Origin: an uncultured bacterium | GTDB taxonomy: Bacteria; Auribacterota; JAFGBW01 | Reading direction: 5' to 3' | Assembly (NCBI GenBank): GCA_964443875.1 | Contig: CAYUET010000012.1 | Coordinates: 12,778 to 76,777 of the forward strand | DNA length: 64,000 bases | Shown: piece by piece, positions 1 through 64,000 of the stretch | How positions within the stretch are numbered: position 1 is the first letter of the stretch | Layout of the letters: every line of letters begins with the position of its first letter | Program-made: the position numbers and the translations under genes | Notes under the pieces: model-generated | Database searches by the model: none | What the model was told of the DNA's origin: nothing | Seen by the model: the letters and a program-made list of their open reading frames with translations, nothing else

Positions 1-156
1 TGAACTGAAAATTGAGGCGGCTGTTGAAAAGGTGGAAAAGATTACCGATATTATGAAATTTAACGTGATGGTGACTCCTGCTTTAGTTGTGGATGGGCAG
101 GTCAAAAGCGCGGGAAAAGTATTAACGGCAGAAGAAATAAAAAAGTTTTTAGTATA
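1..156 (+). CDS. C-terminal fragment of a small thioredoxin-like protein (redox-active disulfide protein 2 / TM0996-MTH895-type glutaredoxin-like); 5' end lies outside the window
   Basis: The frame is open from base 1 and ends ...VMVTPALVVDGQVKSAGKVLTAEEIKKFLV*, which is the typical C-terminus of the ~80-aa thioredoxin-fold family. Thiol-redox genes follow downstream. Confidence 0.4.
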
Positions 157-169
157 AAGGAAGATTTGA

Positions 170-424
170 ATGACAGACGAAAAAAATCAGAATAACGAAA
201 GTCCATCCTGTGGCTGTAAGGAGAGTTCAAACGGAGGAAAGTGGGTTTTGATTATAGTGGCGATGCTTGCTGTTGCCATGGTTTTTCAGAAGCCTCCATG
301 CAAATGCAGCTCAATAAATGTATTAAGCCAGAAATCAGCTGCCGCTTTGACGGATAAAAAGACATCTTCTAAGGATCAGACAAGTAAAGCTTGTAAAATA
401 GGGGTGTGTTCCCCTAAAAATTAA
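170..424 (+). CDS. small Cys-rich single-pass membrane protein, hypothetical
   Basis: 84-aa ORF with one hydrophobic helix (WVLIIVAMLAVAMVF) and CGC / CKC / CKIGVC cysteine clusters. An RBS-like aaggaag precedes the ATG. It sits inside the redox cluster. Confidence 0.35.
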   Translation: MTDEKNQNNESPSCGCKESSNGGKWVLIIVAMLAVAMVFQKPPCKCSSINVLSQKSAAALTDKKTSSKDQTSKACKIGVCSPKN

Positions 425-435
425 TTTAAATTTCA

Positions 436-828
436 ATGAAGGAAAAATTTATGAATGACAAACCAACATGTGCTTGCGGAACCGCTCCAAAACTTATATT
501 TCCCTGCTCCGGTGGATCGGATACAGGTGAATTAACAGATCAAACCGCACGAAAATTGACCAGAGACGGGCTGGGTAAAATGTATTGCCTGGCAGGAATT
601 GGCGGACGCGTTTCCGGAATTATGGCAAGCACTGAGAGTGCTGCTAAAATTCTGGCAATTGACGGATGTCCTCAGAACTGCGCCAAAAAAACTTTGGAAG
701 AAGCAGGATTTAAAAAGTTTGAACACCTGACATTATCAGAAATAGGTTTTCAAAAAGGCAGCTCACCTGTTAATGCGGATAATATTTCAATCGTGGCTGA
801 AAAAGCATCGAAACTATTAACATGTTAA
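436..828 (+). CDS. DGC-domain putative zinc-binding protein
   Basis: Contains the AIDGCPQNCA motif and N-terminal Cys pairs (CACG...FPCSGG) characteristic of the DGC domain family. 130 aa. An alternative start is possible at 451. Confidence 0.55.
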   Translation: MKEKFMNDKPTCACGTAPKLIFPCSGGSDTGELTDQTARKLTRDGLGKMYCLAGIGGRVSGIMASTESAAKILAIDGCPQNCAKKTLEEAGFKKFEHLTLSEIGFQKGSSPVNADNISIVAEKASKLLTC

Positions 829-849
829 AATCGAAAGGATCACGATAAT

Positions 850-1248
850 ATGAAAAGTATTAAAATTTTAGTCATGGCACTTGTAATAATGTTTTCTTCA
901 GCATTTTCAATAACAGCAGAGGAATCGAGAAATGCAGGAATTCCCAGGCTTGTGGATCTCGGTGCAGAGAAATGCATCCCGTGTAAAATGATGGCTCCGA
1001 TTCTGGATGAATTAAAGGCGAATTATGTCGGCGTTCTGGATGTTCAGTTCATTGATGTCTGGCACCAGGAGAATGCAGAACAGGCAGAAAAGTATGGAAT
1101 TCGGAGCATTCCAACACAAATTTTTATTTCTCCAGAGGGAAAAGAATTGTTCAGGCATGAAGGTTTTTTTGCAAAGGAAGATATCTTGGCAAAATGGAAA
1201 GAACTGGGGTTTGATCTGAATGCAAAGGCCTCAAATAATTTAAAATAA
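850..1248 (+). CDS. thioredoxin-family protein, secreted (CxxC = CIPC)
   Basis: N-terminal signal peptide, then GAEKCIPCKMMAPILDEL, a thioredoxin active-site context. Size (132 aa) fits the thioredoxin fold. Confidence 0.65.
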   Translation: MKSIKILVMALVIMFSSAFSITAEESRNAGIPRLVDLGAEKCIPCKMMAPILDELKANYVGVLDVQFIDVWHQENAEQAEKYGIRSIPTQIFISPEGKELFRHEGFFAKEDILAKWKELGFDLNAKASNNLK

Positions 1249-1249
1249 A

Positions 1250-1732
1250 ATGAATAAAATTCAAATCATTGTTAAAAATATTTTACTGGTCTTTGTTTTT
1301 ATAACCCTAGGATTCAGTCTGGGGAAGGAAGTTACTTTAAGAACCGTTAAACCGGCAGCTCAGGATATTGAACCCGGCACGGGAAATAAAGTCATTGTTT
1401 ATTACCTGCACGCAACGTTTCGCTGTGTCACCTGCAACACGATAGAAAAAATGACGAAAGAATTGCTCGACTCAAAGTTTGAAGAGCAATTAAAAACAGG
1501 CCTGATAGAATGGAAACGGGCGAATTTTCAAAAAGATGAAGCTCTTGCAAAAAAATACCAGGTGATTTCAAGTTGTGTGGTTGTCGTGCAAATCAGGGAG
1601 GGAAAAGAAACCGCCTATAAAAGGCTGGATGAGGTCTGGACACTTCTTGAAGATAAACACTCTTTTAACAAGTATTTGGGTGATGCGGTTATGGAATTGT
1701 TGAATACAAAAGAAAACGGAGGTCACTCATGA
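1250..1732 (+). CDS. secreted CxxC (CVTC) thioredoxin-fold-like protein, hypothetical
   Basis: Signal/TM at the N-terminus. VIVYYLHATFRCVTCNTIE resembles a beta-strand plus CxxC active site. Translationally coupled to ccdA (ATGA overlap at 1729). Confidence 0.35.
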   Translation: MNKIQIIVKNILLVFVFITLGFSLGKEVTLRTVKPAAQDIEPGTGNKVIVYYLHATFRCVTCNTIEKMTKELLDSKFEEQLKTGLIEWKRANFQKDEALAKKYQVISSCVVVVQIREGKETAYKRLDEVWTLLEDKHSFNKYLGDAVMELLNTKENGGHS

Positions 1733-2409
1733 CCTGGTTGATGATAGGAACCGTGTTCTGGCTTGGACTTCTGACGGCTATAAGTCCCTGTCCTCTTGCT
1801 ACAAATATTGCAGCCATTTCATTTATAGGGCGTCAGGTTGGAAACAGATACAGCGTACTTTTATCAGGTTTTTTTTATACAGTGGGTCGTACCTTGACTT
1901 ATGTTTTACTTGGGATTCTTCTTGTCTCAGGGCTTACTGCTGCCGGTGATTTATCCCGGGTTCTTCAAAAATATCTGAATGAGATTCTAGGGCCTGTGCT
2001 GATTCTTTTAGGAATGGTAATGCTCGGATGGATAGACAGTTTTCTTTACCTTAATCTTGCTGGAACAAAAGTTCAGGAAAAAGCCTCAAAAGGGGGTATT
2101 ATCTGGCCTGTTATGCTTGGATTTCTGTTTGCCCTGTCGTTTTGCCCGGTATCTGCGGGTCTTTTTTTCGGTGGGTTGATTCCGCTTTCCATCAAGGCGG
2201 ACTCTGCCGTATTGTTATCCCTTGTTTACGGAATAGGCACGGCATTACCAGTTATCGGCTTTGCCTTTATCATTGCCTTTGCAACTGAGTATGTAGGCAA
2301 AGTTTTTGACAGTTTGACAATCTTTGAAAAATGGGTTCGTATTATCGCAGGGATCCTGTTTATTCTTGTGGGTATTTATTACTGCCTGACCCATGTCTAT
2401 GGAATTTGA
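1729..2409 (+). CDS. ccdA: cytochrome c-type biogenesis / thiol-disulfide transporter CcdA (DsbD transmembrane-domain family)
   Basis: Polytopic membrane protein with an SPCPL motif in TM1 (ISPCPLATNIAA) and a second Cys (SFCPV), which is the hallmark of the CcdA/DsbD-beta family. 226 aa. Confidence 0.7.
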   Translation: MTWLMIGTVFWLGLLTAISPCPLATNIAAISFIGRQVGNRYSVLLSGFFYTVGRTLTYVLLGILLVSGLTAAGDLSRVLQKYLNEILGPVLILLGMVMLGWIDSFLYLNLAGTKVQEKASKGGIIWPVMLGFLFALSFCPVSAGLFFGGLIPLSIKADSAVLLSLVYGIGTALPVIGFAFIIAFATEYVGKVFDSLTIFEKWVRIIAGILFILVGIYYCLTHVYGI

Positions 2410-2446
2410 ATTTGATAATTAAATTTTGGTTTGCTACGGTTAAAAG

Positions 2447-4147
2447 ATGACTTTTATATTTAATCATATGCCTGAAAAATTGCGACAGGTGTTTCAGGTG
2501 ACCATGTTCAGTATTGCAGCTGCGCTTTTGGCTGTGATGTTTATGACTGCCATAAATACCCTGCAGCATTTTTTCTTTGCTGGCGCGGCTGACATGCCAA
2601 CACAGAATTTTATTTTGAGAAGTTTCCTGGTTGTTGCTGGCTCATCCTTTATTGTGTCTCTTATGATGAAAAAAGTACCTGAATCCGCAGGAAGCGGCAT
2701 TCCGGAAGTAAAGGTTGCCTATTGGAAGGAACTCGGATACATCCCCTTTAAACCGGTCATTATAAAATTTTTTGCAGGAATTATAAGCATTGCAGGCGGG
2801 GCCAGCCTTGGCAGAGAAGGGCCAACCGTTTTCCTTGGGAGCGGTATAGCATCCCACCTTGCCGGCATTGCGGGATGGGCAAAAAGGCAGAGAAGAGCCG
2901 CTGCACTTATTGGAGCTTCAGCCGGACTTGCCGCGGCATTTAATACCCCTCTGGCAGCTATTGCTTTTATTATTGAGGAAATGGTCGGGGATTTGAATAC
3001 AAAATATCTTGGACAGGTTGTAATAGCCTCTCTTGCAGGAGCTCTTGTTGTGCAGGGCATCCTGGGTCATCAGCCTTCATTTATTCTTCCCGTTATTGAT
3101 TCAACTTTATGGATTCACTATTTCATTGTGCCTTTTTCCGCTATTCTGGGAGCATTATCAGGAATCCTATTCCAGCACTCTGCTTTGCTTTTAAGAAAAA
3201 AACTTAAATCACAGGAACATGTGCCAAGATGGATACAGCCTTTTATCGGTGGAATTTTAACCTGGGGCATTGGCATTGTTGTTTTCCTGTTAACCAAAAG
3301 AACAGGCGTTTTTGGTTTGGGATACCATGATTTATCAGATGCCCTAAATAATAAAGTGGTCTGGCAGGTTGCCGGCATCATTTTAGCCGGCAAACTTATG
3401 GCAACCATTTTAAGCTACAGTTTCGGGGGCTGCGGGGGTATTTTTTCTCCGACCCTATGCATAGGCGGAATGAGCGGAGTATTCATATCCGGCCTTGCAG
3501 CCTTATGGATTCCTTTAACCCCGGATGACCGTATTGTTATAGCTTCCGTCGGAATGAGCGCCTGTCTAGGGGCTGTCATCAGGGCCCCTTTGACTACAAC
3601 TTTAATTGTCTTTGAAATGACTCATCAATTTGAAATGGTGCCTGGTCTTATGCTTGGCGCGGTTATAACCCAGTTAATGGTAAAACTTATTGGAATAGAA
3701 AAACATAATTTTTATGACTCCCTGCTTATTCAGGACGGCCATGAAATCACAAAAATAAATCCGCCGAAGGATCTGCTAAGCTGGGGACGGCTTCCTGTTT
3801 CTGCAATTATGAACCAGAATCCCGTGGTAATCAGGTCTTTGGATAAAAATGAATTAAAGGCAACAGTAAAAAATTCACCATATCAATGTTTTCCTTATAT
3901 AAATAAGTCTGCCCATTTCGGAGTGATTACCCGTCATGAAATCACAGCATCAATAAAAGAAAACCGTGATCCTGTCATTCTGAATACGGAACTATGCTTC
4001 CAGGAACAAACCTTGAGTGAAGTGTCGGATAAACTCATACAGTCCTCCTCCCCTATTATTATTGTTGTCAGTAAAAACAACAGCGAAATCAAGGGAATAT
4101 TAACGCTTCACGACATACTAAGAGCGCAGGCTGCGGTTATGGAATAA
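2447..4147 (+). CDS. ClC-family voltage-gated chloride channel / H+-Cl- antiporter with C-terminal CBS pair
   Basis: Selectivity-filter motifs GSGIPE, GREGP and GIFSPTL are all present. About 10-12 TM helices. The C-terminal ~150 aa are CBS-like. Confidence 0.85.
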   Translation: MTFIFNHMPEKLRQVFQVTMFSIAAALLAVMFMTAINTLQHFFFAGAADMPTQNFILRSFLVVAGSSFIVSLMMKKVPESAGSGIPEVKVAYWKELGYIPFKPVIIKFFAGIISIAGGASLGREGPTVFLGSGIASHLAGIAGWAKRQRRAAALIGASAGLAAAFNTPLAAIAFIIEEMVGDLNTKYLGQVVIASLAGALVVQGILGHQPSFILPVIDSTLWIHYFIVPFSAILGALSGILFQHSALLLRKKLKSQEHVPRWIQPFIGGILTWGIGIVVFLLTKRTGVFGLGYHDLSDALNNKVVWQVAGIILAGKLMATILSYSFGGCGGIFSPTLCIGGMSGVFISGLAALWIPLTPDDRIVIASVGMSACLGAVIRAPLTTTLIVFEMTHQFEMVPGLMLGAVITQLMVKLIGIEKHNFYDSLLIQDGHEITKINPPKDLLSWGRLPVSAIMNQNPVVIRSLDKNELKATVKNSPYQCFPYINKSAHFGVITRHEITASIKENRDPVILNTELCFQEQTLSEVSDKLIQSSSPIIIVVSKNNSEIKGILTLHDILRAQAAVME

Positions 4148-4345
4148 AGCAGATTCTATTCAGTCATTTTTTAAAATATTGTTAAAAATCTCCAATCAAT
4201 CTAAAAAACTGGTATCAAAATATATAACTCTTTTTTAATTCTGAACATTATTTAAAATATACTACAGGCTTTTCCTGGGCGTTGACTGAAGTGGATCGGA
4301 TTTAAAGTTTTGAAGTCAGGCTTTGGAGGTATGAAAAGGAATCGT

Positions 4346-4822
4346 TTATTGTTTTTTGATCATGGATTCGGTATAGAAATTTATTATTGAATTTCTATGG
4401 GTTAAATTTCTCACTACGAGATAAGTAACGGCGGAAACAACCTCATAGCGACTTGAGGGAGCCATGTTGATGCCGGGGAGTATTTGAAAAAAATCATCAA
4501 TTTTTAAAGTTAAAAAAGCATCAATAACACGGGCCTCCTGTCCTGTTCCACCGCCTGAATTTCCTAGCTCCGTACAGATATAGCCACTAAGCCGTTCATT
4601 AAAAGTTGCATTTAATATAATTCGGCCTCTTCTTACTTTAAAGTCGTCGTAGGAGTCGTATTGCCCGTCAGAATCAAGATCCTTTTCTGAAAGAATGTCG
4701 AAGGTCTGAACCCGTAATCCAACATCCATGGTTCCGGCTTCGCCCATATCAATTTTGGCTCCCGCAGAAGCTAAAGAGGAAATTATTAAAAGACATAGAA
4801 AAACAATAGAAAATTTCTTCAT
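4346..4822 (-). CDS. hypothetical secreted protein
   Basis: Signal peptide MKKFSIVFLCLLIISSLASA. No recognisable domain. An RBS (ggagagg) precedes it. Confidence 0.4.
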   Translation of the reverse strand: MKKFSIVFLCLLIISSLASAGAKIDMGEAGTMDVGLRVQTFDILSEKDLDSDGQYDSYDDFKVRRGRIILNATFNERLSGYICTELGNSGGGTGQEARVIDAFLTLKIDDFFQILPGINMAPSSRYEVVSAVTYLVVRNLTHRNSIINFYTESMIKKQ

Positions 4823-5027
4823 TTTCCTCTCCTCTTTTTTTATTGATTGGTTTTAAAATGACCCGGCTTTTCCTCCTTTTAAAACATTAAAATAGTTATT
4901 AAGAAAAATAATGATTTTATTCTAGGAAAGAGATGATAATATGTAAATCCTTAAATTTTAAGGAGATGTTTTGAATTATGGGATAACCTGGGTATAGGAG
5001 TCCATTTTTATTTTTTATTGAAAAAAC

Positions 5028-6590
5028 ATGAATTATTCATTTACAAAAAGGAGGGGAATGATGAGTGATGATAATCAAACGGAGCGTCCTCTGAAAAAAG
5101 GGACCTTGCCGTCTCAGACCATTCATGTCAGTTTTCATTCATTTATGACCGTGATTCTGATGGCGCTTTGCCTTCCCTGCTGGTTCTGGTTTTACTGGCG
5201 CATAGAACCCAAAGCCGGTGAAATTGCGGTTTTGGTCCGGAAAACAGGAACTCCTCTTGCTTCCGGAAAAATCATTGCGACAGAGAAAAAAGAAAAAGGC
5301 ATTCATCTGGATGTTCTGCCTGAAGGCCGGTATTTTTACAATCCCTACACCTGGACATGGAAGTATTTTCATATCACCGATATCCCTGCCGGAAAATTCG
5401 GGGTCAAGATCCGGCTTTACGGGAACGATCTTTTACCTGGAAAAATTATCGCCGGAGAAAATGAGAAGGGAATCCTTGAAGAAGTGCTGATGCCCGGCCG
5501 TTACCGCATCAATCCTTATGCCTATGAAATCCGGATTTTTGAAGCCATTTCCATTCCTTCCGGCCAGGTGGGGGTCGTTACCCGGCTTACGGGAAAAGAT
5601 ATGCTGAACATTCCTCCCCCTGAAAAACTGAATGCTTTTATTGCAGCCGAGGAAGATAAAGGGGTTCAGGCTTCTGTTCTTGAACCCGGAACGTATTATC
5701 TGAATCCTTATCTGTATATGGTTACTCCGGTGAATCTGAAAAGTCAGCGTTTTGAAATGAGCGGTGAAGGCTCTATTGTTTTTCTTTCCCTGGATGGTTT
5801 TGATATTTCTGTGGAAGGGACGATCGAATGGGCCGTCAGACAGGAAGCGGCTCCTTTGATCACCACGGAAGTCGGGGATCTGGATGATGTGCTGAATAAA
5901 ATCATACTGCCGACTGCCCGCGGATTCAGCCGTCTGGAAGGTTCCAAGAAACCGGCTATTGATTACATCATGGGGGATACCCGCCAGCAGTTTCAGGACA
6001 AGCTTTCAGAACATTTAAAAAGCGTCTGCATTGAACGCGGTATTGAAATCCGTTCTGTTCTGATCCGGAATATCATGCCTCCCCAGGAAATCGCGAGCAT
6101 CATCCGTGAGCGGCAGATTGCCGTGCAGGACAGACGCAAATATGAACAGCAGATCGCAGAGGCCAAATCCCGTGCGGAACTTGCAAAGCAGGAGGAGCTG
6201 GCTGTCCAGAACAGGGAAAAAACAGAGCAGGAAACAGTGAAAATCCGCGCGGTCATTAATGCGCAGCAGTTTCAATCCGTGGCTTTGACCGAAGCCAACC
6301 GGAATCTGGAAGTGGCAAAACTTCATAATGAAGCCGCTGATTTTCAGGCCAGGGCGATTATCGCAAAAGGAGAGGCGGAACGGGATGTGATCCAGTATAA
6401 AAGAGAGGCGGAGTCCAATGCGCTGTCTGAAAAAGCGAAGGCTTTTTCAACGGGAATGAATTTCACCCAGTATACTTTTTATAAAAAGATCGCCTGCCGG
6501 GTTAAAAATATTTTTACCGATGACAAAGGCGCTTTCGGAAATATTTTCGATTCGCTTTCTGCAGGGAAGCAGAAAGGAGGTGCCCAATGA
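5028..6590 (+). CDS. SPFH/Band-7 (flotillin-like) membrane protein with three iterated N-terminal SPFH-like modules
   Basis: N-terminal TM helix, then 3x ~50-aa repeats of the form G(K/Q)xGV(V/K)..L.GxD...GKIIA..EKGI...VL.PGRY..NPY. The SPFH core follows (IRSVLIRNIMPPQEIASIIRERQIAVQDRR), then a coiled-coil EA-rich flotillin-like tail. The true start is probably the ATG at 5058 (MMSDD), after the AGGAGG at 5044. Confidence 0.7.
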   Translation: MNYSFTKRRGMMSDDNQTERPLKKGTLPSQTIHVSFHSFMTVILMALCLPCWFWFYWRIEPKAGEIAVLVRKTGTPLASGKIIATEKKEKGIHLDVLPEGRYFYNPYTWTWKYFHITDIPAGKFGVKIRLYGNDLLPGKIIAGENEKGILEEVLMPGRYRINPYAYEIRIFEAISIPSGQVGVVTRLTGKDMLNIPPPEKLNAFIAAEEDKGVQASVLEPGTYYLNPYLYMVTPVNLKSQRFEMSGEGSIVFLSLDGFDISVEGTIEWAVRQEAAPLITTEVGDLDDVLNKIILPTARGFSRLEGSKKPAIDYIMGDTRQQFQDKLSEHLKSVCIERGIEIRSVLIRNIMPPQEIASIIRERQIAVQDRRKYEQQIAEAKSRAELAKQEELAVQNREKTEQETVKIRAVINAQQFQSVALTEANRNLEVAKLHNEAADFQARAIIAKGEAERDVIQYKREAESNALSEKAKAFSTGMNFTQYTFYKKIACRVKNIFTDDKGAFGNIFDSLSAGKQKGGAQ

Positions 6591-8398
6591 AAAATCCGTT
6601 TTCCATTTTGAGCAGAGAGAAATCCGGTTTTTCAAATGTCCGTACTATTTCAGCGGTAGTCCTGTTCATTCTTGGCCTTTATGGAGTATGGCTCTGGGTT
6701 TTCTGCCGTTTTTATGTTCCGCCGAATTACATGGCCGTAATCATTTCCAAAACCGGGAAAATACTTCCGGATGGACAGATTCTGGCTGAAAAAGGGGAAA
6801 AGGGAATCTGGAAAGAGGTTTTGGGTGAAGGCCGTTATTTTTTAAATCCGATTATCTATGAATGGGTACTGAAACCTGTTATTGAGATTGATATCGGAAA
6901 AATCGGGGTTGTCACTTCCAAAATCGGAAAGGATCTTCCCAGGGGAGAGTTCCTGGCTGAAAAAGGTGAGAAGGGAATTCAGAAAAACATCCTTGGGCCA
7001 GGGAAATACAGGCTGAATCCCTACGGGTTTGAAGTAACGGTTCAGGATGCCCTTGAAATTCCCATCGGATATGTCGGGGTGGTGACCTCCCTGGCCGGGA
7101 AAGAGGCCAAAGAAGGGGATTTTGCGGTGATCGGTGAAAAAGGCGTGTTAAAGGATGTGCTGCAGCCCGGCCTTTATTATATCAACCCAAGGCAGTATCA
7201 GGTCAATATTGTCGAAGTGGGAACGAATCAGATTTCCCTTCTGGGCTATGATTCCTTTAACCAGAGCCAGGGAAGAAATCAGGAAGTGATCCGAACTAAA
7301 AAGACGGATGCTCTTGCCAAACAGATGGTGGTTCAATCCGAACTCCTGGAACAGAAGCTCGAAAAAACCCAGGAAAGACAGAATATGTATAAACAATCTT
7401 TAATGAATCAGGCTCCTGCCCAGAGAGACTCGCGTATGGATTCAGGGGTTCGATTTGGAAAAAGCCGTGAAAGAGCAAGCCTATCTAAACAGATGGGGAT
7501 GCCCTCTGTCCAGAGTGATTCACGGGTGGATGCGGGGCTTCAGAGTGTTTTGCAGTTCATAGAATTTCCCTCCAAGGACGGTTTTGATATTCAGCTGGAT
7601 ATGACCGTGGAATTTGAATTTCTTCCCGAGAAAAGTGCCTTTATTTTCAAGGAATACGGGGACCTTTTTCAGGTGGTTGAAAAAATTATTCTTCCCCAGA
7701 TCCTTTCCATTTCAAGGCTTAAAGGGTCTGCTTACGGGGCAAGAGATTTTATTGTCGGTGACGGGCGCGAAAAATTCCAGGATGAACTGGTCTCAAAGCT
7801 CAAGGAAACACTGGGAGCCAAGGGGATCGGAATCCGTTCCTCTCTTATCCGTCATGTGATTGTGCCTGACGATATCCGCACGCCCATACAGGATGCCTCG
7901 ATCGCCATAGAAACCAATCTGACCAATATTGAAAAGCAGGAAACGGCCAAAAAACTGGCAGAACTCAATACTGAACTCAGCCTCATTGACCAGAGACGTG
8001 AACAGGTTCAGCAGGAAACACAGAAAATCAAAGCCGAGATTCAGGCCAGTGAATTGAAAGAAGTCGCGGAAATTGAAGCCGCGACTGTAAAACGGACGGC
8101 GGAGATTGAAAATAAGACCGCACTGATTCATGCTGAAAAGGTGAGGAAGATCGGTAAAGCCGAAAGTAATGTGATCCAGATGACAGGCCTTGCAGAAGCT
8201 AATGGTTTTAAACTGAAAGTCTCTGCTCTCGGTGATCCTTCGGCCTATTCGCTCTATGAATTCAGCAATCATCTGCCGAATGATCTGAACCTTGTTATTG
8301 CTCACACCGGCCAGGGAACTCTTTGGACGGATTTGAACAAATCTCTTTCCGGAAACCTGAGCAGTCTGAAACTGCTGGAAACAGCGGATAGAAAATAA
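6587..8398 (+). CDS. SPFH/Band-7 (flotillin-like) membrane protein, paralog of the upstream gene
   Basis: Same architecture as the upstream gene: TM; repeats GQILAEKGEKGIWKEVLGEGRYFLNPIIYEW / GEFLAEKGEKGIQKNILGPGKYRLNPYGFE / GDFAVIGEKGVLKDVLQPGLYYINPRQYQV; SPFH core (IRSSLIRHVIVPDDIRTPIQDA); long coiled coil. The start overlaps the upstream stop (ATGA). Confidence 0.7.
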   Translation: MKNPFSILSREKSGFSNVRTISAVVLFILGLYGVWLWVFCRFYVPPNYMAVIISKTGKILPDGQILAEKGEKGIWKEVLGEGRYFLNPIIYEWVLKPVIEIDIGKIGVVTSKIGKDLPRGEFLAEKGEKGIQKNILGPGKYRLNPYGFEVTVQDALEIPIGYVGVVTSLAGKEAKEGDFAVIGEKGVLKDVLQPGLYYINPRQYQVNIVEVGTNQISLLGYDSFNQSQGRNQEVIRTKKTDALAKQMVVQSELLEQKLEKTQERQNMYKQSLMNQAPAQRDSRMDSGVRFGKSRERASLSKQMGMPSVQSDSRVDAGLQSVLQFIEFPSKDGFDIQLDMTVEFEFLPEKSAFIFKEYGDLFQVVEKIILPQILSISRLKGSAYGARDFIVGDGREKFQDELVSKLKETLGAKGIGIRSSLIRHVIVPDDIRTPIQDASIAIETNLTNIEKQETAKKLAELNTELSLIDQRREQVQQETQKIKAEIQASELKEVAEIEAATVKRTAEIENKTALIHAEKVRKIGKAESNVIQMTGLAEANGFKLKVSALGDPSAYSLYEFSNHLPNDLNLVIAHTGQGTLWTDLNKSLSGNLSSLKLLETADRK

Positions 8399-8411
8399 GA
8401 TTATATGATTT

Positions 8412-8439
8412 CTCCCTGTTTTGATAAGGAAACAGGGAG
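8412..8439. terminator. 10-bp-stem hairpin (CTCCCTGTTT-N8-AAACAGGGAG) between the convergent SPFH-2 and dnaE genes; candidate bidirectional terminator
   Basis: Perfect inverted repeat in the sequence. A weak T-tract (gattttta) follows on the + strand. Confidence 0.35.
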
Positions 8440-8559
8440 TGATGCCTGATTTTTATGAGCAAGGCGAAGTGAAAATTTAAATCAGAATTATTCCCAGGGG
8501 AGTATTGACTCAGAGGAGCTTGCTTTAGAACCCAGGGTAAATGCCCTGGATTTAATCCG

Positions 8560-11500
8560 TTATTTGAATTTTTGTTTTTCCTTATCCTTGATATGGAGCC
8601 AGACGGAATCTTCCCCCGTCAGTTTTTCAATGCTTTGAATGACTTTTTCCGCAGGGCTGATCGAGAATTTCTGAGGCAGTTTTAGAAGAACGGTTTTGCC
8701 TGAGTCCAGATCCAGATCCATAAAGATCCTGCAGGCCCCGGGATTGGACTCAAAGACGGGTATCAGCTTTTCAAAAATTTCGGTTTTTTCAGACTCGGAT
8801 AGACGAATATAGACAGCGGTCGTTAATTCCTCCTGAACCTTGTCGAGAGGAATAATATCGTCTGCGATAAGCCCCGGGTTATCATTGTGGAATTGAAGAG
8901 TCCCCTTAAGATAGATCATGGCCTCCATCTGTAGAAGGTTTTCAAAATGAGAAAAGGTTTTGGGGAATAAAACCGCTTCAATGGTTCCTACCAGATCTTC
9001 GATCTGAATGATGGCCATGGGCTTTCCATCCTTCTGGGTTTTGACATTTTTGATCTGGGTGATGATTCCCCCGATTCTCACAGCCGCACCATCTTTTAAG
9101 GTTGCAAGATCTTTGGTGCTGGCAGAAGAAAAACGTTTCAATACCCTGGAATACTGCCCTAAAGGATGTCCTGAACTATAGAATCCCAGGAGTTCCTTCT
9201 CGTTTTTTAAAAGTTCATGTTCAGGCCAGTTGGGGAAGTTTTCCTTTTTTTTCTGACTGATGTTCTGTTTGGAAGAGGAATCCAGAAGATCCAGGAAGGA
9301 GGCCTGTCCGGCTGCGGAATCTTTCTGGCTGCCTGTTCCAAAGCGGATGATGTCATCAACGATTTCAAAAAGGTAGGCCCGGTTTTTTTCAAGGCTGTCA
9401 AAGGCTCCGGCCTTGATAAGATTTTCAAGGGCTTTTTTGTTGAGGACACGGGTATCCATTCGTTTCGCAAAATCTTCCAGGCTGGTATAAGGCCCTGAAA
9501 GTTTTCTTTTTTCAACAATGACTTTGGCTACGGCGGCGCCCACGTTTTTAATGGCGCCAAGACCGAAGATGATACCCTCTTTATCCACCGTGAAATATTC
9601 ATCCGAATACTGGATGGAGGGCGGCTTCATTTCAACACCGATATTTCTGCATTCCTCGATATAAAAACCAATTTTATCAATGTCATTTTTTTCACTGGTT
9701 AAAAGGGAAGCCATGAATTCTTTGGGGTAGTTGGCTTTGAACCAGGCGGTCTGATAGGCGATCCAGCCATAGGCCACACTGTGGGATTTGTTGAATCCGT
9801 ATCCTGCAAAATATTCCATGGCATCAAAAGTTTTTTCGGCAATATCATGAGGGATATTGAGTTTAGCGCTGCCGGAGATAAATTTATCTCTCTGAAGTTT
9901 CATTTCCTCTTTCTTTTTCTTTCCCATGATTTTTCGGAGGGTGTCTGCTTCAGCCAGACTGAAGTCCCCCATGACCTGGGCGCATTTCATCACCTGTTCC
10001 TGATAAAGCATGATTCCATGAGTTTCCTGAAGGATTTCTTTGAGGCAGGGGTGGAAATATTCGACTTTGACTTTTCCGTGCTTGCGCTGAATGAAATCAT
10101 CCGCCATCTGGAGAGGGCCTGGGCGATAAAGAGCGACCAGGGCGACAATGTCTGCAAAATCTTTAACCTCAAGCCTGCGTATAAGATCTCTCATTCCTGA
10201 ACTTTCAAGCTGGAACACTCCCAGGGTATTTCCCTTGATCAGAAGCTCATAGGTTTTGGGATCATTTATGGGAATGTCGTTCAAATCCTCCAGGATGGGG
10301 GATCCATTTTGTTCATTAGCCATTTTCAACGCCATATCGAGAACGGTCAGGGTTTTAAGTCCCAGAAAGTCCATTTTTAAAAGACCGATTTTTTCACAGG
10401 AAGGGCCGTCAAACTGGGTGATTGTTTCGTTTTCCTGGCCTTTGTAGAGGGGGACTTTTTCAGTCAGGGTCCCTTTTGAAATGATGATTCCGGCGGCATG
10501 GGTAGAAGTGTTGCGGGGAAGCCCCTCCAGTTTTTTGGCGTTATTGAAGAGGGCCTCGATTTCCTTGTCTTCTTCCATGAGGGCTGTAAGCTGGGGTTCT
10601 ATATTGATTGCTTTTTCGAGTGTCATCTTGGGTTCACCGGGAATCAGTTTGGCGATCTGGTCGACTTTGGGGTAGGGCATTCCCATGACCCGGCCCACAT
10701 CGCGGAGGACTGCCCGTGCCGCCAAGGTTCCATAGGTGATGATCTGGGCAACGCAATCCCGTCCATATTTCTGACTGACGTATTCAATGACCTCGGTGCG
10801 GCGGTCATAACAGAAATCCATATCAATATCCGGCATGCTGATACGGGAGGGATTTAAAAAACGTTCAAAAAGGAGATCGTATTTCATGGGGTTGATGCTG
10901 GTGATTCCCAGAAGATAGGCGATGAGGGATCCGGCGGCAGATCCCCTTCCGGGGCCTACCGGGATGTTATTTTTTTTGGAATAATTAACAAAATCCCAGA
11001 CGATTAAAAAGTAGGAGACAAATCCCATCTGTTTAATAATTTTAAATTCATGGGCCAGTCTTTCCTGAATCACCGCGGAATCCGGATCCACTTTTTTCTT
11101 CATTCCTTCACGGCAGAGATCCATGAGATATTCGTCGTGGGTTTTTCCCTCGGGGACAGGATACACAGGCAGGTGGATGGATTTGAAATCCGGTTCAAAG
11201 TTACAGAGTTCTGCGACTTTCAGGGTATTGGATAAAACCTCAGGATAATCCGGAAACAATTCCTGCATCTCTTCATGGCTTTTGTAATGATACTCATTGG
11301 TTTCATAGGTGGGATGGGGATCATTCAGAGTAACCCCCATGGAAATACAGCGGGCAATATCGTGAGCAAAGGAGTCTTCCCGCGAAACATAATGGCAGTC
11401 ATTGGTGGCAACAACATCAACCCCAAGGTCTTTTGCCAGCTGAAGAATTTTAGGAATCAGAATTTTTTCCTGTTTAAGTCCGTGATCCTGAATTTCCAGA

Positions 11501-12024
11501 AAAAAGTGCTCTTTGCCGAAAAGTTCCAGATAAAAACGGCCGAGTTTCTCCGCTTCTTCTGTTCGATTCTGAAGGAGGAGGAAAGCGATTTCTCCGTCCA
11601 TGTTTCCGCTGAGGCACACAAGCCCTTCCGCATGTTTACTAAGCAGATCCTTATCAATGCGGGGTTTAACAAAAAAACCTTCAAACTGGGCTGAAGTGAT
11701 CATTTTGCTTAAATTACGGTAACCCGTGTCATTTCTGACCAGAAGAACCAGATTAAAGGATTCATTAGGAAGGCGGGAAGGGGTTCGGTCGTTCATACTT
11801 TTAGGGGCAACATGGACTTCCGCTCCCAGAATTGGTTTTATTCCCCTGGGTTTGCATTGACTGAAAAAAGGAACCATTCCGAAAAAAACGGAGTCATCTG
11901 TCATGGCAACAGCAGGCATATTATACTCAACCGTTTTGGCAATCAGATCTTCGAGACGGATGGTGCTTTCCAGAATGCTGTATTCTGTATGGACATGTAA
12001 ATGAACAAATTTAGTGTGTTTCAT
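8560..12024 (-). CDS. dnaE: DNA polymerase III alpha subunit
   Basis: The N-terminal PHP domain (VHLHVHTEYSILESTIRLEDL) is unmistakable. 1154 aa. Pol III core, fingers/OB regions and a C-terminal OB fold are present. Confidence 0.95.
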   Translation of the reverse strand: MKHTKFVHLHVHTEYSILESTIRLEDLIAKTVEYNMPAVAMTDDSVFFGMVPFFSQCKPRGIKPILGAEVHVAPKSMNDRTPSRLPNESFNLVLLVRNDTGYRNLSKMITSAQFEGFFVKPRIDKDLLSKHAEGLVCLSGNMDGEIAFLLLQNRTEEAEKLGRFYLELFGKEHFFLEIQDHGLKQEKILIPKILQLAKDLGVDVVATNDCHYVSREDSFAHDIARCISMGVTLNDPHPTYETNEYHYKSHEEMQELFPDYPEVLSNTLKVAELCNFEPDFKSIHLPVYPVPEGKTHDEYLMDLCREGMKKKVDPDSAVIQERLAHEFKIIKQMGFVSYFLIVWDFVNYSKKNNIPVGPGRGSAAGSLIAYLLGITSINPMKYDLLFERFLNPSRISMPDIDMDFCYDRRTEVIEYVSQKYGRDCVAQIITYGTLAARAVLRDVGRVMGMPYPKVDQIAKLIPGEPKMTLEKAINIEPQLTALMEEDKEIEALFNNAKKLEGLPRNTSTHAAGIIISKGTLTEKVPLYKGQENETITQFDGPSCEKIGLLKMDFLGLKTLTVLDMALKMANEQNGSPILEDLNDIPINDPKTYELLIKGNTLGVFQLESSGMRDLIRRLEVKDFADIVALVALYRPGPLQMADDFIQRKHGKVKVEYFHPCLKEILQETHGIMLYQEQVMKCAQVMGDFSLAEADTLRKIMGKKKKEEMKLQRDKFISGSAKLNIPHDIAEKTFDAMEYFAGYGFNKSHSVAYGWIAYQTAWFKANYPKEFMASLLTSEKNDIDKIGFYIEECRNIGVEMKPPSIQYSDEYFTVDKEGIIFGLGAIKNVGAAVAKVIVEKRKLSGPYTSLEDFAKRMDTRVLNKKALENLIKAGAFDSLEKNRAYLFEIVDDIIRFGTGSQKDSAAGQASFLDLLDSSSKQNISQKKKENFPNWPEHELLKNEKELLGFYSSGHPLGQYSRVLKRFSSASTKDLATLKDGAAVRIGGIITQIKNVKTQKDGKPMAIIQIEDLVGTIEAVLFPKTFSHFENLLQMEAMIYLKGTLQFHNDNPGLIADDIIPLDKVQEELTTAVYIRLSESEKTEIFEKLIPVFESNPGACRIFMDLDLDSGKTVLLKLPQKFSISPAEKVIQSIEKLTGEDSVWLHIKDKEKQKFK

Positions 12025-12302
12025 AGATAATATTTAACATACAAACCCGCAGGTTGCATGAAAATAATATTAATTTTCACGAAGACTTAATATTATCTTT
12101 CTCCTTTAATAAATTTTTTGGAATATTGCCTGTATCCCATAATTTTTTATCAGTAAACATGTTTTTTGCGGATTATGATTTAACTGTCGAAACAGGAAGT
12201 GATAACAAATTTGAAAGTCAGGGTGAAATCTCTAAAAAATGGTGGATTAATTTGGATGAATCCAATAGATTCTTCCGGTATAACCTAAAGAAAGGATTAC
12301 TT

Positions 12303-13841
12303 ATGCTTTCCTACTGCCGTTCCGCCTCGCTTTCGGGAATAGACGCCTATGAAGTTCAGATTGAATTTGATGTTGGGGGCGGATTACCGGCAATCATTAT
12401 TGTGGGGCTTCCGGATGCAGCGGTAAAAGAATCCAAAGACAGGGTGCGTTCGGCCATCAATAATTCCGGGTTTGAATTTCCGGAAAAAAGAATCACTATC
12501 AACCTTGCTCCGGCAGACACTAAAAAAGAAGGCCCGGCCTTTGATCTTCCCATTGCCCTGGGGATACTTTCAGCCAATGAAGTTTTTCCCTCTTCGCTGA
12601 TGGACCTCTATATCTTTATCGGTGAACTTTCCCTTGATGGAGGGGTTCGGCCTGTGAAAGGGATTCTTCCCATTGCAGCGGATATTCTGAAAAAGGGACA
12701 CAAACACCTTATCCTTCCCAAAGAGAATGCCCTGGAAGCTGCGGTTGTGGAAGGGCTTCATGTCTATCCTGTTTCATCTCTTCCTGAATGTATTGCCTTT
12801 CTCAAGGGGGAACACAAGATCGAACCCTGTAAAGTTAACATTGAAACTTTGTTTGAGGAACAGCTCCGTAATGATACGGTTGATTTTTATGATGTCAAAG
12901 GTCAGTACAAAGTTCGCAGGGCTATAGAAATTGCGGTTGCAGGAGGTCATAATATTCTGATGATCGGCCCTCCGGGTTCTGGAAAAACCATGCTGGCCAA
13001 ACGTATTCCCACTATTATTCCTCGGATGACGCTTGAAGAAAGCCTTGAGGTTTCAAAGATACATTCCGTGGTTTTCGGTCTTTCCAAGGAGAAAAACGGC
13101 ATCATTGCCACCCGGCCATACAGAAGCCCTCATCACACGATTTCCAATTCTGCGCTGATTGGTGGGGGGGCAGATCCGAAACCCGGCGAGGTAAGTCTTT
13201 CCCATAATGGGGTGCTCTTTCTGGATGAGCTTCCTGAATTCAGGCGGGATGTTCTGGAGGTGCTTCGGGAACCCCTGGAAGAGGGTGTTGTAACCATAAG
13301 CCGGGCGGCGGGACGCCTGACCCTGCCTTCCAACTTTATGTTGGTTGCCGCGATGAATCCCTGTCCCTGCGGCTTTTTCGGAGACCCGAAAAAACAGTGC
13401 AAATGTTCGCCTCTGCAGATTCAGAAATATCGCTCCAAGATTTCCGGGCCTCTTCTGGACCGTATTGATCTTCATGTGGAAGTTCCGGCCGTTCAGTATG
13501 AGGAATTTAAATCCAAAGAATTGGGGGAAACCTCAGCACAGATCCGGGAAAGGGTGGAAAAAGCCCGGCAGATTCAGAGAACACGTTTCAGAGGGCTTAA
13601 TATTTTTAACAATGCGGATATGGCGCACCGGCATCTGAAAAAATTCTGCGAGGTGGATGGGGATTCCGAGACGCTCCTTAAAAATGCCTTTGAGGAGCTG
13701 AATATTTCCGCCCGTGCTCATGACCGCATCGTAAAGGTGTCGCGTACCATTGCGGATCTTTCCGGAGAAGAGCAGATCAAAGCCATTCATATTGCGGAAG
13801 CAATTAATCTGCGGGCTTTAGATCGCACTTATGTGAGTTGA
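12303..13841 (+). CDS. yifB: YifB/ComM-family Mg-chelatase-like AAA+ ATPase
   Basis: [48 protein letters not shown] (Lon-like N-domain), Walker [11 protein letters not shown] and Mg-chelatase ChlI-like motifs. The track ORF starts at 12054, but the conserved start is the ATG at 12303. Confidence 0.85.
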
Positions 13842-13842
13842 T

Positions 13843-16578
13843 ATGGCACTTGTTTTCATCTTTGATCTTTCTCATACTCTGAAAAAACGTCAGTTTACCC
13901 TTCTTTTGAGCGAACGCCTGAGAAACGGTGATCGCTGGGTGCCTTCAGGGCCTAAGCGGGTTTATTATGCCCAGGATCTGGAAGCGCTCAAGAGCCAGGC
14001 CGCAGATCTTTCTCTTTTAAAAAAAGCCCTTCAAAGTGAACTGGATCTCCGTAAAAAAGAAGGACGTTTTTTTTCTACATCCGATGAGATGACTGTTTTG
14101 CGTATTCATCCGGACATCCTGCCTCTTTTTATCAAGGACTGTCAGAAAAAAGGGATACTCTGCTTTCCTGACGGGGAGAAAACAAATTTTGCTATTTCTA
14201 TCCCAGTGAAACCAGTTTTAAAATTTGAAAGAAAGAATCAGAACCGGATCGCCTCTCTTTGGATCGATTCCGTTCCTTATCCGCAGATTCAGCTTTTTAT
14301 CCCGTCTCTTCCTGTGCTGGCCTATGGAAACGGAAAAATGGCTGCCCTTCCTGAAAAAATCACCCTTTCTTTTCTGGAATCCATCCCCCAAAACAAGGAA
14401 ATTTCTCAGACCGAGTATGATGCGTTGATGAACCGGCTGGCGGCTTTCAGGTCCTGCCTGACTATTGATGAACCTGAAGAAAAAAAGAAAATCTTTTTAA
14501 ATTTTCCTCCCGGGAGCCCGGTACTGGATATCCGTGAAAATTTTCAGTGCGCCATGCTTTTTGTGGATTATCCTCAGGGCATCCGCATCCGTGCCCTCGA
14601 CAGCACTAATCCTGTTTTTTATTCTGAAAAAAATACAGAACTTCTCCGAAATATGGAGGAGGAAAAAACCTACTTCAATGTACTCAAAAAATCAGGGGCC
14701 GTTTTTCAGGGAACAGTCGAAACTGAATGGTATTTGCCTTCCACCCGTCTTTATAAAATCCTGGAAGAGCTTGAGAATGAAGGCTGGCTTCTGGAGGTGA
14801 AGGGGAAATGGCTTCAGACCCGTGCAAGCATCCGCTTCAATGTGTCTGTGGATAAAAATGGCATCCGTGTAAGCGGCTATATTGAGAGTGCCAAAAAGAA
14901 AGCGGGCCTGGAAAGCGTGATGGATTCTCTTACTAAAAATCTGAGTTACTGCGACGTAGACGGCGAAACCCTGTGCCTGATTCCCAGAGAGAGCATCACG
15001 GAACTTAAAGTTCTTCTTGAAAGAGGGGAAAGGGTGGGAGGGAATATTCTTTTTAAGGAAACCGAGTTCCCTGTGGTTTCCCGGTTTGTAAGCCGCAATC
15101 AGACTGCGGAAACAGATTCAGGATTTAAGGCCCTGTGCCGTTTCGAAGAAGATTATGAGGGAATTCAGGCTGTTCCGGTTCCAAAAGAAATGGAGGAGAT
15201 TTTAAGACCCTATCAAAAGCAGGGCTTTTACTGGCTTGCCTCTCTTCAGAAACATGAAACCTTTAATGGTTTTCTTGCCGATGATATGGGGCTTGGAAAA
15301 ACCATACAGGTTCTGACTCTGCTGTTAAGTCTTTATGAAGACGAAACCCCGAACCCGCCGTCGCTTCTGGTTGTCCCTACAACGCTGATCTTCAACTGGG
15401 AGCTGGAGATTTCCAGGTTTGCAAATCGCCTGAAGTATAAGATTCATGCCGGAAAGGAAAGGGAAGAGACCCTTGATCCCGGGGGTTTTCATCTGGTTAT
15501 CACCTCCTATGCCATTCTGAGACGGGATGTTGAACTGTTTAAAGAAACCGGATGGAATTATCTGATCCTGGATGAGGCTCAGGCCGTTAAAAACCCGGAA
15601 GCCCAGATTACCCAGGCAGTGAAATCCATTTCCTCCTTAAACCGGCTTTCCCTTTCAGGCACTCCGGTTGAAAATTCCCCCCTGGATTTATGGAGTCATT
15701 TTGATTTTTTGATGCCCGGATTTTTAGGTCCTTTAAAAGAGTTTTCCTCGCGTTTCAGTCAGGGAAACAAGGAACTGCTCAAGGAATTATCTTTGAGGAC
15801 AAAGCCTTTTATTTTAAGGCGTCTGAAAAGTCAGGTCTGCACCGAACTTCCTCCCAAAACAGAAATCACCCTGTATTGCAAATGGAAAGAGGATCAAAGA
15901 GAAGCCTATGAGGCCGCTCTTGCTTCGGGTAAGAAAAAACTGAAACAGATTCAAAGTGATGAAGGGGTTAAAAATAAAACCTTTCATATTCTGGAAGTCA
16001 TTTTACGTTTAAGACAGATTGCCTGTCATCCGGCCCTGGCCTGTGCGCCCAGAGACGTCCCCTGGCAGAGCGGAAAGCTTGATCAGATTCTTTACACCGC
16101 AGATGAAATTCTTTCCGAAGGACATAAGATTCTTATATTTTCACAGTTTGCCGGGCATTTGAAGCAGGTGAGGAAGGCTTTTCATGAGAAGGGATTTGTA
16201 ACCTACTATCTTGACGGAGAGACCAGAGACCGGGGCGATGTTGTCAAAGCGTTTACAGGGGAAGAACGGGCCTGTGCATTTTTTCTTACACTTAAAGCCG
16301 GCGGGTTCGGACTTAATCTGACAGAGGCCAGTTATGTTTTTCTTCTGGATCCCTGGTGGAACCCCTTCGTGGAGAGTCAGGCCATAGACCGCTCCTACCG
16401 TATCGGACAGACTCAGCCTGTAACCGTCTACCGTTTTATTACCCGCAGTTCCATTGAAGAAAAGGTGATGAAGCTTCAGGAAAGCAAAAAGGCTGTGGAA
16501 AAAATTCTGATCCAGGAAGCCGATATGGATTCTGTCCCTCTGACCGAGGAAATGCTGGAGAATTTGCTGGGGGATTAG
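13843..16578 (+). CDS. SNF2-family helicase (SNF2_N + helicase-C) with a ~450-aa uncharacterised N-terminal extension
   Basis: [12 protein letters not shown] (motif I), DEAQ box ([11 protein letters not shown]) and helicase-C motifs ([29 protein letters not shown]...[11 protein letters not shown]). Confidence 0.8.
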   Translation: [911 protein letters not shown]

Positions 16579-16747
16579 CCTGAATTTTGATGATACTTTA
16601 AATATTCAGGATACAAGGCTTGTTATCTGTGTAAGCTTGTTTTGACTGCGTCAAACAGGCATTACTTTTCGAATATTTGAGGTTTATGAGCAAAATTCGG
16701 GCAAAATATTTTTAAGTCCTGTGCGGGTTAAAAAATTTAATGTTTTT

Positions 16748-17353
16748 TCAGTAGTTATATTGTTTCGGCTGTGAAAGAAATACAGTCAGAAAAAAAAGAT
16801 ACCAGAGAAGTTCAAATCCTTCCGGAAAAGTATCGCTGACAATAAAACTTGACTGATGGATGGCAAAGAGGAGGAATGTTAGAATTCCTTTTTCAGTATT
16901 ACAGGAGGGGATCCAACGGGAAATCAGTCTTTTTATAATGTTTCTGTCATTTAAAAAAGAAATAACTGCCCAATATAGAAGAAATTCGTTCATCCAGGCT
17001 TCCATGGTTCCATCATGAATATTATGCAGATTTATTTCTCTGGAATCATTGTATTGTAGAAAAAAATCAGAGGGAGTAAATCCCAGCAGTCTTTGACCAT
17101 AACTTGTTTCTTCCAAAATAAGGAAGAGGCATCCAAATCCGGCAAGTATTGAAAATAAACGGTATCTGAACCAGGACATTTTTCTGATATTCATAAAACT
17201 TACAAAACAGCAGCACGATAAAAAAAATACCTGGAGATTTTCAATGAGGTGATCTTCTAAAAAGAAGTCAGGAAACCAGACATAGAGGTATAGTAGCAGA
17301 TCTGATGCCCCCAAAAATAATAGTGTCAGATATGGAAAAGATTTAAGGTTCAT
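16748..17353 (-). CDS. hypothetical polytopic membrane protein
   Basis: 201 aa with ~5 hydrophobic helices and no recognised motif. Divergent from the epimerase gene. Confidence 0.35.
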   Translation of the reverse strand: MNLKSFPYLTLLFLGASDLLLYLYVWFPDFFLEDHLIENLQVFFLSCCCFVSFMNIRKMSWFRYRLFSILAGFGCLFLILEETSYGQRLLGFTPSDFFLQYNDSREINLHNIHDGTMEAWMNEFLLYWAVISFLNDRNIIKRLISRWIPSCNTEKGILTFLLFAIHQSSFIVSDTFPEGFELLWYLFFLTVFLSQPKQYNY

Positions 17354-17510
17354 ACAAAATATACATTATTTTAAGTTTTGATTTGTTTAAAGGTTATTTT
17401 TTACATAAATACAACTATTAACAAAATGTCTGTTTCCAATGGTCTTTTTAATTGTTTTCTGATATCAATGAATCAGGAAAAGAAAATATTTATTCACAAG
17501 GAGATTTCTC

Positions 17511-18467
17511 ATGAGAATACTTGTTGCCGGCGGGGCGGGTTTTGTTGGTTCAGCACTGATTCCAAAGCTTCTGGACAGGGGGTATGCTGTTGATGTGATT
17601 GACCTTTTCTGGTTCGGAAATAACCTGCCTAAAGAGGTGCGTGTTCTCACGAAGGATATTTTTCATGTCACTGAGGAAGATCTTTCCGGATATCAGCAGG
17701 TTGTTTTTCTGGCAGGGCTTTCCAATGATCCCATGGCAGAATTTTCTCCTGCTAAAAATTTTATCTACAACGCCGCCATGCCTGCCTATCTTGCCTATAT
17801 TGCTAAAAAAGCCGGGATCCGTCGTTTTATCTACGCGGGTTCCTGTTCCGTTTACGGTTATACCGAAAATAAGCTTTACGATGAGGAGGCCCCTGCTGTT
17901 TCCAATTATCCCTACGGCATCTCAAAACTCCAGGGGGAGCGTGCGGTAATGCAGATGGTGGATTCCCAGTTTTCCGTGATCTGTCTGCGCAAGGGAACTG
18001 TTTGCGGCTACAGTCCGAGAATGAGGCTGGATCTGGTTGTGAATACCATGTTTAAAACAGCCTTTTCTGAAAAAGTGATCCGGGTCAATAACCCCTCCAT
18101 CTGGCGTCCGGTTTTAAGCATGCAGGATGCGGTCAGTGCCTACACCCGTGCCATTGAAAGCCATGAGAATATTTCCGGAATTTTCAATGTTTCCTCGGGT
18201 AATTTTACAGTCGGGGAAATGGCGGATATTGTAAAGACCGTAATGGAAGAGGAAATGAAAATTTCCGTTCACCTGGAGATCAAGCACAACAAAGATCTTC
18301 GGAATTACAAGGTAAGTATTGAACGGGCAAAAAATATTTTAAGCTTTAAACCCAGGAATGAAATTGAAGACATTGTCCGCGACCTGATCCAGAACCATGA
18401 GAAATTCAGGGATTTCGAAAATAAAAAATATTATAATATCCAGGTTTTTAAGGAATTACAGCCCTGA
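17511..18467 (+). CDS. NAD-dependent epimerase/dehydratase family protein (short-chain dehydrogenase/reductase, extended)
   Basis: Rossmann motif ILVAGGAGFVGS at the N-terminus and an SxnYxxxK-type catalytic region (YGISKLQGE). 318 aa. Confidence 0.75.
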   Translation: MRILVAGGAGFVGSALIPKLLDRGYAVDVIDLFWFGNNLPKEVRVLTKDIFHVTEEDLSGYQQVVFLAGLSNDPMAEFSPAKNFIYNAAMPAYLAYIAKKAGIRRFIYAGSCSVYGYTENKLYDEEAPAVSNYPYGISKLQGERAVMQMVDSQFSVICLRKGTVCGYSPRMRLDLVVNTMFKTAFSEKVIRVNNPSIWRPVLSMQDAVSAYTRAIESHENISGIFNVSSGNFTVGEMADIVKTVMEEEMKISVHLEIKHNKDLRNYKVSIERAKNILSFKPRNEIEDIVRDLIQNHEKFRDFENKKYYNIQVFKELQP

Positions 18468-18469
18468 AT

Positions 18470-20692
18470 TTAAGCAGAAGTCTTTTCCTTAAGGACGGCG
18501 AGCTTGCTTTCAAGATCTGAATAACGGTTTTGAATCTGGCTGTTTTTCACAGCAATATAAAGCGCTTTTTTGGTGCCGATCAGAACCACCAGTTTTTTTC
18601 CACGGGTGACGGCTGTGTAAAGCAGATTTCTCTGAAGCATGGTGTAATGATGTGTTGTAATGGGGATTACCACAGCCCCGTATTCTGAACCCTGTGATTT
18701 ATGGATGGTGATGGCATAGGATAGAAGTATGTCATCCATTTCCGCATAACTGTATTCGACGATTCTCTGTTCAAAACGGATGAAGACAATCTGATTTTCA
18801 TCGTCGATGCTTTCGATAAAACCCATGTCCCCATTGAAAATGTCCTTCTCATAATTATTGGAGGTCTGCATGACTTTATCGCCCACAGCAATATTCAGAT
18901 GCCTTCGTACCTGAATTTTAGGATTGGGATTAAGTCTTTTCTGCAGGAGGAGATTAAGATTGGTAACGCCCATATCTGTTTTGTGCATGGGGGTTAATAC
19001 CTGGACGTCTTTGGTGGGATTAAACCCGAATCCCTGGGGTATTCTTTCACACACAACTTCCTCAAGGGTAGCGACAATAGAAGCAGGATCTTCTTTTTCA
19101 ATAAAGAAAAAATTACCTTCCCTGGCATTGTTGAGATCAAGATTTTCTCCGCGGTTGATGCGGTGTGCATTCAGGATGATTTCTGAACCTTCGGCCTGCC
19201 TGAAAATGGTATCCAGGCAAATGAAGGGAACGGCATTGGAATGAATCACATCTGTCAGGACTTTCCCGGGGCCTACAGAAGGCAGCTGATCCCTGTCGCC
19301 GATCAGAATGAAGACGGCCTGAGGGGGAATGGCTTCCATGAGATGATACATTAATAGAATGTCGATCATGGAGGCTTCGTCGATAATAACGGCCTCAGTT
19401 TCAAGAGGGTTTCCGTCGTTGCGGTTAAAAACGTTGAATTTGGGATTGTATTCCAGAAGGCGGTGGATGGTTTTTGCCTCACAGCCTGTGGATTCGGCAA
19501 GACGTTTGGAAGCACGGCCTGTGGGGGCTGCCAGAAGAAAAGTAAAATGATGATTTTTAAAGATATCCACTAAAGTTCGGATAATCGTGGTTTTACCTGT
19601 TCCGGGGCCTCCGGTTATAACCAGTGTTTTTTGTGAAAGACCGAGAGCCAGTGCCTGTTTCTGGGCCGGAGAAAACTGCATTCCGATACGTTCCTCTTCC
19701 ATTAAGATCTCTTTTTCAGGATCAGGAATGGCAAAGGGGCTCTTCGCGTTCATGAGCCTTTCATAATGGCTTACCACTCCCTCTTCGGCTTTAAGGAGCT
19801 GGGTAGGGTAAACGGCATCTTGATGGTGTGATGTTTTTCTCTGAATCAGGCTTCCTTTGGCTAAAAGCCTGGCTATTCCCTCTTTTAAGAGCTCTTCGGA
19901 ACACTTCAAAAAAAGAAGAGCTGTTTTTTTCAGATCCTCCATGGGGATATACACATGCCCTTCCTCAGTCATTTTCCCAATGGCATGAAGAATTCCGGCC
20001 TCAATACGCATGGGCGAATCTTCAGGAATACCCATGGCCTGTGAAATTTTGTCTGCGGAAATAAATCCGATTCCGCTGACTTCTGTGGCGAGTCGGTAAG
20101 GATTGCTTTTGACGACATCAATGGAAGTAAATCCATACTGTTTGAAAATTTTAGAGGCATAGGCTGCACTGATATCATAGCTTTGCAGAAACATCATGAT
20201 ATCTCTGACCGCATAGTGTTCCTTCCAGCCTGCCACCAATTTTACAATCCGTTTTTCCCCGAGCCCTCTGACTTCATTCAGACGCTCCGGGTGTTCCGAA
20301 ATGATTTTAAGCGTGTCCTGGCCAAAGGTGGAAACAATACGTTCTGCATATCCTTTTCCGATTCCATGAATAAGACCTGAGGAGAGAAAATTAATCAGTC
20401 CTTTTTCTGTAGAGGGATAAATAATGCGGAATTTTTTGACCTTGAATTGTTCCCCGAACCGGGGGTCTTCCATCCATTCGCCTGTAAACTGAAAGTTTTC
20501 TCCGGGCTGGAGACCGCCCAGGTAGCCTACGGCCACAGAACTCTTATTTGACATTTCCGGAAGAAAACGGACTACGGTATAATCATTTTCTTCGTTCAGA
20601 AAGATGATGCGCTCAATCGTCCCGTTGATAACCGTTTCTGTCTCAGCGTCTGTTGTTGAGGGAGGGGGAGTCTTCTTGCCGTGGCCTTTCAA
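18470..20692 (-). CDS. recD2: RecD2-like ATP-dependent DNA helicase (SF1B, RecD/TraA family)
   Basis: Walker A ITGGPGTGKTT, N-terminal OB/HhH region and C-terminal SH3-like region. 740 aa is typical of RecD2. Confidence 0.85.
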   Translation of the reverse strand: MKGHGKKTPPPSTTDAETETVINGTIERIIFLNEENDYTVVRFLPEMSNKSSVAVGYLGGLQPGENFQFTGEWMEDPRFGEQFKVKKFRIIYPSTEKGLINFLSSGLIHGIGKGYAERIVSTFGQDTLKIISEHPERLNEVRGLGEKRIVKLVAGWKEHYAVRDIMMFLQSYDISAAYASKIFKQYGFTSIDVVKSNPYRLATEVSGIGFISADKISQAMGIPEDSPMRIEAGILHAIGKMTEEGHVYIPMEDLKKTALLFLKCSEELLKEGIARLLAKGSLIQRKTSHHQDAVYPTQLLKAEEGVVSHYERLMNAKSPFAIPDPEKEILMEEERIGMQFSPAQKQALALGLSQKTLVITGGPGTGKTTIIRTLVDIFKNHHFTFLLAAPTGRASKRLAESTGCEAKTIHRLLEYNPKFNVFNRNDGNPLETEAVIIDEASMIDILLMYHLMEAIPPQAVFILIGDRDQLPSVGPGKVLTDVIHSNAVPFICLDTIFRQAEGSEIILNAHRINRGENLDLNNAREGNFFFIEKEDPASIVATLEEVVCERIPQGFGFNPTKDVQVLTPMHKTDMGVTNLNLLLQKRLNPNPKIQVRRHLNIAVGDKVMQTSNNYEKDIFNGDMGFIESIDDENQIVFIRFEQRIVEYSYAEMDDILLSYAITIHKSQGSEYGAVVIPITTHHYTMLQRNLLYTAVTRGKKLVVLIGTKKALYIAVKNSQIQNRYSDLESKLAVLKEKTSA

Positions 20693-20701
20693 TTCAGTTC
20701 C

Positions 20702-21568
20702 TTAATCCCCTTGTAAATATTTTTTCAAAAGCTCAAAGAGCCTGATTTTGGGTTCGCCTGTAAGTGTCCTGGGGTCAGTGATCATGGCGGTTTTAAGTGT
20801 TTCCTGGCAAGTACAGGATTCCATGTCGTGATCCAGATCTTTAAGCACAGCGGCAATGATTTTTTTGGCATTGTCCGCGTTATCTTTGAGAACTTTAATG
20901 ATCATATCCGTCGTGACATGGGCCTCATCTTCTTTCCAGCAGTCATAGTCTGTTACAAACGCAAGGGTGGTGTAGCAGATTTCAGCTTCACGGGCAAGTC
21001 TTGCTTCGGAGAGATTCGTCATGCCGATTACATCAAAGCCCAGGCTTCGGTAGTAATTTGATTCCGCACGTGTGGAAAATTGGGGCCCTTCCATATTGAC
21101 ATAGGTTCCTTTGGCATGGAAAGTGCCGGGCAGGGACTGGGCTGATTTGAGAATGGTTTTCCGCATGGCAGGGCAAACCGGGTCCCCGAAGGCGGCATGG
21201 GCCACAAAACCTTTTCCGAAGAAGGTCTGGGGTCTTTTGTTCGTGCGGTCAAAAAACTGATCAATAATCACAACATCCCGGGGCTTCAGATTTTCCCGGA
21301 GAGACCCTACCGCACTCACGGAGATGATTTTTCCAACCCCCAGTTTTTTCATGCCGAAAATATTAGCTCTGTAGTTGATTTCCGAGGGAAGAAACTGATG
21401 ATGTCTTCCGTGTCTCGGCAGAAAAACAACTTCTTTGCCGCTGATTTCGCCAAGAGCAAATTCATCTGAGGGGATCCCGAAAGGGGTGTCTATAGGGATA
21501 TATTGAATAGATCCTTCAAAAAGAGAGTATAGTCCGCTTCCTCCGATTACGCCGATTCTTGAGCTCAT
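20702..21568 (-). CDS. mtnP: S-methyl-5'-thioadenosine phosphorylase
   Basis: MSSRIGVIGGSGLYSL N-terminus, PNP/MTAP fold motifs (GMTNLSEARLAREAEICY) and an MTAP-type C-terminal Cys cluster. Confidence 0.85.
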   Translation of the reverse strand: MSSRIGVIGGSGLYSLFEGSIQYIPIDTPFGIPSDEFALGEISGKEVVFLPRHGRHHQFLPSEINYRANIFGMKKLGVGKIISVSAVGSLRENLKPRDVVIIDQFFDRTNKRPQTFFGKGFVAHAAFGDPVCPAMRKTILKSAQSLPGTFHAKGTYVNMEGPQFSTRAESNYYRSLGFDVIGMTNLSEARLAREAEICYTTLAFVTDYDCWKEDEAHVTTDMIIKVLKDNADNAKKIIAAVLKDLDHDMESCTCQETLKTAMITDPRTLTGEPKIRLFELLKKYLQGD

Positions 21569-21685
21569 AGTATCCTCGCTTTTTTAGGTGAGAGGGTTAT
21601 TTTGATCTATTGGTGATATAGTGAATTTTTGGCATCAAGAAAAGCAATATTTATATTTTTGAAAAGGGTTGAACTGGTTTTAATT

Positions 21686-22369
21686 CTATTTTTCCATGCG
21701 ATAAATGGAAAAACATCCCCCGTATTGGCCGAGTTGTTTAATGTTTTTAAAAGCACTCTGATGAATCAGGGTTCTGAAAAGTCCGTGGAGGTTTTCCCCT
21801 ATTTCCGGCTGCCTGAAAAATGATTCAGCCATTCCCCCGTAGATTTTTCCGAAAAGGTTATAGGGAATATCCATGTCGCAGAGAACAAATACCCCGGAAG
21901 GCTTGAGAATCCTCCATATTTCATTTAAAGTTTTCGCTTTATCCTCGCTGTTCTGATGGTGAAAGAAAAAGGTGCTGACTGCTTTTTCAAAGGTTTCATC
22001 TTTGTAGGGGAGAGCTTCTGCAAGACCGATATCGAAACGGCAGGGATTGTTTTTTATTTTTGTTCTCGCCTTTTCAATCATGGAAGGTGCAGCATCAATA
22101 CCTATGACTCCGCCTTTATCAATCGCACAAAAAGAGACTGCTTTAAGTGAGGCCTCCCCGGTTGCGCATCCTATGTCTAAAATGAGGTCTTCGGGTTGAA
22201 TAGCGAGAAGTTCTACACTTTTTTGATTTAAACGACGTTCCAATCCCAGGGTCATGGCGTTACTAAGCCAGTCATAAACAGGAGCCGCATAATGAAGTGT
22301 TCTTCCGCGGGTTTGAGGAGGGTTTTTGGGGTCTGGGACAGGGGGGATGGAGTGGAGTATGCTGTTCAA
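21686..22369 (-). CDS. class I SAM-dependent methyltransferase (UbiE/COQ5-like)
   Basis: Motif I LDIGCATGE and motif post-I VIGIDAAPSM. 227 aa. Confidence 0.7.
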   Translation of the reverse strand: MNSILHSIPPVPDPKNPPQTRGRTLHYAAPVYDWLSNAMTLGLERRLNQKSVELLAIQPEDLILDIGCATGEASLKAVSFCAIDKGGVIGIDAAPSMIEKARTKIKNNPCRFDIGLAEALPYKDETFEKAVSTFFFHHQNSEDKAKTLNEIWRILKPSGVFVLCDMDIPYNLFGKIYGGMAESFFRQPEIGENLHGLFRTLIHQSAFKNIKQLGQYGGCFSIYRMEK

Positions 22370-22374
22370 GTTTT

Positions 22375-23346
22375 TTATTTCCTCAGAGGAACTTTGAGAA
22401 GGGTGAATATCAGATTAATCCAGCCCTCCATCTCTGAGGGCATGAGCTGCATACCGATTGCATTGAAGGATTCAAAAGATTTGTAGAAAAATTCCTCGCA
22501 CTGCCAGGTGGCTTTTTCAAAGGTGTCCGGATATTTTTCCCAGGAAGTCCATTCATTCTCTTTGTTTTTTCGGAGTTCCTCCAGCCATTTTTTCTGCCCC
22601 AGCCTGTCCGCTTCCAGAGAAACAAGATAGTTGTGACGGCCCTGAATCAGATCCAGAGGCATGTCTTTCGCATCGTCCAGAATCTGGCAGGCATGTCCGA
22701 AATATTGGAGGGCTTCCTTTGCCTTCTGGAGAAGCGCGGGATCGACGGATTCTAAAAGTTCGGGAATCCCTAATGGGGCGGAAAAAAGCAGGGCCGTTTT
22801 TTCCAGATGGATTTTACTTAAGATGTCAAAGGGGTGAAGAATTTCAACAGGGCGGATTTCCTCTTCACATTCTTCCAGGGCACAGGGGACTAAAAGACGA
22901 AAGGAATGGGTGTGTACTTTTGTTATCAGTCCGGGGGTATTGAATTTTTCAGTCATGAACCGGGTAAGTGCTCTGTCTGTTAATAAGAGGGTGAAAACCG
23001 AAGGAATGCGGCTGCCTTTTTCCTTTATGGCAAAAGGGAAAATGGTTTTGTATTCATCATCCAGCAGGTTATCGCAGCCAGTCACCCAGGCTCTCATGCA
23101 TTGATTGATAAACGCATAGAGAGGGATAAAGGAGCTTTCTTTGAAAAGATGAAGAATAACCGATAAAAAAAGACAGCTGAACATATTTTTTTCAGGAGAT
23201 TTAAACTCAGGAGGCAAAAGGCCTATGGGGCAGGCATCCCCCGAGATATCACGGACTATAGTGTGAAATTCCTCCAGCGACTGAAGATGAACCTCCAGGG
23301 CATGATGATAGAGATCTTTTCTTAAGAGAAGCTGAATGTTTTGCAT
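22375..23346 (-). CDS. hypothetical protein with trans-isoprenyl-diphosphate-synthase-like Asp-rich motifs (LLDDEY and GHACQILDDAKD)
   Basis: The second motif fits the GxxFQxxDDxxD consensus of class I isoprenoid synthases. The first motif is degenerate. 323 aa, all-helical composition. Confidence 0.3.
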   Translation of the reverse strand: MQNIQLLLRKDLYHHALEVHLQSLEEFHTIVRDISGDACPIGLLPPEFKSPEKNMFSCLFLSVILHLFKESSFIPLYAFINQCMRAWVTGCDNLLDDEYKTIFPFAIKEKGSRIPSVFTLLLTDRALTRFMTEKFNTPGLITKVHTHSFRLLVPCALEECEEEIRPVEILHPFDILSKIHLEKTALLFSAPLGIPELLESVDPALLQKAKEALQYFGHACQILDDAKDMPLDLIQGRHNYLVSLEADRLGQKKWLEELRKNKENEWTSWEKYPDTFEKATWQCEEFFYKSFESFNAIGMQLMPSEMEGWINLIFTLLKVPLRK

Positions 23347-23558
23347 GAGGAGTGAAGTATAGGAGAGAAATTAATATTTCGTAAAGCATTAATATCAAAG
23401 TAAAATCATAATGCAGCATTTGTCCACATGATCTGCAGCTATAGTGTGTTGAGATATCCGGTTAGACTCTTGAATTCAAAATTTTGCAATCTGTATGCGT
23501 CAGAGGATCCGGACTTTTATTTTTGAACACAATCGTATTGATTGAATTCTCTTAGCGT

Positions 23559-25988
23559 TTAGGCGGCTTTTCTAAAGTCATTTTCGCTTTTAATAGACAA
23601 AGCGTGAAGGACATTCTTTGTTTCAGAGAATTTTTCCATAAGAAAATTATAAAATTCTTTTTTTCTGGAGTCCCCCGCTGCATTTTGAAGGAGGGAACCT
23701 AAAAGTTCAGATATGTAGGCTGTGTTGGTATTAACCTGGTTCCACATCCAGAATTTTAGTTGAGTATCCTGGATTTGTTTAAGCAGCGGAGGGGGAGTAA
23801 CCTTACCGTCCTTGTCCATGCTCCCATAAAGATTCTGATAGGTGATATCTTTGATTTCTTTAGATTTTTCTTCATTAGTATTAGGATCAGGCTTCTCATA
23901 TCCGAAGTTTGTGGCCCCTCTGATCGTGCCGTCAGGCATTGTCCCCTGAAGGCATATTCGTCCAAGATTTTCGTAACCCTCTGACATGGAGCCGTCGGTT
24001 TGAACAACAAAATTGTTCATATCCCCCTTGAAAACGATCCAGTCCATTTTTTTATCCCTATATTTTTCCAAGTCGTTATGCCCCATAAACAGGCCAGCTC
24101 TTATTTTCCGTTGTTTGAAGGAATCGGTTCCTCCGGTAATCGAGGGAAGCGCTTTATGTCCACCGTAATCGATAAATTTCTGTATGGATTCAGGCTTGGC
24201 TGTTTTCTTGGTATCTGAATACCAGGCGTCAACAATACTCAGGATGTCTCCGATTTCCTGCCACATAATTTCACGCAATTTTTTAGACTCCTGAGGATTT
24301 TGCATCAGACCTATGAATTTTTGTCTGGAATATTGGGAGAAGAATTTCTGGACATTGTTTTGCATGGCCTCCAGAGCTTTAAGGCCTTTACGACCCTTAT
24401 AAGAGACATCGAAATCCTCTATTATGGGATTTTTATTTTCATCGAGAGTTTCCTTAACGGGTAAGATACTATGCCAGTGGAGATTCCCGAAAGGGTCAAT
24501 ATAAAAAAGTCTGAAGTGTCGGCCCACCCAGTAGGCATGTTCCAGCACCTCTTTATCTTTTGAATAGTCCTCCAGATTCAATGGGTAAAAAGTGAGTTCT
24601 GGAAAATGAGTCCCCCTGGATTCATTAAGGGCAATCATTTTTTTATTTCTGTCGGTAATCTGCTCATCAAGAAATTTCAAAGTTCCTTCCATAATGCCGG
24701 GCACGTCTTGTTTTTTACCCTCTCTTCTGCCTTTTGCGATGTCGGAATTGATTTTTTTGAGTCTTTTGACTTCCGGTTCAAGAAATTTCTCTCTGTAGTC
24801 CAAGATATCGATGGGGGCAAGAGCATCCTCTCCTTTAAGTTTGTATTTTTTATTGTAGGAATCAATCAGGGCATTGATTCTTTCCTGATTGAGTTCATCC
24901 ACTTCATTGGATCCCCATGCAGCATGGTAAACGGCTTCATGAGCCCAGTACGCCGGATGATTACTTGCTTCCTCGGCTGGGCCTTTGAATTCTCCTTTTT
25001 CAAACCATCCGGAAAATTGTTCAAGCTCATGAACCCCTAACACCCCCATCATACGCCAGAGATCATGGTTCCCGACAATAAATTTTCCGATGTGAAGTTC
25101 GCTTGTTAAATACTCCACTAGTCTGTGAGATTCTACAGGATATTTCCCGCGATCCGGGATGTCCGACATAGCTACAATCCGGATATATTTTTCCTGGGGT
25201 TTAATGTTGTTTTGTTCCAGGGCTTTTTTCAAATCCTTAACCGTAAAGAGGTTTTTATATTCACGGAGTCCGAGGGTATAGGCAATAAGAGGAATAAGGC
25301 GTCTGGCGCCCCCATGAATATCCGAAATTGCGGCAATGGTGGGGATTTTTCCGTCACCAGGATTCTTCAGTTCATTGAAAAACTGTTTATTAAGCCAGCA
25401 GAGCTCCAGAAGTTCTTTTTCCCCCTTGCCGAAGTTGAAAACAAAAGAGTCGAGAGAAAGGGTGAGGTTGACATGAGAGTTAAAAGCATCAAGGCTGGTG
25501 GCTTCTTCCTTGTTCATAAATTGATATTTGTTCTGAAACAGGAGATCAAACTGATGGTAACCCTCAGGGGTTAATTCTCCTTTTTCGTAAAAATATTGGG
25601 AATGTTCATCAAGTTCACTCCATTTTTGGATTTCTTCGAGCGTATGAAGGGCGAAAGGATCAACGCCCTCAAGGACTTTAAGTGCAAATGTAAAGCGGTC
25701 AGACAAGGGGTATTCCTGAATCTTATGTTTTAGAAAGATCAATCTGGCTTTTGTATGGAGATCTGTCTGAAGGATTTTATCCGTTCGGATTGTTTTTAGC
25801 CTGTTTTCATTATTTTGTTTCCATAAATCAAGTTCTTTGAGAGCCATTTCCAGGTTGGAGGGGTTTAGTGATTTTGGCGCAAGGCAGCATCGCCTCTCTG
25901 AATCGGCGTGCAGAAAATTGACAGGAAAAAACAGCATTCCTGTGAAAAAGAGAAGAAATAAGATGTGGATTTTATAAATTTTTTTCAT
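23559..25988 (-). CDS. large secreted calcineurin-like metallophosphoesterase domain protein
   Basis: Signal peptide. Metallophosphatase motifs SDIHGG, MSDIPDRG, VGNHDLW and GHxH-like. 809 aa with long flanking helical regions. Confidence 0.55.
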   Translation of the reverse strand: MKKIYKIHILFLLFFTGMLFFPVNFLHADSERRCCLAPKSLNPSNLEMALKELDLWKQNNENRLKTIRTDKILQTDLHTKARLIFLKHKIQEYPLSDRFTFALKVLEGVDPFALHTLEEIQKWSELDEHSQYFYEKGELTPEGYHQFDLLFQNKYQFMNKEEATSLDAFNSHVNLTLSLDSFVFNFGKGEKELLELCWLNKQFFNELKNPGDGKIPTIAAISDIHGGARRLIPLIAYTLGLREYKNLFTVKDLKKALEQNNIKPQEKYIRIVAMSDIPDRGKYPVESHRLVEYLTSELHIGKFIVGNHDLWRMMGVLGVHELEQFSGWFEKGEFKGPAEEASNHPAYWAHEAVYHAAWGSNEVDELNQERINALIDSYNKKYKLKGEDALAPIDILDYREKFLEPEVKRLKKINSDIAKGRREGKKQDVPGIMEGTLKFLDEQITDRNKKMIALNESRGTHFPELTFYPLNLEDYSKDKEVLEHAYWVGRHFRLFYIDPFGNLHWHSILPVKETLDENKNPIIEDFDVSYKGRKGLKALEAMQNNVQKFFSQYSRQKFIGLMQNPQESKKLREIMWQEIGDILSIVDAWYSDTKKTAKPESIQKFIDYGGHKALPSITGGTDSFKQRKIRAGLFMGHNDLEKYRDKKMDWIVFKGDMNNFVVQTDGSMSEGYENLGRICLQGTMPDGTIRGATNFGYEKPDPNTNEEKSKEIKDITYQNLYGSMDKDGKVTPPPLLKQIQDTQLKFWMWNQVNTNTAYISELLGSLLQNAAGDSRKKEFYNFLMEKFSETKNVLHALSIKSENDFRKAA

Positions 25989-26145
25989 TTTTAAGCATTC
26001 TATGAAAACAATTTACCTGATTTCAGGAATAAATCAAGGGGGAGGTGAATTTTAGAAAAATCCGGAAAGATGTTTTTGTGTTTCCCAATCCGTCAATAAA
26101 TAGGTAGAATCAATTCTTATAAACCATTTATCAAGAGGAGGAAGC

Positions 26146-27060
26146 ATGGATAGGAGAGCGGCCTTTATCATTTCCCTCATCATGGCGGTGATCGCCGTCC
26201 TGATGGTTAAAACCTACATCAATAATCAGAAGGTGAAAGCCACAAAAAATCTGGATCTTGTCACCGTGGTTGTGGCGGGTAAAACGATCCAAAAAGGGGC
26301 ATCCTTATCTGAATCCAATCTTAAAACAGGGCAGTTTCCTGAAAAATATGTCGGGGAAAGGGAAGTCCGCGCGGACAATGTTTCCATGATTTTAGGTAAA
26401 AAGGTCATTAATAATCTGGAAGAGGGCAAGCCGGTCTTATGGTCGGATGTGGAGCTTGAGAAAAGTGAAGGCTTTGCCTCTGTGATTAAGGCCGGAATGA
26501 GAGCGGTAACCGTTCCTGTTTCCAGTCTCTCCTCCATCAGCAATATGATACGCCCGGGTTCCCGTGTGGACCTCCTTTTAACTTTCGATAAATCACGTAT
26601 CGAAGCTAAAAAAGAGGATGCCAGAAAGGATTCCGGAGAGGTTGTTCCGGATATGAAGAACATTCAGGCTTTCCGGGAGTATCTGATGCAGAAATACACG
26701 AAGCCCGGAGAGTCCAGTCAGATGACCGTCCTTTTAAAACAGAATGTTCTGGTTTTGGCTGTGGGGCAAAAGTATATGGGAGATGAAATGCCATCGAGAA
26801 AGCAGGACAGTTACTCGGAAGTGACTCTGCTGGCGACGCCCGCTGCCGCCCAGGAACTGGTGCATGCGCTGACCATGGGGCAGATTTCCTTTATTTTGCG
26901 TAATGATACGGATGTGGAAAAAAATGTGGTCACTCCCTCAACGGATGATTCGGTTTTCAGGTCTGCCATTACGGCCTCCATTTCTCAGACAGGGGAAGAG
27001 GTTTCTGAAGCCAAACCGGCTGAGTCTGACGGGCAGAGCGTTCAGCCGGAAGTTCAATAA
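26146..27060 (+). CDS. cpaB: Flp/Tad pilus assembly protein CpaB (RcpC-like, SAF domain)
   Basis: N-terminal TM anchor, then VVVAGKTIQKGASLSESNLK (SAF) and a CpaB C-domain, followed by an acidic Ser/Thr-rich tail. RBS AGGAGG. Confidence 0.75.
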   Translation: MDRRAAFIISLIMAVIAVLMVKTYINNQKVKATKNLDLVTVVVAGKTIQKGASLSESNLKTGQFPEKYVGEREVRADNVSMILGKKVINNLEEGKPVLWSDVELEKSEGFASVIKAGMRAVTVPVSSLSSISNMIRPGSRVDLLLTFDKSRIEAKKEDARKDSGEVVPDMKNIQAFREYLMQKYTKPGESSQMTVLLKQNVLVLAVGQKYMGDEMPSRKQDSYSEVTLLATPAAAQELVHALTMGQISFILRNDTDVEKNVVTPSTDDSVFRSAITASISQTGEEVSEAKPAESDGQSVQPEVQ

Positions 27061-27064
27061 TTTT

Positions 27065-28642
27065 ATGGCATTCCTTCTGTTCAGGGATAATACACGGACG
27101 GATTTGACCAGCCTTCTTCCCGGTCAGGAAAAGGTATTCGGTTCCGCCTATGATTGTGATATCCAGTCTTTTGAGGCAAAGGTCGCAGAACGTCATGTGG
27201 TTTTTTTTAAACAGGGAGAGGATTATTACCTGAAACCCTTTTCCAAAAAAAATTCATTTTTTATTCAGGACAGGGAAGAAAATAATGAAACGCTTCTTAA
27301 ACATAAGGATGTGATCCGCATCGGAGAAGACCGCCTGGAGTTTTATCTCCGTGAGCCTGATCAGGGGACTCCGGAGGAACGAAAAGATCAGCTTAAAATG
27401 AAGCTTCACAAATTTCTTCTGGAGAGAATCAATTTAAAAAAGATCCGCAGCGGAGACGACAGTCTGAAAACTAAGGCCCTGGAGATCATTGAACAGCTTA
27501 TTAATGAATTTGAGACGGAGATCATAAAGCTTTGCCCGAAAGAAGTTTTTAAAAAAGAGATCACAAATGAGGCCTTAGGGCTTGGTATTCTGGAGGAGTT
27601 TCTTTCAGATCCGGAAATAACGGAAATCATGGTTAAAAATGCCAGAACGATTTATCTGGAAAAGAAGGGTAAACTTCAGCCTGCACAGAAGACCTTTTTA
27701 AACAATGAGCAGCTTTTGGGAGTCATTGAGCGGATTGTGTCACCCCTGGGCCGCAGAATAGACGAAAGCTCTCCCATTGTGGACGCCCGTTTGTCTGATG
27801 GGTCCCGTGTGAATGCGGTCATCCCGCCTATCGCTCTCGACGGTCCTGCGCTCACCATCCGTAAATTTTCGAAAACCCCTTTCAAGGTTCCTGATCTGAT
27901 CCGATTCGGAGCCTTAACTGAAGACATGGCGGCTCTCATTGGCCTTGCCGTTAAGTACCGTCAGAACATCGTTATTTCAGGGGGAACAGGATCAGGAAAA
28001 ACCACCCTTCTCAACGTGTCGGCTTCCTTTATTCCTTGCGATGAACGTATTGTAACCATTGAAGATTCAGCGGAGCTTCAGCTTCCCCAGGATCATGTTA
28101 TCCGACTGGAGGCAAGACCAGCCAATATAGAGGGCAGGGGACGCATCAGCATCCGGGATCTGGTGATTAATTCTCTGCGTATGCGTCCTGATCGCGTGGT
28201 GGTAGGCGAATGCCGCGGCGGTGAATCTCTGGACATGCTTCAGGCCATGAATACGGGGCATGACGGTTCCATGACCACGCTTCACGCGAACGCCCCCAAG
28301 GATGCCCTGGCAAGGCTTGAAACCATGGTCCTTATGTCCGGCATGGAGCTTCCTTCACGGGCTATCCGCGAACAGATCGCCATGGCCGTGAATATCATCA
28401 TTCAACAGGCCCGGCTTGCGGACGGTCAGCGCAAGATTACCCATATCACGGAGATTACAGGGATTGATGAAACGGAAATACATTATGAGCATATTGTCCT
28501 TTTCCGTCAGACCGGAATTTCTCCGGATGGAAAAATTTTGGGACAGCATGAGTTTACAGGTTATATTCCCCGGTTTATAAAAGTTCTTCAGGAAAAGGGA
28601 ATAGAGATGCCTATGAATCTTTTTGCTCAGAAACCAGCCTGA
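27065..28642 (+). CDS. cpaF: Tad secretion ATPase CpaF/TadA with N-terminal FHA-like domain
   Basis: Walker A GGTGSGKTT and the T2SS-E family signature. The N-terminal ~100 aa (DYYLKPFSKKNSFFIQDREENNETLLKHKDVIRIGEDRLEF) resemble an FHA fold. The track ORF begins at 26903, but the in-frame ATG at 27065 follows the cpaB stop. Confidence 0.85.
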   Translation: MAFLLFRDNTRTDLTSLLPGQEKVFGSAYDCDIQSFEAKVAERHVVFFKQGEDYYLKPFSKKNSFFIQDREENNETLLKHKDVIRIGEDRLEFYLREPDQGTPEERKDQLKMKLHKFLLERINLKKIRSGDDSLKTKALEIIEQLINEFETEIIKLCPKEVFKKEITNEALGLGILEEFLSDPEITEIMVKNARTIYLEKKGKLQPAQKTFLNNEQLLGVIERIVSPLGRRIDESSPIVDARLSDGSRVNAVIPPIALDGPALTIRKFSKTPFKVPDLIRFGALTEDMAALIGLAVKYRQNIVISGGTGSGKTTLLNVSASFIPCDERIVTIEDSAELQLPQDHVIRLEARPANIEGRGRISIRDLVINSLRMRPDRVVVGECRGGESLDMLQAMNTGHDGSMTTLHANAPKDALARLETMVLMSGMELPSRAIREQIAMAVNIIIQQARLADGQRKITHITEITGIDETEIHYEHIVLFRQTGISPDGKILGQHEFTGYIPRFIKVLQEKGIEMPMNLFAQKPA

Positions 28643-28659
28643 AAGAAAAGGAGGAACGC

Positions 28660-29553
28660 ATGACTGAAACAGTCGTTTTACTTTTGCTTTTTCTTTCCCT
28701 CGCTTATTCCTTCTTTTTTTTATTTTCCAGAGTTGTCCTTGAAAATCCTCTCCGCCGGTTTCCAAAATCTTCCGGCGGCAAGCTCAGCGAAGAGGATCTT
28801 CAGAAAAGACTCCGGGAATATGAAGAAAATTTTATTTTTGTCACGCCGCAGAAGCTGAAATCCCGTCAGCAGAGTTATTCCATTCTTTTCGGGATGATCG
28901 GGCTTCCCGGTTTTTTCGGCGGAGCGGGGTCTGGTATTTTTTTATGTCTGATTCTGGCTCTTGCCGGATATTTTGTTCCGCTTTTAATGATCCGATCCGA
29001 GGTGGAAAAAAGGAGGAAAGCTTTTGCCTCACAGATTCTGGACATGCTGGAAACGGTTTCAAACGGTCTTAAGGCGGGGCTTTCCTTTTCACAGGCTCTG
29101 GAAGCCGCTGCAGAACAGACTCCAGATCCAATGGGGGAAGAACTTCATTATCTGCTTCGCCAGAACAGTCTGGGGGTGAATCTGGATGACGCGCTTGCCA
29201 AAATGGCGGACCGGATGAAAAATGATAATTTCAGCCTTGTGGTTTCTGCTGTAACGGTTACCCGTCAGCTTGGAGGTAACCTCCCTGAAATTTTTAAATC
29301 GATCGGAGAAACCCTCCGGGAGCGTGAAATGATGGAAGGAAAGATTATTGCTCTGACTTCCCAGGGCCGGATGCAGGCCGCTTTGATGGGCGCCATGCCT
29401 TTTCTGCTCATGATCGGAATTTATTTTCTGGATAAGAAAACCATCCTGCCTCTTTTTATAACCCCCATGGGGTGGGGGCTTCTGACGGGGATGGTTTTTT
29501 TGAATGCGGTGGGATTTATTGTGATCAAGAAAATTGTAGACATTGACATATAG
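28660..29553 (+). CDS. tadB: Tad inner-membrane platform protein TadB (T2SS-F domain)
   Basis: T2SSF-like helical domain with flanking TM segments. 297 aa. RBS AAGGAGGA. Confidence 0.75.
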   Translation: MTETVVLLLLFLSLAYSFFFLFSRVVLENPLRRFPKSSGGKLSEEDLQKRLREYEENFIFVTPQKLKSRQQSYSILFGMIGLPGFFGGAGSGIFLCLILALAGYFVPLLMIRSEVEKRRKAFASQILDMLETVSNGLKAGLSFSQALEAAAEQTPDPMGEELHYLLRQNSLGVNLDDALAKMADRMKNDNFSLVVSAVTVTRQLGGNLPEIFKSIGETLREREMMEGKIIALTSQGRMQAALMGAMPFLLMIGIYFLDKKTILPLFITPMGWGLLTGMVFLNAVGFIVIKKIVDIDI

Positions 29554-29562
29554 GGAGAGCCT

Positions 29563-30480
29563 TTGATGGGAGTTGTTTATCTTATTTATCTCATCGTCTT
29601 TTTTGCGGCGGGTATTGCCGGATATGCGTTTCTGATCTCATTTAAGGGCAGGAGACCGATGCCCTCCATTCACGGAGCCCCGCGGAATCCGCGGCATGAG
29701 TCCGTAAAATTTTTTTCAGACCGGGCTCAAAAAACATTCCCCTTCCTTTATAAAAATAAAAGGGTGGCGCCTATTTTCCGGAAACTTGAAAATCTTCTGG
29801 ATAAGGCCGGCCTTTCCAGTGAATATTCTCCTGAGGAATTTTTCACCTTTTCTCTTCTGGGATCCGCTTCCGGATTTATTCTTTCTGTGCTGAGCACCCT
29901 GGCCTTGTTTTATTCAGAAACTGTAGACGAGTTTGGTTTTTTACATGCGTTTATTATTATTGTTCTTTTTACCGGTTTCGGATATTTCGGCCCTTTCATC
30001 AAATTAAACGAGCTCATCAGCGCCCGAAGGAAGTCAATTTTAAGGGCTTTGCCGTTTACTCTCGACCTCATTACGGTTTCCGTGGAAGCAGGACTTGATT
30101 TTGGAAACGCGGTTCAGAGGATTATCGACCGGGGAGAGATGAATGAACTTCATTATGAATTTTATCTTTTTTTAAATGAAACCAAGCTCGGGAAACGGAA
30201 AATAGATGCCCTGGAGCGGATGGCGAAACGGATTGATATTCCCAGGGTGACTTCGATTTTAGGAAGCCTTATGCAGGCTGAAGAACTCGGTATGAGGATC
30301 GGACAGATTCTTAGAATCCAGTCCCAAAGCCTGAGGACACGGCGAATGCAGACAGCTGAAAAATCTGCTTTGGAGGCCCCGGTGAAAATGCTGATCCCTC
30401 TTGCCATTTTCATATTTCCCGCAGTATTTATTGTGCTTTTAGGGCCCATGATCATTCAATTCATGACCCGGGGAGGATAA
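29563..30480 (+). CDS. tadC: Tad inner-membrane platform protein TadC (T2SS-F domain)
   Basis: Second T2SSF-like protein directly after tadB. 305 aa. TM helices at both ends. Confidence 0.7.
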   Translation: MMGVVYLIYLIVFFAAGIAGYAFLISFKGRRPMPSIHGAPRNPRHESVKFFSDRAQKTFPFLYKNKRVAPIFRKLENLLDKAGLSSEYSPEEFFTFSLLGSASGFILSVLSTLALFYSETVDEFGFLHAFIIIVLFTGFGYFGPFIKLNELISARRKSILRALPFTLDLITVSVEAGLDFGNAVQRIIDRGEMNELHYEFYLFLNETKLGKRKIDALERMAKRIDIPRVTSILGSLMQAEELGMRIGQILRIQSQSLRTRRMQTAEKSALEAPVKMLIPLAIFIFPAVFIVLLGPMIIQFMTRGG

Positions 30481-30482
30481 AA

Positions 30483-30842
30483 ATGATTAAGGCAGCACTC
30501 ACAAACCGAAGTAAAAATGTCGTTGTATTGCCAAAGCTTCTGGTTACGGATACACTTATGGAAAAATGCAAAGGGCTTATTCCCTTTAAAGGGCTCTCTC
30601 CGGATGAGGGGCTTTTGATTCCCGGATGCAGAAGTATTCATACCTTTTTGATGCGGTTTTCCATTGATTGTTATTTTTTAGATGAGGAGAACAAAGTGCT
30701 TAAAATTGTAAGGAATGTGGAACCCTGCAGAATGTCTTTTGGCGCCTGGGGAACAGAACATGTGCTGGAGGTTTCTTCTGAAAGCGGTAAAACTCTGAAT
30801 ATAGATCTCAACGATCTGCTTGAAATCAAGGAGACGGAATGA
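30483..30842 (+). CDS. DUF192 (COG1430) domain protein
   Basis: 119 aa. The GLSPDEGLLIPGCRSIHTFLMRFSIDCYFLD...VLKIV pattern matches the DUF192 family. Confidence 0.55.
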   Translation: MIKAALTNRSKNVVVLPKLLVTDTLMEKCKGLIPFKGLSPDEGLLIPGCRSIHTFLMRFSIDCYFLDEENKVLKIVRNVEPCRMSFGAWGTEHVLEVSSESGKTLNIDLNDLLEIKETE

Positions 30843-31807
30843 AAACAGACATCAAATTTTTCCTGTTTCTGATTCAGTTGGTTATTCTCGGAGGGTGTCT
30901 GCCCTCGCTTAATCCGGATCCATGGAAACAATACGAGGAATCCCGGCATGGAATCCGGTTTGAACTTCCCGATTTGATGATCCGTACCACCAAAAAAAAC
31001 CTGTGGGGATTTAAGGAATGGAAAGATCCCCAGCTTCCCTTGACCTTTACTTTTAAGGCCGGATGGAATCAGGATCTGCGCTTTTTTCCGCTGGAAATGT
31101 GTCTGGACATGTATTTTTCCTCTTATAGGGCCAAATATCCCCGAAGTGCACTTTACGTGGATTCTATTATTCCTTTTATTCTCAGTTCAGGGATTCAGGC
31201 CATAGGGTTTAATGCCATTGACGGGGATACTCTTTTTCAGGGAATTTATACCGTCGAAAACAACCGCTATTATATGATTTTTCTCAAATATCCCAAAGAA
31301 ATGGCTGAGAAAAAAGAGGTGAAAGAGCTTTGGAGCCGTCTTAAAAAGACACTGAGTATTATCCGTCTGCCGGATCACCGAAAATATCTTAAACATCTTT
31401 TAAATGAAAAACAGGGGGAGAAAAAAGCCAATATCAAAGATATTCTTGACTATGGACAGCAGCTTATGTCGCTAAAGGAGGCCTACTCAAAGAATTATCC
31501 TCAGGCCATCATGGAATTCAGAAAGGCTTTGGGAATCATGGAAAACATGACGCCTAAACCTTCAGAGTTTCACAGGGCACTGCGTCTCATTTTTATAGCC
31601 CGAGAGCTGCAGAGAAAAGCCTATGAAAAACATTATACTCTGCTGACCGCCGCCGTTAAACTTTCTAAATGGGAAGAAGCCAGAAAGGAAGCGCTGATTC
31701 TGCTGGAACTTTTAAGTGATGACCGTGAAAATCCTCAGGCCAAGGCGGCCAGAGACAATTACCGGTTTGTCATGAAGTCTTTATCCAAGGCTCAAAAACA
31801 GGAATAA
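30839..31807 (+). CDS. hypothetical lipoprotein (lipobox LGGC)
   Basis: Signal peptide ending VILGGCLPS. Otherwise unrecognised, with a helical TPR-like C-terminus. Translationally coupled to both flanks. Confidence 0.45.
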   Translation: MKTDIKFFLFLIQLVILGGCLPSLNPDPWKQYEESRHGIRFELPDLMIRTTKKNLWGFKEWKDPQLPLTFTFKAGWNQDLRFFPLEMCLDMYFSSYRAKYPRSALYVDSIIPFILSSGIQAIGFNAIDGDTLFQGIYTVENNRYYMIFLKYPKEMAEKKEVKELWSRLKKTLSIIRLPDHRKYLKHLLNEKQGEKKANIKDILDYGQQLMSLKEAYSKNYPQAIMEFRKALGIMENMTPKPSEFHRALRLIFIARELQRKAYEKHYTLLTAAVKLSKWEEARKEALILLELLSDDRENPQAKAARDNYRFVMKSLSKAQKQE

Positions 31808-31812
31808 GAATC

Positions 31813-33567
31813 ATGTATGTAATTATTGTCAAAAATCAGTCCGGTTCTGAAGTTGTGAGATATGCAACAGGTTCATTAAGGGAAGCGGTTTCACTGGGAA
31901 AAAGTCCGGAGAATCCCATTGTCGTGAATGATCCTTCCATTTCTGAAAAACATTGCGCCTTTGAATTTGATGGAAAAAAAATTTCCATCCGGAATTTAAA
32001 AAGCCGCAATGGGATCATTTTAAACGGGGAAAGAATAAAAACGGAAAAAGCGGAGGTTACAGAAACAGATGAAGTCCGCATTGGAGATTTTTTGATTTCC
32101 TTTCTGTGGGAAGGAAGCTCGGAGGATCTTCTCCCGTCAAAGAAGAAAAGCCGGGAGACACTGTTCACCTGGATTCTCTCTTTTCTTCTTTTGACTTTTT
32201 TAGGATGGAACATCCGTCCTCTGCCTGAAAAGGAAATTTTTATTCCCCCTCTTGCCCCTCTTGAAGCGAAAAAATCCGATTCTGAAACTCCCGGAAAGAG
32301 CACCTGGCAAATCCTTCTTTCCAAAGCCAAGGATGCCTATTTTAACGATTCAATCCTTGAGGCGGCAAAGCTTTTTAAACAGGTGCTTGAGCAGCAGCCG
32401 CAGAATATGGGGGCGATGAATTTTCTTGAACAGATCCGGAAGGAAATGATTCCCAAATTGGAAGAAACCATTAAAACCACTATTGCAGAACGGAATATTG
32501 TGACTTGTGCAGCAACAGTGGAGGAACTGAAAATTCTTGATCCCGGCAATATCTGGATTGAAAAAGCCCAGGGGCTTCTGGAGGGATATAAGAAATTTGA
32601 TGAGGTCCGGAAGCTTTATGAATCGCATCATTTCAGAGAGGCTCAGAAAAAGATTCAAAATATAGTGCTGGTGGATGAAGAAACGCTGGAGGAATGGGTC
32701 GGCAAAGTCAATCATGAGGTTAAGGTCACAGAAAATTTTCGAGGAATCCTTACCCGTTACCGTTCAGGTCCTATTTCACAATCTTATAAAGAGCTTAAGC
32801 CATTCCTGGAAACTGAAACCGAACAGAAAGATCTTCTTTCACTGGCACGCCAGAAACTCCAGCTTGTGAAACGTTTCGCCGGGTTTAAAGAGCTGCAGAA
32901 ACAGGATCCCCTTAAACAGACTTCTTTCGGGGTTGCGCTGCTCTATGATCTTTCTGAAAAAGAAGATCCCTTCATTTATCATCAGGTCAATCAAAGACTT
33001 GAAGAGCTGACAAAACAATGCGGTCCTGGAACAGAATTCTATATTCTTCTCAATGAAGATACCGCCACTCAGCTGGATCAGGCCAGGGATTATAAAAAAA
33101 TTCATGAATACAAACAGTCTCTCAGCAATTACCGGAGTGCCCTGAATGGACTCAGAATTCTTTCTTTTTTTTCAAAAGATTCGAAATTCATAAAACAGGA
33201 AGGGGAGGTTTATCAGGAAATTCTCAGTTATCAGGCTTCCCTTAAGAAAAGAGTTGAAGAGCTTCACCAGATCAATGAATCTGACTTTGCCCGACAGTTA
33301 TCAGATCTTCTTGCCCGTTTTAGGGTTTATCCCAATAAAACGGTACTGGCAGCGACAGAGGAATTATATCAGGGAGAGGGGGATGACAAGGCGCTGATCC
33401 GGGAGATTTTCAGTACTGATGCCGGGACTTCTTTTCAGGCTGCTCCGGTGAACAAAGCAGAAAAAAAGACAGCCGAGGCTAATAACTCCACGAACGTTAA
33501 CAGAGCCACCCCCGACCTTTCTGTTTCTGCCGGAAATTTTTTCATTTCCCGGCCGGAAGAGACATGA
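31813..33567 (+). CDS. membrane-anchored FHA-domain protein with TPR-like periplasmic region
   Basis: N-terminal FHA domain (SLGKSPENPIVVNDPSISEKHCAFEFDGKKISIRNLKSRNGIILNGERI). A single TM helix (WILSFLLLTFLGW) and a long helical C-terminal region follow. Confidence 0.7.
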   Translation: MYVIIVKNQSGSEVVRYATGSLREAVSLGKSPENPIVVNDPSISEKHCAFEFDGKKISIRNLKSRNGIILNGERIKTEKAEVTETDEVRIGDFLISFLWEGSSEDLLPSKKKSRETLFTWILSFLLLTFLGWNIRPLPEKEIFIPPLAPLEAKKSDSETPGKSTWQILLSKAKDAYFNDSILEAAKLFKQVLEQQPQNMGAMNFLEQIRKEMIPKLEETIKTTIAERNIVTCAATVEELKILDPGNIWIEKAQGLLEGYKKFDEVRKLYESHHFREAQKKIQNIVLVDEETLEEWVGKVNHEVKVTENFRGILTRYRSGPISQSYKELKPFLETETEQKDLLSLARQKLQLVKRFAGFKELQKQDPLKQTSFGVALLYDLSEKEDPFIYHQVNQRLEELTKQCGPGTEFYILLNEDTATQLDQARDYKKIHEYKQSLSNYRSALNGLRILSFFSKDSKFIKQEGEVYQEILSYQASLKKRVEELHQINESDFARQLSDLLARFRVYPNKTVLAATEELYQGEGDDKALIREIFSTDAGTSFQAAPVNKAEKKTAEANNSTNVNRATPDLSVSAGNFFISRPEET

Positions 33568-35921
33568 GCTATCTGATTTCTGTTTTTTATTTTTTTATGC
33601 TGAGTTTGATTTCTTTTCAGGTTTTTGCGCTGGATACCCTTTTAGGGGATGAAGAGGAAGGCTTTTATCTCAACTGGCCTGAAAAGGAATGGGCCTTTGA
33701 AGCGGAAGAAAGAAAAGAAACCCGACAGACCATTTCACTCCTGAAAATTCAGCAGGAACCTTTTCCGGAAAGAGCCATTTTAACTGCAGAGCCTCGGCCT
33801 GAAGAGGGTTTTTCTGCTTTTTTTGATTTTTATCTGGAAAACGAAAAGAAACAAATTCCAGGAGCTGAAATTGAAATTCTGCCTCAAAGCATCAAAGGGG
33901 AATATGATAACCGGCTTTTTGTTCTTTATGACAGAAAACAGGAAGGCCATTCTTCTGCCTCGGTTATTCTTCTGATTCAGGGACAGCGTTTTTTATATGG
34001 TGTAAGAAGGAAAACGAATTCTTACTCCTCAGGCTTTATTAAAGATTCTGCCGCTTTTCTATTAAAAGGATGTATTCTTGATTCCAAACAGTTATTGCAA
34101 ATCAGAAAACAAAGAGCAGAGGTTGAAGAGGAAAAGATAAAAGAGATAAAAAGCGCGGAGAAGAAGGCCTTTGAATCGGATACAGAAGAGCTGCTTTCTC
34201 TTGTCCGGGATGAGGGAATTGAGGAAAAAGAAGAGCCGGTGGAGTTAACTGTTTATAAATTTAAAAAACAGAAAAAAGAAAAAAACGGGAAAAGTCTTTT
34301 AGAACAAAAAGCGGAAGACTTCTTCCCTCAGAAAGCGCTGAATGAAGAACGGACCCCTGTTGGGGAAACAGCCATCACTTCAGAAACAGAAAAATTATCC
34401 ATTATTTGGGAAGCTGCAGAAGACTGGACAATTTTTTCTGCTCCGGTTCAGAAAATGGAAAAAATGGGAGAAGGTGAGTCCGTAACAACAAAAAGCATCA
34501 AGGTTTATCATTCCCGGGAGAATGAGGATGACTGGACGGAAACCGGAGAAATGAAAATGTCAGGAGGTCCTTTGAAGGAGGGGGAATCTGCAGATAAATT
34601 TCTTGAAGAGTATATTCATAAGATTTTTCAGGATGAATTGAAAAATGACCTGCAGGCCTCTCTTGAGATCACGGAAGATCGGCTTGCGGAATCCGATGCT
34701 TCACGGATTTTTATCATTAGGGCGACAAAGGAAAAAGTGCCGAATATTCAGTTTTACCTGATTCTTTTCGGGAATAAGGGTTTTTATGAAATCAACAGGA
34801 AAAAACGTGGGGAAGAGGTTTTCTTCGTTTCCAGGAAAAAGTTCATTCATTTTTTAAAAAAAGCAAAACTCACTGATTCAGGATTGACGGGGAGGGATGC
34901 TCAAAAATCCGAGAATGAGGATATGGATGAAAACACAGAGGATTCGGAAAAATCAGACCAGGATGACACGGACTCCGGAGATGGGAAAGAGGGGAAGGAG
35001 GATTGGGATTCCAGCACAGACACGGATACTCTTACAGATATCATTACCGATACAGATACAGAGACCGGAACAGGAATAGAGACAGGGACAAAGACAGATA
35101 CCGATACAATAACAGATACGGAAACACTTACGGATACGGACACCCGGACAGGAACGGGAACCGGAAGCGGGACAGGAACGAAGAGGGATACGGATACAAA
35201 GACAGACACGGATACCCTTACGGATATCATAACCGATACAAATACAGAGACCGGAACAGGAATAGAGACAAGGACAAAGACAGATACGGAAACACTTACG
35301 GATACGGACACCCGGACAGGAACGGGAACCGGAAGCGGGACAGGAACGAAGAGGGATACGGATACAAAGACAGACACGGATACCCTTACGGATATCATAA
35401 CCGATACAAATACAGAGACCGGAACAGGAACGGGCACTTCTATTCATACTCAGACCAGAACAAATACAAAAACCGGAACGAGTACTTCAACATCGACAAA
35501 AATCATAACCAAAACCTCTACGGCTACAGAGACTGCAACGAATACTGGAACTAAAACTTCCACCAACACGCATACCCGTGTGGATACATCGACCAAGACC
35601 TCAACAGGCACGAGTACGGATATTACTGAAGAGGAATCAAATGCCATGGAGCAGCAGGAGCAGCAGGAGGAGGCTGATAAAACCAACAAAATGTTTGACG
35701 ATCAGAGGAGAACTCTGATTAAAAAGCATCTGGATAATATTTTGGAAACAAAAGAAGCTTATGAAGCTAAAAGCGGAAATAATGCAGCCTCTTCCCATCG
35801 GAATTATCGTATAAATGCAGAGGAACAGGATTGGGGACAGGCAAGGATCACAATCAATGATATTGAAAAACGCCGGAAGGAATTTAACGACTTAATGAAT
35901 AAGTCAGAGGAAGAGGAGTGA
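33564..35921 (+). CDS. secreted protein with ~200-aa Thr-Asp/Thr-Gly dipeptide tandem-repeat tract
   Basis: Signal peptide. N-terminal ~440-aa domain, then (TD/TG/TE/TK)n tract with 56-60-aa higher-order repeats, then a short acidic/coiled C-terminus. Coupled to the upstream FHA gene (ATGA overlap). Confidence 0.55.
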   Translation: MSYLISVFYFFMLSLISFQVFALDTLLGDEEEGFYLNWPEKEWAFEAEERKETRQTISLLKIQQEPFPERAILTAEPRPEEGFSAFFDFYLENEKKQIPGAEIEILPQSIKGEYDNRLFVLYDRKQEGHSSASVILLIQGQRFLYGVRRKTNSYSSGFIKDSAAFLLKGCILDSKQLLQIRKQRAEVEEEKIKEIKSAEKKAFESDTEELLSLVRDEGIEEKEEPVELTVYKFKKQKKEKNGKSLLEQKAEDFFPQKALNEERTPVGETAITSETEKLSIIWEAAEDWTIFSAPVQKMEKMGEGESVTTKSIKVYHSRENEDDWTETGEMKMSGGPLKEGESADKFLEEYIHKIFQDELKNDLQASLEITEDRLAESDASRIFIIRATKEKVPNIQFYLILFGNKGFYEINRKKRGEEVFFVSRKKFIHFLKKAKLTDSGLTGRDAQKSENEDMDENTEDSEKSDQDDTDSGDGKEGKEDWDSSTDTDTLTDIITDTDTETGTGIETGTKTDTDTITDTETLTDTDTRTGTGTGSGTGTKRDTDTKTDTDTLTDIITDTNTETGTGIETRTKTDTETLTDTDTRTGTGTGSGTGTKRDTDTKTDTDTLTDIITDTNTETGTGTGTSIHTQTRTNTKTGTSTSTSTKIITKTSTATETATNTGTKTSTNTHTRVDTSTKTSTGTSTDITEEESNAMEQQEQQEEADKTNKMFDDQRRTLIKKHLDNILETKEAYEAKSGNNAASSHRNYRINAEEQDWGQARITINDIEKRRKEFNDLMNKSEEEE
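35020..35420. repeat. near-perfect tandem duplication (~168-180 nt unit, ~2.3 copies) inside the TD-repeat gene
   Basis: The unit cttacggatatcataaccgatacaaatacagagaccggaacaggaatagagaca...gacacggatacc recurs at ~35027, ~35217 and ~35385 with only a few substitutions. Confidence 0.8.
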
Positions 35922-36280
35922 TTATAATGCAGGGAATTTTATTTTTGGTCTATGGAGCCATAGTGGGAATTTTTTCTTCCTTTATGGGGGTTGGGGGAGG
36001 TATTCTGATCATTCCTCTTCTGCTGATGCTTGGGTACACTCCTCAGAAAGTGGTTGGAACCTCCTTTATGGTGATTCTTTTAATATCTCTTTCAGCCCTT
36101 TTGGCTCACAATAAATTGGGGCATATTGACTATAAAATAGGAGCTCTCCTCGGGATCGGAGGCATCCTGGGAGCCCAGTTTGGAGCAGTGCTGGTTAAAG
36201 ATATTTCTCCGGAGGTTTTTAAAAAGATTTTTGCAGTATTTCTTGTCGTGATGGGGATCTACCTGTTTGTGAAAAAATAG
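35918..36280 (+). CDS. half-size TauE/SafE (DUF81) family membrane protein
   Basis: 120 aa with 4 TM helices. MGVGGGILIIPLLL and GILGAQFGAVL motifs are typical of one half of TauE/SafE sulfite-exporter-family proteins. Coupled to the upstream gene. Confidence 0.5.
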   Translation: MIIMQGILFLVYGAIVGIFSSFMGVGGGILIIPLLLMLGYTPQKVVGTSFMVILLISLSALLAHNKLGHIDYKIGALLGIGGILGAQFGAVLVKDISPEVFKKIFAVFLVVMGIYLFVKK

Positions 36281-36327
36281 GAACTTCTTTTAATTCTCTG
36301 AAGTCAATCCGTTTTTCTTTCAGTCTT

Positions 36328-37110
36328 TCAGAGCGCAAATTTTTTACGGGATTTCTGCTGAAGTAATTCCATGAATGGTTCGAGACTTTTTAAAGCAAAA
36401 TCCTTTTTATAAATGAGATTTAAAAAATTCTGGAACGCCGAAACTTCAGAACGGCTGAAGAAATGGCCTAATCCCTTTTCAAGACAATACTCATCATTCC
36501 AGTTTTCAAGAATTCGCCTGTGATCCGGCAAAAGGACAAAGGGACTTTCAACCGCTGTTTTTTTAAAGCATTTTGGACATGCAAAAGACCATTCCTGGGG
36601 GCTGGCGTAGGCAGGGCTGTCGCTGCCGATAGGAACTCCGCAATATTCACACAGAAATTCCTGAGAGGCCAGTCCTGCTTTCAGAAGGAGCTGGAACTGG
36701 AAATAAAGCAGGGAGTTATACTGAGCCTGTCCTGAACTCAGAGCCTCGAATATTTTTTTTAACATAAGGAATATACCCGGGGCATGATCGGAATAATCGG
36801 TTTCCATTTTCAGCAGGAGTTCCAGAATAAAGGAAACATGGATCAGGGCTTCATAGCCTTCCAGAGGATAGATTTTATTTACACAGACTTCCTGTATCCG
36901 GTAGGTTTGCTCATGTTTTATCAAAAGCAGTTCGAGTTCATGACCCAGGTCGAACTGTGCCGGATAGAGGGATTTTGGCTGATAGAAACCTTTTTGGTAA
37001 AAACAGATTTTCCCGGCATCTCTGGAAAAAAGATCAAGCCGTGCAGACTGTTTTCCCATGTTTTTTTTCTGAAGACAGAAGGCGAATGTTTTAAGGTAGT
37101 CGTTCTGCAT
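36328..37110 (-). CDS. recO: DNA repair protein RecO-like
   Basis: 260 aa. N-terminal OB-like region, a central helical region and a C-terminal C4 zinc finger (CEYCG...CPKC), as in RecO. Immediately downstream of priA. Confidence 0.45.
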   Translation of the reverse strand: MQNDYLKTFAFCLQKKNMGKQSARLDLFSRDAGKICFYQKGFYQPKSLYPAQFDLGHELELLLIKHEQTYRIQEVCVNKIYPLEGYEALIHVSFILELLLKMETDYSDHAPGIFLMLKKIFEALSSGQAQYNSLLYFQFQLLLKAGLASQEFLCEYCGVPIGSDSPAYASPQEWSFACPKCFKKTAVESPFVLLPDHRRILENWNDEYCLEKGLGHFFSRSEVSAFQNFLNLIYKKDFALKSLEPFMELLQQKSRKKFAL

Positions 37111-37113
37111 GGC

Positions 37114-39129
37114 TTATAACAGGGAATAGGGGTCAACATCAAGGGTGATAGAGCGCTGCAGGGATGTCTCTCCTGAACGTATTAATTGCTGAAGAAGAAA
37201 AACATGCTGTTTGATTTTCTGTGAAACGATAAGAATTTGAAATCTGAAGAGGGTTTTGATTTTTTCAATAGGGGCCGGATGCGGAATGGAAATCTGAACG
37301 CTTTTATCTTTGATTGCGCTTTGAAACCGTTCATAGATCCATTGGGCATTGTCTCTGGCAATCTTTTCTTTGGAGTGACTGATGGTCAGGAGAATAAAAC
37401 GGCTGAAGGGGGGATATTTCAGAGAGCGGCGCAAAGTGATTTCATATTCATAAAACGACTTGTAGTCATGGGTGAGGGCATAGTGAAAAACCGGATGACG
37501 GGGGGCATGAGTCTGAATGATGACTTCCCCTGAAATATCGCCTCGTCCCGCCCTCCCCGCCACCTGGGTTAAAAGCTGAAATGTGGATTCGCCGGCGCGA
37601 AAGTCCGGAAGGTTGAGGCTCAAATCACCGGAAAGAACACCGACGAGGGTAACTCCTTCGAAATGCAGGCCTTTCGCAATCATCTGGGTGCCTATTAAAA
37701 TGTCTGTTTTCCGCTCATGAAAATCCTGGCATACCTTTTCCAGGACCCCTTTTTTCTTTACTGTATCGGAGTCCAGTCTTGCGGTGCGGGCCTGAGGGAA
37801 GATCGCCTGTATCTGTTTTTCAACCTTTTCAGTTCCAAAGCCGATGAATTTCATGGCAGGCGCATGACAGGAAGGGCAGATGATACTCGGGACAAGAGAG
37901 GTATCGCAGCGGTGACATTTCATTCGGTTGTCATTTTTATGGTAGGTGAGAAGAATGCTGCAGGAGGGACATTGAAGGGTGTGCCCGCATTCTTTGCATA
38001 TCTGGCAGGTTGAAAAGCCTCTGCGGTTCAAAAAAAGTATTGTCTGTTCCTTGCGTTTCAGCCGGGCTTCCATGGCGGAAAGAAGTTCCCGCGAAAAAAG
38101 AAAGATTCCCAATGAGGTTTTGGTATCGCGTTTCATATTAATGAGGGTAATTTTGGGCATGGGTCTTGAAGAAACGCGGCTGGGGAGTTCCTGAAGATTA
38201 TATTTCCCGGTCATGCAGTTATGAAAGGATTCAAGGGAAGGGGTCGCGGAGCAGAGGACCACCTGGGCATTTTCGATTTGCCCCCTGACCACAGCCAGGT
38301 CCCTGGCATTGTAACGGGGGGATTCTTCCTGCTTGTAGGTTTTTTCATGTTCTTCATCGACAATAATAAGCCCCAGATTATTTAAAGGGGCGAAAATGGC
38401 CGAACGGGCACCCAACGCTATCCGGATTTCACCGGCGCAGGTTTTTTTCCAGTACCAGGCCCTTTCTGCTTCTGTGAGCCTGGAATGAAAAATCGCAATG
38501 GTGCTGGTAAAGCGCTTTTTAAAAATATTCACAAGCTGAGGCGTCAGGGCAATTTCAGGAACAATGACCAGAGCACTCTGATTTTTGTTCATGGCCTCCT
38601 GAATGGCCTGAAGATAAACTTCTGTTTTTCCGGACCCTGTCACTCCCCATAAAAGACAGACCTGTTTTGGAGAGGTCTGAAGACCGGTTTTGATTGCTTC
38701 AAAGGCGGACAGCTGATGGGGATTGAGATCCAGAGGCTGGGACAGGGATGGAGTGCTTAAGTCCGGAGTATTTTCTTTTTTTTTTCTTCGTTTTTTGAAC
38801 ACAAAACCCGGGACGGCGGATTTGATGACCATTCCAAGAGGGCAGGCATAATAATCGGATGTCCAGCGGCAGAGCTTAAGCAGGAAAGGGGAAAGGGGAG
38901 GAATATCATCAAGAAGGCGGTGGAGAGGTCTCAGTTTTTCAGGGGGAAGAGTAGTTTCGTTTTTAACACTCAGAATGCAGGCCGTGGCAGTCTGATGTTT
39001 GAGAGGTACTTCCGCAAAAGTTCCGGGATCGGGGAGGGGAAAGGAGGAAGGAAGGATATAATCCAGAATACGGTCCAGATATTGGTCTACAACCACTTCC
39101 ACGAAGCTGTCTTTAGGCTTTGAGGTCAT
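37114..39129 (-). CDS. priA: primosomal protein N' (replication restart helicase PriA)
   Basis: Walker A GVTGSGKTEVY, DEEH box (IIVDEEHE), a double zinc-binding insertion (CKECGHTLQCPSC...CHRCD...CPSC) and a C-terminal domain. 671 aa. Confidence 0.9.
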   Translation of the reverse strand: MTSKPKDSFVEVVVDQYLDRILDYILPSSFPLPDPGTFAEVPLKHQTATACILSVKNETTLPPEKLRPLHRLLDDIPPLSPFLLKLCRWTSDYYACPLGMVIKSAVPGFVFKKRRKKKENTPDLSTPSLSQPLDLNPHQLSAFEAIKTGLQTSPKQVCLLWGVTGSGKTEVYLQAIQEAMNKNQSALVIVPEIALTPQLVNIFKKRFTSTIAIFHSRLTEAERAWYWKKTCAGEIRIALGARSAIFAPLNNLGLIIVDEEHEKTYKQEESPRYNARDLAVVRGQIENAQVVLCSATPSLESFHNCMTGKYNLQELPSRVSSRPMPKITLINMKRDTKTSLGIFLFSRELLSAMEARLKRKEQTILFLNRRGFSTCQICKECGHTLQCPSCSILLTYHKNDNRMKCHRCDTSLVPSIICPSCHAPAMKFIGFGTEKVEKQIQAIFPQARTARLDSDTVKKKGVLEKVCQDFHERKTDILIGTQMIAKGLHFEGVTLVGVLSGDLSLNLPDFRAGESTFQLLTQVAGRAGRGDISGEVIIQTHAPRHPVFHYALTHDYKSFYEYEITLRRSLKYPPFSRFILLTISHSKEKIARDNAQWIYERFQSAIKDKSVQISIPHPAPIEKIKTLFRFQILIVSQKIKQHVFLLQQLIRSGETSLQRSITLDVDPYSLL

Positions 39130-39132
39130 GAT

Positions 39133-39900
39133 TTAAACCCTGAAACATTGATTCAGAATCGTCTGAAATTCCGCGATCAGGGCGCTGCGCAGAGTTTTTT
39201 TCTTAAACATGTATAGAGGATCGTAATTAAAATAGAAGGGAATTCCCTGAAGGATTTGGGAGAGGGAACGCAGAGCGTCGATTTTTTCCTCCCGTCCGCT
39301 GAGGATCTGTGAAACCCGTTCGCCGAGACAAAGAACAGCTTTTGGGGGAGTCTGAGTCAGGTTTTTGAGGAAATTTTCCTTCCATTGCAGAGCCTCCGGG
39401 GCGTCTTTGGGAAGAAAGTCAATACGGGAAGAATGCAGATAGGCTTTAGTAAAAAGATTTTCCCTGAAACCGGCTTCCACCAGAAGGGATTGAAGATAGA
39501 TCCCTGATTCATCTGTATAGGGAAGGGAGTTTAAAAGTTCTGTTTCAGAAGGACAAAGGCGGATAAGGCAAAGACCGTCTTTTAGCTGAACGAAGGAGGG
39601 CTCAAGAATTTTTGATTTTGAGGGTTCCGTAGTGAGGGGTTTAACAGGAGGCAAAAAGGGGGATGCTTGGGTAGCGGAGGGGATCGGGGATCGGGGCAGC
39701 GGTGCAGGAATTTTTTTTACGGAAACGGGGACTGTAACCGCAGGAGGATCTGAAATTTTTTTTTCAGGCAAAAGGATGTTTTCGGTACTCATGATCCAAG
39801 AGAGACCGTCCGCCGCTTTTTGATGAAGCTCTCTTTTAAGACTCCGGATACAATCCAGGAAAAGTTTTGTATCCGGGTTATCAAAGGAAGTGCTATTCAT
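39133..39900 (-). CDS. hypothetical protein: N-terminal helix, Pro-rich linker, C-terminal domain loosely resembling a degenerate family-4 uracil-DNA-glycosylase fold
   Basis: PAVTVPVSVKKIPAPLPRSPIPSATQASPFLPPVKPLTTEP linker. The C-terminus (LCLIRLCPSETE...PYTDESG...KAVLCLGERVSQIL) resembles the UDG pattern GEAPG..E...G.PF.G / V.LG..A but lacks the catalytic residues. Confidence 0.25.
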   Translation of the reverse strand: MNSTSFDNPDTKLFLDCIRSLKRELHQKAADGLSWIMSTENILLPEKKISDPPAVTVPVSVKKIPAPLPRSPIPSATQASPFLPPVKPLTTEPSKSKILEPSFVQLKDGLCLIRLCPSETELLNSLPYTDESGIYLQSLLVEAGFRENLFTKAYLHSSRIDFLPKDAPEALQWKENFLKNLTQTPPKAVLCLGERVSQILSGREEKIDALRSLSQILQGIPFYFNYDPLYMFKKKTLRSALIAEFQTILNQCFRV

Positions 39901-39914
39901 GAAAAAATCTTTTC

Positions 39915-41231
39915 TTACGGATGAGAATGTTTGACAGAAAGTCGACCGATGGAAGCGTAATCAAAGCCCAGATCCTTCATGACGGAAGTGTCAAAGAGAT
40001 TCCTTCCATCCATAATGATAGGCTGAAGCAACAGTTCTTTTACCTTCTTCAGATCCGCTTTTCTGAAAATTTCCCAGTCCGTGGCAATGATAAGACCGTC
40101 GCAGCCCTTTAAAATGGAATAGGGGTCTGTCCCATATTCGATATCCGGGACAATCTTTTTTGCCTTTTCCATGGCTTCAGGGTCATAGGCAATAATTTTA
40201 GTTCCTTCAGCCTGGAGTTTTTTGATAATGGGGAGAATCGGCGACATGCGCATGTCATCTGTATTGGCTTTAAATGCCAGTCCCCAGAGGGCTACTTTTT
40301 TTCCGTTCAGGACCCAGAGGGACTGTTCAATTTTTTTGAAGAAGTATTCCTGCTGGTCATGGTTGACTTTTTCAACGGCTTTCAGGAGGTCATAAGGATA
40401 TCCCAGATGTTCAGCGATTTTTATGAACGCCGAAACATCTTTGGGAAAGCAGGACCCGCCGTAACCGAGACTGGCTTCAAGAAATTGAAGACCAATGCGT
40501 TTGTCCAGCCCCATTCCCAAAGCAACCTGTTTAATGTCTGCTCCGGCCAGATCACAGATGTGGGAAACGGAATTGATAAATGAAATTTTTAAAGCCAGAA
40601 AGGAATTTGCAGCGTGTTTAATAATTTCGGCACTTTTGATATCCGTAACGATCAAAGGCTTGTCTTTCAGAGGTGCATAGATTTCCTTCATGATGGCGGC
40701 GGCTTTTTCAGAGGAGACTCCGATGACGATGCGGTCTGGTTCAAGAAAATCACTGATGGCGGATCCTTCCCTTAAGAATTCGGGATTGGACACCACATCA
40801 AAGGGGATTTTTTTATCGCCGTAACGGGCGATGGTTTCCGCCACTTTTTCTCCTGTTCTGACTGGAACAGTGCTTTTGTCGACAACGACTTTATAATCCC
40901 TCATGTATTTGGAAACATCTTTCGCAACTTTTTCAACAGAGCTTAAATCCGCTCCTCCATCAGGACGGGGGGGGGTGGAAACGGCAATAAAAATAGCCGT
41001 GGCAAAATCGGTTCCTTCTTCAATACTGTCGGAAAAAGAAAGTTTTTTGGATGCAACATGTTTTTTTACCAGATCTTCGAGTCCGGGTTCATAAATAGGA
41101 ATTTTATGTTGCCTGAGCATGTTGACTTTGTTGATGTCATTGTCCACACAAAGGACTTCATGCCCGATTTCTGCAAAACAGGCTCCGCTGACGAGGCCTA
41201 CATATCCGGTTCCAATAATAGTAATCTTCAT
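39915..41231 (-). CDS. ugd: UDP-glucose 6-dehydrogenase (nucleotide-sugar dehydrogenase family)
   Basis: MKITIIGTGYVGLVSGACFAEIGHEVLCVDNDINKV (Rossmann), catalytic Cys region GGSCFPKDV and a UDPG_MGDP_dh C-domain. The track ORF extends 13 codons upstream to 41270; the conserved start is MKITIIG at 41231. Confidence 0.85.
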   Translation of the reverse strand: MKITIIGTGYVGLVSGACFAEIGHEVLCVDNDINKVNMLRQHKIPIYEPGLEDLVKKHVASKKLSFSDSIEEGTDFATAIFIAVSTPPRPDGGADLSSVEKVAKDVSKYMRDYKVVVDKSTVPVRTGEKVAETIARYGDKKIPFDVVSNPEFLREGSAISDFLEPDRIVIGVSSEKAAAIMKEIYAPLKDKPLIVTDIKSAEIIKHAANSFLALKISFINSVSHICDLAGADIKQVALGMGLDKRIGLQFLEASLGYGGSCFPKDVSAFIKIAEHLGYPYDLLKAVEKVNHDQQEYFFKKIEQSLWVLNGKKVALWGLAFKANTDDMRMSPILPIIKKLQAEGTKIIAYDPEAMEKAKKIVPDIEYGTDPYSILKGCDGLIIATDWEIFRKADLKKVKELLLQPIIMDGRNLFDTSVMKDLGFDYASIGRLSVKHSHP

Positions 41232-41266
41232 TTTTTTCTCCTGAATATTAATCCTTAAATCTAAAA

Positions 41267-43360
41267 TCAAGTTTTGCTTTTCAACAACTGAAGACCTGGC
41301 GATGCCATTCCCTTCGGGGAAAACATAAAGTAAATAATGGTTTCATCCCTGTAATCCCGCTGCAGTAATCGCGTTGAAAAATCAAGGCAGTGCATGCTTT
41401 TAATAATGGCGATTTCAGAGCGTTCGACCAGGGATTGGCCGGTATTGTAGTAGGCGTAACCGCGTATAAAAATATCATCTGAAAAATTAAAGGAGAGTTC
41501 CGGTGCGACAATTTCGTCTTCATTCTCACCCCTGTACCAGTAAAAACAGGAGAGCCCGACTTTATTACTGAATCTCCAGGAAAGATCTGTTCTGAAATCA
41601 TCTGTCCGGTTTTCCGCCATGTTGTATGTCCAGTAAAGATCAATCATGGTATTGTCCGTGGTGCGGATCTGTGAATCAACCCCCAGGTCTGTCCAGTTAT
41701 CGTCTTTTGCTTCAAAATCATAGGTGATAAAATAGCGGGTGTTCAGGAGTGTTTTAATTTTACCGTCTTTTTTTCCCTGCCATCTGGAAATCAGGTTAGG
41801 GGTCAGGGTGTTTGTTTCAGGACGGGAATCATATTCATCAAACTGTATGATATCGTGATCTTCAAGATCGGGTTCCGGTCTGAAAAAGTATTCCAGGCCA
41901 GGAGTAAGGATGTGCCGGAAACGGGAGCATCCCCATACGGGATTTTGCGTGTCAAAAACTTTTGTAAGATTTGTCGACAGGTCAACCGTGTAGTTTTGAA
42001 CCCAGCGAAGGTCTCCGTCAGCATATTCCCTTGAACCATCCGCCCGAATGGATTCCCCGAGGGTGTCGGAGTACCAGATTCCTTCAAGATCCACCCTGGG
42101 GTTGACATTAAGCCACCCGAAATATTTTTTGGAGTAGCTCAAGGATTCTCCCGTATATCCTCTTAAGGCGTCATATTCGATCTGGTTATCCGTAAAGTTT
42201 TGACGAAGGTTTGCCACGTGATTGTTGCTGGTAAAATAGAGATTGGTGTCGGTGCCCAGTTCAAATTCATAAATATTGAGATCATACTGGGGAAGGCGTT
42301 CCAGCATGTTATCGAAATTATTTGTTTTGAAGCGCATCGTCACTCCGGAGGAGTAATCTTCATCTGCATAATAGAGGCGGTAGCGGTTGTCCCACTGCAC
42401 GTTTTCATAGAATTCATCCCGGAAAAAATCTTCATAGATATCCGGGTCAGAATGCTTATTGACTTCAAGGGCTGATTTGAGTCCGTTTTTAAAACGGGTT
42501 GTGTTGTTCACAGAAATACGGTACCGGGACAGAGTGCCGGCCTCTTCAGTAGATTGATTAGGCTCAAACTCCTGGTCTTCAATAAAATAAGTGATCAGTT
42601 TTCCTTTGCTGTTTTTTGAAATCATTTTTGCATCAACACCCACTCCGACCCCCCTCTTGGTATAAAGATCAGCATTTGCAGTCGCCTTAACAGTGTTGGT
42701 TTTTAGGAAATCATAATGGGTAAGCGTTTCAAATCCATGTTCGCTTCCAACGCCGAAACGCACGCCGAAACGGGAATCTTCATTCAGGGAGCGTTTGTAC
42801 ACTGGAAAGTAGAAAATGGGAACAGGGCCAAGCCAGAAAGTCGCCTTTTTTGCAACGAATTCCCTGTCAGGAGAAAAAATGATTTCAGAAGCCGTCATGT
42901 AGAAATGAGGCTGGTCTTTGGTGCAGGTACTGACTCTGGCCTCCTGAATACGGATGGTGTTGTTTTCGATCTGCTCCACTTTGGTGCCGGTCATAATCCA
43001 GATTTCTTCAACCGTAGAGGCATTGTTCATGACCCCGCGTTTGGCATCAAAATCATAGCTCACATCATCACAGAAAAAAATACGGTTCTTGTCTCTGATA
43101 AGAACATGTCCTGAGGCAACCGCTCTGCGTTCCTGGTTGTATAGTTTTGCTTCATCAGAGATAAGGGAGTAGTTATCTTTTTTAATGCACACATTCCCGC
43201 TGAAGTTGCTGACATTGTTTTCATAATCGAAATCGACTTTATCCGCGTTCATTTGAACGCCTTCAGTCATGTCCGCCGCCTGAAGCAGAAAAGAGAAAAG
43301 GGCAATACTGCAAAACAGCATCGACCTTTGCAGTAAATCATTATAAACGCAGGATCTCAC
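41267..43360 (-). CDS. lptD: LPS-assembly outer-membrane protein LptD (OstA family)
   Basis: Signal peptide, OstA-N-like beta-jellyroll (FSGNVCIKKDNYSLISDEAKLYNQERRAVASGHVLIRDK) and a large C-terminal beta-barrel. 697 aa. Confidence 0.8.
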   Translation of the reverse strand: MRSCVYNDLLQRSMLFCSIALFSFLLQAADMTEGVQMNADKVDFDYENNVSNFSGNVCIKKDNYSLISDEAKLYNQERRAVASGHVLIRDKNRIFFCDDVSYDFDAKRGVMNNASTVEEIWIMTGTKVEQIENNTIRIQEARVSTCTKDQPHFYMTASEIIFSPDREFVAKKATFWLGPVPIFYFPVYKRSLNEDSRFGVRFGVGSEHGFETLTHYDFLKTNTVKATANADLYTKRGVGVGVDAKMISKNSKGKLITYFIEDQEFEPNQSTEEAGTLSRYRISVNNTTRFKNGLKSALEVNKHSDPDIYEDFFRDEFYENVQWDNRYRLYYADEDYSSGVTMRFKTNNFDNMLERLPQYDLNIYEFELGTDTNLYFTSNNHVANLRQNFTDNQIEYDALRGYTGESLSYSKKYFGWLNVNPRVDLEGIWYSDTLGESIRADGSREYADGDLRWVQNYTVDLSTNLTKVFDTQNPVWGCSRFRHILTPGLEYFFRPEPDLEDHDIIQFDEYDSRPETNTLTPNLISRWQGKKDGKIKTLLNTRYFITYDFEAKDDNWTDLGVDSQIRTTDNTMIDLYWTYNMAENRTDDFRTDLSWRFSNKVGLSCFYWYRGENEDEIVAPELSFNFSDDIFIRGYAYYNTGQSLVERSEIAIIKSMHCLDFSTRLLQRDYRDETIIYFMFSPKGMASPGLQLLKSKT

Positions 43361-43494
43361 ACAGAATCTCCTTTTTTATATTTCAAACAGGATGAGATTA
43401 AAGAAATAAAAAAATCAAATATTTAAAACCTTTTTAGTTGAATTAATCAACTTCTATTTAAGCCAGGGTTCTTCTTTATAAGGCCCCTTAAATA

Positions 43495-43524
43495 TTGACC
43501 CCGAGAAAACGGGGTTCATATAAT
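43495..43524 (+). promoter_or_regulatory. near-consensus sigma70-type promoter (TTGACC-18 nt-TATAAT) upstream of degP, with a CCCCG-N6-CGGGG hairpin in the spacer
   Basis: -35 TTGACC at 43495-43500 and -10 TATAAT at 43519-43524. The inverted repeat is at 43499-43514. Confidence 0.4.
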
Positions 43525-43593
43525 GCTCCCTTTGGGAATGGGGCTCATATAAATAATGCTCCCTTTGGGAATAGGGCTCATATAATGGCCCTT
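43512..43593. repeat. three tandem ~28-33-nt repeats (GGGNTCATATAAT[GCTCCCTTTGGGAAT]), each carrying a -10-like TATAAT
   Basis: Direct repeats are visible at 43512-43539, 43540-43572 and 43573-43593. Confidence 0.6.
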
Positions 43594-43683
43594 AAAAAAT
43601 TCTTTTAATATTGGAAGTTTTAGATTAAAACAGGCGGACTGAAATACAAAAGAATTGATTAAGCGGAAAAGGAGAAAACAGCC

Positions 43684-45111
43684 ATGAAAAAACTGATTTC
43701 AACGATTTCAAAAACCATTCTGACCGTTATTTTTTATTTTTCGGTCTCTTATGTGTATTGCACTGAAGCTCAAAAACTGGAAGATACTTTTGTGGAATTG
43801 AGCCAGAATACAGGCCCTGCCGTTGTAACAATCACTGTCGTTCAGACGGTGGGCAGGGGTGTCGCCCCCCAGGGCATGACCGGTGATCCCATGATGGACG
43901 AATTCTTTTATCGTTTTTTTGGAGGAAGGCCTCAGGAGTACAAACAAAAAGGAATGGGCTCTGGTTTCATTCTCGATAAAGATGGTCATATCCTCACGAA
44001 TGATCATGTGATCGGTAATGCGGAGGATATCGAAGTCACTCTGCCGGATGGACGGAATTTCAAAGCGGCCCTTCTGGGAAGCGATCCCAGGAGCGACATT
44101 GCTCTGATTAAAATCAAGGGAGACAATCTTCCTTTTTTAAAGCTTGGAGATTCTGATCAGGTCAAACCCGGACAGTGGGCTTTAGCTTTGGGAAACCCTT
44201 TCGGCAATATTGTCAATAATCCGAAGCCTACCATTACGGCAGGCATTGTATCGGCGGTTCACAGGACCATCAATATCCGGGAAGAAGACCGTATGTACGG
44301 GGATCTTATACAGACGGATGCCTCCATCAATCAGGGGAATTCAGGAGGTCCGCTGGTTAATCTTAAAGGGGAAGTGATTGGAATAAATACCTTGATTTTC
44401 AGCCCCTCAGGAGGCAGTGTGGGGATAGGATTCGCCATTCCCATTAACCGGGGAAAGGCCATTTTACAGGATCTCATCAGCGGACGGGAAGTCCGGCACG
44501 GCTGGATCGGGCTCTGGCTTCAGGATGTGAGCATGGAGATGGTGCGTCAGTTCGGTCTGACTTCGAGGGAAACAGGGGCTCTTGTCTTTAAGGTCGAAAA
44601 GGGCAGTCCTGGAGAAGCAGCCGGGTTTGAATCCGGGGATATCCTTCTGGAAATCAATGATCAGCCGATCCAGAATTCTGCAGATGTGACCCGTATTGTT
44701 TCCGGGAAAAGACCCGGAGAAAAACTTCATTGCCGGATTTTTAGGAGTGGCAAAGAGAAGAAAATCGAGGCAACCATCGGAGAGCGCAGGGAAGAGGCTT
44801 CAGCAAGAGAGAATGCGCGGAAACCAACCCCGCAGAAAGTGGAGTGGAGGGGGCTTGTTGTGGAGGAGATTACGGATCAAATGGCTGAGACCTACGGGCT
44901 TGCTTCCCGTGAAGGAGTTATTGCCAGCAAAGTAGCCTTTGGCTCGCCGGCCTTCAATGCGCGTATTTCTGCCGGAGACGTGATTTATTCGATTGCGCAG
45001 AATCCGGTTAATTCAACGGAGGATTTTAAAAAGATTGCGTCTCAGCATATACAGGGGGATGTCCTGGTTCATACCTCCAGGGGGTATGTTGTGATTTATG
45101 ACCAGAATTAA
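43684..45111 (+). CDS. degP: periplasmic serine endoprotease DegP/HtrA (trypsin-like domain + 2 PDZ)
   Basis: Signal peptide, catalytic-triad contexts (GHILTNDHVI; DIALIKI; GNSGGPL) and two PDZ-like segments. 475 aa. Confidence 0.9.
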   Translation: MKKLISTISKTILTVIFYFSVSYVYCTEAQKLEDTFVELSQNTGPAVVTITVVQTVGRGVAPQGMTGDPMMDEFFYRFFGGRPQEYKQKGMGSGFILDKDGHILTNDHVIGNAEDIEVTLPDGRNFKAALLGSDPRSDIALIKIKGDNLPFLKLGDSDQVKPGQWALALGNPFGNIVNNPKPTITAGIVSAVHRTINIREEDRMYGDLIQTDASINQGNSGGPLVNLKGEVIGINTLIFSPSGGSVGIGFAIPINRGKAILQDLISGREVRHGWIGLWLQDVSMEMVRQFGLTSRETGALVFKVEKGSPGEAAGFESGDILLEINDQPIQNSADVTRIVSGKRPGEKLHCRIFRSGKEKKIEATIGERREEASARENARKPTPQKVEWRGLVVEEITDQMAETYGLASREGVIASKVAFGSPAFNARISAGDVIYSIAQNPVNSTEDFKKIASQHIQGDVLVHTSRGYVVIYDQN

Positions 45112-45134
45112 TAAACTTAAGGAAGGACAAGGAT

Positions 45135-45764
45135 ATGTTTGAAGGAAAGACCCTGTGGGATATCGTCAATATGGGAGGATTTACCATGTATATCCTCATT
45201 TTTTGTTCGGTGCTTTCTCTGGCTGTCATTGCGGAGAGACTTATAAATTATTTCAGACGTTCCCGGATGGATAAATTTTTTTTCATGGAAAAGATCCAGG
45301 ATTCTGTTGAAAAAGGGCAGGTGGATCAGGCTTTGCTTTTATGCGAGAAAGGGAAATCTCCTTATTGTTCTGTTGTCCGCATGGGGCTTAAAAATATCAA
45401 GCATGAGGAAAAGGTCATTCAAAGTGCCATGGAAAGAGAAATTATGCTGGAAACCGTGCTTTTGGAACGCTATACTACCATTGTGGGGACTATCGGCAAT
45501 ATCGCTGTTTACATCGGACTTTTCGGGACAGTGCTGGGGATTGTGAATTCCTTTCATAATATCGCCAGAATCGGCTCCGGGGGGATTTCAACAGTGATCG
45601 GAGGAGTTTCCGAGGCCCTCATTTGTACGGCAACAGGGCTTCTGGTTGCCATTCCGGCTGTTGTCGCCTACAATTATTTTTTAAGGCGTATCGACCGGTT
45701 TACAACGGAAATGCAGTATTGCGCTTCAGCAACCTTAGACCTGATTACCCTTAAAAAATCATGA
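45135..45764 (+). CDS. exbB: MotA/TolQ/ExbB-family proton-channel protein
   Basis: 3 TM helices with the conserved C-terminal TM2-TM3 region (GLFGTVLGIVNSF...EALICTATGLLVAIPAVVAYN). 209 aa. Confidence 0.75.
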   Translation: MFEGKTLWDIVNMGGFTMYILIFCSVLSLAVIAERLINYFRRSRMDKFFFMEKIQDSVEKGQVDQALLLCEKGKSPYCSVVRMGLKNIKHEEKVIQSAMEREIMLETVLLERYTTIVGTIGNIAVYIGLFGTVLGIVNSFHNIARIGSGGISTVIGGVSEALICTATGLLVAIPAVVAYNYFLRRIDRFTTEMQYCASATLDLITLKKS

Positions 45765-46177
45765 AGAAGCCTGTCAGAAATGAAAGAGTCATGGCAGAGA
45801 TCAACATTACCCCCTTTACGGATGTGGTGCTGGTGCTCCTGGTCATCTTCATGATCACCACTCCGCTTATCATGCAGCCGGAAATCAAGATTGATCTGCC
45901 TTCTGCTAAATCCGCACAGTCAGAGGTCCATAAAACCGTGACGGTTCTCCTGGATCCCAGGGGGTATATATTTATTGACGAGAAAAAAGTGGAGAGCAGA
46001 GATCTTTCGGATTCTATTGCCCGAAAGCTGAAGGAGGATCCGCAGACTCCTGTGGTCCTTAAAGCGGACCGCAAGGTACTCTATGATGATGTGGTGAATG
46101 CTATTGATGCCTGCAAACAGGGCGGGGCTACGAAATTTGCACTGGCTGTGGAGCTGACAAAGAAGGCTGAAGCTTAG
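45761..46177 (+). CDS. exbD: ExbD/TolR-family biopolymer transport protein
   Basis: EINITPFTDVVLVLLVIFMITTPL (typical ExbD N-terminal TM), periplasmic domain, 138 aa. Coupled to exbB (ATGA). Confidence 0.75.
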   Translation: MKKPVRNERVMAEINITPFTDVVLVLLVIFMITTPLIMQPEIKIDLPSAKSAQSEVHKTVTVLLDPRGYIFIDEKKVESRDLSDSIARKLKEDPQTPVVLKADRKVLYDDVVNAIDACKQGGATKFALAVELTKKAEA

Positions 46178-46204
46178 AGTTGCCGGTGGATTAAATCCGG
46201 AATT

Positions 46205-47986
46205 TTAACCTGAAATTGCGATCTGGAAGGCAGTCAACTGGATCTGTTTTTCACCGCTGAGATTTCTGTTTTTTTCAAAGAAAACAACGGCCTCTGCAAG
46301 AGCTGTTTTATATTTTTCCTGGAATTTTTCAGGATTCGAATCATAAAGAATTTTTGCCGTATGAACATTCATTTCCACGCGCTGGCCTTCCCTGAGAGGA
46401 TCTGAAGACTGGTATTCCGGATCGTTCATGGAAGGGCCAAAAATTTTCCAGAAACTATTTTGGCCATAAAGGGGGAATTTTTTCTGTCCTATTTCTAAGG
46501 CCGTGTCATTATCAGCAAGATTCAGACGAAGGTTTTCAGGGGCGTATTTGTTGTAACTGCGGATGTATTGAACCAGCCCTTTTTCTCTGCTGAATATTTT
46601 TTTATCAAAATTATTGGCGATAAAATCTTTATGAATTTTTTCAAAATCTCTGAGCATGGCTCTGTAGCGGTATGCTTTTTCAGAGGAGAGTGTAACAGTT
46701 GTCCCGTCAGGCGCAGTAAGGGAAAGATGCTCTGGTTGCAGGGTAATATGATCAGCTTCCAGAGTAGTTCCAAAATCCCCGAAGTCGTTTACCCATTTGA
46801 CTGAAACCGGGGTCCCCGCTTCCTGGGAGAGGGTAAAGTTTTCCAGATGCATGTCTCTTCTGCCGATCAGATCAAGGCCTCCGTTCATTCTTCCTACCAG
46901 ATCAAAGGTTTTATTGAAGATATCCTCTTTAATATCAACATCCGATTGATAGTAACCTCTGGCCTGCTCTTTTATTGAGCTGTAGATATCATTTCGTATA
47001 AAATAAACCAGACGGTCTGAGGATTTCGAATAGCGGGTGACAATGACGTTTACATCATCCTTGACCGTCTCCCCGTATAATTTTCCATCAAAGGAAAGCT
47101 TGTCCATGAGCACCACTTCCGTTACGGTATTATCCGGATACTGATTCTGATATTGCTGAGCATAGTCAAAATCTTCAGTATCAATAGTTCTTTTCGATTC
47201 AATTTCCCCGGGCATCTTGATCTCAATCGCTGAGCGGTAATCGATTTTTTTTGTCTGGGCATCCATTTTAAACAGAATGTGTCTTCTGAAGGACCCGCTT
47301 AAAGGGGTTGTAAAAATTCCATTTCCCAGAGAGAGATAAATCTGATGATCAACTGCATATTGAATCCTGTCGTTCAGCTGTCCCTTGTTGGTCTGGTCTT
47401 TACTGAATAATTCAGTATCAGAAGGGGTGGCTTTATAATCCAGTTTTAACCTTGACTGGGTCAAAAGTTCCATTAATTTGGATAAGTTTTTATTGTTTTG
47501 AATAAGGGAAACCATTTCGGGATAGTCTTTGGTAAAAAGGCTCAATTGCTTTTCATCACTTTTTAAAGGTGTTTCATTTTTTTCTGATTCCCAGAATCCC
47601 TTCCATAAGTTTTGAACGTCCTTGCGTAATCCGTTTACATAGGTTTTTCCTGAAAGCTGTGCTAAAGCTCTTTCTAATTCTGTAAGCTCCTCAATCCCCT
47701 GAAAAGTATCGCCTCTGGTAAAAAGGCTTTTAATTTTCTGAAAGCGGTTGGAAAGAGAATATAAGGAGATGGGGGAAAGGTGAGTTGTTGATATTTCACC
47801 GTGAGAGGGTGGCGTGTTCAAAGCCAGTGTCTTCTCTGCTGATTGGGTGTAAGTCATTAGAAGTATGCAGGATAAAACACTGCAAAAAATCAAAGAAACT
47901 CTGTTTTTTTTCTGAGAAGGCATTCTGTTTACCTTTAATAGTTTAACTAATGGTAGATTAATACCATTTTCCCAGGGGGAAATCAA
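46205..47986 (-). CDS. hypothetical secreted protein (~570 aa)
   Basis: Signal-like segment after an internal Met (MPSQKKNRVSLIFCSVLSCILLMTYTQSA). The probable start is 47923. No recognisable domain. Confidence 0.4.
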   Translation of the reverse strand: MISPWENGINLPLVKLLKVNRMPSQKKNRVSLIFCSVLSCILLMTYTQSAEKTLALNTPPSHGEISTTHLSPISLYSLSNRFQKIKSLFTRGDTFQGIEELTELERALAQLSGKTYVNGLRKDVQNLWKGFWESEKNETPLKSDEKQLSLFTKDYPEMVSLIQNNKNLSKLMELLTQSRLKLDYKATPSDTELFSKDQTNKGQLNDRIQYAVDHQIYLSLGNGIFTTPLSGSFRRHILFKMDAQTKKIDYRSAIEIKMPGEIESKRTIDTEDFDYAQQYQNQYPDNTVTEVVLMDKLSFDGKLYGETVKDDVNVIVTRYSKSSDRLVYFIRNDIYSSIKEQARGYYQSDVDIKEDIFNKTFDLVGRMNGGLDLIGRRDMHLENFTLSQEAGTPVSVKWVNDFGDFGTTLEADHITLQPEHLSLTAPDGTTVTLSSEKAYRYRAMLRDFEKIHKDFIANNFDKKIFSREKGLVQYIRSYNKYAPENLRLNLADNDTALEIGQKKFPLYGQNSFWKIFGPSMNDPEYQSSDPLREGQRVEMNVHTAKILYDSNPEKFQEKYKTALAEAVVFFEKNRNLSGEKQIQLTAFQIAISG

Positions 47987-48246
47987 GGTGCCCCGGGCTT
48001 TTTTATTAACAGTAAAACAGGGATTTTTAATACCTCCTGATTGTTTTTAAAAAATGTATTTTATTTGTATTAAAATTGTTATGGCTAAATGGAACTTTAA
48101 ATCGGATTTATACGTCTAATTTATGAAAAATGAAAGAATTGGGGGGATGGAAGATTGAAATTTTCTAATGAGGTTTTGATTCTTCTTTAACTCCCTTTAT
48201 TATAATTTACTTTGAAATATGGGAGACTGACAAAGGAGTTTTTATT

Positions 48247-48729
48247 ATGAAGAAAAAAATAAATATTATGGCAATAACAGTCTTTCTGGCAGCGGGCTTT
48301 TCAACTTCTTCCTATGCAGGAGACAGAGACTGGGCCAGAGCAGGTAAAGTTTTAACAGGAATCGCAGGGGTTGCCCTTTTAGCCGATGCTATCGTTTCTC
48401 CTGTGGATTTTTATCCGGGTCATCAGGGATATCGTCATTATAAAAGACATTATAGACCGCATTATTATCCTCCACCTGTTGTGGTGATAAGGGAAGAATA
48501 CCGGCCTTTTGGTTCCCGCTGGGTTGAGGGGCATTATGTCCAATATGAGGAAAGAATCTGGATCCCCGGGGAAACCCGTAAAATTTGGATTGAGCCGATT
48601 TACACCTGGGAAAGACATCGCGGCAGAACTATAAGGGTTTACCATGAAGGATATTATCGTTATGAAAAAATGCCCGGGCGCTATGATATCTGCCTGAAGG
48701 AACGTTGGGTTGAGGGACACTGGGAGTAA
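48247..48729 (+). CDS. hypothetical secreted protein, His/Tyr/Arg/Trp-rich with internal RWVEGHY/RWVEGHW repeat
   Basis: Signal peptide MKKKINIMAITVFLAAGFSTSSYA. Composition is dominated by aromatic and basic residues. Confidence 0.4.
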   Translation: MKKKINIMAITVFLAAGFSTSSYAGDRDWARAGKVLTGIAGVALLADAIVSPVDFYPGHQGYRHYKRHYRPHYYPPPVVVIREEYRPFGSRWVEGHYVQYEERIWIPGETRKIWIEPIYTWERHRGRTIRVYHEGYYRYEKMPGRYDICLKERWVEGHWE

Positions 48730-48886
48730 AGAAGCCTTGTTTTATAGTTTATCTGAAGGGACTATTTGTATCCCAGAAGCTTCCAGCGAAACAGGATTCG
48801 CTGCATGCTTGAAACAAAGTTGATCTGAGTCTGAGCTTGCCGGGCATACTTAAACCGAACATTTGAAATGAAGTGTGAAATTCGGG

Positions 48887-50488
48887 TTAAGGGTTCTGCA
48901 GGATTCCTGTCTTAAGTATTTCACTTTCCCACAGAATGTTTTTTGATCCTTTTCGCAGGAGCAGGGAATAATTCTGATTCGGCCAGCGTATGCGCACATA
49001 ATCATTTTTCATGGCCTTGAAGGCCTCTGCAGGACTCTGATCAAAGATCCAGAAGGTCGCAATGATATCTGGTTTTAAGGTCTGAATGGAGTATTCATAA
49101 TCCCATTTCATATGGCCTGGGTAGAAGCGGTGCAGGGGATCTGTTGTCTCTGAAAAAATACGGGCAGTAAGTCTGGCGATTTTTGTATCGTTTTTTCCGA
49201 GAAAATCAATGCACTCCCGTTTGAGAAAATAGGGAAGCACGCCGGCTCTGCTTACTCCGACTTTTGCCTGTGGGCCAGTGATCATATCGATGAGAAGGGC
49301 GTATTCCGCCTGTTTTTTGTTTGCGGCCGTTTCATAGGGAGGGATTAAAAAAAAGAATTCTTTTAAGGCTTCGGGGTGAAAGGCATTGATGCGGATAAGG
49401 AGCAGGAGGATTGTCATTCCTTTAAACAATTTCTTTAATTTTTTAAAACGGCCGAGTTTTTCAATAAGATCTGAAATTGCAAAGATAAGGCCCACAAAAA
49501 TGACCGGGATAACCGGAAGAATATAGCGGTTGGCATCCCCTCTTTCCCAGGCATCTCCGCCGACATAGACGCTGTATGCCAGCTGTCCGAAAATCAGAAA
49601 GAGTCCCAGGTGCCCTTTTTTTCCTCCTCTCAGAAATAACCATAAAAGAGAGATAAAAAAAAGAAGGAGGTTAAAATTCATAATGAATTGGCATAAAACA
49701 TAAAAGCCGCGTGTGAGCCTTAAGGTGAAAGCGACGCCTGTCACTTTTAGATAATAGGTGTTGGGTAAAAATTCTCCGTAATAAAAATACCGGGCAAGGG
49801 TTTGTCCGCCGATAAAGAGGATAAGCACAAGGACAGAGGTTTTCAGATGAGTCTTCCAGTGTTCTGAATCCGTTAAAAGATTAAAAAGGACCAGGGAAAG
49901 AAAAGGGATCAGCACATCAAAACGGATAAGAGTGCCAATACCTAGTATCCAGTAGGGAAGAGAATTGAACCGGGGGCTGCTGTTTTTTATGGACATGAAA
50001 TAAGCCAGAAGAACGCATAGAGTTACAGCGCCGGTTTCCATTCCACCAAGAGTCCAGTAAATAAAGGGATAATAAAAGGCAGTGAGAAGAAAAGCCCCGC
50101 CTTTGATAAACAGGTTGTCTGGGCGAAAAAGGGAGGAAAGATAAAACGCCGTTAAACTGCTTAATAAAAGAAGCAGAAGCCCCGAGAGTTGAACGGCAAG
50201 AGAGGTTTTAAATACGGAAAGGGGAAACAGGTGGAATAGAGCCATAAGACAGGCCCAGAGAGGATTGGTCATTCCTTCCACTTTCTGAAAAGCATTCCAG
50301 ACAAGACCGTTGCCCTGCACCAGGTTGTCTGCATAGCGCATGGAAATCATGGCATCATCAAAGAGACAGAAAACCCGTTCATTCCCGAGAAGAAAGCTGG
50401 TCTGCCCCATGAAAAAAATTCCATAACAGGCCGCAAGACCCGTAAGAGAAAAAAGCAGCGTTCTTTCTGTGTTTTTAAAAAAAGACAT
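48887..50488 (-). CDS. polytopic membrane protein, possibly a GT-C-fold glycosyltransferase
   Basis: At least 11 predicted TM helices. The first extracytoplasmic loop carries LFDDAMISMRYA, a DD motif positioned as in ArnT/PMT-type GT-C enzymes. Confidence 0.35.
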   Translation of the reverse strand: MSFFKNTERTLLFSLTGLAACYGIFFMGQTSFLLGNERVFCLFDDAMISMRYADNLVQGNGLVWNAFQKVEGMTNPLWACLMALFHLFPLSVFKTSLAVQLSGLLLLLLSSLTAFYLSSLFRPDNLFIKGGAFLLTAFYYPFIYWTLGGMETGAVTLCVLLAYFMSIKNSSPRFNSLPYWILGIGTLIRFDVLIPFLSLVLFNLLTDSEHWKTHLKTSVLVLILFIGGQTLARYFYYGEFLPNTYYLKVTGVAFTLRLTRGFYVLCQFIMNFNLLLFFISLLWLFLRGGKKGHLGLFLIFGQLAYSVYVGGDAWERGDANRYILPVIPVIFVGLIFAISDLIEKLGRFKKLKKLFKGMTILLLLIRINAFHPEALKEFFFLIPPYETAANKKQAEYALLIDMITGPQAKVGVSRAGVLPYFLKRECIDFLGKNDTKIARLTARIFSETTDPLHRFYPGHMKWDYEYSIQTLKPDIIATFWIFDQSPAEAFKAMKNDYVRIRWPNQNYSLLLRKGSKNILWESEILKTGILQNP

Positions 50489-50514
50489 TCATCCCTGAAG
50501 AATAAAGAGGGCTT

Positions 50515-51492
50515 TTACAGAATGGCAGATAATTTAACTCCTGAAGTCTTGAGAATTCTTGCCAGGGCTGTGAGTTGACCATAGGCTAAAACTTTTTGAA
50601 TCCGTGAATCTTTGGAATAATAGTCAGCATTTTTTGCAATATGTGCGGAGTTTTCCTCAAAGGCTTTTGAGAAATTTCCTGAGGCGATCCGGTTATAATC
50701 GGGTAAATACTCTGTTTTATTCTGGGATTCCAGAAGGGGTATCATGGTGATGTCCATGTTGGCATTTTTGGGCGTGACCATATTATTTATGACCTGAAAC
50801 TCAAACTGACTGAAATTAAAATAAACCGCATAAATTCCTGCAGTCTGATCATCTCTTTTGGGAACAAAACCATCAGGAAAGGCACTGTAACGGATCCATG
50901 CCTGACAGGCAAAAGCGATACAGCCCAGAAAATGGTCGGAAAGTTTCAGGAAAACGCTAACCAGGCTTCCTTCCGGAAGGCCGCCGTAAATGAGATCTTT
51001 TTCCCCAAGAGAAACCCCCATAAGATCCTCTTTGTCCACGGCATTAAAAATTTCTTTCATTTCAGCAGGGGTCAGAGAATTTTCCCAGATTAAAGTTTTA
51101 TTAAGAAGAAAGGCGTTTTTTTCAGGGATGTACTGAATGTGATTAATGGCCGGAATCCCCAGTGCAGGGCCTTCAAGAGTAATCCCGCCGGGAATGCTTT
51201 TGTATTTATCCACAATCTGTTTTATGTTTTCAACAGTAGGGCGTACATATTGGGCTTTCAAATAAGGGCCGGCATAGGTTTTGACAGAAACAGATTCCTG
51301 CTGTACAGAGGGTTTTTGAATTTCAACAGGAATTTTAAAGGTTTCCATTACAGCGGGGGCTTTTTTTAGGAAGAGATAATCGGTTGTGTAGGATCTTGAA
51401 TCATCAGCCATTGGCATCTGCATGACAGCACCAAAAGTCTGAAAAGGGATTAATGCACTGACAAATAGCGCCATCAATTTGGATTTTCTCAT
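50515..51492 (-). CDS. hypothetical secreted protein
   Basis: Signal peptide MRKSKLMALFVSALIPFQTFGAV. No recognisable motif. 325 aa. Confidence 0.4.
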   Translation of the reverse strand: MRKSKLMALFVSALIPFQTFGAVMQMPMADDSRSYTTDYLFLKKAPAVMETFKIPVEIQKPSVQQESVSVKTYAGPYLKAQYVRPTVENIKQIVDKYKSIPGGITLEGPALGIPAINHIQYIPEKNAFLLNKTLIWENSLTPAEMKEIFNAVDKEDLMGVSLGEKDLIYGGLPEGSLVSVFLKLSDHFLGCIAFACQAWIRYSAFPDGFVPKRDDQTAGIYAVYFNFSQFEFQVINNMVTPKNANMDITMIPLLESQNKTEYLPDYNRIASGNFSKAFEENSAHIAKNADYYSKDSRIQKVLAYGQLTALARILKTSGVKLSAIL

Positions 51493-51571
51493 GGGGTAAC
51501 TCCTTTTTGGGTGGATTCAAAGCCTAATATACTATATAAAATTAATAAAATAAACGTTTATTTTAATATCC

Positions 51572-53110
51572 ATGAAAACATATTACATACTTTTTGTTCT
51601 TTTTTTTACAACCTTTGTTCTTCCGCGGGGTTATGCGCAGGATTATTCATTTTCAGAAATAATTTCCGGCACAGAGATGATCATAAGATCCCCGAATGAA
51701 AAGGTTTTGAAATTGATGAATCTTCCGGGAAGGAGAATTCAGCTTGCCGCCTTCTTATTTCATTTTAAGGGAGTTCTGGAGGAAATGGAGAATAAAAGGA
51801 TAACCGGGCAGAAATTGGAGTTGTTGTTTGGGGATGATCCTTCCAAGCTTTGGAATTCGGTCACCGTGTTGATTCTTACCGAGACTCCGCAGAAATATTT
51901 TATTAAAAATCTCATTTACGGGGAGTCCCCTATTCAGAATGAACCCCGGATCATTAGTTTTGATGTGGAAAATGAAATTCCTGAGATTAAAGCCCTTCAG
52001 ATTTATCATGTAAAAAATATGGCTTTTGATTCCAGGGAAAATCTGCTGAAAAGAATTGTGCTTCACGGAGAGCGTTATCTGTTTCCGGAATATCTGAAAA
52101 ATGAGGAACGCTTTCTGGAAGGAAAAATGATCGAATACAGGGATTATCGGATTAAAGGATGTGCTCAGGGATTTATCTATAAAACTTTTATTCTGGCAAA
52201 CCGGGGAACCCTGCTTGTCACCGCTGAAAAAGAATCGGAAGGAAGATTGTACCATGAGAACGGTAATCTGGCCCAGGAAACGGTGAGGGAAACCCAGTAC
52301 AGTTATCAGAGTTTACCCTCCAGAAGCACCTATTATAATGTGGAATTCAATGAGGCAGGGGCAATAAAATCCTTTGATCTTTTTCCGGCTGCTAATCCTG
52401 AAAATCCGGTTTCTGTGCCTGCAAACGGCGAGTGTACCCGCGTGGAGCTCTATGACTTTATCGGCACGGTTCCTCTGAACGAACTTCGGCTTTACTATAC
52501 CTTTTTGGACGGCAAAAAAATCTATCATTCCGGGAGGTGGATTGAAACCCGTTTGAGGAAAGATTTTATGATTACCTCCACCCGTCATACGGAATTCACT
52601 ATACTTCCGGGAAAAACCGGAAGGGATTCTGCGGACAGAATACTTACTTCAAAGGTTTATATTTTTAACAGGGAATATAATTTCAGAGAGATGCCTGTGA
52701 CCAAAAGAATTATCAAAAGCACTTTTAAGAATAATCAGGAAACTCTCGAATCCTTAAGAGAAATTCATTTTGAATATGATTTGAGTCAGGCCACTGAAAC
52801 GGTTTCTGTAGATTTTTTAAAACCGGATACGGACGGGGAATTCATATCTCTAAGACATGTTGCCCTGGAGGTCATGGAGTATCATCCCTCCAAAGAACCT
52901 AAAAAGGTAAAATTGAAAATCAGGTCAGGAAACCAGGGGGAGGACTTTGAACAGATTATTTATCAGGACTGTACTTATCTGATGGATGAAATGATTTACG
53001 GAAGTGTCTTTATTCCTCCTCTTTCAGAGATCGCTGCCCCCTTTATCATTACAAACGTGGAGGACGACGGAAATGTTGAAATTCAAGGCCCGTCCCTATC
53101 CGTTACGTAA
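51572..53110 (+). CDS. hypothetical secreted protein
   Basis: Signal peptide MKTYYILFVLFFTTFVLPRGYAQ. 512 aa. No recognisable motif. Confidence 0.4.
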   Translation: MKTYYILFVLFFTTFVLPRGYAQDYSFSEIISGTEMIIRSPNEKVLKLMNLPGRRIQLAAFLFHFKGVLEEMENKRITGQKLELLFGDDPSKLWNSVTVLILTETPQKYFIKNLIYGESPIQNEPRIISFDVENEIPEIKALQIYHVKNMAFDSRENLLKRIVLHGERYLFPEYLKNEERFLEGKMIEYRDYRIKGCAQGFIYKTFILANRGTLLVTAEKESEGRLYHENGNLAQETVRETQYSYQSLPSRSTYYNVEFNEAGAIKSFDLFPAANPENPVSVPANGECTRVELYDFIGTVPLNELRLYYTFLDGKKIYHSGRWIETRLRKDFMITSTRHTEFTILPGKTGRDSADRILTSKVYIFNREYNFREMPVTKRIIKSTFKNNQETLESLREIHFEYDLSQATETVSVDFLKPDTDGEFISLRHVALEVMEYHPSKEPKKVKLKIRSGNQGEDFEQIIYQDCTYLMDEMIYGSVFIPPLSEIAAPFIITNVEDDGNVEIQGPSLSVT

Positions 53111-54211
53111 GCTTATTTTTGTCTGAGGGCCGATCCCCATTCCGTTCTCCCGTTTTTCAGGATGAAGAATTTCAAGACATTTCCCGCGTTCAAGTGAAAA
53201 AAAGGTTTTTACTGCGGGAAAGGACTCCCCTTTTTTGGCAGAAAGAGTTGTTTTTCCTTCAGGTCCGCAAAGAATGAGACGTGTTCTTCCGGCTTTATTG
53301 TGCATGGGATAGGAAATGACCCGGTAGAGGGGAGTTAGGGGAGCAGCAGGTTCCCCCCATTTCTTTTTCAGGATAAAAAAAGTCATTTTAACAGTCTGTT
53401 TTGTGACTCCGCTGCAGAGTGCGATTTTTTTTAAAAGCGGAGGAGGATCCCAGGAAAAATAGCTGTAACAGACCCCTTCTGTCATGCCGAGAGCAGGGCA
53501 GGCGTTTTGGTGCAGGCAGGGGGCCAGGATTTCCCATCCCTGGGAGAGCAGTGAATCCCGAAGTAAAATCAGGTCGTGACTGGTTTCGTGAAGAGCGGGT
53601 TCAACAAGAATAAAATATCCTCTGTCTGCGAGGAAGGCCTGGAGTGCGTTTAGGAGGGATAATCTTTTTTGAATACGGTCAGGGCTTTTCCCCCATAATT
53701 CATTTAAGAGATGGCTGAGGACAATACAGTCATAGGGAGGATCAGAGAAGGTGATGCTTTTTGTCGCGTCCCATTTTAAGGTCGAAACAGGGCTTTCAGT
53801 CTCTCCTGCGATTTTTTTTATCCAGTCAAGGGCCAGAGAGGAATAATCCGCGGCAAGAACAGATTTTGCGCCGGAATCACAAAGAGCAAAGCTGAAGGGG
53901 CCCGGTCCAGAGCCTAGATCCAGGGCTCTTTGCGGAACAAAAGGAAGAAAATTTAAAATATAGCGGGCCTGGGCATAGCTTACAGGCCAGAAGTAATAAA
54001 GATAAGCGTTCAGCAGATCCGGCTGGTTTAAATATTTGTCAGGTGAAAACCCAATCCTGTCATTGAAATTTTTGGAGAGGGAGAGGACAGTATGTGCGAT
54101 CTTTTTGATTTCATGATCCGGAAGGGAAGGCAGAGACCTGCCGGAGTTTTTGATTTTTTGGAAAATTTGAAAATAGGTTTGAAGGGAGGAAAGAGAATTT
54201 GTTTTATTCAT
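53096..54211 (-). CDS. class I SAM-dependent methyltransferase, Rsm22-like (putative rRNA methyltransferase)
   Basis: Motif I ALDLGSGPGPFSFAL and the conserved N-terminal YL..AYL.YFWPVSYA region of Rsm22/COG5459. A Cys-rich C-terminal region is present. Confidence 0.5.
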   Translation of the reverse strand: MNKTNSLSSLQTYFQIFQKIKNSGRSLPSLPDHEIKKIAHTVLSLSKNFNDRIGFSPDKYLNQPDLLNAYLYYFWPVSYAQARYILNFLPFVPQRALDLGSGPGPFSFALCDSGAKSVLAADYSSLALDWIKKIAGETESPVSTLKWDATKSITFSDPPYDCIVLSHLLNELWGKSPDRIQKRLSLLNALQAFLADRGYFILVEPALHETSHDLILLRDSLLSQGWEILAPCLHQNACPALGMTEGVCYSYFSWDPPPLLKKIALCSGVTKQTVKMTFFILKKKWGEPAAPLTPLYRVISYPMHNKAGRTRLILCGPEGKTTLSAKKGESFPAVKTFFSLERGKCLEILHPEKRENGMGIGPQTKISLRNG

Positions 54212-54307
54212 AAGGAAAAATTTATTAATAAGTTACCGTGCTCCGTATTATGGGAACCCGGTGGTTTTTTAAAATCTCGCAGTTTTAATGTTTTTTATGA
54301 GGAAAAA

Positions 54308-55369
54308 CTATCGGCCAGCGGAGATCTTCTTTAAAAGATTAGTATAATTTTCAACTTCAGCAGCATTTGAATTTTTGGAATAAAAATCAATCAGATTATT
54401 TATGGTCAAAGCCAAGGAAGGATGATTAGGGCCCAGCTTTTTTTCGCAGATGCTCAGGGATTCCTTTAAAATGGCTTCGGCTTCTTTTTTACCCTGCAGA
54501 TTATAGAGACTTCCCAGGTTATTAAGGGATTTTGCGTATTCCAGGGAGTTTTTACCCGGATTGGTTGCTTTTATTTTAGCGGACAATCTGAAATAGGACT
54601 CCGCATCCTGGAGATTCCCTTTCATCTGGCTCAGCAACCCCAGATAATCATAGGAAAAAGCAATTTTTTTGGATTCCTTATTTTTATCATAGATGCCGAA
54701 AGATCTTAAAAAAGCCTCCTCAGCTTTTTTATAATTCTTCAGATTAAAGTGAAATTTACCGATAGAAAAATAAACATCAGCAGTGGGATTACTCTCTTCC
54801 CCGTTTTTCCCCTTGGAAATTTTAAGGGCTTTTTCATAGCTTTCAAGCGCTTTTTCCTCTTTTCCGAAACTTTGATAAAACGTTCCAAGATCCAGATAAA
54901 GAGAAATGGTTTCAGGATGATCAGCTCCCATATTGATTTTTTTAATTTCAATGGCCTTTAATAAATACTTTTCCCCGTCATTGAAATTTTTCAGACTCTG
55001 GCAGATTTCTGAAAGGGATTTATACATGCTGACAAATAAGGGATCATTGGGGGAGGCAATTTTGGTTTTACAATCTGCGGCCAGTTTAATGATGGTCAGG
55101 GCTTCTTGATATTGCCCGGACTGTTTACAGAGAATTCCCTGATTGACAAGGAATACAACCGCATCCGCTGAAACCATCTGATTATTCTGAAAGGAGGTCT
55201 GAATTTGGTTCACATAAGGCGCCCCCAGGGCACAGGCTTTTTGGACTTGCCCGTTTTTAAAGAGCTGAATCATTCTTTGATTCAGCTCAATCCAGCTGAT
55301 TTCTTCACAAAAAAGTCCTGCTCCTGTAAAGAAGAGCAGAAAAAGACACCCTAATGATTTGTACAACAT
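54308..55369 (-). CDS. secreted TPR-repeat protein (paralog of 60066..61124)
   Basis: Signal peptide and 7-8 TPR_10/12-like repeats (e.g. AESYFRLSAKIKATNPGKNSLEYAKSLNNLGSLY). 33 nt downstream of the TonB-dependent receptor gene on the same strand. Confidence 0.7.
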   Translation of the reverse strand: MLYKSLGCLFLLFFTGAGLFCEEISWIELNQRMIQLFKNGQVQKACALGAPYVNQIQTSFQNNQMVSADAVVFLVNQGILCKQSGQYQEALTIIKLAADCKTKIASPNDPLFVSMYKSLSEICQSLKNFNDGEKYLLKAIEIKKINMGADHPETISLYLDLGTFYQSFGKEEKALESYEKALKISKGKNGEESNPTADVYFSIGKFHFNLKNYKKAEEAFLRSFGIYDKNKESKKIAFSYDYLGLLSQMKGNLQDAESYFRLSAKIKATNPGKNSLEYAKSLNNLGSLYNLQGKKEAEAILKESLSICEKKLGPNHPSLALTINNLIDFYSKNSNAAEVENYTNLLKKISAGR

Positions 55370-55402
55370 TTTGTTCCTTCAGATCTTTTATATGACCTAA
55401 TT

Positions 55403-57400
55403 TTAATAAGTATATTCAATTTTCGCATAAAATGATTGTCCAGGCCCATTGCAGACATCCCCGACAACCTGACGTCCGAATTCCGGATAATAGTATTCTT
55501 TATCAAAGAGATTTCTCGCAATGAGGCGGATTTTCATAGATTCTTTTACAGAATAAACCGTTTGCAGGTTAAAGAGGGTGTAGTCATCCGCCGTGTAATC
55601 GGTATCATTGTCTTCTCTTTCTCCGACATATTGGGCATTCATGTTTACAGCAAAAGAATCTACCATTTTCCAGTTCATGCCGGCATTTGCAGTATACCTG
55701 ACCAGAAAAGGAATATCATCGTTACTTTCTTTAAGTTCGCCCTGGTTATAAGAAGCATTGACGAACAAGGATACTTTTGGTGTCATCTCAGCCTTGAAAT
55801 CAAGCTCAAGTCCATACACTTCCTGTCCTTCTTCATTGGAAAATATGATATTCCCCTGAGGGTCCAGAGCTAAACTTATGGTGTCATAGGTCGAAAGAAA
55901 AAAGAGGTTGCTTTTCAGAGAATATTTCTTGTTGAAGATCAGATCCAGACCCAGGTCATAGGTTTTGATTGTTTCGGGCACGAGATTGGGATTACCCAGG
56001 TAAATGCCGGGCATAGAGCAGATTTGTTCATAACTGTTGGGGGCCCTGTAGGCTTCTCCATAGAGAAATTTGAGATATTTTCCTTCAGCAAGTTCATAAA
56101 CGAGTCCTGCATTGGGTGTTGTGTCTGTTCCGGCCTTGCTGTTGTCGAAATAACGCGCTCCGGCAACCAGTTTAAGGGAATCGGTAAGTCCCCAGGACAG
56201 GTTTGAATAAACAGACGATTCATCCGAATAGGTTTTTCCATTATAATAGACCACCAGATCCCCGACAAGACTGGGGAGGGTGATTAACTGCCAGTCCGGA
56301 TCTATTTTATAGCGGTCCCAGCTTGTTCCCAGGGTTAAAGTCACATTTTCGAGGGGAGTATAGTTGAGTTGGGCTTCCCCTCCATATTTATATCCTTCAA
56401 GGAGAACGGATGAGTGTCCGCCATATCTGGAAAGCATGTCATATTCTTTATCCATGCTGTCATAACGACCGTTGATTTGAAAAGAGACACTGTCTGTAAA
56501 GGAATGCTGAAATTCGAGATCTGTAAAATAACCGTCATAATGATTCTGACCGCTTAAGTAGACCATGGGAAGCCATCCGATTTTTTCCTTGTCCTGTTTA
56601 AAGTAACCTGTATTAAACGTGAGGCCTTTATACTGAAGGCTGGCATAGGCATTTGTGACGTCATTTTCGTAATCAAAAGAGCGGCTTAATCCGATTTCAT
56701 CTCTTTTGAGATTCATTTCATATCCATCATCGTCTCCATACGAGGCGGCAGCAAAGCAGTTGAAATCCCCTTCTTTGGCCTGAGTGGAAAGGGAATATTC
56801 CTGGGTTCCGAAAGATCCCCCTTTGGCTGAGGTTGAAAAGGAATTTTTTTCACCTTCATAAGTAATGATATTGATGACTCCGGCATAAGCATTGGTTCCG
56901 TAAAGCACTGAACCCGGACCGCGGATCACTTCGATCTGTTTTACGGCATTTATGGGGATGATTTCCAGGTGATAGCCGAAGTTAATTGTTTCAAAGAAAG
57001 GATGCCCATTGATGAGCATTAAACTTTTATGGTTGTAATGATCCTGAAAAGTGTTTCTGAAGATGACACTTGAAATTCCGAAGTAAGTTTCAATCACTGT
57101 AATTCCGGGAATGTAGGACAGGGCTTCATAAAGATTGGTAACGCCTAATTCTTTAATCTGTTCCTGGGTGAGAACGGTTATGTTTGCAGGGGCTTCCTGA
57201 GCAAGTTCTTTTTTCTTGGACACTGTAGTAATGTAAGTATTGGTCTGAATCCATTCCTGATTAACGATTGTTTCTTCCGCAGGCATTGACTGATCGACAA
57301 TAAGCAGGGAGTCTTTTTCTTCTGTTCCGGTTTCGATCTGAGCCTGGGCAAATGAAATCCCCATCAACAGCGCCACGGCAAATCCTGTAAATCGCTTCAT
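55403..57400 (-). CDS. TonB-dependent outer-membrane receptor
   Basis: Signal peptide, TonB-box-like TYITTVS, plug-domain motifs (IEVIRGPGSVLYGTNAYAGVINIIT) and a 22-strand-scale barrel ending ...YAKIEYTY. 665 aa. Confidence 0.8.
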   Translation of the reverse strand: MKRFTGFAVALLMGISFAQAQIETGTEEKDSLLIVDQSMPAEETIVNQEWIQTNTYITTVSKKKELAQEAPANITVLTQEQIKELGVTNLYEALSYIPGITVIETYFGISSVIFRNTFQDHYNHKSLMLINGHPFFETINFGYHLEIIPINAVKQIEVIRGPGSVLYGTNAYAGVINIITYEGEKNSFSTSAKGGSFGTQEYSLSTQAKEGDFNCFAAASYGDDDGYEMNLKRDEIGLSRSFDYENDVTNAYASLQYKGLTFNTGYFKQDKEKIGWLPMVYLSGQNHYDGYFTDLEFQHSFTDSVSFQINGRYDSMDKEYDMLSRYGGHSSVLLEGYKYGGEAQLNYTPLENVTLTLGTSWDRYKIDPDWQLITLPSLVGDLVVYYNGKTYSDESSVYSNLSWGLTDSLKLVAGARYFDNSKAGTDTTPNAGLVYELAEGKYLKFLYGEAYRAPNSYEQICSMPGIYLGNPNLVPETIKTYDLGLDLIFNKKYSLKSNLFFLSTYDTISLALDPQGNIIFSNEEGQEVYGLELDFKAEMTPKVSLFVNASYNQGELKESNDDIPFLVRYTANAGMNWKMVDSFAVNMNAQYVGEREDNDTDYTADDYTLFNLQTVYSVKESMKIRLIARNLFDKEYYYPEFGRQVVGDVCNGPGQSFYAKIEYTY

Positions 57401-57723
57401 GAATTCCTCCTGTTAGTTTTTAAAAACAATAACAAACTCTAAATCTGATTCAAAAGTTCAACTAAAATTTGATTCTCGATATTTTTTTCAAGGCTAAAAC
57501 TTTTTTCTATATCATAAAAATAGTTAAGGGATCAATACGAATTGCAAAAAAACAGGGCAGCAGTCTATGCGATTCAGTTAATCCGCATAGTGTATGAAAA
57601 ATTACCTTAATTGTTTTAAACAGTCATAAATCAACTACTCCAGCCTCAATATTAACTTCAATCTCAGGAGCAAAATGTGCCCAATCCTGTATCCAAACAA
57701 AAAATAAGTTTTTGTCTGCGTAA

Positions 57724-57749
57724 GCCTGTTTTGGCTTTCTCAAACAGGC
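57724..57749 (+). terminator. hairpin GCCTGTTT-N10-AAACAGGC followed by a T-rich tract, in the 625-nt divergent leader between the two receptor genes
   Basis: Perfect 8-bp inverted repeat at 57724-57731 / 57742-57749, followed by ATTTTATCTT. Confidence 0.3.
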
Positions 57750-58025
57750 ATTTTATCTTGAATATTTGTCGCCTATGCGAAAAATTCGGATTAAGCAATA
57801 TGACGTATTATTACTTAAATAATATCAATGATGCAGAAACTGAACAGCTGATAAATCCTCTTGAAAAGCGGAAATAGAAAACCAAAACCTTCGGCCCCAT
57901 GACTTTAAATAAAAAAAGGTATTTTTTTATTGAAAAATAAAAACATAATGCTATCCTTTACAAAAATGTAAGTATTTCTGTCTGTTTTGATAACATTTTT
58001 CTTTAAAAAATAAGAGGAGGGATTC

Positions 58026-60026
58026 ATGAAACGTATTCTGAGTATGTTTTTATCATGCATGATTGGAATGTCATGGGTTATTGCACAAACTGAAGAAACG
58101 AAAGATCCTTTATTAGTTCTGGATGAAGAAAGTATTGTGACTGAAACAGACAGTCAGATGACTTGGATGGAGAAAGATACTTATGTAACAACGGCTTCGA
58201 AGAAAAAAGAACTGGTTCAGGAAGCGCCGGCGAATATTACAGTGGTGACATATAATCAGATCAAAGAACTAGGGGCAAATTCTCTGGCGGAGGTTCTTTC
58301 ATTTGTTCCCGGCATTACAGTGATAGAAACTTATTTTGGTCTTACCAATGTTGTTTTCAGAGGGACTTATCAGGAATTATACAATAATAAAAGCTTGATG
58401 CTGATCAACGGTCATGCAACCTGGGAAGTGGCAAATGGAAGCTATAATCTGGAATATATCCCCCTTGAGGCCATTAAGCAGATAGAAATTATCCGCGGTC
58501 CGGGTTCAGTGCTTTACGGAACAAATGCTTATGCCGGAGTGATCAACATTATTACTTTTGACGGCACTGAAGAGGGAATTAATAAGGTTAGTGCAAAAGG
58601 CGGATCTTTTAATACCCAGGAATATTCTTTATCCGGCGGGGCTAAAAAGGGTGATTTTAATTTTTTTGCAGCCGCTTCTGTTTATAAGACAGACGGATAT
58701 GAATTCAATGTGAAACGGGATGAGCTTGGACAAAGAGGAACTTTTGATTATGCTGATGAATATCAGAATGCTTTTGTTAATCTTCAGTATAAGGAGATAA
58801 CACTGAATTACAACTACTATAATCAGGATAAGGAGAAATTCGGATTCTTGCCGATTCTCGCCTCCCATGGCCAGCAGCACTTTGAAAATTATTATTTTGA
58901 TTTAAAATGGGTTCACGGGTTTTCCGATGAATTGTCCATGCAGGTCAACACCCGCTATGACAGAATGAGGAAAGATTATGATTTGGTGAAAGCCGGGGGA
59001 AATGGATATGTATCTGTTCCGAATGATACTTCCAAACATGGCTGTGAAGTTCAGATAAACTATGTACCTGTGGAGTCCTTTTCAGTGGCTATGGGCGGAA
59101 GCTGGGATGAATACTATCCTCATACCAACTGGGAAAATAACACAAGAGTGTTTCGTTCGAATGTGGGAACTTTTATGGCGATCTATGCCAGAGAAATTAA
59201 CGAGGAAACCGCGGCCTACACCAATTTTAACTGGAAAATGCTGGAAAAGTTGGATTTTGTTGGCGGTTTGAGATATTCGTATCATACGACAGCCGGAAAG
59301 AATACAGCCCCGAATGCCGGGCTTATTTATGAAGTAGGAAGCAATAAATACATCAAGTTTTTATATGGAGAGGCTTTCAGAGTTCCTAATATTTATGAAA
59401 CCGATCTCACAATGTATGGGGTTATAAACAGCAATCCTAATCTCGATTCAGAGACAATTAAAACCTATGATCTCGGGTTGGACATGCTTTTTGCAGACCG
59501 GTTTAATTTCAAAACAAATCTGTTTTTTTTAAGCACTTATGATACGATTGTCAGAGCTGATTCAAACGGGGACAGGGTTCCTGAGTATGTTAATGGAGAG
59601 GGACAGGAAGTATGGGGTATTGAAGTCGATTTGAAAATGGATATGACTTCTTCTTTCAATATGTTTGTCAACTGTGCTTTTAATGATGGCGAAATGAAAG
59701 ATTCCGGGTTGGATGTGGCTTTTCTTCCTGAAGTGACAGGCAATGCCGGGATAAGCTGGAAAATGGCGGATCCTTTCACGTTGGGAATGAATGTACAGTA
59801 TGTCGGTGAAAGAGAAGATAATAACAGGGATTATACTGCGGAAGATTATACTCTTTTCAATATGCAGGGTATTTACAGAATTAATGATTCTTTTAAACTT
59901 ACGGTGAATGCCACCAATCTTTTTGATGAAGAATACTATTATCCTGAAGTAAGCCGTCAAAATATCGGGGATATGGGAAATGGGCCTGGTCAGGCCTTTT
60001 ATGGTAAAGTGGAATATACTTATTAA
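58026..60026 (+). CDS. TonB-dependent outer-membrane receptor (paralog of 55403..57400)
   Basis: Same motifs as the paralog (TYVTTAS; IEIIRGPGSVLYGTNAYAGVINIIT; C-terminal ...YGKVEYTY). RBS AGGAGG. 666 aa. Confidence 0.8.
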   Translation: MKRILSMFLSCMIGMSWVIAQTEETKDPLLVLDEESIVTETDSQMTWMEKDTYVTTASKKKELVQEAPANITVVTYNQIKELGANSLAEVLSFVPGITVIETYFGLTNVVFRGTYQELYNNKSLMLINGHATWEVANGSYNLEYIPLEAIKQIEIIRGPGSVLYGTNAYAGVINIITFDGTEEGINKVSAKGGSFNTQEYSLSGGAKKGDFNFFAAASVYKTDGYEFNVKRDELGQRGTFDYADEYQNAFVNLQYKEITLNYNYYNQDKEKFGFLPILASHGQQHFENYYFDLKWVHGFSDELSMQVNTRYDRMRKDYDLVKAGGNGYVSVPNDTSKHGCEVQINYVPVESFSVAMGGSWDEYYPHTNWENNTRVFRSNVGTFMAIYAREINEETAAYTNFNWKMLEKLDFVGGLRYSYHTTAGKNTAPNAGLIYEVGSNKYIKFLYGEAFRVPNIYETDLTMYGVINSNPNLDSETIKTYDLGLDMLFADRFNFKTNLFFLSTYDTIVRADSNGDRVPEYVNGEGQEVWGIEVDLKMDMTSSFNMFVNCAFNDGEMKDSGLDVAFLPEVTGNAGISWKMADPFTLGMNVQYVGEREDNNRDYTAEDYTLFNMQGIYRINDSFKLTVNATNLFDEEYYYPEVSRQNIGDMGNGPGQAFYGKVEYTY

Positions 60027-60065
60027 TTAATGGCTTTAGGCTAACGTTTTAAAAGGATTTAAGTT

Positions 60066-61124
60066 ATGAATATAAAAAAGATGGCGTGCCTAGGAGCAAT
60101 GATTACAGGTGTTGCATTTTCTGCTTTATGTGCGGATTTCAATTGGACGGAGTTGAATCAGAAAGTTGTGCAGCTTTTTAAATCAGGGCAGCCTAAAAAG
60201 GCTTTTGAATTGGGAAATCAGTATGTGGAACAGATTAAAAAAGAATTCAAGACATCTAAAATAGTCACCACAGATGAGATTACCTTTTTAGTGAATCTGG
60301 GAATCATTACTAAACAGGCCAAGGAATATAAGGCGGCCAGAGATATTCTGGATCTGGCGGTAGAATGCAAAACAAAGATCGCTTCCCCGAATGACCCCCT
60401 CTTTGTCAATATCTATAAAACTTTAGGGGATATTCATCTGGAACTTAAAGATTTCAAATCCGGTGAAGAAAGTTATATGCAAGCTTTAAAAGTAAAGGAA
60501 ACCAATTTCGGTTCTGATCATGCGGAAATGGTTCCTCTCTATTTGGGTCTTGCTGATTTTTATCAGGGCTTTGGGAAAAACGATCTGGCTTCCGATACTT
60601 TTGAGAAAGCCCTTAAGCTTTCCAAAGTTAAAAATGGGGAAGAAGATAACAAAACTGCTGATGTTTATTTCCGGTTAGGTGAATTTTATTTCAATCAGAA
60701 GATCTATGATAAAGCGGAAAAGGCATTTTTAAGAGCTTTCAGTATCTATGATAAGAATAAGGGGTCTGGGAAAATTGCCCTTGTCTATGATTACCTTGGA
60801 TTTCTGAGCAGAATAAAAGGAAATTTACAGGAGGCTGAATCCTATTTCCGGATTGCAGCAAAGTCAAAGGAGGTCAAACCGGGGAAGAATTCAATCGAGT
60901 ATGCAAATTCCTTGAATAACCTCGGACTTATTTATTCTATGCAGAAAAATAAAGAAGCTGAGGGAATTTTGAAAGAATCTCTGAAAATTTGTGAAAACCT
61001 TCGTGGAAAAAATAGTCCGACTTTAATTCCCATATTGAGCAATTTGTCGGATTATTATTCAGAAAATGGAAATAAGGCAGAAGCGGAATTATATCTAAAC
61101 CGTATTAAAACAATTAAATCTTAA
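60066..61124 (+). CDS. secreted TPR-repeat protein (paralog of 54308..55369)
   Basis: About 55% identical to the upstream paralog over its full length (e.g. CKTKIASPNDPLFV shared). Confidence 0.7.
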   Translation: MNIKKMACLGAMITGVAFSALCADFNWTELNQKVVQLFKSGQPKKAFELGNQYVEQIKKEFKTSKIVTTDEITFLVNLGIITKQAKEYKAARDILDLAVECKTKIASPNDPLFVNIYKTLGDIHLELKDFKSGEESYMQALKVKETNFGSDHAEMVPLYLGLADFYQGFGKNDLASDTFEKALKLSKVKNGEEDNKTADVYFRLGEFYFNQKIYDKAEKAFLRAFSIYDKNKGSGKIALVYDYLGFLSRIKGNLQEAESYFRIAAKSKEVKPGKNSIEYANSLNNLGLIYSMQKNKEAEGILKESLKICENLRGKNSPTLIPILSNLSDYYSENGNKAEAELYLNRIKTIKS

Positions 61125-61171
61125 TCTGATAAATTTTTAACCCCAGGGTTTAAAGCCTTGGGGTTTTTTCA

Positions 61172-61855
61172 ATGGAAAAAAAAGAAACTCAATCTTATTA
61201 TCAGTATTATCTCACAATAGTTTTGTCTCTTTTAATAGTTCTTACGATTCTTTTATTAATAAAACTTTCCTCACGATCTGTGCATAAAGACCATGATTTT
61301 CAAATAAGTTATGCATCTGAAAAAAAACTTTTTGAAGAGCATTCGGAATTAAAACCTCTGGGAACACTCCCCTTACCGATTAAAGCGAAAGAAGAAAGCA
61401 AAAAATCAGAAGATCCTATGGAGAAAGAAAATCTTCTTGTTGATTTAAATTGTGCCACAAAAGAGGAATTAATGGAGCTTCCGGGGGTTGGCCCCAAAAT
61501 GGCGGAAGCCATGATGCAATATCGGGAGGAAAATAAGGGATTTTCTTCTGAAAAGGATTTGATGAACATTTCAGGAATCGGGGAAAAGCGTTACAAGCGT
61601 ATAGAGCCTTTTATTAAAAAAATCTCAGGAAATTCTTCAACAGATCTTCATTTGTCGCAGACAAATTCAGATCATTCCAATGTACGGAAACAGAATGCGA
61701 GTAAGGCAGTGAAATCTCCTGAATACTTATCAGGTATCGTATGTGCGAAATGTGGACAGAGGGTATCCATTCATAAATCCCGTGAATATCACTCAAAACC
61801 CTATTGCCCTCATTGTCTTACTTATCTGTTTAAAAAGACATCTCAAAATTTTTAA
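61172..61855 (+). CDS. ComEA-like helix-hairpin-helix DNA-binding membrane protein with C-terminal Cys4 zinc-ribbon
   Basis: N-terminal TM (YLTIVLSLLIVLTILLLIKL), HhH pair (LVDLNCATKEELMELPGVGPKMAEAMMQYREENKGFSSEKDLMNISGIGEKRYKRI), then CAKCGQ...CPHC. Confidence 0.6.
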   Translation: MEKKETQSYYQYYLTIVLSLLIVLTILLLIKLSSRSVHKDHDFQISYASEKKLFEEHSELKPLGTLPLPIKAKEESKKSEDPMEKENLLVDLNCATKEELMELPGVGPKMAEAMMQYREENKGFSSEKDLMNISGIGEKRYKRIEPFIKKISGNSSTDLHLSQTNSDHSNVRKQNASKAVKSPEYLSGIVCAKCGQRVSIHKSREYHSKPYCPHCLTYLFKKTSQNF

Positions 61856-61908
61856 GCCCGTTTTCCTGTAAACTGATTCTTCAGCCAATTGAGGATTTAG
61901 AATTCATT

Positions 61909-61951
61909 TAATTGCCAGCAATTTTTTTGATAAAGAATACTATTATCCTGA
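61909..61951 (+). pseudogene. orphan fragment of a TonB-dependent-receptor 3' end (..NFFDKEYYYPE..)
   Basis: About 45 nt nearly identical to 59905-59950 (attgccagcaatttttttgataaagaatactattatcctgaa vs aatgccaccaatctttttgatgaagaatactattatcctgaa). A stop follows shortly after. Confidence 0.5.
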
Positions 61952-62380
61952 ATTAAAGTGCGGGATGTAGGAAGGGGGTAGCAAGTGCTCTGGTCATTTA
62001 TTGTACAATGAAACATAAAAAACGTATTTTTTAATCAGAAACATTTAAAAACAGTTTTGTCTATTTTTAATAAAAATGTCATAAAAAAACAGAGGGAAGA
62101 CTTTAGGGATGAATTTAAATTTTTCAATATCCTGGTGGATTTGAATACAGTAAATTATTTGAATGAAATGAAACATGATCAGGAAAATAAAGTTTATAGT
62201 ATATGGTTAAAAAGAAATTGTGTTTAATATTTAAATTCGAAAGATTTAATCTCATACAAAAAAATAAAAAATGTAAAATTGTTTTTTGAATGGACGTAAC
62301 GAAAAAATTATAAATTTGGAATATTTGTTTTTTTTTGATAATGCTTTTTTATTCGTAAAATAAAAAACAGGAGGTTTTTG

Positions 62381-64000
62381 ATGAAGCGTATGAAATTTTT
62401 GATCATGTCCTTTATGATTTTGGTGCAATCCCCGCTTTGGGCCCAAACGACTGATAATCAAGATTCAATGCTGATATCAGAAGAAGAGATTTCAAAGAAC
62501 AATGAAACAACGGACCTGGAATGGATGCAGGTGGATACCTATGTCACCACGGCTTCCAGAAAAAAAGAGCGCATTCAGGAGGCTCCTGCCAATATTACAG
62601 TTTTAACACGGGCGCAAATTCAGGAACTTGGGGCTACTTCCCTTGCTGAAGTTTTATCATTTATTCCGGGCATTACGATGATTGAATCGCATTTCGGGTA
62701 TACGGATGTGGTGTTCAGAGGAATCTATCAGGAATTAAATAATAAAGGTCTTATGCTGATTAACGGACATCCTGCCTGGGATGTTATTCATGGAAGTTAT
62801 CATCTTGAACAGATTCCCGTTGATGCCATCAAGCAGATAGAAGTCATTCGCGGACCCGGTTCCGTGCTTTACGGAACCAATGCCTATGCCGGAGTAATCA
62901 ACATTATCACTTATGACGGATCAGATAAAAATATCAATAAAGTCAGTATTAAAGGCGGTTCTTTCAGTACTCAGGAGTACTCCCTCTCCGGTGGTTTGAA
63001 AGCAGAGGAGGTTAAATTGTTCGCCTCCGCTTCTTATGTGGATACAGACGGATATGAATATCGGGTTAAAGCCGATGAACTCGGGCAGAGCGGAGTTCTC
63101 GACTATGCGACCACCTATGAAAATGCCTATGTTGGAATGAGCTATAAGGAGCTGACTTTTAATTACGGCTATTTTAATCAGGATAAGGAAAAGGTAGGCT
63201 TTCTGCCGATTCTTTTAACCGGCGGAGAGAATCATTTTGAAAATTATTTTACAGATTTGAAATTTGACCACGCTTTCACAGATGAATTATCGATGCAGGT
63301 TACAGGACGATATGACCGCATGAGAATTGATTATGACATTTATAATGCTCTCGGCGGTCTATCCAGCGTTCCGGTGGATGGAAGCAAATACGGGGGGGAG
63401 CTTCAGCTCAATTATGCTCCTTCAGATAAGATTTATCTGACCCTTGGCGGCAGCTGGGATCGCTATGTGATCAACCTGGACTGGAAAACCAGAATTGTTC
63501 CCACAGCTTTAGGAAATTTTATTGCCTATTATGATCTCGACGATGTGAAAGAGAGAGCTGCATACACCAATTTGAACTGGAAGCTTTTGGATGAACTTTC
63601 TTTTGTTGCCGGGGTAAGATATACGGATAATTCCGGTTCTGGAAACGGTGTTTGCCCGAATGCCGGTCTGATTTATGGGATTGGGGATAAAAAATACGTC
63701 AAGTTTCTATACGGAGAAGCATTCAGATCCCCTAATTTTTTTGAAACAAGTGTCCATATGCCGGGTGTTTCCTATGGCGGAAATCCGGATCTTGAAGCAG
63801 AAAGAATCAGAACATATGATCTGGGAGTGGATCTGATGTTTGCTGACCGGTATAATGTTAAAACCAATATTTATTATTTAAGCACCTATGACAGTATCGT
63901 CAAAGGGCCCGAGCTTTATGTCAATGGATCAGGACAGGAAGTCTGGGGAATAGAGATGGATTTAAGAGCGGATATCAATCAGGATTTTTCCATTTTTCTT
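62381..64000 (+). CDS. TonB-dependent outer-membrane receptor, third paralog (3' end outside the window)
   Basis: RBS AGGAGG, signal peptide, TYVTTAS TonB box, IEVIRGPGSVLYGTNAYAGVINIIT plug motif. The frame is open to the window end (540 codons). It is not in the ORF track because it is unterminated. Confidence 0.75.
   Translation, partial: MKRMKFLIMSFMILVQSPLWAQTTDNQDSMLISEEEISKNNETTDLEWMQVDTYVTTASRKKERIQEAPANITVLTRAQIQELGATSLAEVLSFIPGITMIESHFGYTDVVFRGIYQELNNKGLMLINGHPAWDVIHGSYHLEQIPVDAIKQIEVIRGPGSVLYGTNAYAGVINIITYDGSDKNINKVSIKGGSFSTQEYSLSGGLKAEEVKLFASASYVDTDGYEYRVKADELGQSGVLDYATTYENAYVGMSYKELTFNYGYFNQDKEKVGFLPILLTGGENHFENYFTDLKFDHAFTDELSMQVTGRYDRMRIDYDIYNALGGLSSVPVDGSKYGGELQLNYAPSDKIYLTLGGSWDRYVINLDWKTRIVPTALGNFIAYYDLDDVKERAAYTNLNWKLLDELSFVAGVRYTDNSGSGNGVCPNAGLIYGIGDKKYVKFLYGEAFRSPNFFETSVHMPGVSYGGNPDLEAERIRTYDLGVDLMFADRYNVKTNIYYLSTYDSIVKGPELYVNGSGQEVWGIEMDLRADINQDFSIFL

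Follow-up and report, generated by a model that had tools for sequence, protein, structure and literature searches.

Introduction

The SPFH cages, such as HflK/C, prohibitin, erlin, flotillin and stomatin, and the vault have been recognised only recently as one architectural family, and the solved paired SPFH paralogs all form alternating rings (PMC12624060). The HflK/HflC pair of E. coli (7vhq, 7wi3, 9cz2) consists of adjacent paralogs encoded without NfeD, in which an N-terminal TM helix is followed by one SPFH1 module, SPFH2 and the CC1/CC2 helices; flotillins (FloT/YuaG, FloA, YqiK) combine an SPFH domain with an A/E-rich coiled coil; and SPFH11a and SPFH11b are adjacent paralogs of one operon, also without NfeD (PMC2636767). 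Iterated SPFH1 modules are the hallmark of the eukaryotic major vault protein (MVP), whose repeats are equated with SPFH1 modules (PMC11348225; PMC13607799). A prokaryotic origin of MVP is under active discussion (PMC12962969, PMC13607799, PMC3762200), and the origin of the vault repeat barrel has so far been argued from archaeal data, with the archaeal 'MVP homologues' being described either as reciprocal best structural matches of MVP or as ordinary one-repeat SPFH proteins (PMC12962969; PMC13607799). Bacterial MVP homologues exist as well, among them Corallococcus H8MNI3 and Herpetosiphon A9AUD4. A bacterial, TM-anchored, paired family with three repeats is not described in PMC12962969 or PMC13607799. 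Here, two genes of such a family, termed A and B, are described from a window of 64,000 nucleotides (the whole stretch of DNA analysed) of an uncultured bacterium of the Auribacterota.

Results

Gene Pair and Domain Architecture

The proteins encoded by A and B share 30% identity over ~535 columns (E 1.5e-60), and B is 100% identical to P0121. Translation of A probably begins at ATG 5058, which yields a product of 510 aa, since a Shine-Dalgarno (SD) sequence, GGAGGGG, lies upstream at 5050–5056 and P0001, the nearest homologue of A, is 510 aa long. Both open reading frames were recovered on the forward strand, confirming the overlap of the two genes that had been reported in the preliminary description; the start of B and the stop of A share the four bases ATGA, the SD of B is strong and located inside A, and the two genes are probably translationally coupled (Table 1). 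The 10-bp hairpin between B and the convergent dnaE is a possible terminator, as read in the sequence, and the terminator scan reported none downstream of B, this hairpin being absent from its output.

Band_7 (PF01145, clan CL0433) was the only Pfam family reached by A or B at E up to 1, and both proteins exceed its gathering score of 23.6 bits, with 92.9 bits (E 3.2e-26) over residues 175–381 of A and 55.5 bits (E 9.8e-15) over two stretches of B, one of them covering residues 306–455. The order of TM helix, three repeats, SPFH core and long helical region that had been proposed beforehand was borne out by the AF2 model, hydropathy and the Band_7 matches. The TM helix of A displays a median hydropathy peak of 2.46 among the orthologues (n = 83), and repeat 1 follows directly behind it. 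Differential conservation was observed along B, where the top-residue frequency among 70 orthologues is 0.73–0.79 in the repeats, 0.83 in the SPFH2 core and 0.72 in the coiled coil; the insert within the SPFH domain, found in 70/70 B orthologues with a length of 62–109 aa, reaches 0.32 against 0.73–0.83 in its flanks. Judging from the 30% identity, B would adopt a fold like that of A.

Table 1. Positions of the features of the A/B cassette in the window.
Feature	Position	Strand	Details and basis
Gene A, SPFH paralog	5028..6590	+	520 aa from ATG 5028; ORF list
A TM helix, N-terminal	5115..5195	+	residues 30-56; AF2 helix, hydropathy peak
A repeat 1, extra SPFH1/MVP-repeat-like beta module	5202..5378	+	residues 59-117; repeat statistics, AF2
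A repeat 2, extra SPFH1/MVP-repeat-like beta module	5379..5552	+	residues 118-175; repeat statistics, AF2, Foldseek
A repeat 3, native SPFH1 of Band_7	5553..5735	+	residues 176-236; Band_7 match
A SPFH2 core, alpha/beta	5736..6083	+	residues 237-352; Pfam Band_7, AF2, Foldseek
A long helices, CC1/CC2-like coiled coil	6084..6443	+	residues 353-410 and 419-472; AF2 model
A/B junction	6574..6590	+	SD AAGGAGGTG at 6574-6582 within 3' end of A; ATGA at 6587-6590
Gene B, SPFH paralog	6587..8398	+	603 aa; ORF list, Band_7, similarity to A
B TM helix, N-terminal	6647..6706	+	residues ~21-40; sequence inspection, hydropathy
B repeats 1-3	6713..7219	+	residues 43-99, 100-156, 157-211; repeat statistics; repeat 3 is native SPFH1
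B-specific insert within SPFH domain	7262..7546	+	residues 226-320; A/Q/S/K/R-rich, poorly conserved
B SPFH2 core and coiled coil	7547..8191	+	residues 321-455 and ~456-535; Pfam Band_7, alignment to A
Inverted repeat CTCCCTGTTT...AAACAGGGAG	8413..8440	.	between convergent B and dnaE; read in sequence

Tandem SPFH1-Type Repeats

Each of the two proteins carries three beta repeats of ~57 aa, the length and sequence of which are kept in 57 A homologues and 70 B homologues. In pairwise Smith-Waterman comparisons against 500 shuffles, 15/15 repeat pairs scored 52–131 against shuffle maxima of 36–51 (z = 7.2–22), with the B repeats reaching z = 14–22 among themselves. The Pfam check of the repeats proposed in the preliminary description was run, and repeat 3 of both proteins scores as an N-terminal fragment of Band_7, matching profile positions 3–48 in A (repeat 3 alone, E 0.0013) and 5–45 in B (E 7e-4); together with the one-repeat-long Foldseek matches to SPFH chains given below, these matches support the earlier suggestion that the repeat copies the N-terminal beta module of Band_7. 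Since the Band_7 match in A begins at residue 175, repeat 3 constitutes the domain's native SPFH1, and the three extra SPFH heads proposed earlier are retained as repeats and reduced in number to two extra modules plus the native one.

Two conserved tryptophan residues were observed in repeat 1 of A and are absent from repeats 2 and 3 (mean 2.03 versus 0.00 among 58 sequences), as expected of a module at the membrane interface. Repeat 1 of A corresponds to repeat 1 of B and repeat 2 of A to repeat 2 of B, indicating that the triplication is older than the A/B duplication. The repeat copy number in relatives varies from 2 to about 15, such as nine in P0254, and the arrays invariably begin directly after the TM helix, which is what a module setting wall height would allow. 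The relatives with many repeats are single genes with a C-terminal VWA domain and weak summed CshA_repeat matches.

Predicted Structure and Comparison with Known Families

The AF2 model of A exhibits a pLDDT of 81 overall and >90 in repeats and core, and the repeat-only model, in which the repeats are all-beta, a pLDDT of 89.6 and a pTM of 0.80. The full-length model contains an SPFH1 module, an SPFH2 core and long helices as in the solved SPFH cage subunits, with a tandem array of three MVP-repeat/SPFH1 modules ahead of the SPFH2 core and helices. In the full-length Foldseek search, HflK/C, erlin, prohibitin and MVP were matched about equally (E 3e-11 to 1e-8), the best match being HflK/C 7vhq (E 3e-11) and MVP aligning over ~550 columns. 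The SPFH2 core matched the cores of stomatin, prohibitin and HflK/C, and the long helices align with helical regions of HflK/C, erlin and MVP. For the repeat region, the first 13 matches were all MVP repeat arrays (MVP R1–R7 and full MVP chains), with probabilities of 0.89–1.0, marginal E-values of 2.4e-3 to 0.15 (3gf5_B, E 2.4e-3, probability 1.0) and TM-scores of 0.43–0.49 over 181–194 columns, followed by prohibitin, HflK/C, erlin and stomatin chains over one repeat (64–79 columns).

The preliminary description had missed both the MVP likeness of the iterated SPFH1 modules and the range of 2 to ~15 copies.

True MVPs carry all five Pfam models Vault (PF01505), Vault_2-4 (PF17794-6) and MVP_shoulder (PF11978), none of which matched A or B at E up to 1 or nine relatives with many repeats (E up to 0.1). 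The repeat HMM found no MVP among all PDB sequences at E up to 10, its best match being a lipoyl domain at chance level (E 0.46); the family profile found neither MVP nor HflK/C in the PDB up to E = 1, its best match there being stomatin at E 0.003 only; and the nine-repeat P0254 gave no match in the PDB. The probability from hhalign, family against an 11-species MVP alignment, was <=7%, with an MVP profile that is shallow (Neff 1.7) because it holds only tetrapod MVPs. In these comparisons, no homology to MVP at the sequence level was found.

Identity with HflK/C by model (NCBIfam TIGR01933 and TIGR01932) was rejected, as hflK, the best NCBIfam match of A, reached 35.2 bits (E 8.9e-9), far under the cut-off of 159.4, and B had no match. 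The term flotillin-like, used in the preliminary description, was given up: neither Flot (PF15975) nor a flotillin model was matched in Pfam or NCBIfam, flotillin chains appeared in the fold search at E 3e-8 or weaker, below HflK/C, erlin, prohibitin, stomatin and MVP, and the A/E/Q-rich helices are the CC1/CC2 that all SPFH proteins share. Its statement that the sequence type is unrecognised agrees with the lack of any specific family model among Pfam and NCBIfam matches. The stomatin/NfeD operon type (p-stomatin, QmcA-YbbJ) was discarded, no NfeD gene adjoining the pair, and a role in defence was discarded on the lack of a PADLOC match.

Distribution and Locus Conservation

The A-B cassette was observed in PVC bacteria, Auribacterota, Desulfobacterota and some Gammaproteobacteria (Competibacter, Ectothiorhodospiraceae), with cultured hosts such as Desulfoferrobacter suflitae DRH4 and Pontiellaceae isolates. 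A precedes B in 80/86 loci, and the two genes most often join through the 4-nt overlap (46 related loci), which, with the strong SD of B in A, upholds the pairing proposed from the window; by analogy, a conserved coupled pair fits an HflK/C-like hetero-oligomer. All-against-all ORF clustering of the 86 loci returned nothing conserved beyond A and B other than antisense shadow ORFs, and no third conserved gene, the most frequent genuine neighbour being present in 11/86. Neither ftsH nor hflX is linked to the cassette in the 86 loci; NfeD is absent from the neighbourhood of the pair in the window, in line with the earlier reading, and from the 86 loci as a conserved third gene. Lysine and arginine are enriched ahead of the TM helix (2.71 versus 1.76; 51 versus 17 loci), a weak positive-inside signal that suggests an HflK/C-like orientation. 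The names in use for proteins of this kind are generic: over 1000 of their sequence clusters go by no more than 'SPFH domain-containing', 'HflC-like', 'VWA domain-containing' or 'hypothetical', and one relative carries the label 'YqiK' from a generic COG assignment.

Discussion

The reading favoured here, with moderate confidence, is that A and B form an HflK/C-like, alternating hetero-oligomeric membrane cage, the wall of which is heightened by extra SPFH1 modules. As in HflK/HflC, PHB1/2, erlin1/2 and flotillin1/2, the two proteins would alternate as subunits of one large ring or cage seated on the cytoplasmic membrane. Within each subunit, the TM helix would be separated from the SPFH2 core by three stacked SPFH1 modules, two extra and one native. 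Repeat 1 would sit next to the membrane, where ordinary SPFH proteins have their only SPFH1, and the CC1/CC2 helices would form the upper wall and roof; three modules per subunit would make the wall two modules taller than that of HflK/C, on the principle of the vault barrel with its nine such modules. An N-in orientation would place the bulk of both proteins in the periplasm, where the cage may act as a membrane-compartmentalising scaffold for a client.

That the cassette is simply the HflK/HflC of this lineage, a periplasmic cage around the FtsH protease that modulates it, with the extra modules as lineage-specific decoration, is considered unlikely. The paired, overlapping, TM-anchored genes without an NfeD partner, the positive-inside signal and the leading positions of hflK in NCBIfam and of 7vhq in Foldseek all agree with it, whereas a score of 35 bits where the hflK model requires 159, the absence of HflK/C from the PDB profile search up to E = 1 and linkage to ftsH or hflX in 0/86 loci argue against it. 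Canonical hflKC is usual in Gammaproteobacteria, and the presence of the family in this class indicates that the cassette is probably an additional system. A small oligomer with its repeats serving as rigid spacer or stalk, as in adhesin-like proteins or periplasm-spanning tethers, is rated as quite improbable: a copy number of 2–15 is variable as in the stalks of surface proteins, and the many-repeat relatives are single genes with VWA domains and weak CshA_repeat matches, yet A and B themselves show no CshA or adhesin match, they conserve a complete SPFH2 core and CC1/CC2, the drivers of ring formation in every solved SPFH complex, and MVP builds a closed barrel wall from the same module type.

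Common descent with MVP, in which the family would be a membrane-anchored 'half-vault' sharing the repeat amplification, is given equally little weight. The order of SPFH1/MVP-type repeats, shoulder or SPFH2 and long helix is the same, MVP aligns over the full length and heads the structural matches of the repeat array, relatives with 9–15 repeats exist and prokaryotic origins of MVP are debated (PMC12962969, PMC13607799, PMC3762200). Against this stand the missing Vault, Vault_2-4 and MVP_shoulder matches at E up to 1, all present in true MVPs, the failure of the repeat HMM and the family profile to find MVP in the PDB, the hhalign probability of <=7%, and a TM-anchored pair set beside a soluble homo-oligomer. 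Module copy number also varies within the bacterial clade, which points to easy amplification and makes convergence with MVP plausible. Only marginally less doubtful is the broader proposal that the family and its relatives with 2–15 repeats are membrane-anchored 'half-vault' barrels of module-set height and the bacterial source, or closest living analogue, of the vault barrel; if true, the vault would be a membrane-released SPFH cage.

Returning to the heightened HflK/C-like cage, the series of 2 to about 15 copies provides a natural means of relating module number to cage height and of asking whether amplification occurred once or repeatedly, and the existence of cultured hosts opens the assembly to experiment. 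Within the known SPFH superfamily, the paired variant with triplicated SPFH1 is a membrane-anchored bacterial family, widespread among uncultured bacteria, that resembles the HflK/C pair and yet carries a vault-type module array, under names that have so far been generic.

Comparison with Known Systems

Flotillins share the SPFH domain and A/E-rich coiled coil and have no repeat array, and A and B are without the Flot domain and the NfeD/YuaF-like partner. SPFH11a/b likewise are paired adjacent paralogs without NfeD, but no N-terminal repeats are described for them, and SPFH11b is reported to have no coiled coil (PMC2636767); in the SPFH1-12 nomenclature of Hinderhofer et al. 2009, SPFH11 or another small subfamily may yet equal the family of A and B. 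HflK/HflC agree with A and B in adjacency, domain order and the absence of NfeD, and A and B are likely to form an alternating hetero-oligomer by analogy with them; unlike HflK/C, which have one SPFH1 module, A and B have three, B carries an insert of 62–109 aa inside the SPFH domain, and the cassette is free of ftsH or hflX linkage. The Asgard and other archaeal MVP homologues are also prokaryotic and follow a repeat-shoulder-tail plan, but their repeat number is lower than that of MVP, namely one or, in a Lokiarchaeial protein, five; by their published descriptions, they differ from A and B in being archaeal. MVP itself (4v60, 9bw5, 3gf5) shares the tandem SPFH1-type modules, followed by a shoulder that is SPFH-like and then by a long helix; it is a soluble, homo-oligomeric, eukaryotic protein whose nine repeats form a closed, two-halved particle, whereas A and B are paired and TM-anchored with three repeats each.

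Gene Pair and Repeat Organization

Both ORFs of the tandem SPFH/Band_7 paralogs, here A and B, lie exactly where the preliminary description had placed them and share the ATGA overlap that it reported, with AAGGAGGTG forming a strong Shine-Dalgarno sequence for B within the end of A (see the table). The true start of A is probably the ATG at 5058 (residue M11) rather than that at 5028, since GGAGGGG is well spaced before it and the closest homologue of A, P0001 (95% identity), is 510 aa long. The two proteins are 30% identical across ~535 columns (E 1.5e-60). The convergent 3' ends of B and dnaE flank an inverted repeat of 10 bp (CTCCCTGTTT / AAACAGGGAG, loop of 8 nt), which the terminator scan did not report, as no T run follows it.

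Features of the gene pair and of other regions of the window
Feature	Window position	Strand	Residues or remarks
Thiol-redox-like cluster	170-2409		
158-aa ORF	4346-4822	-	directly upstream of A
Gene A	5028..6590	+	520 aa ORF
GGAGGGG	5050-5056		before the probable start of A
Repeats R1, R2, R3 of A			59-117, 118-175, 176-236; three adjoining ~57-aa units
Shine-Dalgarno sequence of B	6574-6582		
Gene B	6587..8398	+	603 aa ORF
Repeats R1, R2, R3 of B			43-99, 100-156, 157-211; three adjoining ~57-aa units
Insert of B	7262-7546		226-320; 95 aa
Inverted repeat	8413-8440		
FHA-domain protein gene	31813-33567		
785-aa ORF	33564-35921		
Tandem repeat in the 785-aa ORF	35016-35430		168-nt unit, 1.9 copies

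For all 15 repeat pairs, the local alignment score (52-131) was higher than in any of 500 shuffles (maximum 36-51; z = 7-22), and the strongest A-to-B matches were positional (A-R1 with B-R1, A-R2 with B-R2), indicating that the triplication is older than the A/B gene duplication. The Pfam Band_7 match in A spans residues 175-381 (profile positions 2-174) and thus begins with R3, which is therefore the native N-terminal part of the domain. By itself, R3 of A matched Band_7 positions 3-48 (E 1.3e-3) and R3 of B positions 5-45 (E 7e-4); R1+R2 of B gave a weak match to those positions (E 0.27), and R1+R2 of A none to Band_7. The preliminary description is largely right on the repeats, but the extra copies number two (R1 and R2) instead of the three originally counted. 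In family A, two conserved tryptophans are confined to R1 (mean W 2.03 vs 0.00 in R2 and R3), and the corresponding signal in family B is not clear.

The SPFH domain of B is split by an insert that was present in 70 of 70 orthologues examined (62-109 aa), is rich in A/Q/S/K/R and is poorly conserved, with a top-residue frequency of 0.32 vs 0.73-0.83 in the flanks. In most orthologues the insert opens with a semi-conserved VITKxQIxxQNxAMxxLQ... segment, ahead of a tail of low complexity rich in A/Q/S/K/R/P; this opening segment is absent in B of the window and its nearest relatives.

Predicted Structure and Family Assignment

The AlphaFold2 model of A, built from 58 sequences, reached a mean pLDDT of 81, with values >90 across the repeats and core, and bore out the proposed order of TM helix (30-56), three all-beta modules, alpha/beta core (240-350) and long helices (353-410 and 419-472). 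A Foldseek search of this model against the PDB placed the major vault protein (MVP) about level with the SPFH proteins that form cages: the E-values were 3e-11 for HflK/C (7vhq), 2e-10 to 2e-9 for MVP chains, ~1e-10 to 1e-8 for erlin, prohibitin and stomatin, and no better than 3e-8 for flotillin. Repeats, core and helix were jointly covered by the MVP alignments, which extended over ~550 columns. For a repeat-only model (residues 57-240; pLDDT 89.6, pTM 0.80), 13 of the 13 top PDB matches were MVP repeat arrays (TM 0.43-0.49, 181-194 columns), the best being murine MVP R1-R7 (3gf5_B, E 2.4e-3, probability 1.0), and these were followed by ~70-column, one-repeat matches to prohibitin, HflK/C, erlin, stomatin and flotillin chains. 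This vault parallel, like the variable copy number of the repeat, had no place in the preliminary description.

As for family assignment, Band_7/SPFH was the sole Pfam family in A and B, above its cut-off in both, and the sole NCBIfam match of A was hflK, far below threshold at 35 bits vs a cut-off of 159. No Flot, NfeD, Vault or MVP_shoulder model of Pfam or NCBIfam matched either protein, and PADLOC also gave no match. The original label of flotillin-like is therefore not upheld, given the missing Flot match and the lower rank of flotillin chains in Foldseek. Membership of the MVP family was likewise considered for A and B and rejected, because neither the repeat HMM nor the family profile found an MVP chain in the PDB, hhalign of the A/B family against an alignment of database MVPs (retrieved after a human MVP query had been checked against the PDB) gave a probability of at most 7%, and the family carries none of the five Pfam vault domains of true MVPs. 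With no sequence-level link to MVP found in these comparisons, the likeness of A and B to MVP is architectural, inside the SPFH superfamily.

Copy Number of the Repeat Among Relatives

A single-repeat HMM searched through 1.84 billion representative proteins detected 1400 proteins at E up to 1e-3, of which the best 150 carried 2 (n=14), 3 (n=93), 4 (n=13), 5 (n=9), 6 (n=9), 7 (n=5), 8 (n=3), 9 (n=1), 13 (n=2) or 14 (n=1) copies, and up to 15 at a looser threshold. The arrays begin directly after the N-terminal TM helix in nearly all relatives, and Band_7 follows in the cases scanned. Long arrays consist of a first unit of ~58 aa, n middle units of ~73 aa and SPFH-proximal units, with a mean identity between units of ~40% and a maximum of ~0.7. 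The proteins with 9-15 repeats, such as P0241, P0246, P0247 and P0299 (L087:7001-10996), are encoded by single genes, end in a VWA domain and are named only "VWA domain-containing protein"; those with a named source come from filamentous cyanobacteria, namely Symploca sp. SIO2E6 (NET58509.1) and Iningainema tapete (WP_190831120.1). The Iningainema gene adjoins relaxase, T4SS coupling-protein and GUN4-domain genes, a plasmid or conjugative element context. The Pfam surface adhesin repeat CshA_repeat scored up to 40.9 bits (cut-off 27) on the relatives P0254, P0247, P0299 and P0241 as a sum of weak matches with no single significant stretch, reflecting either similarity of the 73-aa unit or a repeat artefact; it was not seen in A or B of the window.

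Distribution and Gene Neighbourhood

Homologue searches returned >1600 relatives of A and >2300 of B, labelled in generic terms only, such as "hypothetical", "Band 7", "SPFH domain-containing" or "regulator of protease activity HflC". The scan of species-representative genomes yielded 342 loci, mostly in uncultured bacteria of Verrucomicrobiota, Kiritimatiellia, Lentisphaerota, Planctomycetota, Omnitrophota and Desulfobacterota, with those of Candidatus Auribacterota, which is thus the likely source of the window, closest to it (73% identity). Some Gammaproteobacteria were also found, such as Ectothiorhodospiraceae in the genome scan and Competibacter in the homologue search, and the few cultured hosts are Desulfoferrobacter suflitae DRH4 and the Pontiellaceae isolates B12227 and B1224. 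The preliminary description is also largely right on the pairing: the order A to B was found in 80 of 86 loci, with junctions overlapping by 4 nt (n=46) or 1 nt (n=5). No third conserved gene was found in the 86 loci, the best genuine neighbour occurring in 11. At one locus (L005:7085-7999, ENA contig_33164), the B orthologue is preceded by a gene called at only 304 aa instead of ~510, which may mean that A is truncated there or that an error of gene calling or assembly is involved.

The window neighbours of the pair are a DGC/thioredoxin/DsbD_2 cluster and genes for a ClC channel, dnaE, a ComM-like ATPase and an SNF2 helicase, with neither FtsH nor NfeD among them, the latter as noted before. 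The cluster, seemingly a thiol-redox module, combines a Cys-rich 84-aa ORF, a DGC-domain protein, a thioredoxin, an unassigned 160-aa protein and a DsbD_2-type membrane protein; in two related loci (L001 and L002) the cassette likewise has a thioredoxin gene beside it, a neighbour not kept more widely. The 158-aa ORF encodes a clear signal peptide at its N-terminus and matched no Pfam family, and its sequence resembles the first part of an outer-membrane protein of beta-barrel or porin type that stops prematurely. Elsewhere in the window, the 785-aa ORF, preceded by an FHA-domain protein gene, has no Pfam match and contains a 100% identical, purine-rich tandem repeat of ACA/GAT/ACG/GAA type, apparently Thr/Asp/Glu-rich, which explains why the AT skew stands out (0.305) at 34-36 kb.

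Proposed Assembly and Relation to the Vault

Assembly, orientation and client of A and B are matters that we infer. By analogy with every solved SPFH paralog pair (PMC12624060), the two proteins would most likely form a large ring of alternating subunits, held in the membrane by their TM helices. The three stacked SPFH1 (N-terminal beta) modules would raise the wall of this ring by two modules over that of HflK/C, and its upper part and the roof would be built by the long helices CC1 and CC2. R1, directly after the TM helix, would lie at the membrane interface, a position that the conserved tryptophan pair of A-R1 fits. The excess of K+R before the TM helix in family A (2.71 before vs 1.76 after; 51 vs 17 loci) modestly favours, by the positive-inside rule and for A only, an N-in orientation that places most of the protein in the periplasm.

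No description of a bacterial, TM-anchored SPFH family, paired in its clade and bearing tandem SPFH1/MVP-type modules, was found in the papers that we searched. Soluble MVP-like proteins are known from gliding bacteria (PMC3762200; bioRxiv 10.1101/872010), and five-repeat Asgard MVP homologues were reported in 2026 (PMC12962969). SPFH1 and MVP-repeat modules have already been equated in the literature: in ECOD, the ordinary archaeal SPFH N-terminal module is an MVP repeat, and MVP is on this view an elaboration with eight tandem repeats (PMC13607799). The reading as iterated SPFH heads is therefore correct; it is precisely the building plan of the vault. The natural series of 1 to 15 modules bears on the relation of SPFH cages to vault barrels.

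Follow-up and report, generated by a model that had tools for sequence, protein, structure and literature searches.

Positions 26146-36280 of the analysed stretch of DNA (64,000 nucleotides, hereafter the window) hold an operon with the motor and platform genes of a Flp/Tad machine. A pilin gene is not found in the window, and two FHA modules and several unusual accessory proteins are added. Does such a locus build a pilus, or has the Tad machinery been turned to another purpose, as an earlier note on this DNA had suggested?

Organisation of the operon

The operon consists of nine tightly packed genes on the forward strand, with open reading frames at the coordinates given below. In 5' to 3' order, they encode CpaB, an FHA-fused CpaF, TadB, TadC, a DUF192 protein, a lipoprotein, a membrane protein with an FHA domain and helical repeats, a secreted protein with a Thr-x tract, and a half-size TauE protein. 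The successive intergenic gaps are 4, 17, 9, 2, -4, 5, -4 and -4 nt. Hence, the tight coupling described in the earlier note stands (gaps of -4 to 17 nt), while its number of ten genes has to be lowered to nine. The operon is bounded upstream by a divergent metallophosphoesterase gene (23559-25988, reverse strand) and downstream by the convergent recO gene (36328-37110, reverse strand).

Domain matches in Pfam and NCBIfam bore out the proposed gene content and both FHA assignments, and the HMM search of the operon proteins yielded families for all except the lipoprotein and the 785-aa secreted protein. The gene order is conserved on contigs of relatives (L083, L085/L086, L090 and L093), on which the FHA membrane protein is 78% and 69% identical and CpaB 89% and 64% identical to the proteins of the window. 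Markers of a diderm cell envelope in the window are two TonB-dependent receptors, an LptD/CT351-like barrel and ExbB.

Motor and platform genes

The first gene, preceded by an AGGAGG ribosome-binding site, encodes CpaB/RcpC (26146..27060; TIGR03177, E = 5.6e-42, 143.8 bits against a cut-off of 71; PF16976, 3.6e-23). The protein comprises an N-terminal membrane anchor (hydrophobic residues 1-27), a SAF domain and an RcpC domain. The second gene encodes the CpaF/TadA motor ATPase with an N-terminal FHA domain (27065..28642; T2SSE, 1.7e-60; FHA, PF00498, 5.1e-10). The translation shows intact Walker A (GGTGSGKTT) and Walker B (DRVVVGE) motifs and an intact His box. CpaF matches TIGR03819 at 1.4e-94 with 317 bits, below the model cut-off of 373, which was set for a different subfamily. 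Next follow two inner-membrane platform proteins with T2SSF (PF00482) matches above the cut-off, of TadB type (28660..29553; 7.5e-19; 64% identical to its L088 orthologue) and of TadC type (29563..30480; 4.5e-11). The true start of TadC is probably the ATG at 29566, as in the gene call of L081. The locus thus has three of the features of Tad membership, namely a TadA/CpaF-family ATPase, a TadB/TadC pair and RcpC/CpaB, and these four proteins are canonical Tad core parts.

The two FHA modules

The FHA domain of CpaF covers residues 24-87 (nt 27134-27325). The second FHA domain is part of a bitopic 584-aa protein (31813..33567; FHA, 3.1e-15), which consists of the FHA domain (residues 26-91, nt 31888-32085), a transmembrane segment (residues 116-134, nt 32158-32214) and an all-helical TPR-like domain (residues 164-534, nt 32302-33414). 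A failure of these regions to match FHA models would have counted against the earlier description; both match, at the E-values given above. From the hydrophobic segments, both FHA domains are assigned to the cytoplasm.

The two domains differ in their phosphate-contacting residues. In an alignment of the CpaF FHA domain with GarA, the contacting Arg is replaced by Ser and the Ser by Ala, while the Asn is kept. In the 584-aa protein, GK (an invariant Lys for Arg), S44-x-x-H47 and N66-G67 are all conserved. The window contains neither a kinase nor a PP2C phosphatase.

An N-terminal FHA domain was present in 18 of the 80 best CpaF loci of reference genomes and a ParA/TadZ fusion in nine of the 80. 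As the earlier note had stated, FHA-fused CpaF is already known; it has been published as CpaF class III (PMC12019362) and as KilF (PMC8460266). In seven loci, from Myxococcota, Lentisphaeria/Victivallales and one uncultured lineage, FHA-CpaF is adjoined by FHA-(FHA)-TM-X proteins of 530-810 aa.

Accessory proteins

The gene for the exported 785-aa protein (33564..35921) has no family match in Pfam or NCBIfam. The protein starts with a Sec-type signal peptide (residues 1-22; hydrophobic N-terminus ending in VFA/LD), and is conserved in its N-terminal region, to about residue 480, and in a C-terminal helical module (residues 691-785). Between them lies a low-complexity Thr-x tract of about 205 aa (residues 485-690, nt 35016-35633), with 43% Thr and Thr at alternate positions. 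The DNA of this region contains 1.9 copies of a 168-bp unit at 100% identity. Orthologues of 765 and 851 aa are 45-56% identical in the N-terminal region and 62-70% in the C-terminal module, and the length of the repeat varies. The orthologue on L088, a contig of a sister lineage, keeps the flanking domains and has Gly/Asp/Asn-rich and Pro-x repeats in place of Thr-x. Because of this exchange, we regard the Thr-x tract as a variable spacer, and call the protein the spacer protein. It had been proposed as a partner of the FHA domains or a phospho-scaffold. Since the spacer protein is exported and both FHA domains are cytoplasmic, contact between an FHA domain and its phosphothreonines is topologically implausible; together with the lack of Thr-x in L088, this speaks against the proposal.

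The lipoprotein (322 aa, 30839..31807) has the lipobox LGGC with Cys20; its N-terminal half is mixed, and its C-terminal half is helical and conserved. It has no match in Pfam, NCBIfam or PDB, and its single-sequence AF2 model was unusable (pLDDT 46). Orthologues, always at the same position in the operon, share 75-80% identity within the clade and 41% in L088.

The remaining two genes may be less closely tied to the machine. The DUF192 protein (119 aa, 30483..30842; PF02643, 1.7e-13) has no hydrophobic N-terminus. The last gene of the operon encodes a half-size TauE/SafE-family membrane protein (120 aa, about 4 TM segments, 35918..36280; PF01925, 1.4e-26, profile positions 2-111 of 237). Its GTG start overlaps the preceding stop codon, and its own stop is followed by recO. 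A full-length TauE/SafE anion exporter has about 240-260 aa in two homologous halves; a second TauE half was not found in the window. Orthologues of 118 aa occupy the same position in L083 and L085 (81-84% identity), and none occurs in L088. There is about an even chance that the half-TauE gene, and possibly the DUF192 gene, have nothing to do with the machine and are simply co-transcribed with it: the L088 operon lacks the two but retains every other gene, and the TauE family consists of anion exporters not known to be linked to pili. Against this stand the overlap of half-TauE with the preceding stop and its well-conserved position in L083 and L085. Moreover, among 62 unrelated Tad loci, 18 have a DUF192 gene that follows tadC within 300 nt, a sign that DUF192 is genuinely linked to Tad systems. 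Judged by this recurrence, DUF192 appears to be a widespread, uncharacterised Tad accessory, while the clade-restricted half-TauE may be only a co-transcribed passenger.

Search for the missing Tad parts

The statement that pilin, prepilin peptidase, secretin and TadZ are lacking from the window held up in three kinds of search. Pfam or NCBIfam searches of the 34 other non-overlapping open reading frames of at least 150 aa found none of the four. A scan of the window for Flp/type IV prepilin motifs gave only two matches, both spurious. When the Flp, A24 peptidase, TadE, TadG-like and associated proteins of relatives served as tblastn queries against the window, the best E was 0.007, and TadE/TadF/TadG minor pilins were likewise not found with these proteins. 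A secretin domain was absent from the scanned open reading frames of the window and from all related contigs, contiguous or split. For TadZ/CpaE, no ParA/CbiA match was found in the window or on related contigs; the gap between cpaB and cpaF measures 4 nt.

Pilin genes in related genomes

In L088, the orthologous operon lies directly downstream of pilin genes. Identities to the window are 68% for CpaF, 59% for CpaB, 41% for the lipoprotein and 50% for the FHA membrane protein. The upstream part of this locus encodes a Flp-like prepilin (DDSG/QALVEY), a Peptidase_A24 protein, TadE, a TadG-like protein (PF13400), a TadE-like protein and a secreted protein, and the downstream part encodes CpaB, FHA-CpaF, TadB, TadC, the lipoprotein, the FHA membrane protein and the spacer protein, with the whole set co-oriented. 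Pilin/pseudopilin genes and the motor operon are contiguous in L095 as well. Of the contiguous loci, only L088 shows the A24 peptidase gene, since the L095 contig starts downstream of the A24 position.

A separate pilin module was found on L091, with genes for Flp (EDSG/QAMTEY), A24 peptidase, TadE, a TadG-like protein, a TadE-like protein and a secreted protein; Bax1-I and CheX flank it on the upstream side. A second contig with a module of this type ends in a convergent gene. L091 and L090 stem from one sample, and L090 carries a near-identical copy of the operon of the window. The L091 proteins are 49-62% identical to their L088 counterparts, matching the divergence of the motor genes, and the L091 tetranucleotide profile correlates best with those of L090 (0.935) and the window (0.92). 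TadE (PF07811) and TadG-like (PF13400) genes are present in L088, L091 and L095. The Flp-like proteins of these relatives fall below the Pfam Flp model; their best match is Class_IIIsignal (E = 0.14). The pilin module thus appears to occupy a separate second locus in the clade of the window. L090 and L091 are linked by their shared sample, the matching divergence and the composition rather than by a scaffold, and for the genome of the window itself we infer the same split.

These results bear on the view that the operon encodes a Tad-derived secretion or surface-display apparatus without a pilin, in which the Thr-rich protein would serve as cargo, as fibre or as a phospho-regulated scaffold that the FHA domains recognise. 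The absence of pilin, peptidase and secretin from 64 kb agrees with this view, as does the constant presence of the gene for the Thr-rich protein within the operon of the relatives compared, and the authors of the Kil study allow for a role of Tad-like machines in T2SS-like secretion (PMC8460266). Yet the operon adjoins pilin and pseudopilin genes in L088 and L095, a separate pilin module occurs in the same sample as its near-identical copy, the Thr-x tract is not conserved, and a signal peptide directs the spacer protein away from the cytoplasmic FHA domains. We therefore consider a pilin-less apparatus very improbable, and the step from a missing pilin to a non-classical machine is not supported. 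Canonical Tad genes adjoining the operon and co-transcribed with it, which the note had named as evidence against its reading, are not found in this genome but do occur, for flp and cpaA, in L088.

Comparison with known systems

Compared with canonical Tad/Flp systems (Aggregatibacter tad, Caulobacter cpa), the operon has CpaB/RcpC, CpaF/TadA and TadB/TadC in the usual order, and the relatives contribute Flp, A24 peptidase and TadE/TadG-type minor pilins. In contrast to these systems, it has no TadZ/CpaE between cpaB and cpaF, no RcpA/CpaC secretin and no TadD pilotin, its pilin module would be unlinked, and two FHA modules are added.

The general design is not new. In the Tad-like Kil system of Myxococcus xanthus, Seef et al. 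2021 (PMC8460266) described an FHA-ATPase (KilF), an FHA and TPR protein (KilD), lipoproteins and split loci. The novelty claimed for the locus therefore does not extend to the combination of FHA-ATPase, FHA-TM-TPR partner, lipoproteins and split loci; the full set with these particular accessory proteins is indeed undescribed. Both systems have a CpaF homologue with N-terminal FHA, associated lipoproteins, genes over two loci (here probably) and reduced or absent TadD, TadG and RcpB-type parts. KilD is annotated as FHA plus TPR, and its orthologues in L006 and L012 have the similar layout FHA-FHA-TM-C-domain. An hhalign comparison of the 584-aa family with the KilD-type family gave a probability of 99% (E = 1.2e-18), co-linear through the TM segment into the first TPR, with a score driven by FHA; the C-terminal TPR-like domain alone was not significantly similar (E = 0.12). 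The systems differ in that KilD has two FHA domains and the 584-aa protein one, that KilC, a short N0-less secretin, and a prepilin peptidase adjoin the Kil ATPase and are both absent from this locus, and that no Kil counterparts have been described for the lipoprotein, the spacer protein, DUF192 or half-TauE.

Could the operon then correspond in function to the kil clusters of Myxococcus, as a contact-dependent killing machine of a predator? FHA-CpaF, the KilD-like protein, the lipoprotein and the probably split locus would fit, and the KilF orthologues of Archangium (L006) and Citreicoccus (L012) are among the best CpaF matches listed (57-58% identity). However, FHA-CpaF is also found in Gammaproteobacteria, Betaproteobacteria, Lentisphaeria, Omnitrophota and further groups without known predation, a KilC-type secretin is absent, and the window gives no sign of a predatory lifestyle. 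A killing function is accordingly unlikely.

Class III CpaF, described mostly in Betaproteobacteria as FHA-IDR-3HB-NTD-CAD (PMC12019362), likewise has an FHA domain before the CpaF core, a layout common to the 18 FHA-bearing CpaFs among the 80 nearest; here, unlike there, the canonical phosphate-contacting Arg and Ser are substituted. The Tad system of Bdellovibrio bacteriovorus has dispersed tad genes and an RcpA secretin that is present and essential (bioRxiv 10.64898/2026.07.08.737194). It resembles our case in its dispersed genes and in a regulatory or positioning module fused to the ATPase N-terminus, but that module is TadZ (ParA/MinD-like) instead of FHA, and the secretin has no equivalent in this locus.

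The 584-aa protein also invites comparison with type III secretion. YscD/PscD/CdsD-type proteins of the T3SS consist of FHA, TM and a periplasmic domain with ring-building motifs. By contrast, the periplasmic part of the 584-aa protein is all-helical and TPR-like without such motifs, and its context is Tad, not T3SS.

Proposed function and implications

Taken together, the region is probably the operon for motor and platform of a type IVc (Flp/Tad-type) pilus in an uncultured diderm, a variant of a known machine. In such a pilus, the hexameric ATPase CpaF, the inner-membrane platform TadB/TadC and CpaB, with a role in periplasmic alignment, would polymerise Flp-type pilins. The FHA modules could recruit or gate the motor at the platform, standing in for the missing positioning ATPase TadZ/CpaE, and Ser/Thr phosphorylation of some cytoplasmic partner may be the signal for this. 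Around the pilus, a lineage-specific envelope scaffold might be built from the lipoprotein, the TPR domain in the periplasm and the exported spacer protein, with the low-complexity tract as an extended linker rather than a phospho-acceptor. The roles suggested for the lipoprotein, spacer protein, DUF192 and TauE are tentative.

A bolder version is unlikely in our judgement. It holds that the Tad machine of this lineage works without secretin and without TadZ, and that the conserved, lineage-specific trio of an outer-membrane lipoprotein, the FHA-TM-TPR protein of the inner membrane and the exported spacer protein replaces the missing parts as a new envelope-spanning scaffold or conduit; FHA would position the motor from the cytoplasm, and the pilus would be guided or anchored across the periplasm and outer membrane.

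What is unusual here is this rare, conserved accessory trio, and also the absence of secretin and TadZ from all related contigs of this diderm lineage. As the finding stands, it overturns nothing known about Tad systems. Should these genomes really lack a secretin, the question arises how a Tad filament crosses the outer membrane. The analysis draws attention to three envelope proteins that are conserved but unannotated, and to DUF192 as a Tad accessory that recurs and is uncharacterised. The split and contiguous arrangements form a natural pair that reveals which genes travel with the motor. Finally, the finding carries the Kil-like design, with its FHA-fused motor, FHA-TPR partner in the membrane and dispersed loci, beyond the predatory Myxococcota and Bdellovibrionota to a lineage of uncultured diderms.

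Layout and gene content of the operon

The operon consists of nine ORFs in one orientation, at 26146-36280 (+) of the window, with gaps of 4, 17, 9, 2, -4, 5, -4 and -4 nt. It is flanked by a divergent metallophosphoesterase gene on one side and a convergent recO-priA pair on the other. Profile searches identified CpaB (TIGR03177, 143.8 bits; cut-off 71), a CpaF/TadA ATPase (T2SSE, 1.7e-60) that carries an FHA domain at its N-terminus (5.1e-10), TadB and TadC (T2SSF), a DUF192 protein, a 584-aa FHA-membrane protein (FHA domain, 3.1e-15) and a TauE protein, whose match is limited to positions 2-111 of the 237 profile positions, i.e. to the first half. The 322-aa lipoprotein and the Thr-rich 785-aa exported protein (the spacer protein) had no family match in Pfam or NCBIfam. 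ORF coordinates, spacing and profile matches confirm the operon recognized in the earlier note, including every domain named there, although there are nine genes instead of the ten counted.

A scan for promoter-like and terminator-like sites returned 22 (shuffled expectation 14.0 +/- 3.6) and 16 (12.6 +/- 3.5) sites, respectively, both close to chance, and found no clear internal terminator. The operon might be read as a mobile element or genomic island. We rejected this reading, because tRNA genes and a GC break are absent, and because the housekeeping flanks are also found, in synteny, on the related contigs L083 and L090.

At 23559-25988 (-), a divergent gene encodes an 809-aa protein with a hydrophobic N-terminus and a weak match to calcineurin-like phosphoesterases. 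This gene also neighbours the operon in L081 and L090, whereas in L093 this synteny is missing. A tie between its product and the FHA modules was not supported.

Tad components in the window

Apart from the operon, the window has 34 non-overlapping ORFs that reach 150 aa or more; Pfam or NCBIfam searches of these detected no secretin, A24 peptidase or ParA-like TadZ. A scan of the window for Flp/type IV prepilin motifs gave only two matches, both spurious, and the Flp, A24, TadE and TadG-like proteins of related loci had no tblastn hit in the window. Profile, motif and tblastn searches thus agree with the earlier note that pilin, peptidase, secretin and TadZ are missing from the window. The window does encode two TonB-dependent receptors, an LptD/CT351-like barrel and ExbB, which indicates that it derives from a diderm.

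Several other regions of the window were recorded. In the block at 55403-61855, the two TonB-dependent receptor genes, which are divergent, precede genes for a TPR protein (PilW-like match weak and below threshold) and for a ComEA-like protein; no further competence or pilus genes were found nearby. Two adjoining SPFH/Band 7 proteins of unusual length (520 and 603 aa) are encoded at 5028-8398 (+) with a 4-nt overlap. Four large ORFs at 46205-53110 (593, 533, 325 and 512 aa) lack a Pfam match, and one of them shows a weak arabinofuranosyltransferase-like match.

Relatives of the operon and the pilin module

A word-indexed search of 5.8 billion proteins returned only eight relatives of the FHA-membrane protein. 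Contigs with orthologues of this protein or of CpaB (L083, L085/L086, L090 and L093) show this operon with its gene order unchanged. A scan of genome contigs with CpaF gave at least 599 matches, dominated by the conserved DMLQAMNT pattern; among the matches listed there was no close relative, the best having 58% identity.

L088, a contig of a sister lineage more distant than these relatives, encodes proteins 68% (CpaF), 59% (CpaB), 41% (lipoprotein) and 50% (FHA-membrane protein) identical to those of the window. Upstream of its motor genes, and co-oriented with them, lie genes for a 67-aa Flp-like prepilin (..DDSG/QALVEYVILSL..), a Peptidase_A24 protein, TadE, a TadG-like protein (PF13400), a TadE-like protein and a 285-aa secreted protein. 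Pilin genes directly before an orthologous operon are decisive evidence on the operon of the window. A further contig, L095, has the same contiguous layout of pilin and motor genes. No secretin or TadZ was seen on any related contig of the lineage, including those in which the remaining components lie side by side.

A search with the TadG-like protein of L088 yielded homologues that are about 50% identical, one of them on L091, which shares sequencing run SRR22388113 with L090. The L091 module comprises Flp (..EDSG/QAMTEY..), A24, TadE, TadG-like, TadE-like and secreted proteins, and is preceded by Bax1-I and CheX. On a further contig with this type of module a convergent gene lies at the module's end, so that no cpaB follows. 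The pilin-module proteins of L091 and L088 are 49-62% identical, matching the divergence of the motor genes, and by tetranucleotide profile L091 is most similar to L090 (correlation 0.935) and the window (0.92). Together, these two observations link L091 to the clade of the window. We infer from these sequences that in this clade pilin and motor genes, once together in a single ancestral Tad locus, came to lie in two separate modules; by extension, the genome of the window would carry both. The pilin-less, Tad-derived secretion or surface-display apparatus proposed in the earlier note is therefore not upheld, since the L088 operon directly follows Flp, A24 and TadE/TadG-like genes and a separate module exists on L091.

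The pilin module always closes with a gene for a secreted protein of 266-285 aa without a family (L088 9055-9912; L095 3496-4329; L091 6239-6556), directly before cpaB where the layout is contiguous. It bears only a faint AF_1845 mark.

Thr-rich spacer protein

Thr makes up 43% of residues 485-690 of the spacer protein and occupies every second position. The underlying DNA is recently duplicated, and holds a 168-bp unit in 1.9 copies that are 100% identical (35112-35430). Orthologues share 45-56% identity in the N-terminal region and 62-70% in a C-terminal module some 95 aa long, whereas the repeat varies in length. In L088, a Gly/Asp/Asn-rich tract followed by Pro-x repeats replaces Thr-x. 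Given this variation in length and composition, the tract appears to be an extended spacer, free in composition, rather than a conserved phospho-acceptor. Comparable spacers are the Pro-rich spacer of TonB and the Ser-Asp repeats of staphylococcal Sdr proteins.

The protein starts with a Sec-type signal peptide, so that the repeats are extracytoplasmic and separated from both FHA domains. Its suggested role as a phospho-Thr partner is thus not supported, since the FHA domains are cytoplasmic and Thr-x is not kept in L088. The N-terminal 480 aa had no sequence match in the PDB and only noise in Pfam at E <= 1.

Alternative frames of the Thr-x region, as well as its minus strand, contain several long ORFs (178, 164 and 183 aa; 34901-35554, both strands). 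They were rejected as genes, being by-products of repetitive ACN-GAN/GGN DNA. Short-read assemblies of the locus break inside the spacer gene (ends of L081 and L084), and hence its repeat number in public assemblies is unreliable.

FHA modules and the Kil system

FHA-fused CpaF is not rare. Among the best 80 CpaF loci in reference genomes, 18 have an N-terminal FHA domain and nine a ParA/TadZ fusion. Such proteins have been published both as CpaF 'class III' (PMC12019362) and as KilF of the Myxococcus Kil system, which comprises several FHA proteins, lipoproteins and two separate clusters (PMC8460266).

The predicted structure of the FHA-membrane protein has an FHA domain (residues 1-100), a single TM helix (116-133) and, at 164-534, an all-helical domain (pLDDT >90). 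Basic residues before the TM helix suggest that the FHA domain is cytoplasmic and the helical domain periplasmic, topologies of the operon proteins being derived from hydropathy only. With a profile of the helical domain, 1.84 billion representatives yielded only 27 proteins; about a dozen share the layout of the 584-aa protein, and distant ones score as TPR. In PDB fold searches the FHA domain dominated, and the remainder gave only generic helical-repeat matches. In the FHA domain of the 584-aa protein, Ser-x-x-His and Asn-Gly are retained and Arg is replaced by an invariant Lys; that of CpaF has lost the canonical Arg and Ser.

FHA-TM proteins resembling the 584-aa protein accompany FHA-CpaF in seven loci from three phyla. 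KilD is annotated as FHA plus TPR, and its orthologues adjoining FHA-CpaF in Citreicoccus and Archangium have an FHA-FHA-TM-C-domain layout. In hhalign, the 584-aa family aligned with the KilD family at a probability of 99%, co-linearly through the TM helix into the first TPR; the helical domain alone gave E = 0.12, which is not significant.

The Citreicoccus and Archangium orthologues (L012 11283-13505; L006 2115-4370) lie directly downstream of FHA-CpaF. A strongly hydrophobic segment at about residues 287-320, between the second FHA and the C-terminal domain, suggests a bitopic membrane protein; KilD was described as cytoplasmic (PMC8460266).

Accessory proteins

The tadC gene is followed within 300 nt by a DUF192 gene in 18 of the 62 unrelated Tad loci with a TadC match, across many phyla (L004, L005, L007, L009, L013, L016, L019, L022, L023, L029, L034, L041, L048, L052, L063, L066, L070 and L076). 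The one published mention of this association concerns Bulleidia (PMC12786226), and DUF192 seems to be a Tad accessory gene that is widespread but essentially undescribed. It is absent from L088, as is the half-size TauE gene, which is present in L083 and L085. The lipoprotein had no PDB sequence match and only noise in Pfam at E <= 1, and its single-sequence AF2 model was unusable (pLDDT 46). A suspected domain in common with the spacer protein was unsupported (hhalign E = 0.3).

Function of the operon

The operon is best explained as encoding the motor/platform half of a Flp/Tad-type pilus system with a Kil-like design. Recruitment or gating of the motor probably falls to the FHA modules, in the place of TadZ, and the lipoprotein and the spacer protein, together with the periplasmic TPR domain, probably form a lineage-specific envelope scaffold.

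Follow-up and report, generated by a model that had tools for sequence, protein, structure and literature searches.

The gene at 33564..35921 (forward strand, like all other features below unless noted; 785 aa, ATG start) of the 64-kb stretch of DNA analysed here, referred to as the window, is the penultimate gene of a conserved Tad/Kil-like operon and encodes a protein with Thr at every second position over a long internal tract. Selection maintains this Thr alternation at the protein level, while the repeated DNA units encoding it are homogenised within each genome, that is, they are under concerted evolution. The protein is rare, with only about 6 relatives among billions of proteins. For the whole set of observations, we lean slightly toward a reading in which the target protein is an accessory component of a Tad-like machine and its tract is an extended spacer of two-residue period between folded domains.

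The target ATG overlaps the stop codon of the preceding gene (ATGA). Residues 1-22 (33564..33629) were recognised by eye and by hydropathy as a Sec-type signal peptide with a VFA↓L site, this being the sole hydrophobic segment in the protein. A hydrophobic N-terminus ending in the cleavage-type motif (V/A)FA↓L or ASA↓L is kept in all four known N-termini (target, P0002, P0003 and P0004), in agreement with the secreted protein proposed in the initial annotation, and the target is predicted on this basis to be exported. The signal peptide is followed by a PsbP/DUF1795-like alpha/beta domain (residues 23-173, 33630..34082; AlphaFold2 pLDDT about 80-88), an E/K-rich region composed of a long helix (residues 174-215) and a disordered linker with pLDDT below 50 (together residues 174-268, 34083..34367), a second alpha/beta domain (residues 269-438, 34368..34877; AlphaFold2 pLDDT about 60-83), an acidic D/E/S-rich linker (residues 439-484, 34878..35015; pLDDT about 25), the (Thr-X)n tract with three TDTDTLTDIIT copies (residues 485-685, 35016..35618), and a C-terminal helical hairpin conserved in homologues (residues 689-785, 35628..35918). 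Between the confidently modelled domains on both sides, pLDDT stays at about 25 over residues 439-693, a value which may partly stem from the alignment of three sequences.

The two alpha/beta domains show strands and helices in identical order in the AlphaFold2 model and are weakly similar in sequence (BLASTP, 24% over 86 aa, E = 0.021). Pfam and PDB sequence searches gave no match to the N-terminal domain. By Foldseek, domain 1 matched PsbP, 3lyd, EagT6, DcrB, LpqN, MTC28, Apa and Tsi3 (E 6.5e-4 to 1e-2), and it shares the alpha/beta sandwich of PsbP, DUF1795 (EagT6), DcrB, LpqN, MTC28 and Apa with a probability of 1.00 and a target TM-score of 0.5-0.6. These relatives are small protein-binding or envelope domains, and members of the PsbP fold group are mostly extracytoplasmic or chaperone-like binders. 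In contrast to the target, however, the matched chains (100-190 residues) carry neither a dipeptide tract nor a C-terminal hairpin, and sequence identity is only 8-17%. The initial annotation had raised the case of an adhesin or S-layer family, with the tract as a linker; the N-terminal domain belongs to no such family, but comparison of the family members favours a spacer role. The hairpin consists of two helices (residues 689-736 and 741-784; AlphaFold2 pLDDT about 65-74) with the motifs NKMFDDQRR and NAEEQDWGQ..ITINDIEKRRKE plus an acidic tail. The two full-length homologues share it at 64% and 53% identity, fragments P0005 and P0006 also carry it, and a PDB sequence search for it returned no match.

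Among the 101 in-phase positions of residues 485-685, 89 are Thr and the remaining 12 are I, S, R or V, which bears out the Thr dipeptide tract of about 200 aa noted initially. Thr is nowhere out of phase, and the phase is kept without a slip, here as in four relatives. The alternate residue is mainly D, G, K, S or E, giving 35 acidic against 18 basic residues; any (TD)n run puts Asp at +3 of every Thr. Such alternation is far beyond chance expectation. A scan covering the window and 86 loci, with 6,460 stop-to-stop ORFs and 1.19 million residues in all, found one residue at 17 or more of 20 in-phase positions only in tracts of the target family or their antisense shadows. Three VSV/CIC-rich ORFs overlapping the tract (34901-35437 and 34953-35447 on the reverse strand and 35003-35554 on the forward strand) are likewise its shadows, and were correctly rejected as spurious. 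When the tract was compared with that of the syntenic, 56%-identical orthologue P0002, 76 of the 78 aligned Thr were kept even though the codon differed in 50 of those 76, indicating purifying selection on the Thr alternation; at non-Thr tract positions, only 50 of 95 were identical. A hydrophobic micro-motif, D-I-I-T/D, is present three times in the target, three times in the orthologue and once in a distant homologue, and may be a short docking site.

The DNA of the tract contains a tandem repeat (35016..35430) with a first unit of 186 nt, a second unit of 168 nt and a partial third unit. Tandem Repeats Finder detected 2.3 copies at 35016-35430 (period 168, 90% matches) and 1.9 copies at 35112-35430 (period 168, 100% matches), and by direct comparison 35112-35262 is exactly the same as 35280-35430 (151/151 nt), in line with the approximately 2.3 near-identical copies of a 168-180-nt unit described before. 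Units 1 and 2 differ by an 18-nt insertion and 5 substitutions, with 163 of 168 aligned nt being the same. Near-identical duplications that keep the reading frame are present separately in three family members, of 168 nt (100%), 126 nt (89%) and 117 nt (96%), which marks this region as a hotspot for changes in length, as expected for the length-variable locus suggested earlier. Repeat units are 97-100% identical inside the window, compared with 73-81% between genomes, and the three-motif array is common to the target and its orthologue, altogether indicating ongoing homogenisation of an old array. The proposal of a recent expansion thus holds for the recency, given the separate duplications in three members, but not for a single new duplication.

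The remote homologue P0003, encoded at locus L086, keeps the N- and C-terminal domains and the operon but not the middle region, which is replaced by a D/N/G-rich stretch followed by a 67-residue Pro-X tract, 32 of whose 34 in-phase residues are Pro, with no Thr tract present. The spacer lengths are broadly alike (267, 253 and 311 aa). The composition of the tract is replaceable while its periodicity is not.

The operon starts with the gene for a CpaB/RcpC-type Flp pilus assembly protein (26146..27060; Pfam RcpC 3.6e-23 and SAF; NCBIfam TIGR03177 pilus_cpaB 5.6e-42, over its cut-off; 59% identity in L086), followed by an FHA-CpaF ATPase (27068..28642; Pfam T2SSE 2.2e-60, FHA 6.7e-10), of which the L086 orthologue (523 aa) is 68% identical in an alignment from query residue 55, and by TadB-like (28660..29553; Pfam T2SSF 7.5e-19) and TadC-like (29563..30480; Pfam T2SSF 4.5e-11) platform proteins. 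The next gene, for a DUF192 protein (30483..30842; Pfam DUF192 1.7e-13), is absent from L086; among 80 Tad loci retrieved by way of CpaF, 26 had a DUF192 gene, which lay downstream of TadC in those with coordinates given. The stop codon of the DUF192 gene in the window is overlapped by the start of a lineage-specific lipoprotein gene (30839..31807; 322 aa, lipobox LGGC) with no family match in Pfam or NCBIfam and with homologues only in L001 (78%) and L086 (41%). The FHA-membrane protein then encoded (31813..33567; Pfam FHA 3.1e-15, Yop-YscD_cpl 2.4e-11; 78% identity in L001, 51-54% in L086) consists of an FHA domain (residues 26-91), a single membrane helix predicted by hydropathy (116-134) and an extracytoplasmic region of about 450 aa. 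After the target comes a half-size membrane protein of the TauE/SafE family (35918..36280; 120 aa; Pfam TauE 1.4e-26, profile positions 2-111 of 237), whose GTG start overlaps the target stop; in L001, L084 and L085 the target is followed by the same short gene, which is absent from L086. From TadC to the half-size TauE gene, all junctions overlap or nearly abut. The order of CpaB, FHA-CpaF, TadB, TadC, lipoprotein, FHA-membrane protein and target is conserved in L086, and on the L001 contig the order is also kept from TadC onward, the part covered.

As in the window, the Tad-like Kil system for contact-dependent killing in Myxococcus xanthus includes a CpaF-type ATPase with an N-terminal FHA fusion, and its CpaB, TadB and TadC homologues are surrounded by additional FHA proteins, lipoproteins and several uncharacterised genes (PMC8460266). 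Unlike Kil, the window showed no secretin or pilin gene, nor was a prepilin peptidase gene found in it, and predation is not implied. In the myxobacterial loci L003, L008 and L013, only the FHA domains matched: neither the target nor the lipoprotein had a homologue there, nor did the FHA-membrane protein in its extracytoplasmic part. As part of the joint explanation favoured above, the target would be exported and serve as an accessory protein to a Kil-like Tad machine, one resembling a type IVc pilus.

In this machine, the folded modules of the target would be linked by long unstructured stretches. The two PsbP/DUF1795-type domains are probable binding modules, the C-terminal hairpin probably docks onto another envelope component, and the hydrophilic, non-globular tract would set the distance from the N-terminal domains to the hairpin. 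Selection would then preserve the strict two-residue period, filled by Thr, a beta-branched residue, in the close clade and by Pro in the distant one, both of which favour extended chains. In-frame tandem duplication and deletion, together with homogenisation between units, would let length and unit number drift with the Thr phase kept. Dipeptide-repeat spacers are known in staphylococcal Ser-Asp proteins (PMC3794999) and in domain II of TonB, with Glu-Pro/Lys-Pro repeats, which is proposed to reach across the periplasm (PMC10666116 and its reference 40), and the target tract is best read as working like these Ser-Asp repeats or the TonB Pro-X rod. With ClfA and Sdr proteins it shares a long run of hydroxy-amino-acid/Asp dipeptides in an exported protein, placed between N-terminal binding and C-terminal anchoring regions, short, degenerate DNA repeats that readily change in length, and a hydroxyl residue as possible glycosylation site (PMC3794999, PMC8561734). 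In contrast, the target has Thr instead of Ser with a variable partner (D, G, K, S, E), a PsbP-like N-terminal fold instead of an Ig-like adhesin and no LPXTG motif, and its gene lies in a Tad-like operon of a diderm host with no SdgA/SdgB-like genes nearby. With TonB domain II it shares the strict two-residue period in an extended non-globular segment of a diderm envelope protein, and P0003 has its Pro-X tract at the equivalent place, but the target lacks the N-terminal anchor and the C-terminal domain of TonB, and its tract is of Thr instead of Pro and about 3 times longer.

The initial annotation had instead linked the Thr tract to two FHA domains immediately upstream in the same operon. 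Both are indeed in the operon, but only one (31813-33567) is immediately upstream, the other, in the CpaF fusion, being about 5 kb away. It is highly improbable that the tract serves as a phospho-Thr scaffold, modified by a Ser/Thr kinase and bound by these domains to regulate the Tad-like machine. FHA domains prefer pT-x-x-D and pT-x-x-I/L, and the tract resembles both, with Asp at +3 for 21 of 88 Thr and I or L for a further 10. The Myxococcus Kil system, moreover, is enriched in FHA proteins, and a signalling role was proposed there (PMC8460266). With a signal peptide in 4/4 N-termini, however, the tract should be outside the cytoplasm, while both FHA domains should be inside, one being fused to the cytoplasmic ATPase CpaF and the other preceding a single membrane helix that follows KKKSR. 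Furthermore, the membrane-protein FHA has GK for GR, with Lys replacing the phosphate-binding Arg, the CpaF FHA lacks in alignment the phosphate-contacting Arg and Ser, the 64-kb window yielded no Ser/Thr kinase, and the distant homologue retains both FHA proteins without a Thr tract. The proposed link to FHA is thus unlikely, given an exported tract, cytoplasmic FHA domains and the canonical Arg missing in both.

A rather unlikely alternative is that the Thr are densely O-glycosylated and form a mucin-like, stiff and protease-resistant stalk in a surface adhesin or an exported substrate, projecting the PsbP-like domains from the cell surface in the manner of the glycosylated Ser-Asp repeats of staphylococci. 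The Thr fixed by position with diverged codons would be expected if each were a modification site, the protein is probably exported, and two proteins of related fold, MTC28 and Apa, are antigens secreted by mycobacteria, Apa carrying O-mannose on Thr. GlcNAc on Ser-Asp repeats guards against proteolysis (PMC3794999). Nevertheless, no glycosyltransferase or oligosaccharyltransferase was found in or beside the operon in three lineages, with only a UDP-glucose dehydrogenase and an epimerase gene several kb away; the target has no anchoring signal (LPXTG or beta-barrel), and the distant homologue has Pro-X and D/N/G-rich sequence instead. The same Pro-X replacement, incapable of forming beta-sheet, argues against the tract being functional in itself as a regular beta-structure rather than a spacer, either as stacked strands with an all-Thr face, like those of Thr-faced ice- or mineral-binding proteins, or as a Ca2+-binding acidic array, which we consider improbable. 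The two-residue period is a beta-strand signature, the Thr conservation is strong, the tract has an acidic excess and AlphaFold2 placed short strands at 494-498, 554-562 and 570-578, but these have pLDDT of only about 25-30, Gly and Asp at alternate positions would disfavour stable sheets, and no significant sequence match to solved structures was obtained (best E-value 0.3). An assembly artefact behind the exact duplication, the real copy number not being 2.3, is also quite unlikely. The 151-nt exact repeat with its 168-nt period is near short-read length, the copy number in the window comes from a single assembly, and related assemblies break here, contigs L084 and L085 beginning inside the tract and L086 having an N-run in its Pro-X tract. 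The independently assembled orthologue, however, also has three motif copies, the in-frame 18-nt indel and 5 substitutions between units 1 and 2 are unlike an artefactual copy, and reading frame and Thr phase are unbroken throughout; the tract would be real even with a wrong copy number.

The positional conservation of Thr exceeds the needs of a passive linker, a hint that the tract has a specific structure or is modified. T-X tracts were also found in unrelated proteins, two of which, P0008 and P0009, start with signal-peptide-like N-termini. The Period protein of Drosophila has a comparable (Thr-Gly)n run, encoded by degenerate ACN-GGN repeats and length-polymorphic at about 17-23 pairs; Period is, however, eukaryotic and intracellular, with a much shorter run, and its sequence context and function are unrelated to those of the target.

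The ORF at 33564-35921 (+) encodes a protein of 785 aa, hereafter the tract protein, in which residues 485-685 carry threonine at 89 of the 101 in-phase positions, the remainder being I, S, R or V. Out-of-phase threonine is absent, and the phase does not slip across the 201 residues. Tandem Repeats Finder located a repeat with a period of 168 nt at 35016-35430 (2.3 copies, 90% matches), the final 1.9 copies of which (35112-35430) are 100% identical, and direct comparison of 35112-35262 with 35280-35430 gave 151 nt with zero mismatches. Between unit 1 (186 nt) and unit 2 (168 nt) there are 5 substitutions and one in-frame insertion of 18 nt. These values confirm the tract and repeat as described in the initial annotation, which had also set aside as spurious the VSV/CIC-rich ORFs in antisense and alternative frames; these ORFs overlap the tract, are its shadows and were rejected as genes. 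A scan of 6,460 stop-to-stop ORFs, taken from the window and every fetched locus and totalling 1.19 million residues, found comparably periodic tracts only in the family of the tract protein and in antisense shadows.

The threonines were compared, using a codon alignment, with those of the syntenic orthologue P0002, encoded on contig L001. Of the 78 aligned tract threonines, 76 were also Thr in the orthologue, and 50 of these 76 were specified by a different Thr codon; non-Thr tract positions were identical in only 50 of 95 cases. The nucleotide identity of the tract (0.68) was close to that of the N-terminal region, or N-domain (0.70). Since threonine is kept while its codons differ, and since the DNA of the tract has diverged about as far as that of the N-domain, these counts indicate that selection preserves the alternation in the protein itself, and that young repetitive DNA does not account for it. 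The Thr phase is unbroken in four relatives. The tract is a clear case of strong positional selection inside a low-complexity, repeat-driven region, threonine being kept at every second residue while codons diverge and repeat units reshuffle.

The motif TDTDT(L/I)T(D/E)IIT is present in triplicate in both the window and L001, and the array is therefore old. The repeat is recent, as proposed earlier, in the sense that the units of an old array are still being homogenised, and not as a single new duplication. Over the first 60 nt, units inside the window match each other at 56-60 of 60 positions, and units 1 and 2 of L001 at 58 of 60, with the divergent unit 3 of L001 matching these two at only 40-41; window units match L001 units at 39-45 of 60. 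For full-length units the identity is 97% within the window, 87% within L001 and 78-81% across the genomes. This higher identity within than between genomes is the classic pattern of concerted evolution, which would proceed by unequal exchange or gene conversion. Each of the three full-length members of the family has its own near-identical in-frame duplication, the three measuring 168 nt (56 codons, 100% identity), 126 nt (42 codons, 89%) and 117 nt (39 codons, 96%). The repeat units are multiples of 3 nt, and of six in the T-X part, so that a change of copy number alters the length and keeps both the reading frame and the Thr phase. Such unit sizes argue for length variation over on/off switching.

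An AlphaFold2 model built from a three-sequence alignment predicts a confident alpha/beta domain (residues 22-173, pLDDT about 80-88), a long E/K-rich helix (residues 174-215) followed by a disordered stretch to about residue 268, a second alpha/beta domain whose secondary-structure elements are ordered as in the first (residues 269-438, pLDDT about 60-83), an unstructured segment (residues 439-693, pLDDT about 25) and a two-helix hairpin (residues 689-736 and 741-784, pLDDT about 65-74). The two alpha/beta domains show weak sequence similarity to each other (24% over 86 aa, E = 0.021). A Foldseek search of the PDB returned PsbP, 3lyd, EagT6 (DUF1795), PA94, DcrB, LpqN, MTC28, Apa and Tsi3, all with probability 1.00, target TM-scores of 0.47-0.61 and E values of 6.5e-4 to 1e-2. 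The alpha/beta sandwich common to PsbP, EagT6 and DcrB is predicted in the N-domain, which would place the N-terminal domains, by structure only, in the PsbP/DUF1795 fold group. Small binding proteins of the envelope or of chaperone-like type typically have the PsbP-like fold. The whole protein matched no Pfam family at E <= 0.01 and no NCBIfam family (PsbP, DUF1795 and DcrB included), and PDB sequence searches with the N-domain, the C-terminal domain (C-domain) and the tract gave nothing significant. The N-terminus, the sole hydrophobic segment, ends VFA|L, and the three further N-termini that are known retain a cleavage-type site (AFA|L, VFA|L and ASA|L); by inspection and hydropathy it is taken as a putative Sec signal peptide. 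A lipoprotein encoded nearby was considered as a paralogue of the N-domain and rejected at the sequence level (hhalign probability 0.07); its single-sequence AlphaFold2 model (pLDDT 46) was too poor for use.

The family of the tract protein is previously undescribed and very rare. When the N-domain without the repeat was used as query, as the initial annotation had recommended, only the protein itself and P0002 (56% identical) were recovered among 5.8 billion sequences. P0003 (831 aa, E = 1.5e-23), a remote full-length homologue, and the fragment P0004 came to light when 1.84 billion representatives were searched with a full HMMER profile, and a profile of the C-domain added two further fragments, P0005 and P0006. 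The N-domain alignment, used as query against species-representative genomes, which do not include the window's own genome, and JGI metagenomes, detected no relative, and an exact look-up of the window protein returned no record. The tract as query gave four weak unannotated matches among those listed and, owing to composition filters, missed the family itself; this search is no measure of tract frequency. T-D/T-G/T-E/T-S tracts also occur in a few metagenomic proteins that are unrelated and unannotated, and two of these have signal-peptide-like N-termini; the T-X proteins P0007, P0008 and P0009 matched no Pfam or PHROG family. Period-2 Thr tracts thus turn up sporadically and are not confined to this family.

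P0003, a Rifle aquifer protein entered in GenBank as EKD27491.1 ('hypothetical protein ACD_79C00700G0001'), lacks the Thr tract. In its middle, a D/N/G/K-rich stretch is followed by a Pro-X tract of 67 residues, in which proline occupies 32 of 34 in-phase positions and no out-of-phase position. From the end of the N-domain to NKMFDDQRR, a motif of the C-domain, the three full-length proteins measure 267, 253 and 311 residues. Within the tract region, the only columns seemingly conserved in all three are an 'II' pair with acidic/Thr flanks, besides which P0003 shares nothing with the window there. The pair reads TDIITDT in the window, with copies at 35046-35054, 35232-35240 and 35400-35408 (residues 492-496, 554-558 and 610-614) and likewise three copies in the orthologue, and DDIIDDD, in a single copy, at residues about 625-631 of P0003; TDIITDT/DDIIDDD may be a short linear motif. 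A Pro-X rod in the same slot of a distant relative separates what is kept (period and extended character) from what is not (composition).

The tract protein is encoded by the second-to-last gene of a tightly packed operon, in which genes from TadC onward overlap by 4 nt or are spaced by 2-6 nt. The operon, all on the (+) strand, includes CpaB/RcpC (26146-27060), a CpaF/TadA-type ATPase with an N-terminal FHA domain (probable start 27068, to 28642), a TadB-like platform protein (28660-29553), a TadC-like platform protein (29563-30480), a DUF192 protein (30483-30842), the lipoprotein, of no known family (30839-31807), an FHA-membrane protein of 584 aa consisting of an FHA domain, one membrane helix and about 450 further residues (31813-33567), the tract protein and a half-size TauE membrane protein of 120 aa (35918-36280). 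The mechanical ORF of the ATPase begins 165 nt further upstream (26903-27067), inside cpaB; the ATG at 27068 is the probable real start, because the orthologue on L086, a contig carrying the operon of a distant lineage, has 523 aa and because of the position of the cpaB end. RecO and PriA are encoded 3' of the operon on the opposite strand. Promoter and terminator scans gave nothing above shuffle expectation and no prominent internal terminator, and no RNA families were found in the window. No pilin-like small ORF was detected between 25988 and 26146, and among window ORFs of at least 150 aa none matched a secretin or prepilin peptidase family. The product of the divergently oriented neighbour at 23559-25988 (-) has 809 aa and combines a signal-peptide-like N-terminus with a calcineurin-like phosphoesterase domain; its motifs (DIHG, DIPDRG and GNHD) resemble those of PPP-type phosphatases, and it has no NCBIfam match.

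With CpaB/RcpC, the CpaF/TadA ATPase, TadB and TadC all present, the gene content fits the core definition of a Tad/Flp (type IVc) pilus locus. Among described systems, the one nearest to the whole operon is the Kil apparatus of Myxococcus, a Tad-like machine for contact-dependent killing whose hallmarks are an FHA-fused CpaF (the FHA-ATPase fusion KilF), extra FHA proteins, lipoproteins and many unknown genes (PMC8460266). The window operon, from an organism known only from metagenomes, shares with Kil-type systems both the fusion of FHA and T2SSE in one protein and the second FHA protein. The extra components of such FHA-bearing Tad-like machines are largely uncharacterised, and the tract protein points to new accessory parts.

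The operon is conserved in relatives. The L001 contig is fully syntenic where covered (TadC, DUF192, lipoprotein, FHA protein, tract protein, half-TauE, RecO and PriA), and the fragments L083, L084 and L085 show the same neighbours. On L086, a longer contig from the species of P0003, the remote homologue closes the same type of operon. Between the window and L086 the identity is 59% for CpaB, 68% for FHA-CpaF, 58% for TadB, 50% for TadC, 41% for the lipoprotein and 51-54% for the FHA-membrane protein; for the tract protein it is 50% in the C-domain and 26% in the N-domain, the most divergent region compared. This conservation indicates that lipoprotein, FHA-membrane protein and tract protein form a lineage-specific extension of the Tad core. 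Among 80 other Tad loci fetched through CpaF, none of the three was found beyond a generic FHA match. Together the three make up an accessory gene set of FHA-bearing Tad-like machines that is new and very rare. Against species representatives, CpaF reached at most 58% identity, spread over many phyla, and CpaB at most 29%; the lineage therefore appears deep and poorly sampled.

Two small genes of the operon were also noted. A gene of the uncharacterised family DUF192 (COG1430) was present in 26 of the 80 Tad loci, from many phyla and downstream of TadC where coordinates were shown, and may be a common, unrecognised Tad accessory gene. Of the 237 positions in its Pfam profile, the half-size TauE/SafE protein (118-120 aa) covers only the first half, and its gene lies directly 3' of the tract protein gene in four loci (window 35918-36280, L001 6182-6538, L084 620-976 and L085 580-936), the GTG start overlapping the stop of the tract protein gene in the window; the gene is absent from L086. 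It is a conserved short form, not a broken gene.

On balance we favour, with little more than even confidence, a spacer role for the tract, which would be a hydrophilic, extended and non-globular part of an exported protein, itself an accessory of a Kil-like Tad machine. The tract is flanked by conserved, folded modules and predicted to be disordered; across the family its composition is replaceable, yet a two-residue period is strictly kept, with a residue that favours extension (beta-branched Thr or Pro); and in-frame repeat turnover is rapid, with the overall length staying within the same range. It is this combination of position, retained period and turnover at similar length that suggests a spacer. 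Docking would most likely fall to the conserved C-terminal hairpin, with the PsbP-like domains as the most likely binding heads, and the D-I-I-T motifs could serve as short docking sites. Roughly estimated, the 201 residues would reach about 10 nm if coiled and as much as about 65 nm if fully extended; in the polyproline II form, the 67-residue Pro-X tract would reach about 20 nm, a length comparable to that across a periplasm.

The initial annotation had instead taken the threonines as potential kinase or glycosylation substrates and had linked the tract to the two FHA domains as phospho-Thr readers. Each Thr of a TD run does have Asp at +3, and this reading is nevertheless very improbable. 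By the topology deduced from sequence, the tract is exported by its signal peptide and the FHA domains are cytoplasmic, one lying N-terminal to a membrane helix and the other being fused to a cytoplasmic ATPase. Canonical FHA domains bind phosphate through Gly-Arg, Ser-x-x-His and Asn. The FHA-membrane protein has GK in place of the GR of the solved FHA domain 6hbz, as does its counterpart on L086, while S-x-x-H and N are kept; the FHA domain of CpaF lacks the Arg and Ser that contact the phosphate (S-A aligned to the G-R of 4jon, and A-x-x-H). The window yielded no Ser/Thr kinase, and the remote homologue has both FHA proteins and no Thr tract. A glycosylated stalk would best explain the positional conservation of Thr; with no glycosyltransferase found in the window or accompanying the operon in any lineage, we regard it as rather unlikely.

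A folded Thr-faced or Ca2+-binding beta-structure is improbable given the replacement by Pro-X in the remote homologue. Repeats of this family evidently break or mask assemblies: L084 (1-30) and L085 (1) begin within the T-X tract, and the L086 scaffold has N-runs at 9760-9862 and 6400-6500, in the Pro-X tract and the FHA-membrane gene. The exact copy number in the window is accordingly provisional until supported by reads; that it is an assembly artefact has a low probability, and the tract would remain regardless. A bolder form of the spacer reading, which we hold doubtful, is that the tract is a purpose-built rigid ruler, probably with densely O-modified Thr in the close clade and as a polyproline-II rod in the distant clade. 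It would set the geometry with which a previously undescribed Tad-like machine, equipped with FHA domains, spans the envelope in a bacterial lineage that is deep and has hardly been sampled; the triplicated D-I-I-T would then provide multivalent docking, and T-X and P-X would be interchangeable in a 'period-2 spacer code' whose length tandem duplication would tune. If the tract were such a ruler, it would offer a handle on how FHA-bearing Tad-like machines span the envelope.

Dipeptide-repeat spacers are an established concept, and nothing is overturned by this tract. Ser-Asp repeats and the Glu-Pro/Lys-Pro rod of TonB are understood as spacers (PMC3794999; PMC10666116 and its reference 40), and by analogy the tract may work like either, the protein being a member of neither group and differing in its N-terminal fold. 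Sdr/Clf adhesins of Gram-positive hosts have a long Ser-Asp repeat and a C-terminal LPXTG, whereas the tract protein has mainly Thr (89 of 101) with only 2 Ser and with Asp at 27 of 204 tract residues, and ends without LPXTG in a charged helical hairpin terminating in EEEE. Its host is a diderm, since the window encodes LptD-like, ExbB and TonB-dependent receptor proteins. TonB has an N-terminal membrane anchor, a Pro-rich domain II and a C-terminal domain; here the N-terminus is of the cleavage type and the tract is Thr-X, and Pfam and NCBIfam scans found no TonB family.

The remaining window is an ordinary diderm chromosome, encoding DnaE, an LptD-like protein, DegP, ExbB and TonB-dependent receptors. 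The LptD-like outer-membrane protein (41267-43360, -) gave a weak match, far below the cut-off, to CT351 (E = 7e-16), a family named for a Chlamydia locus tag. Two gene pairs at 54308-57400 (-) and 58026-61124 (+), each encoding a TonB-dependent receptor (665 or 666 aa) and a TPR protein of 352-353 aa, stand back to back in mirror-image order and look like an inverted duplication. At 5028-8398 (+), two large SPFH/Band-7 domain proteins (520 and 603 aa) are encoded side by side.
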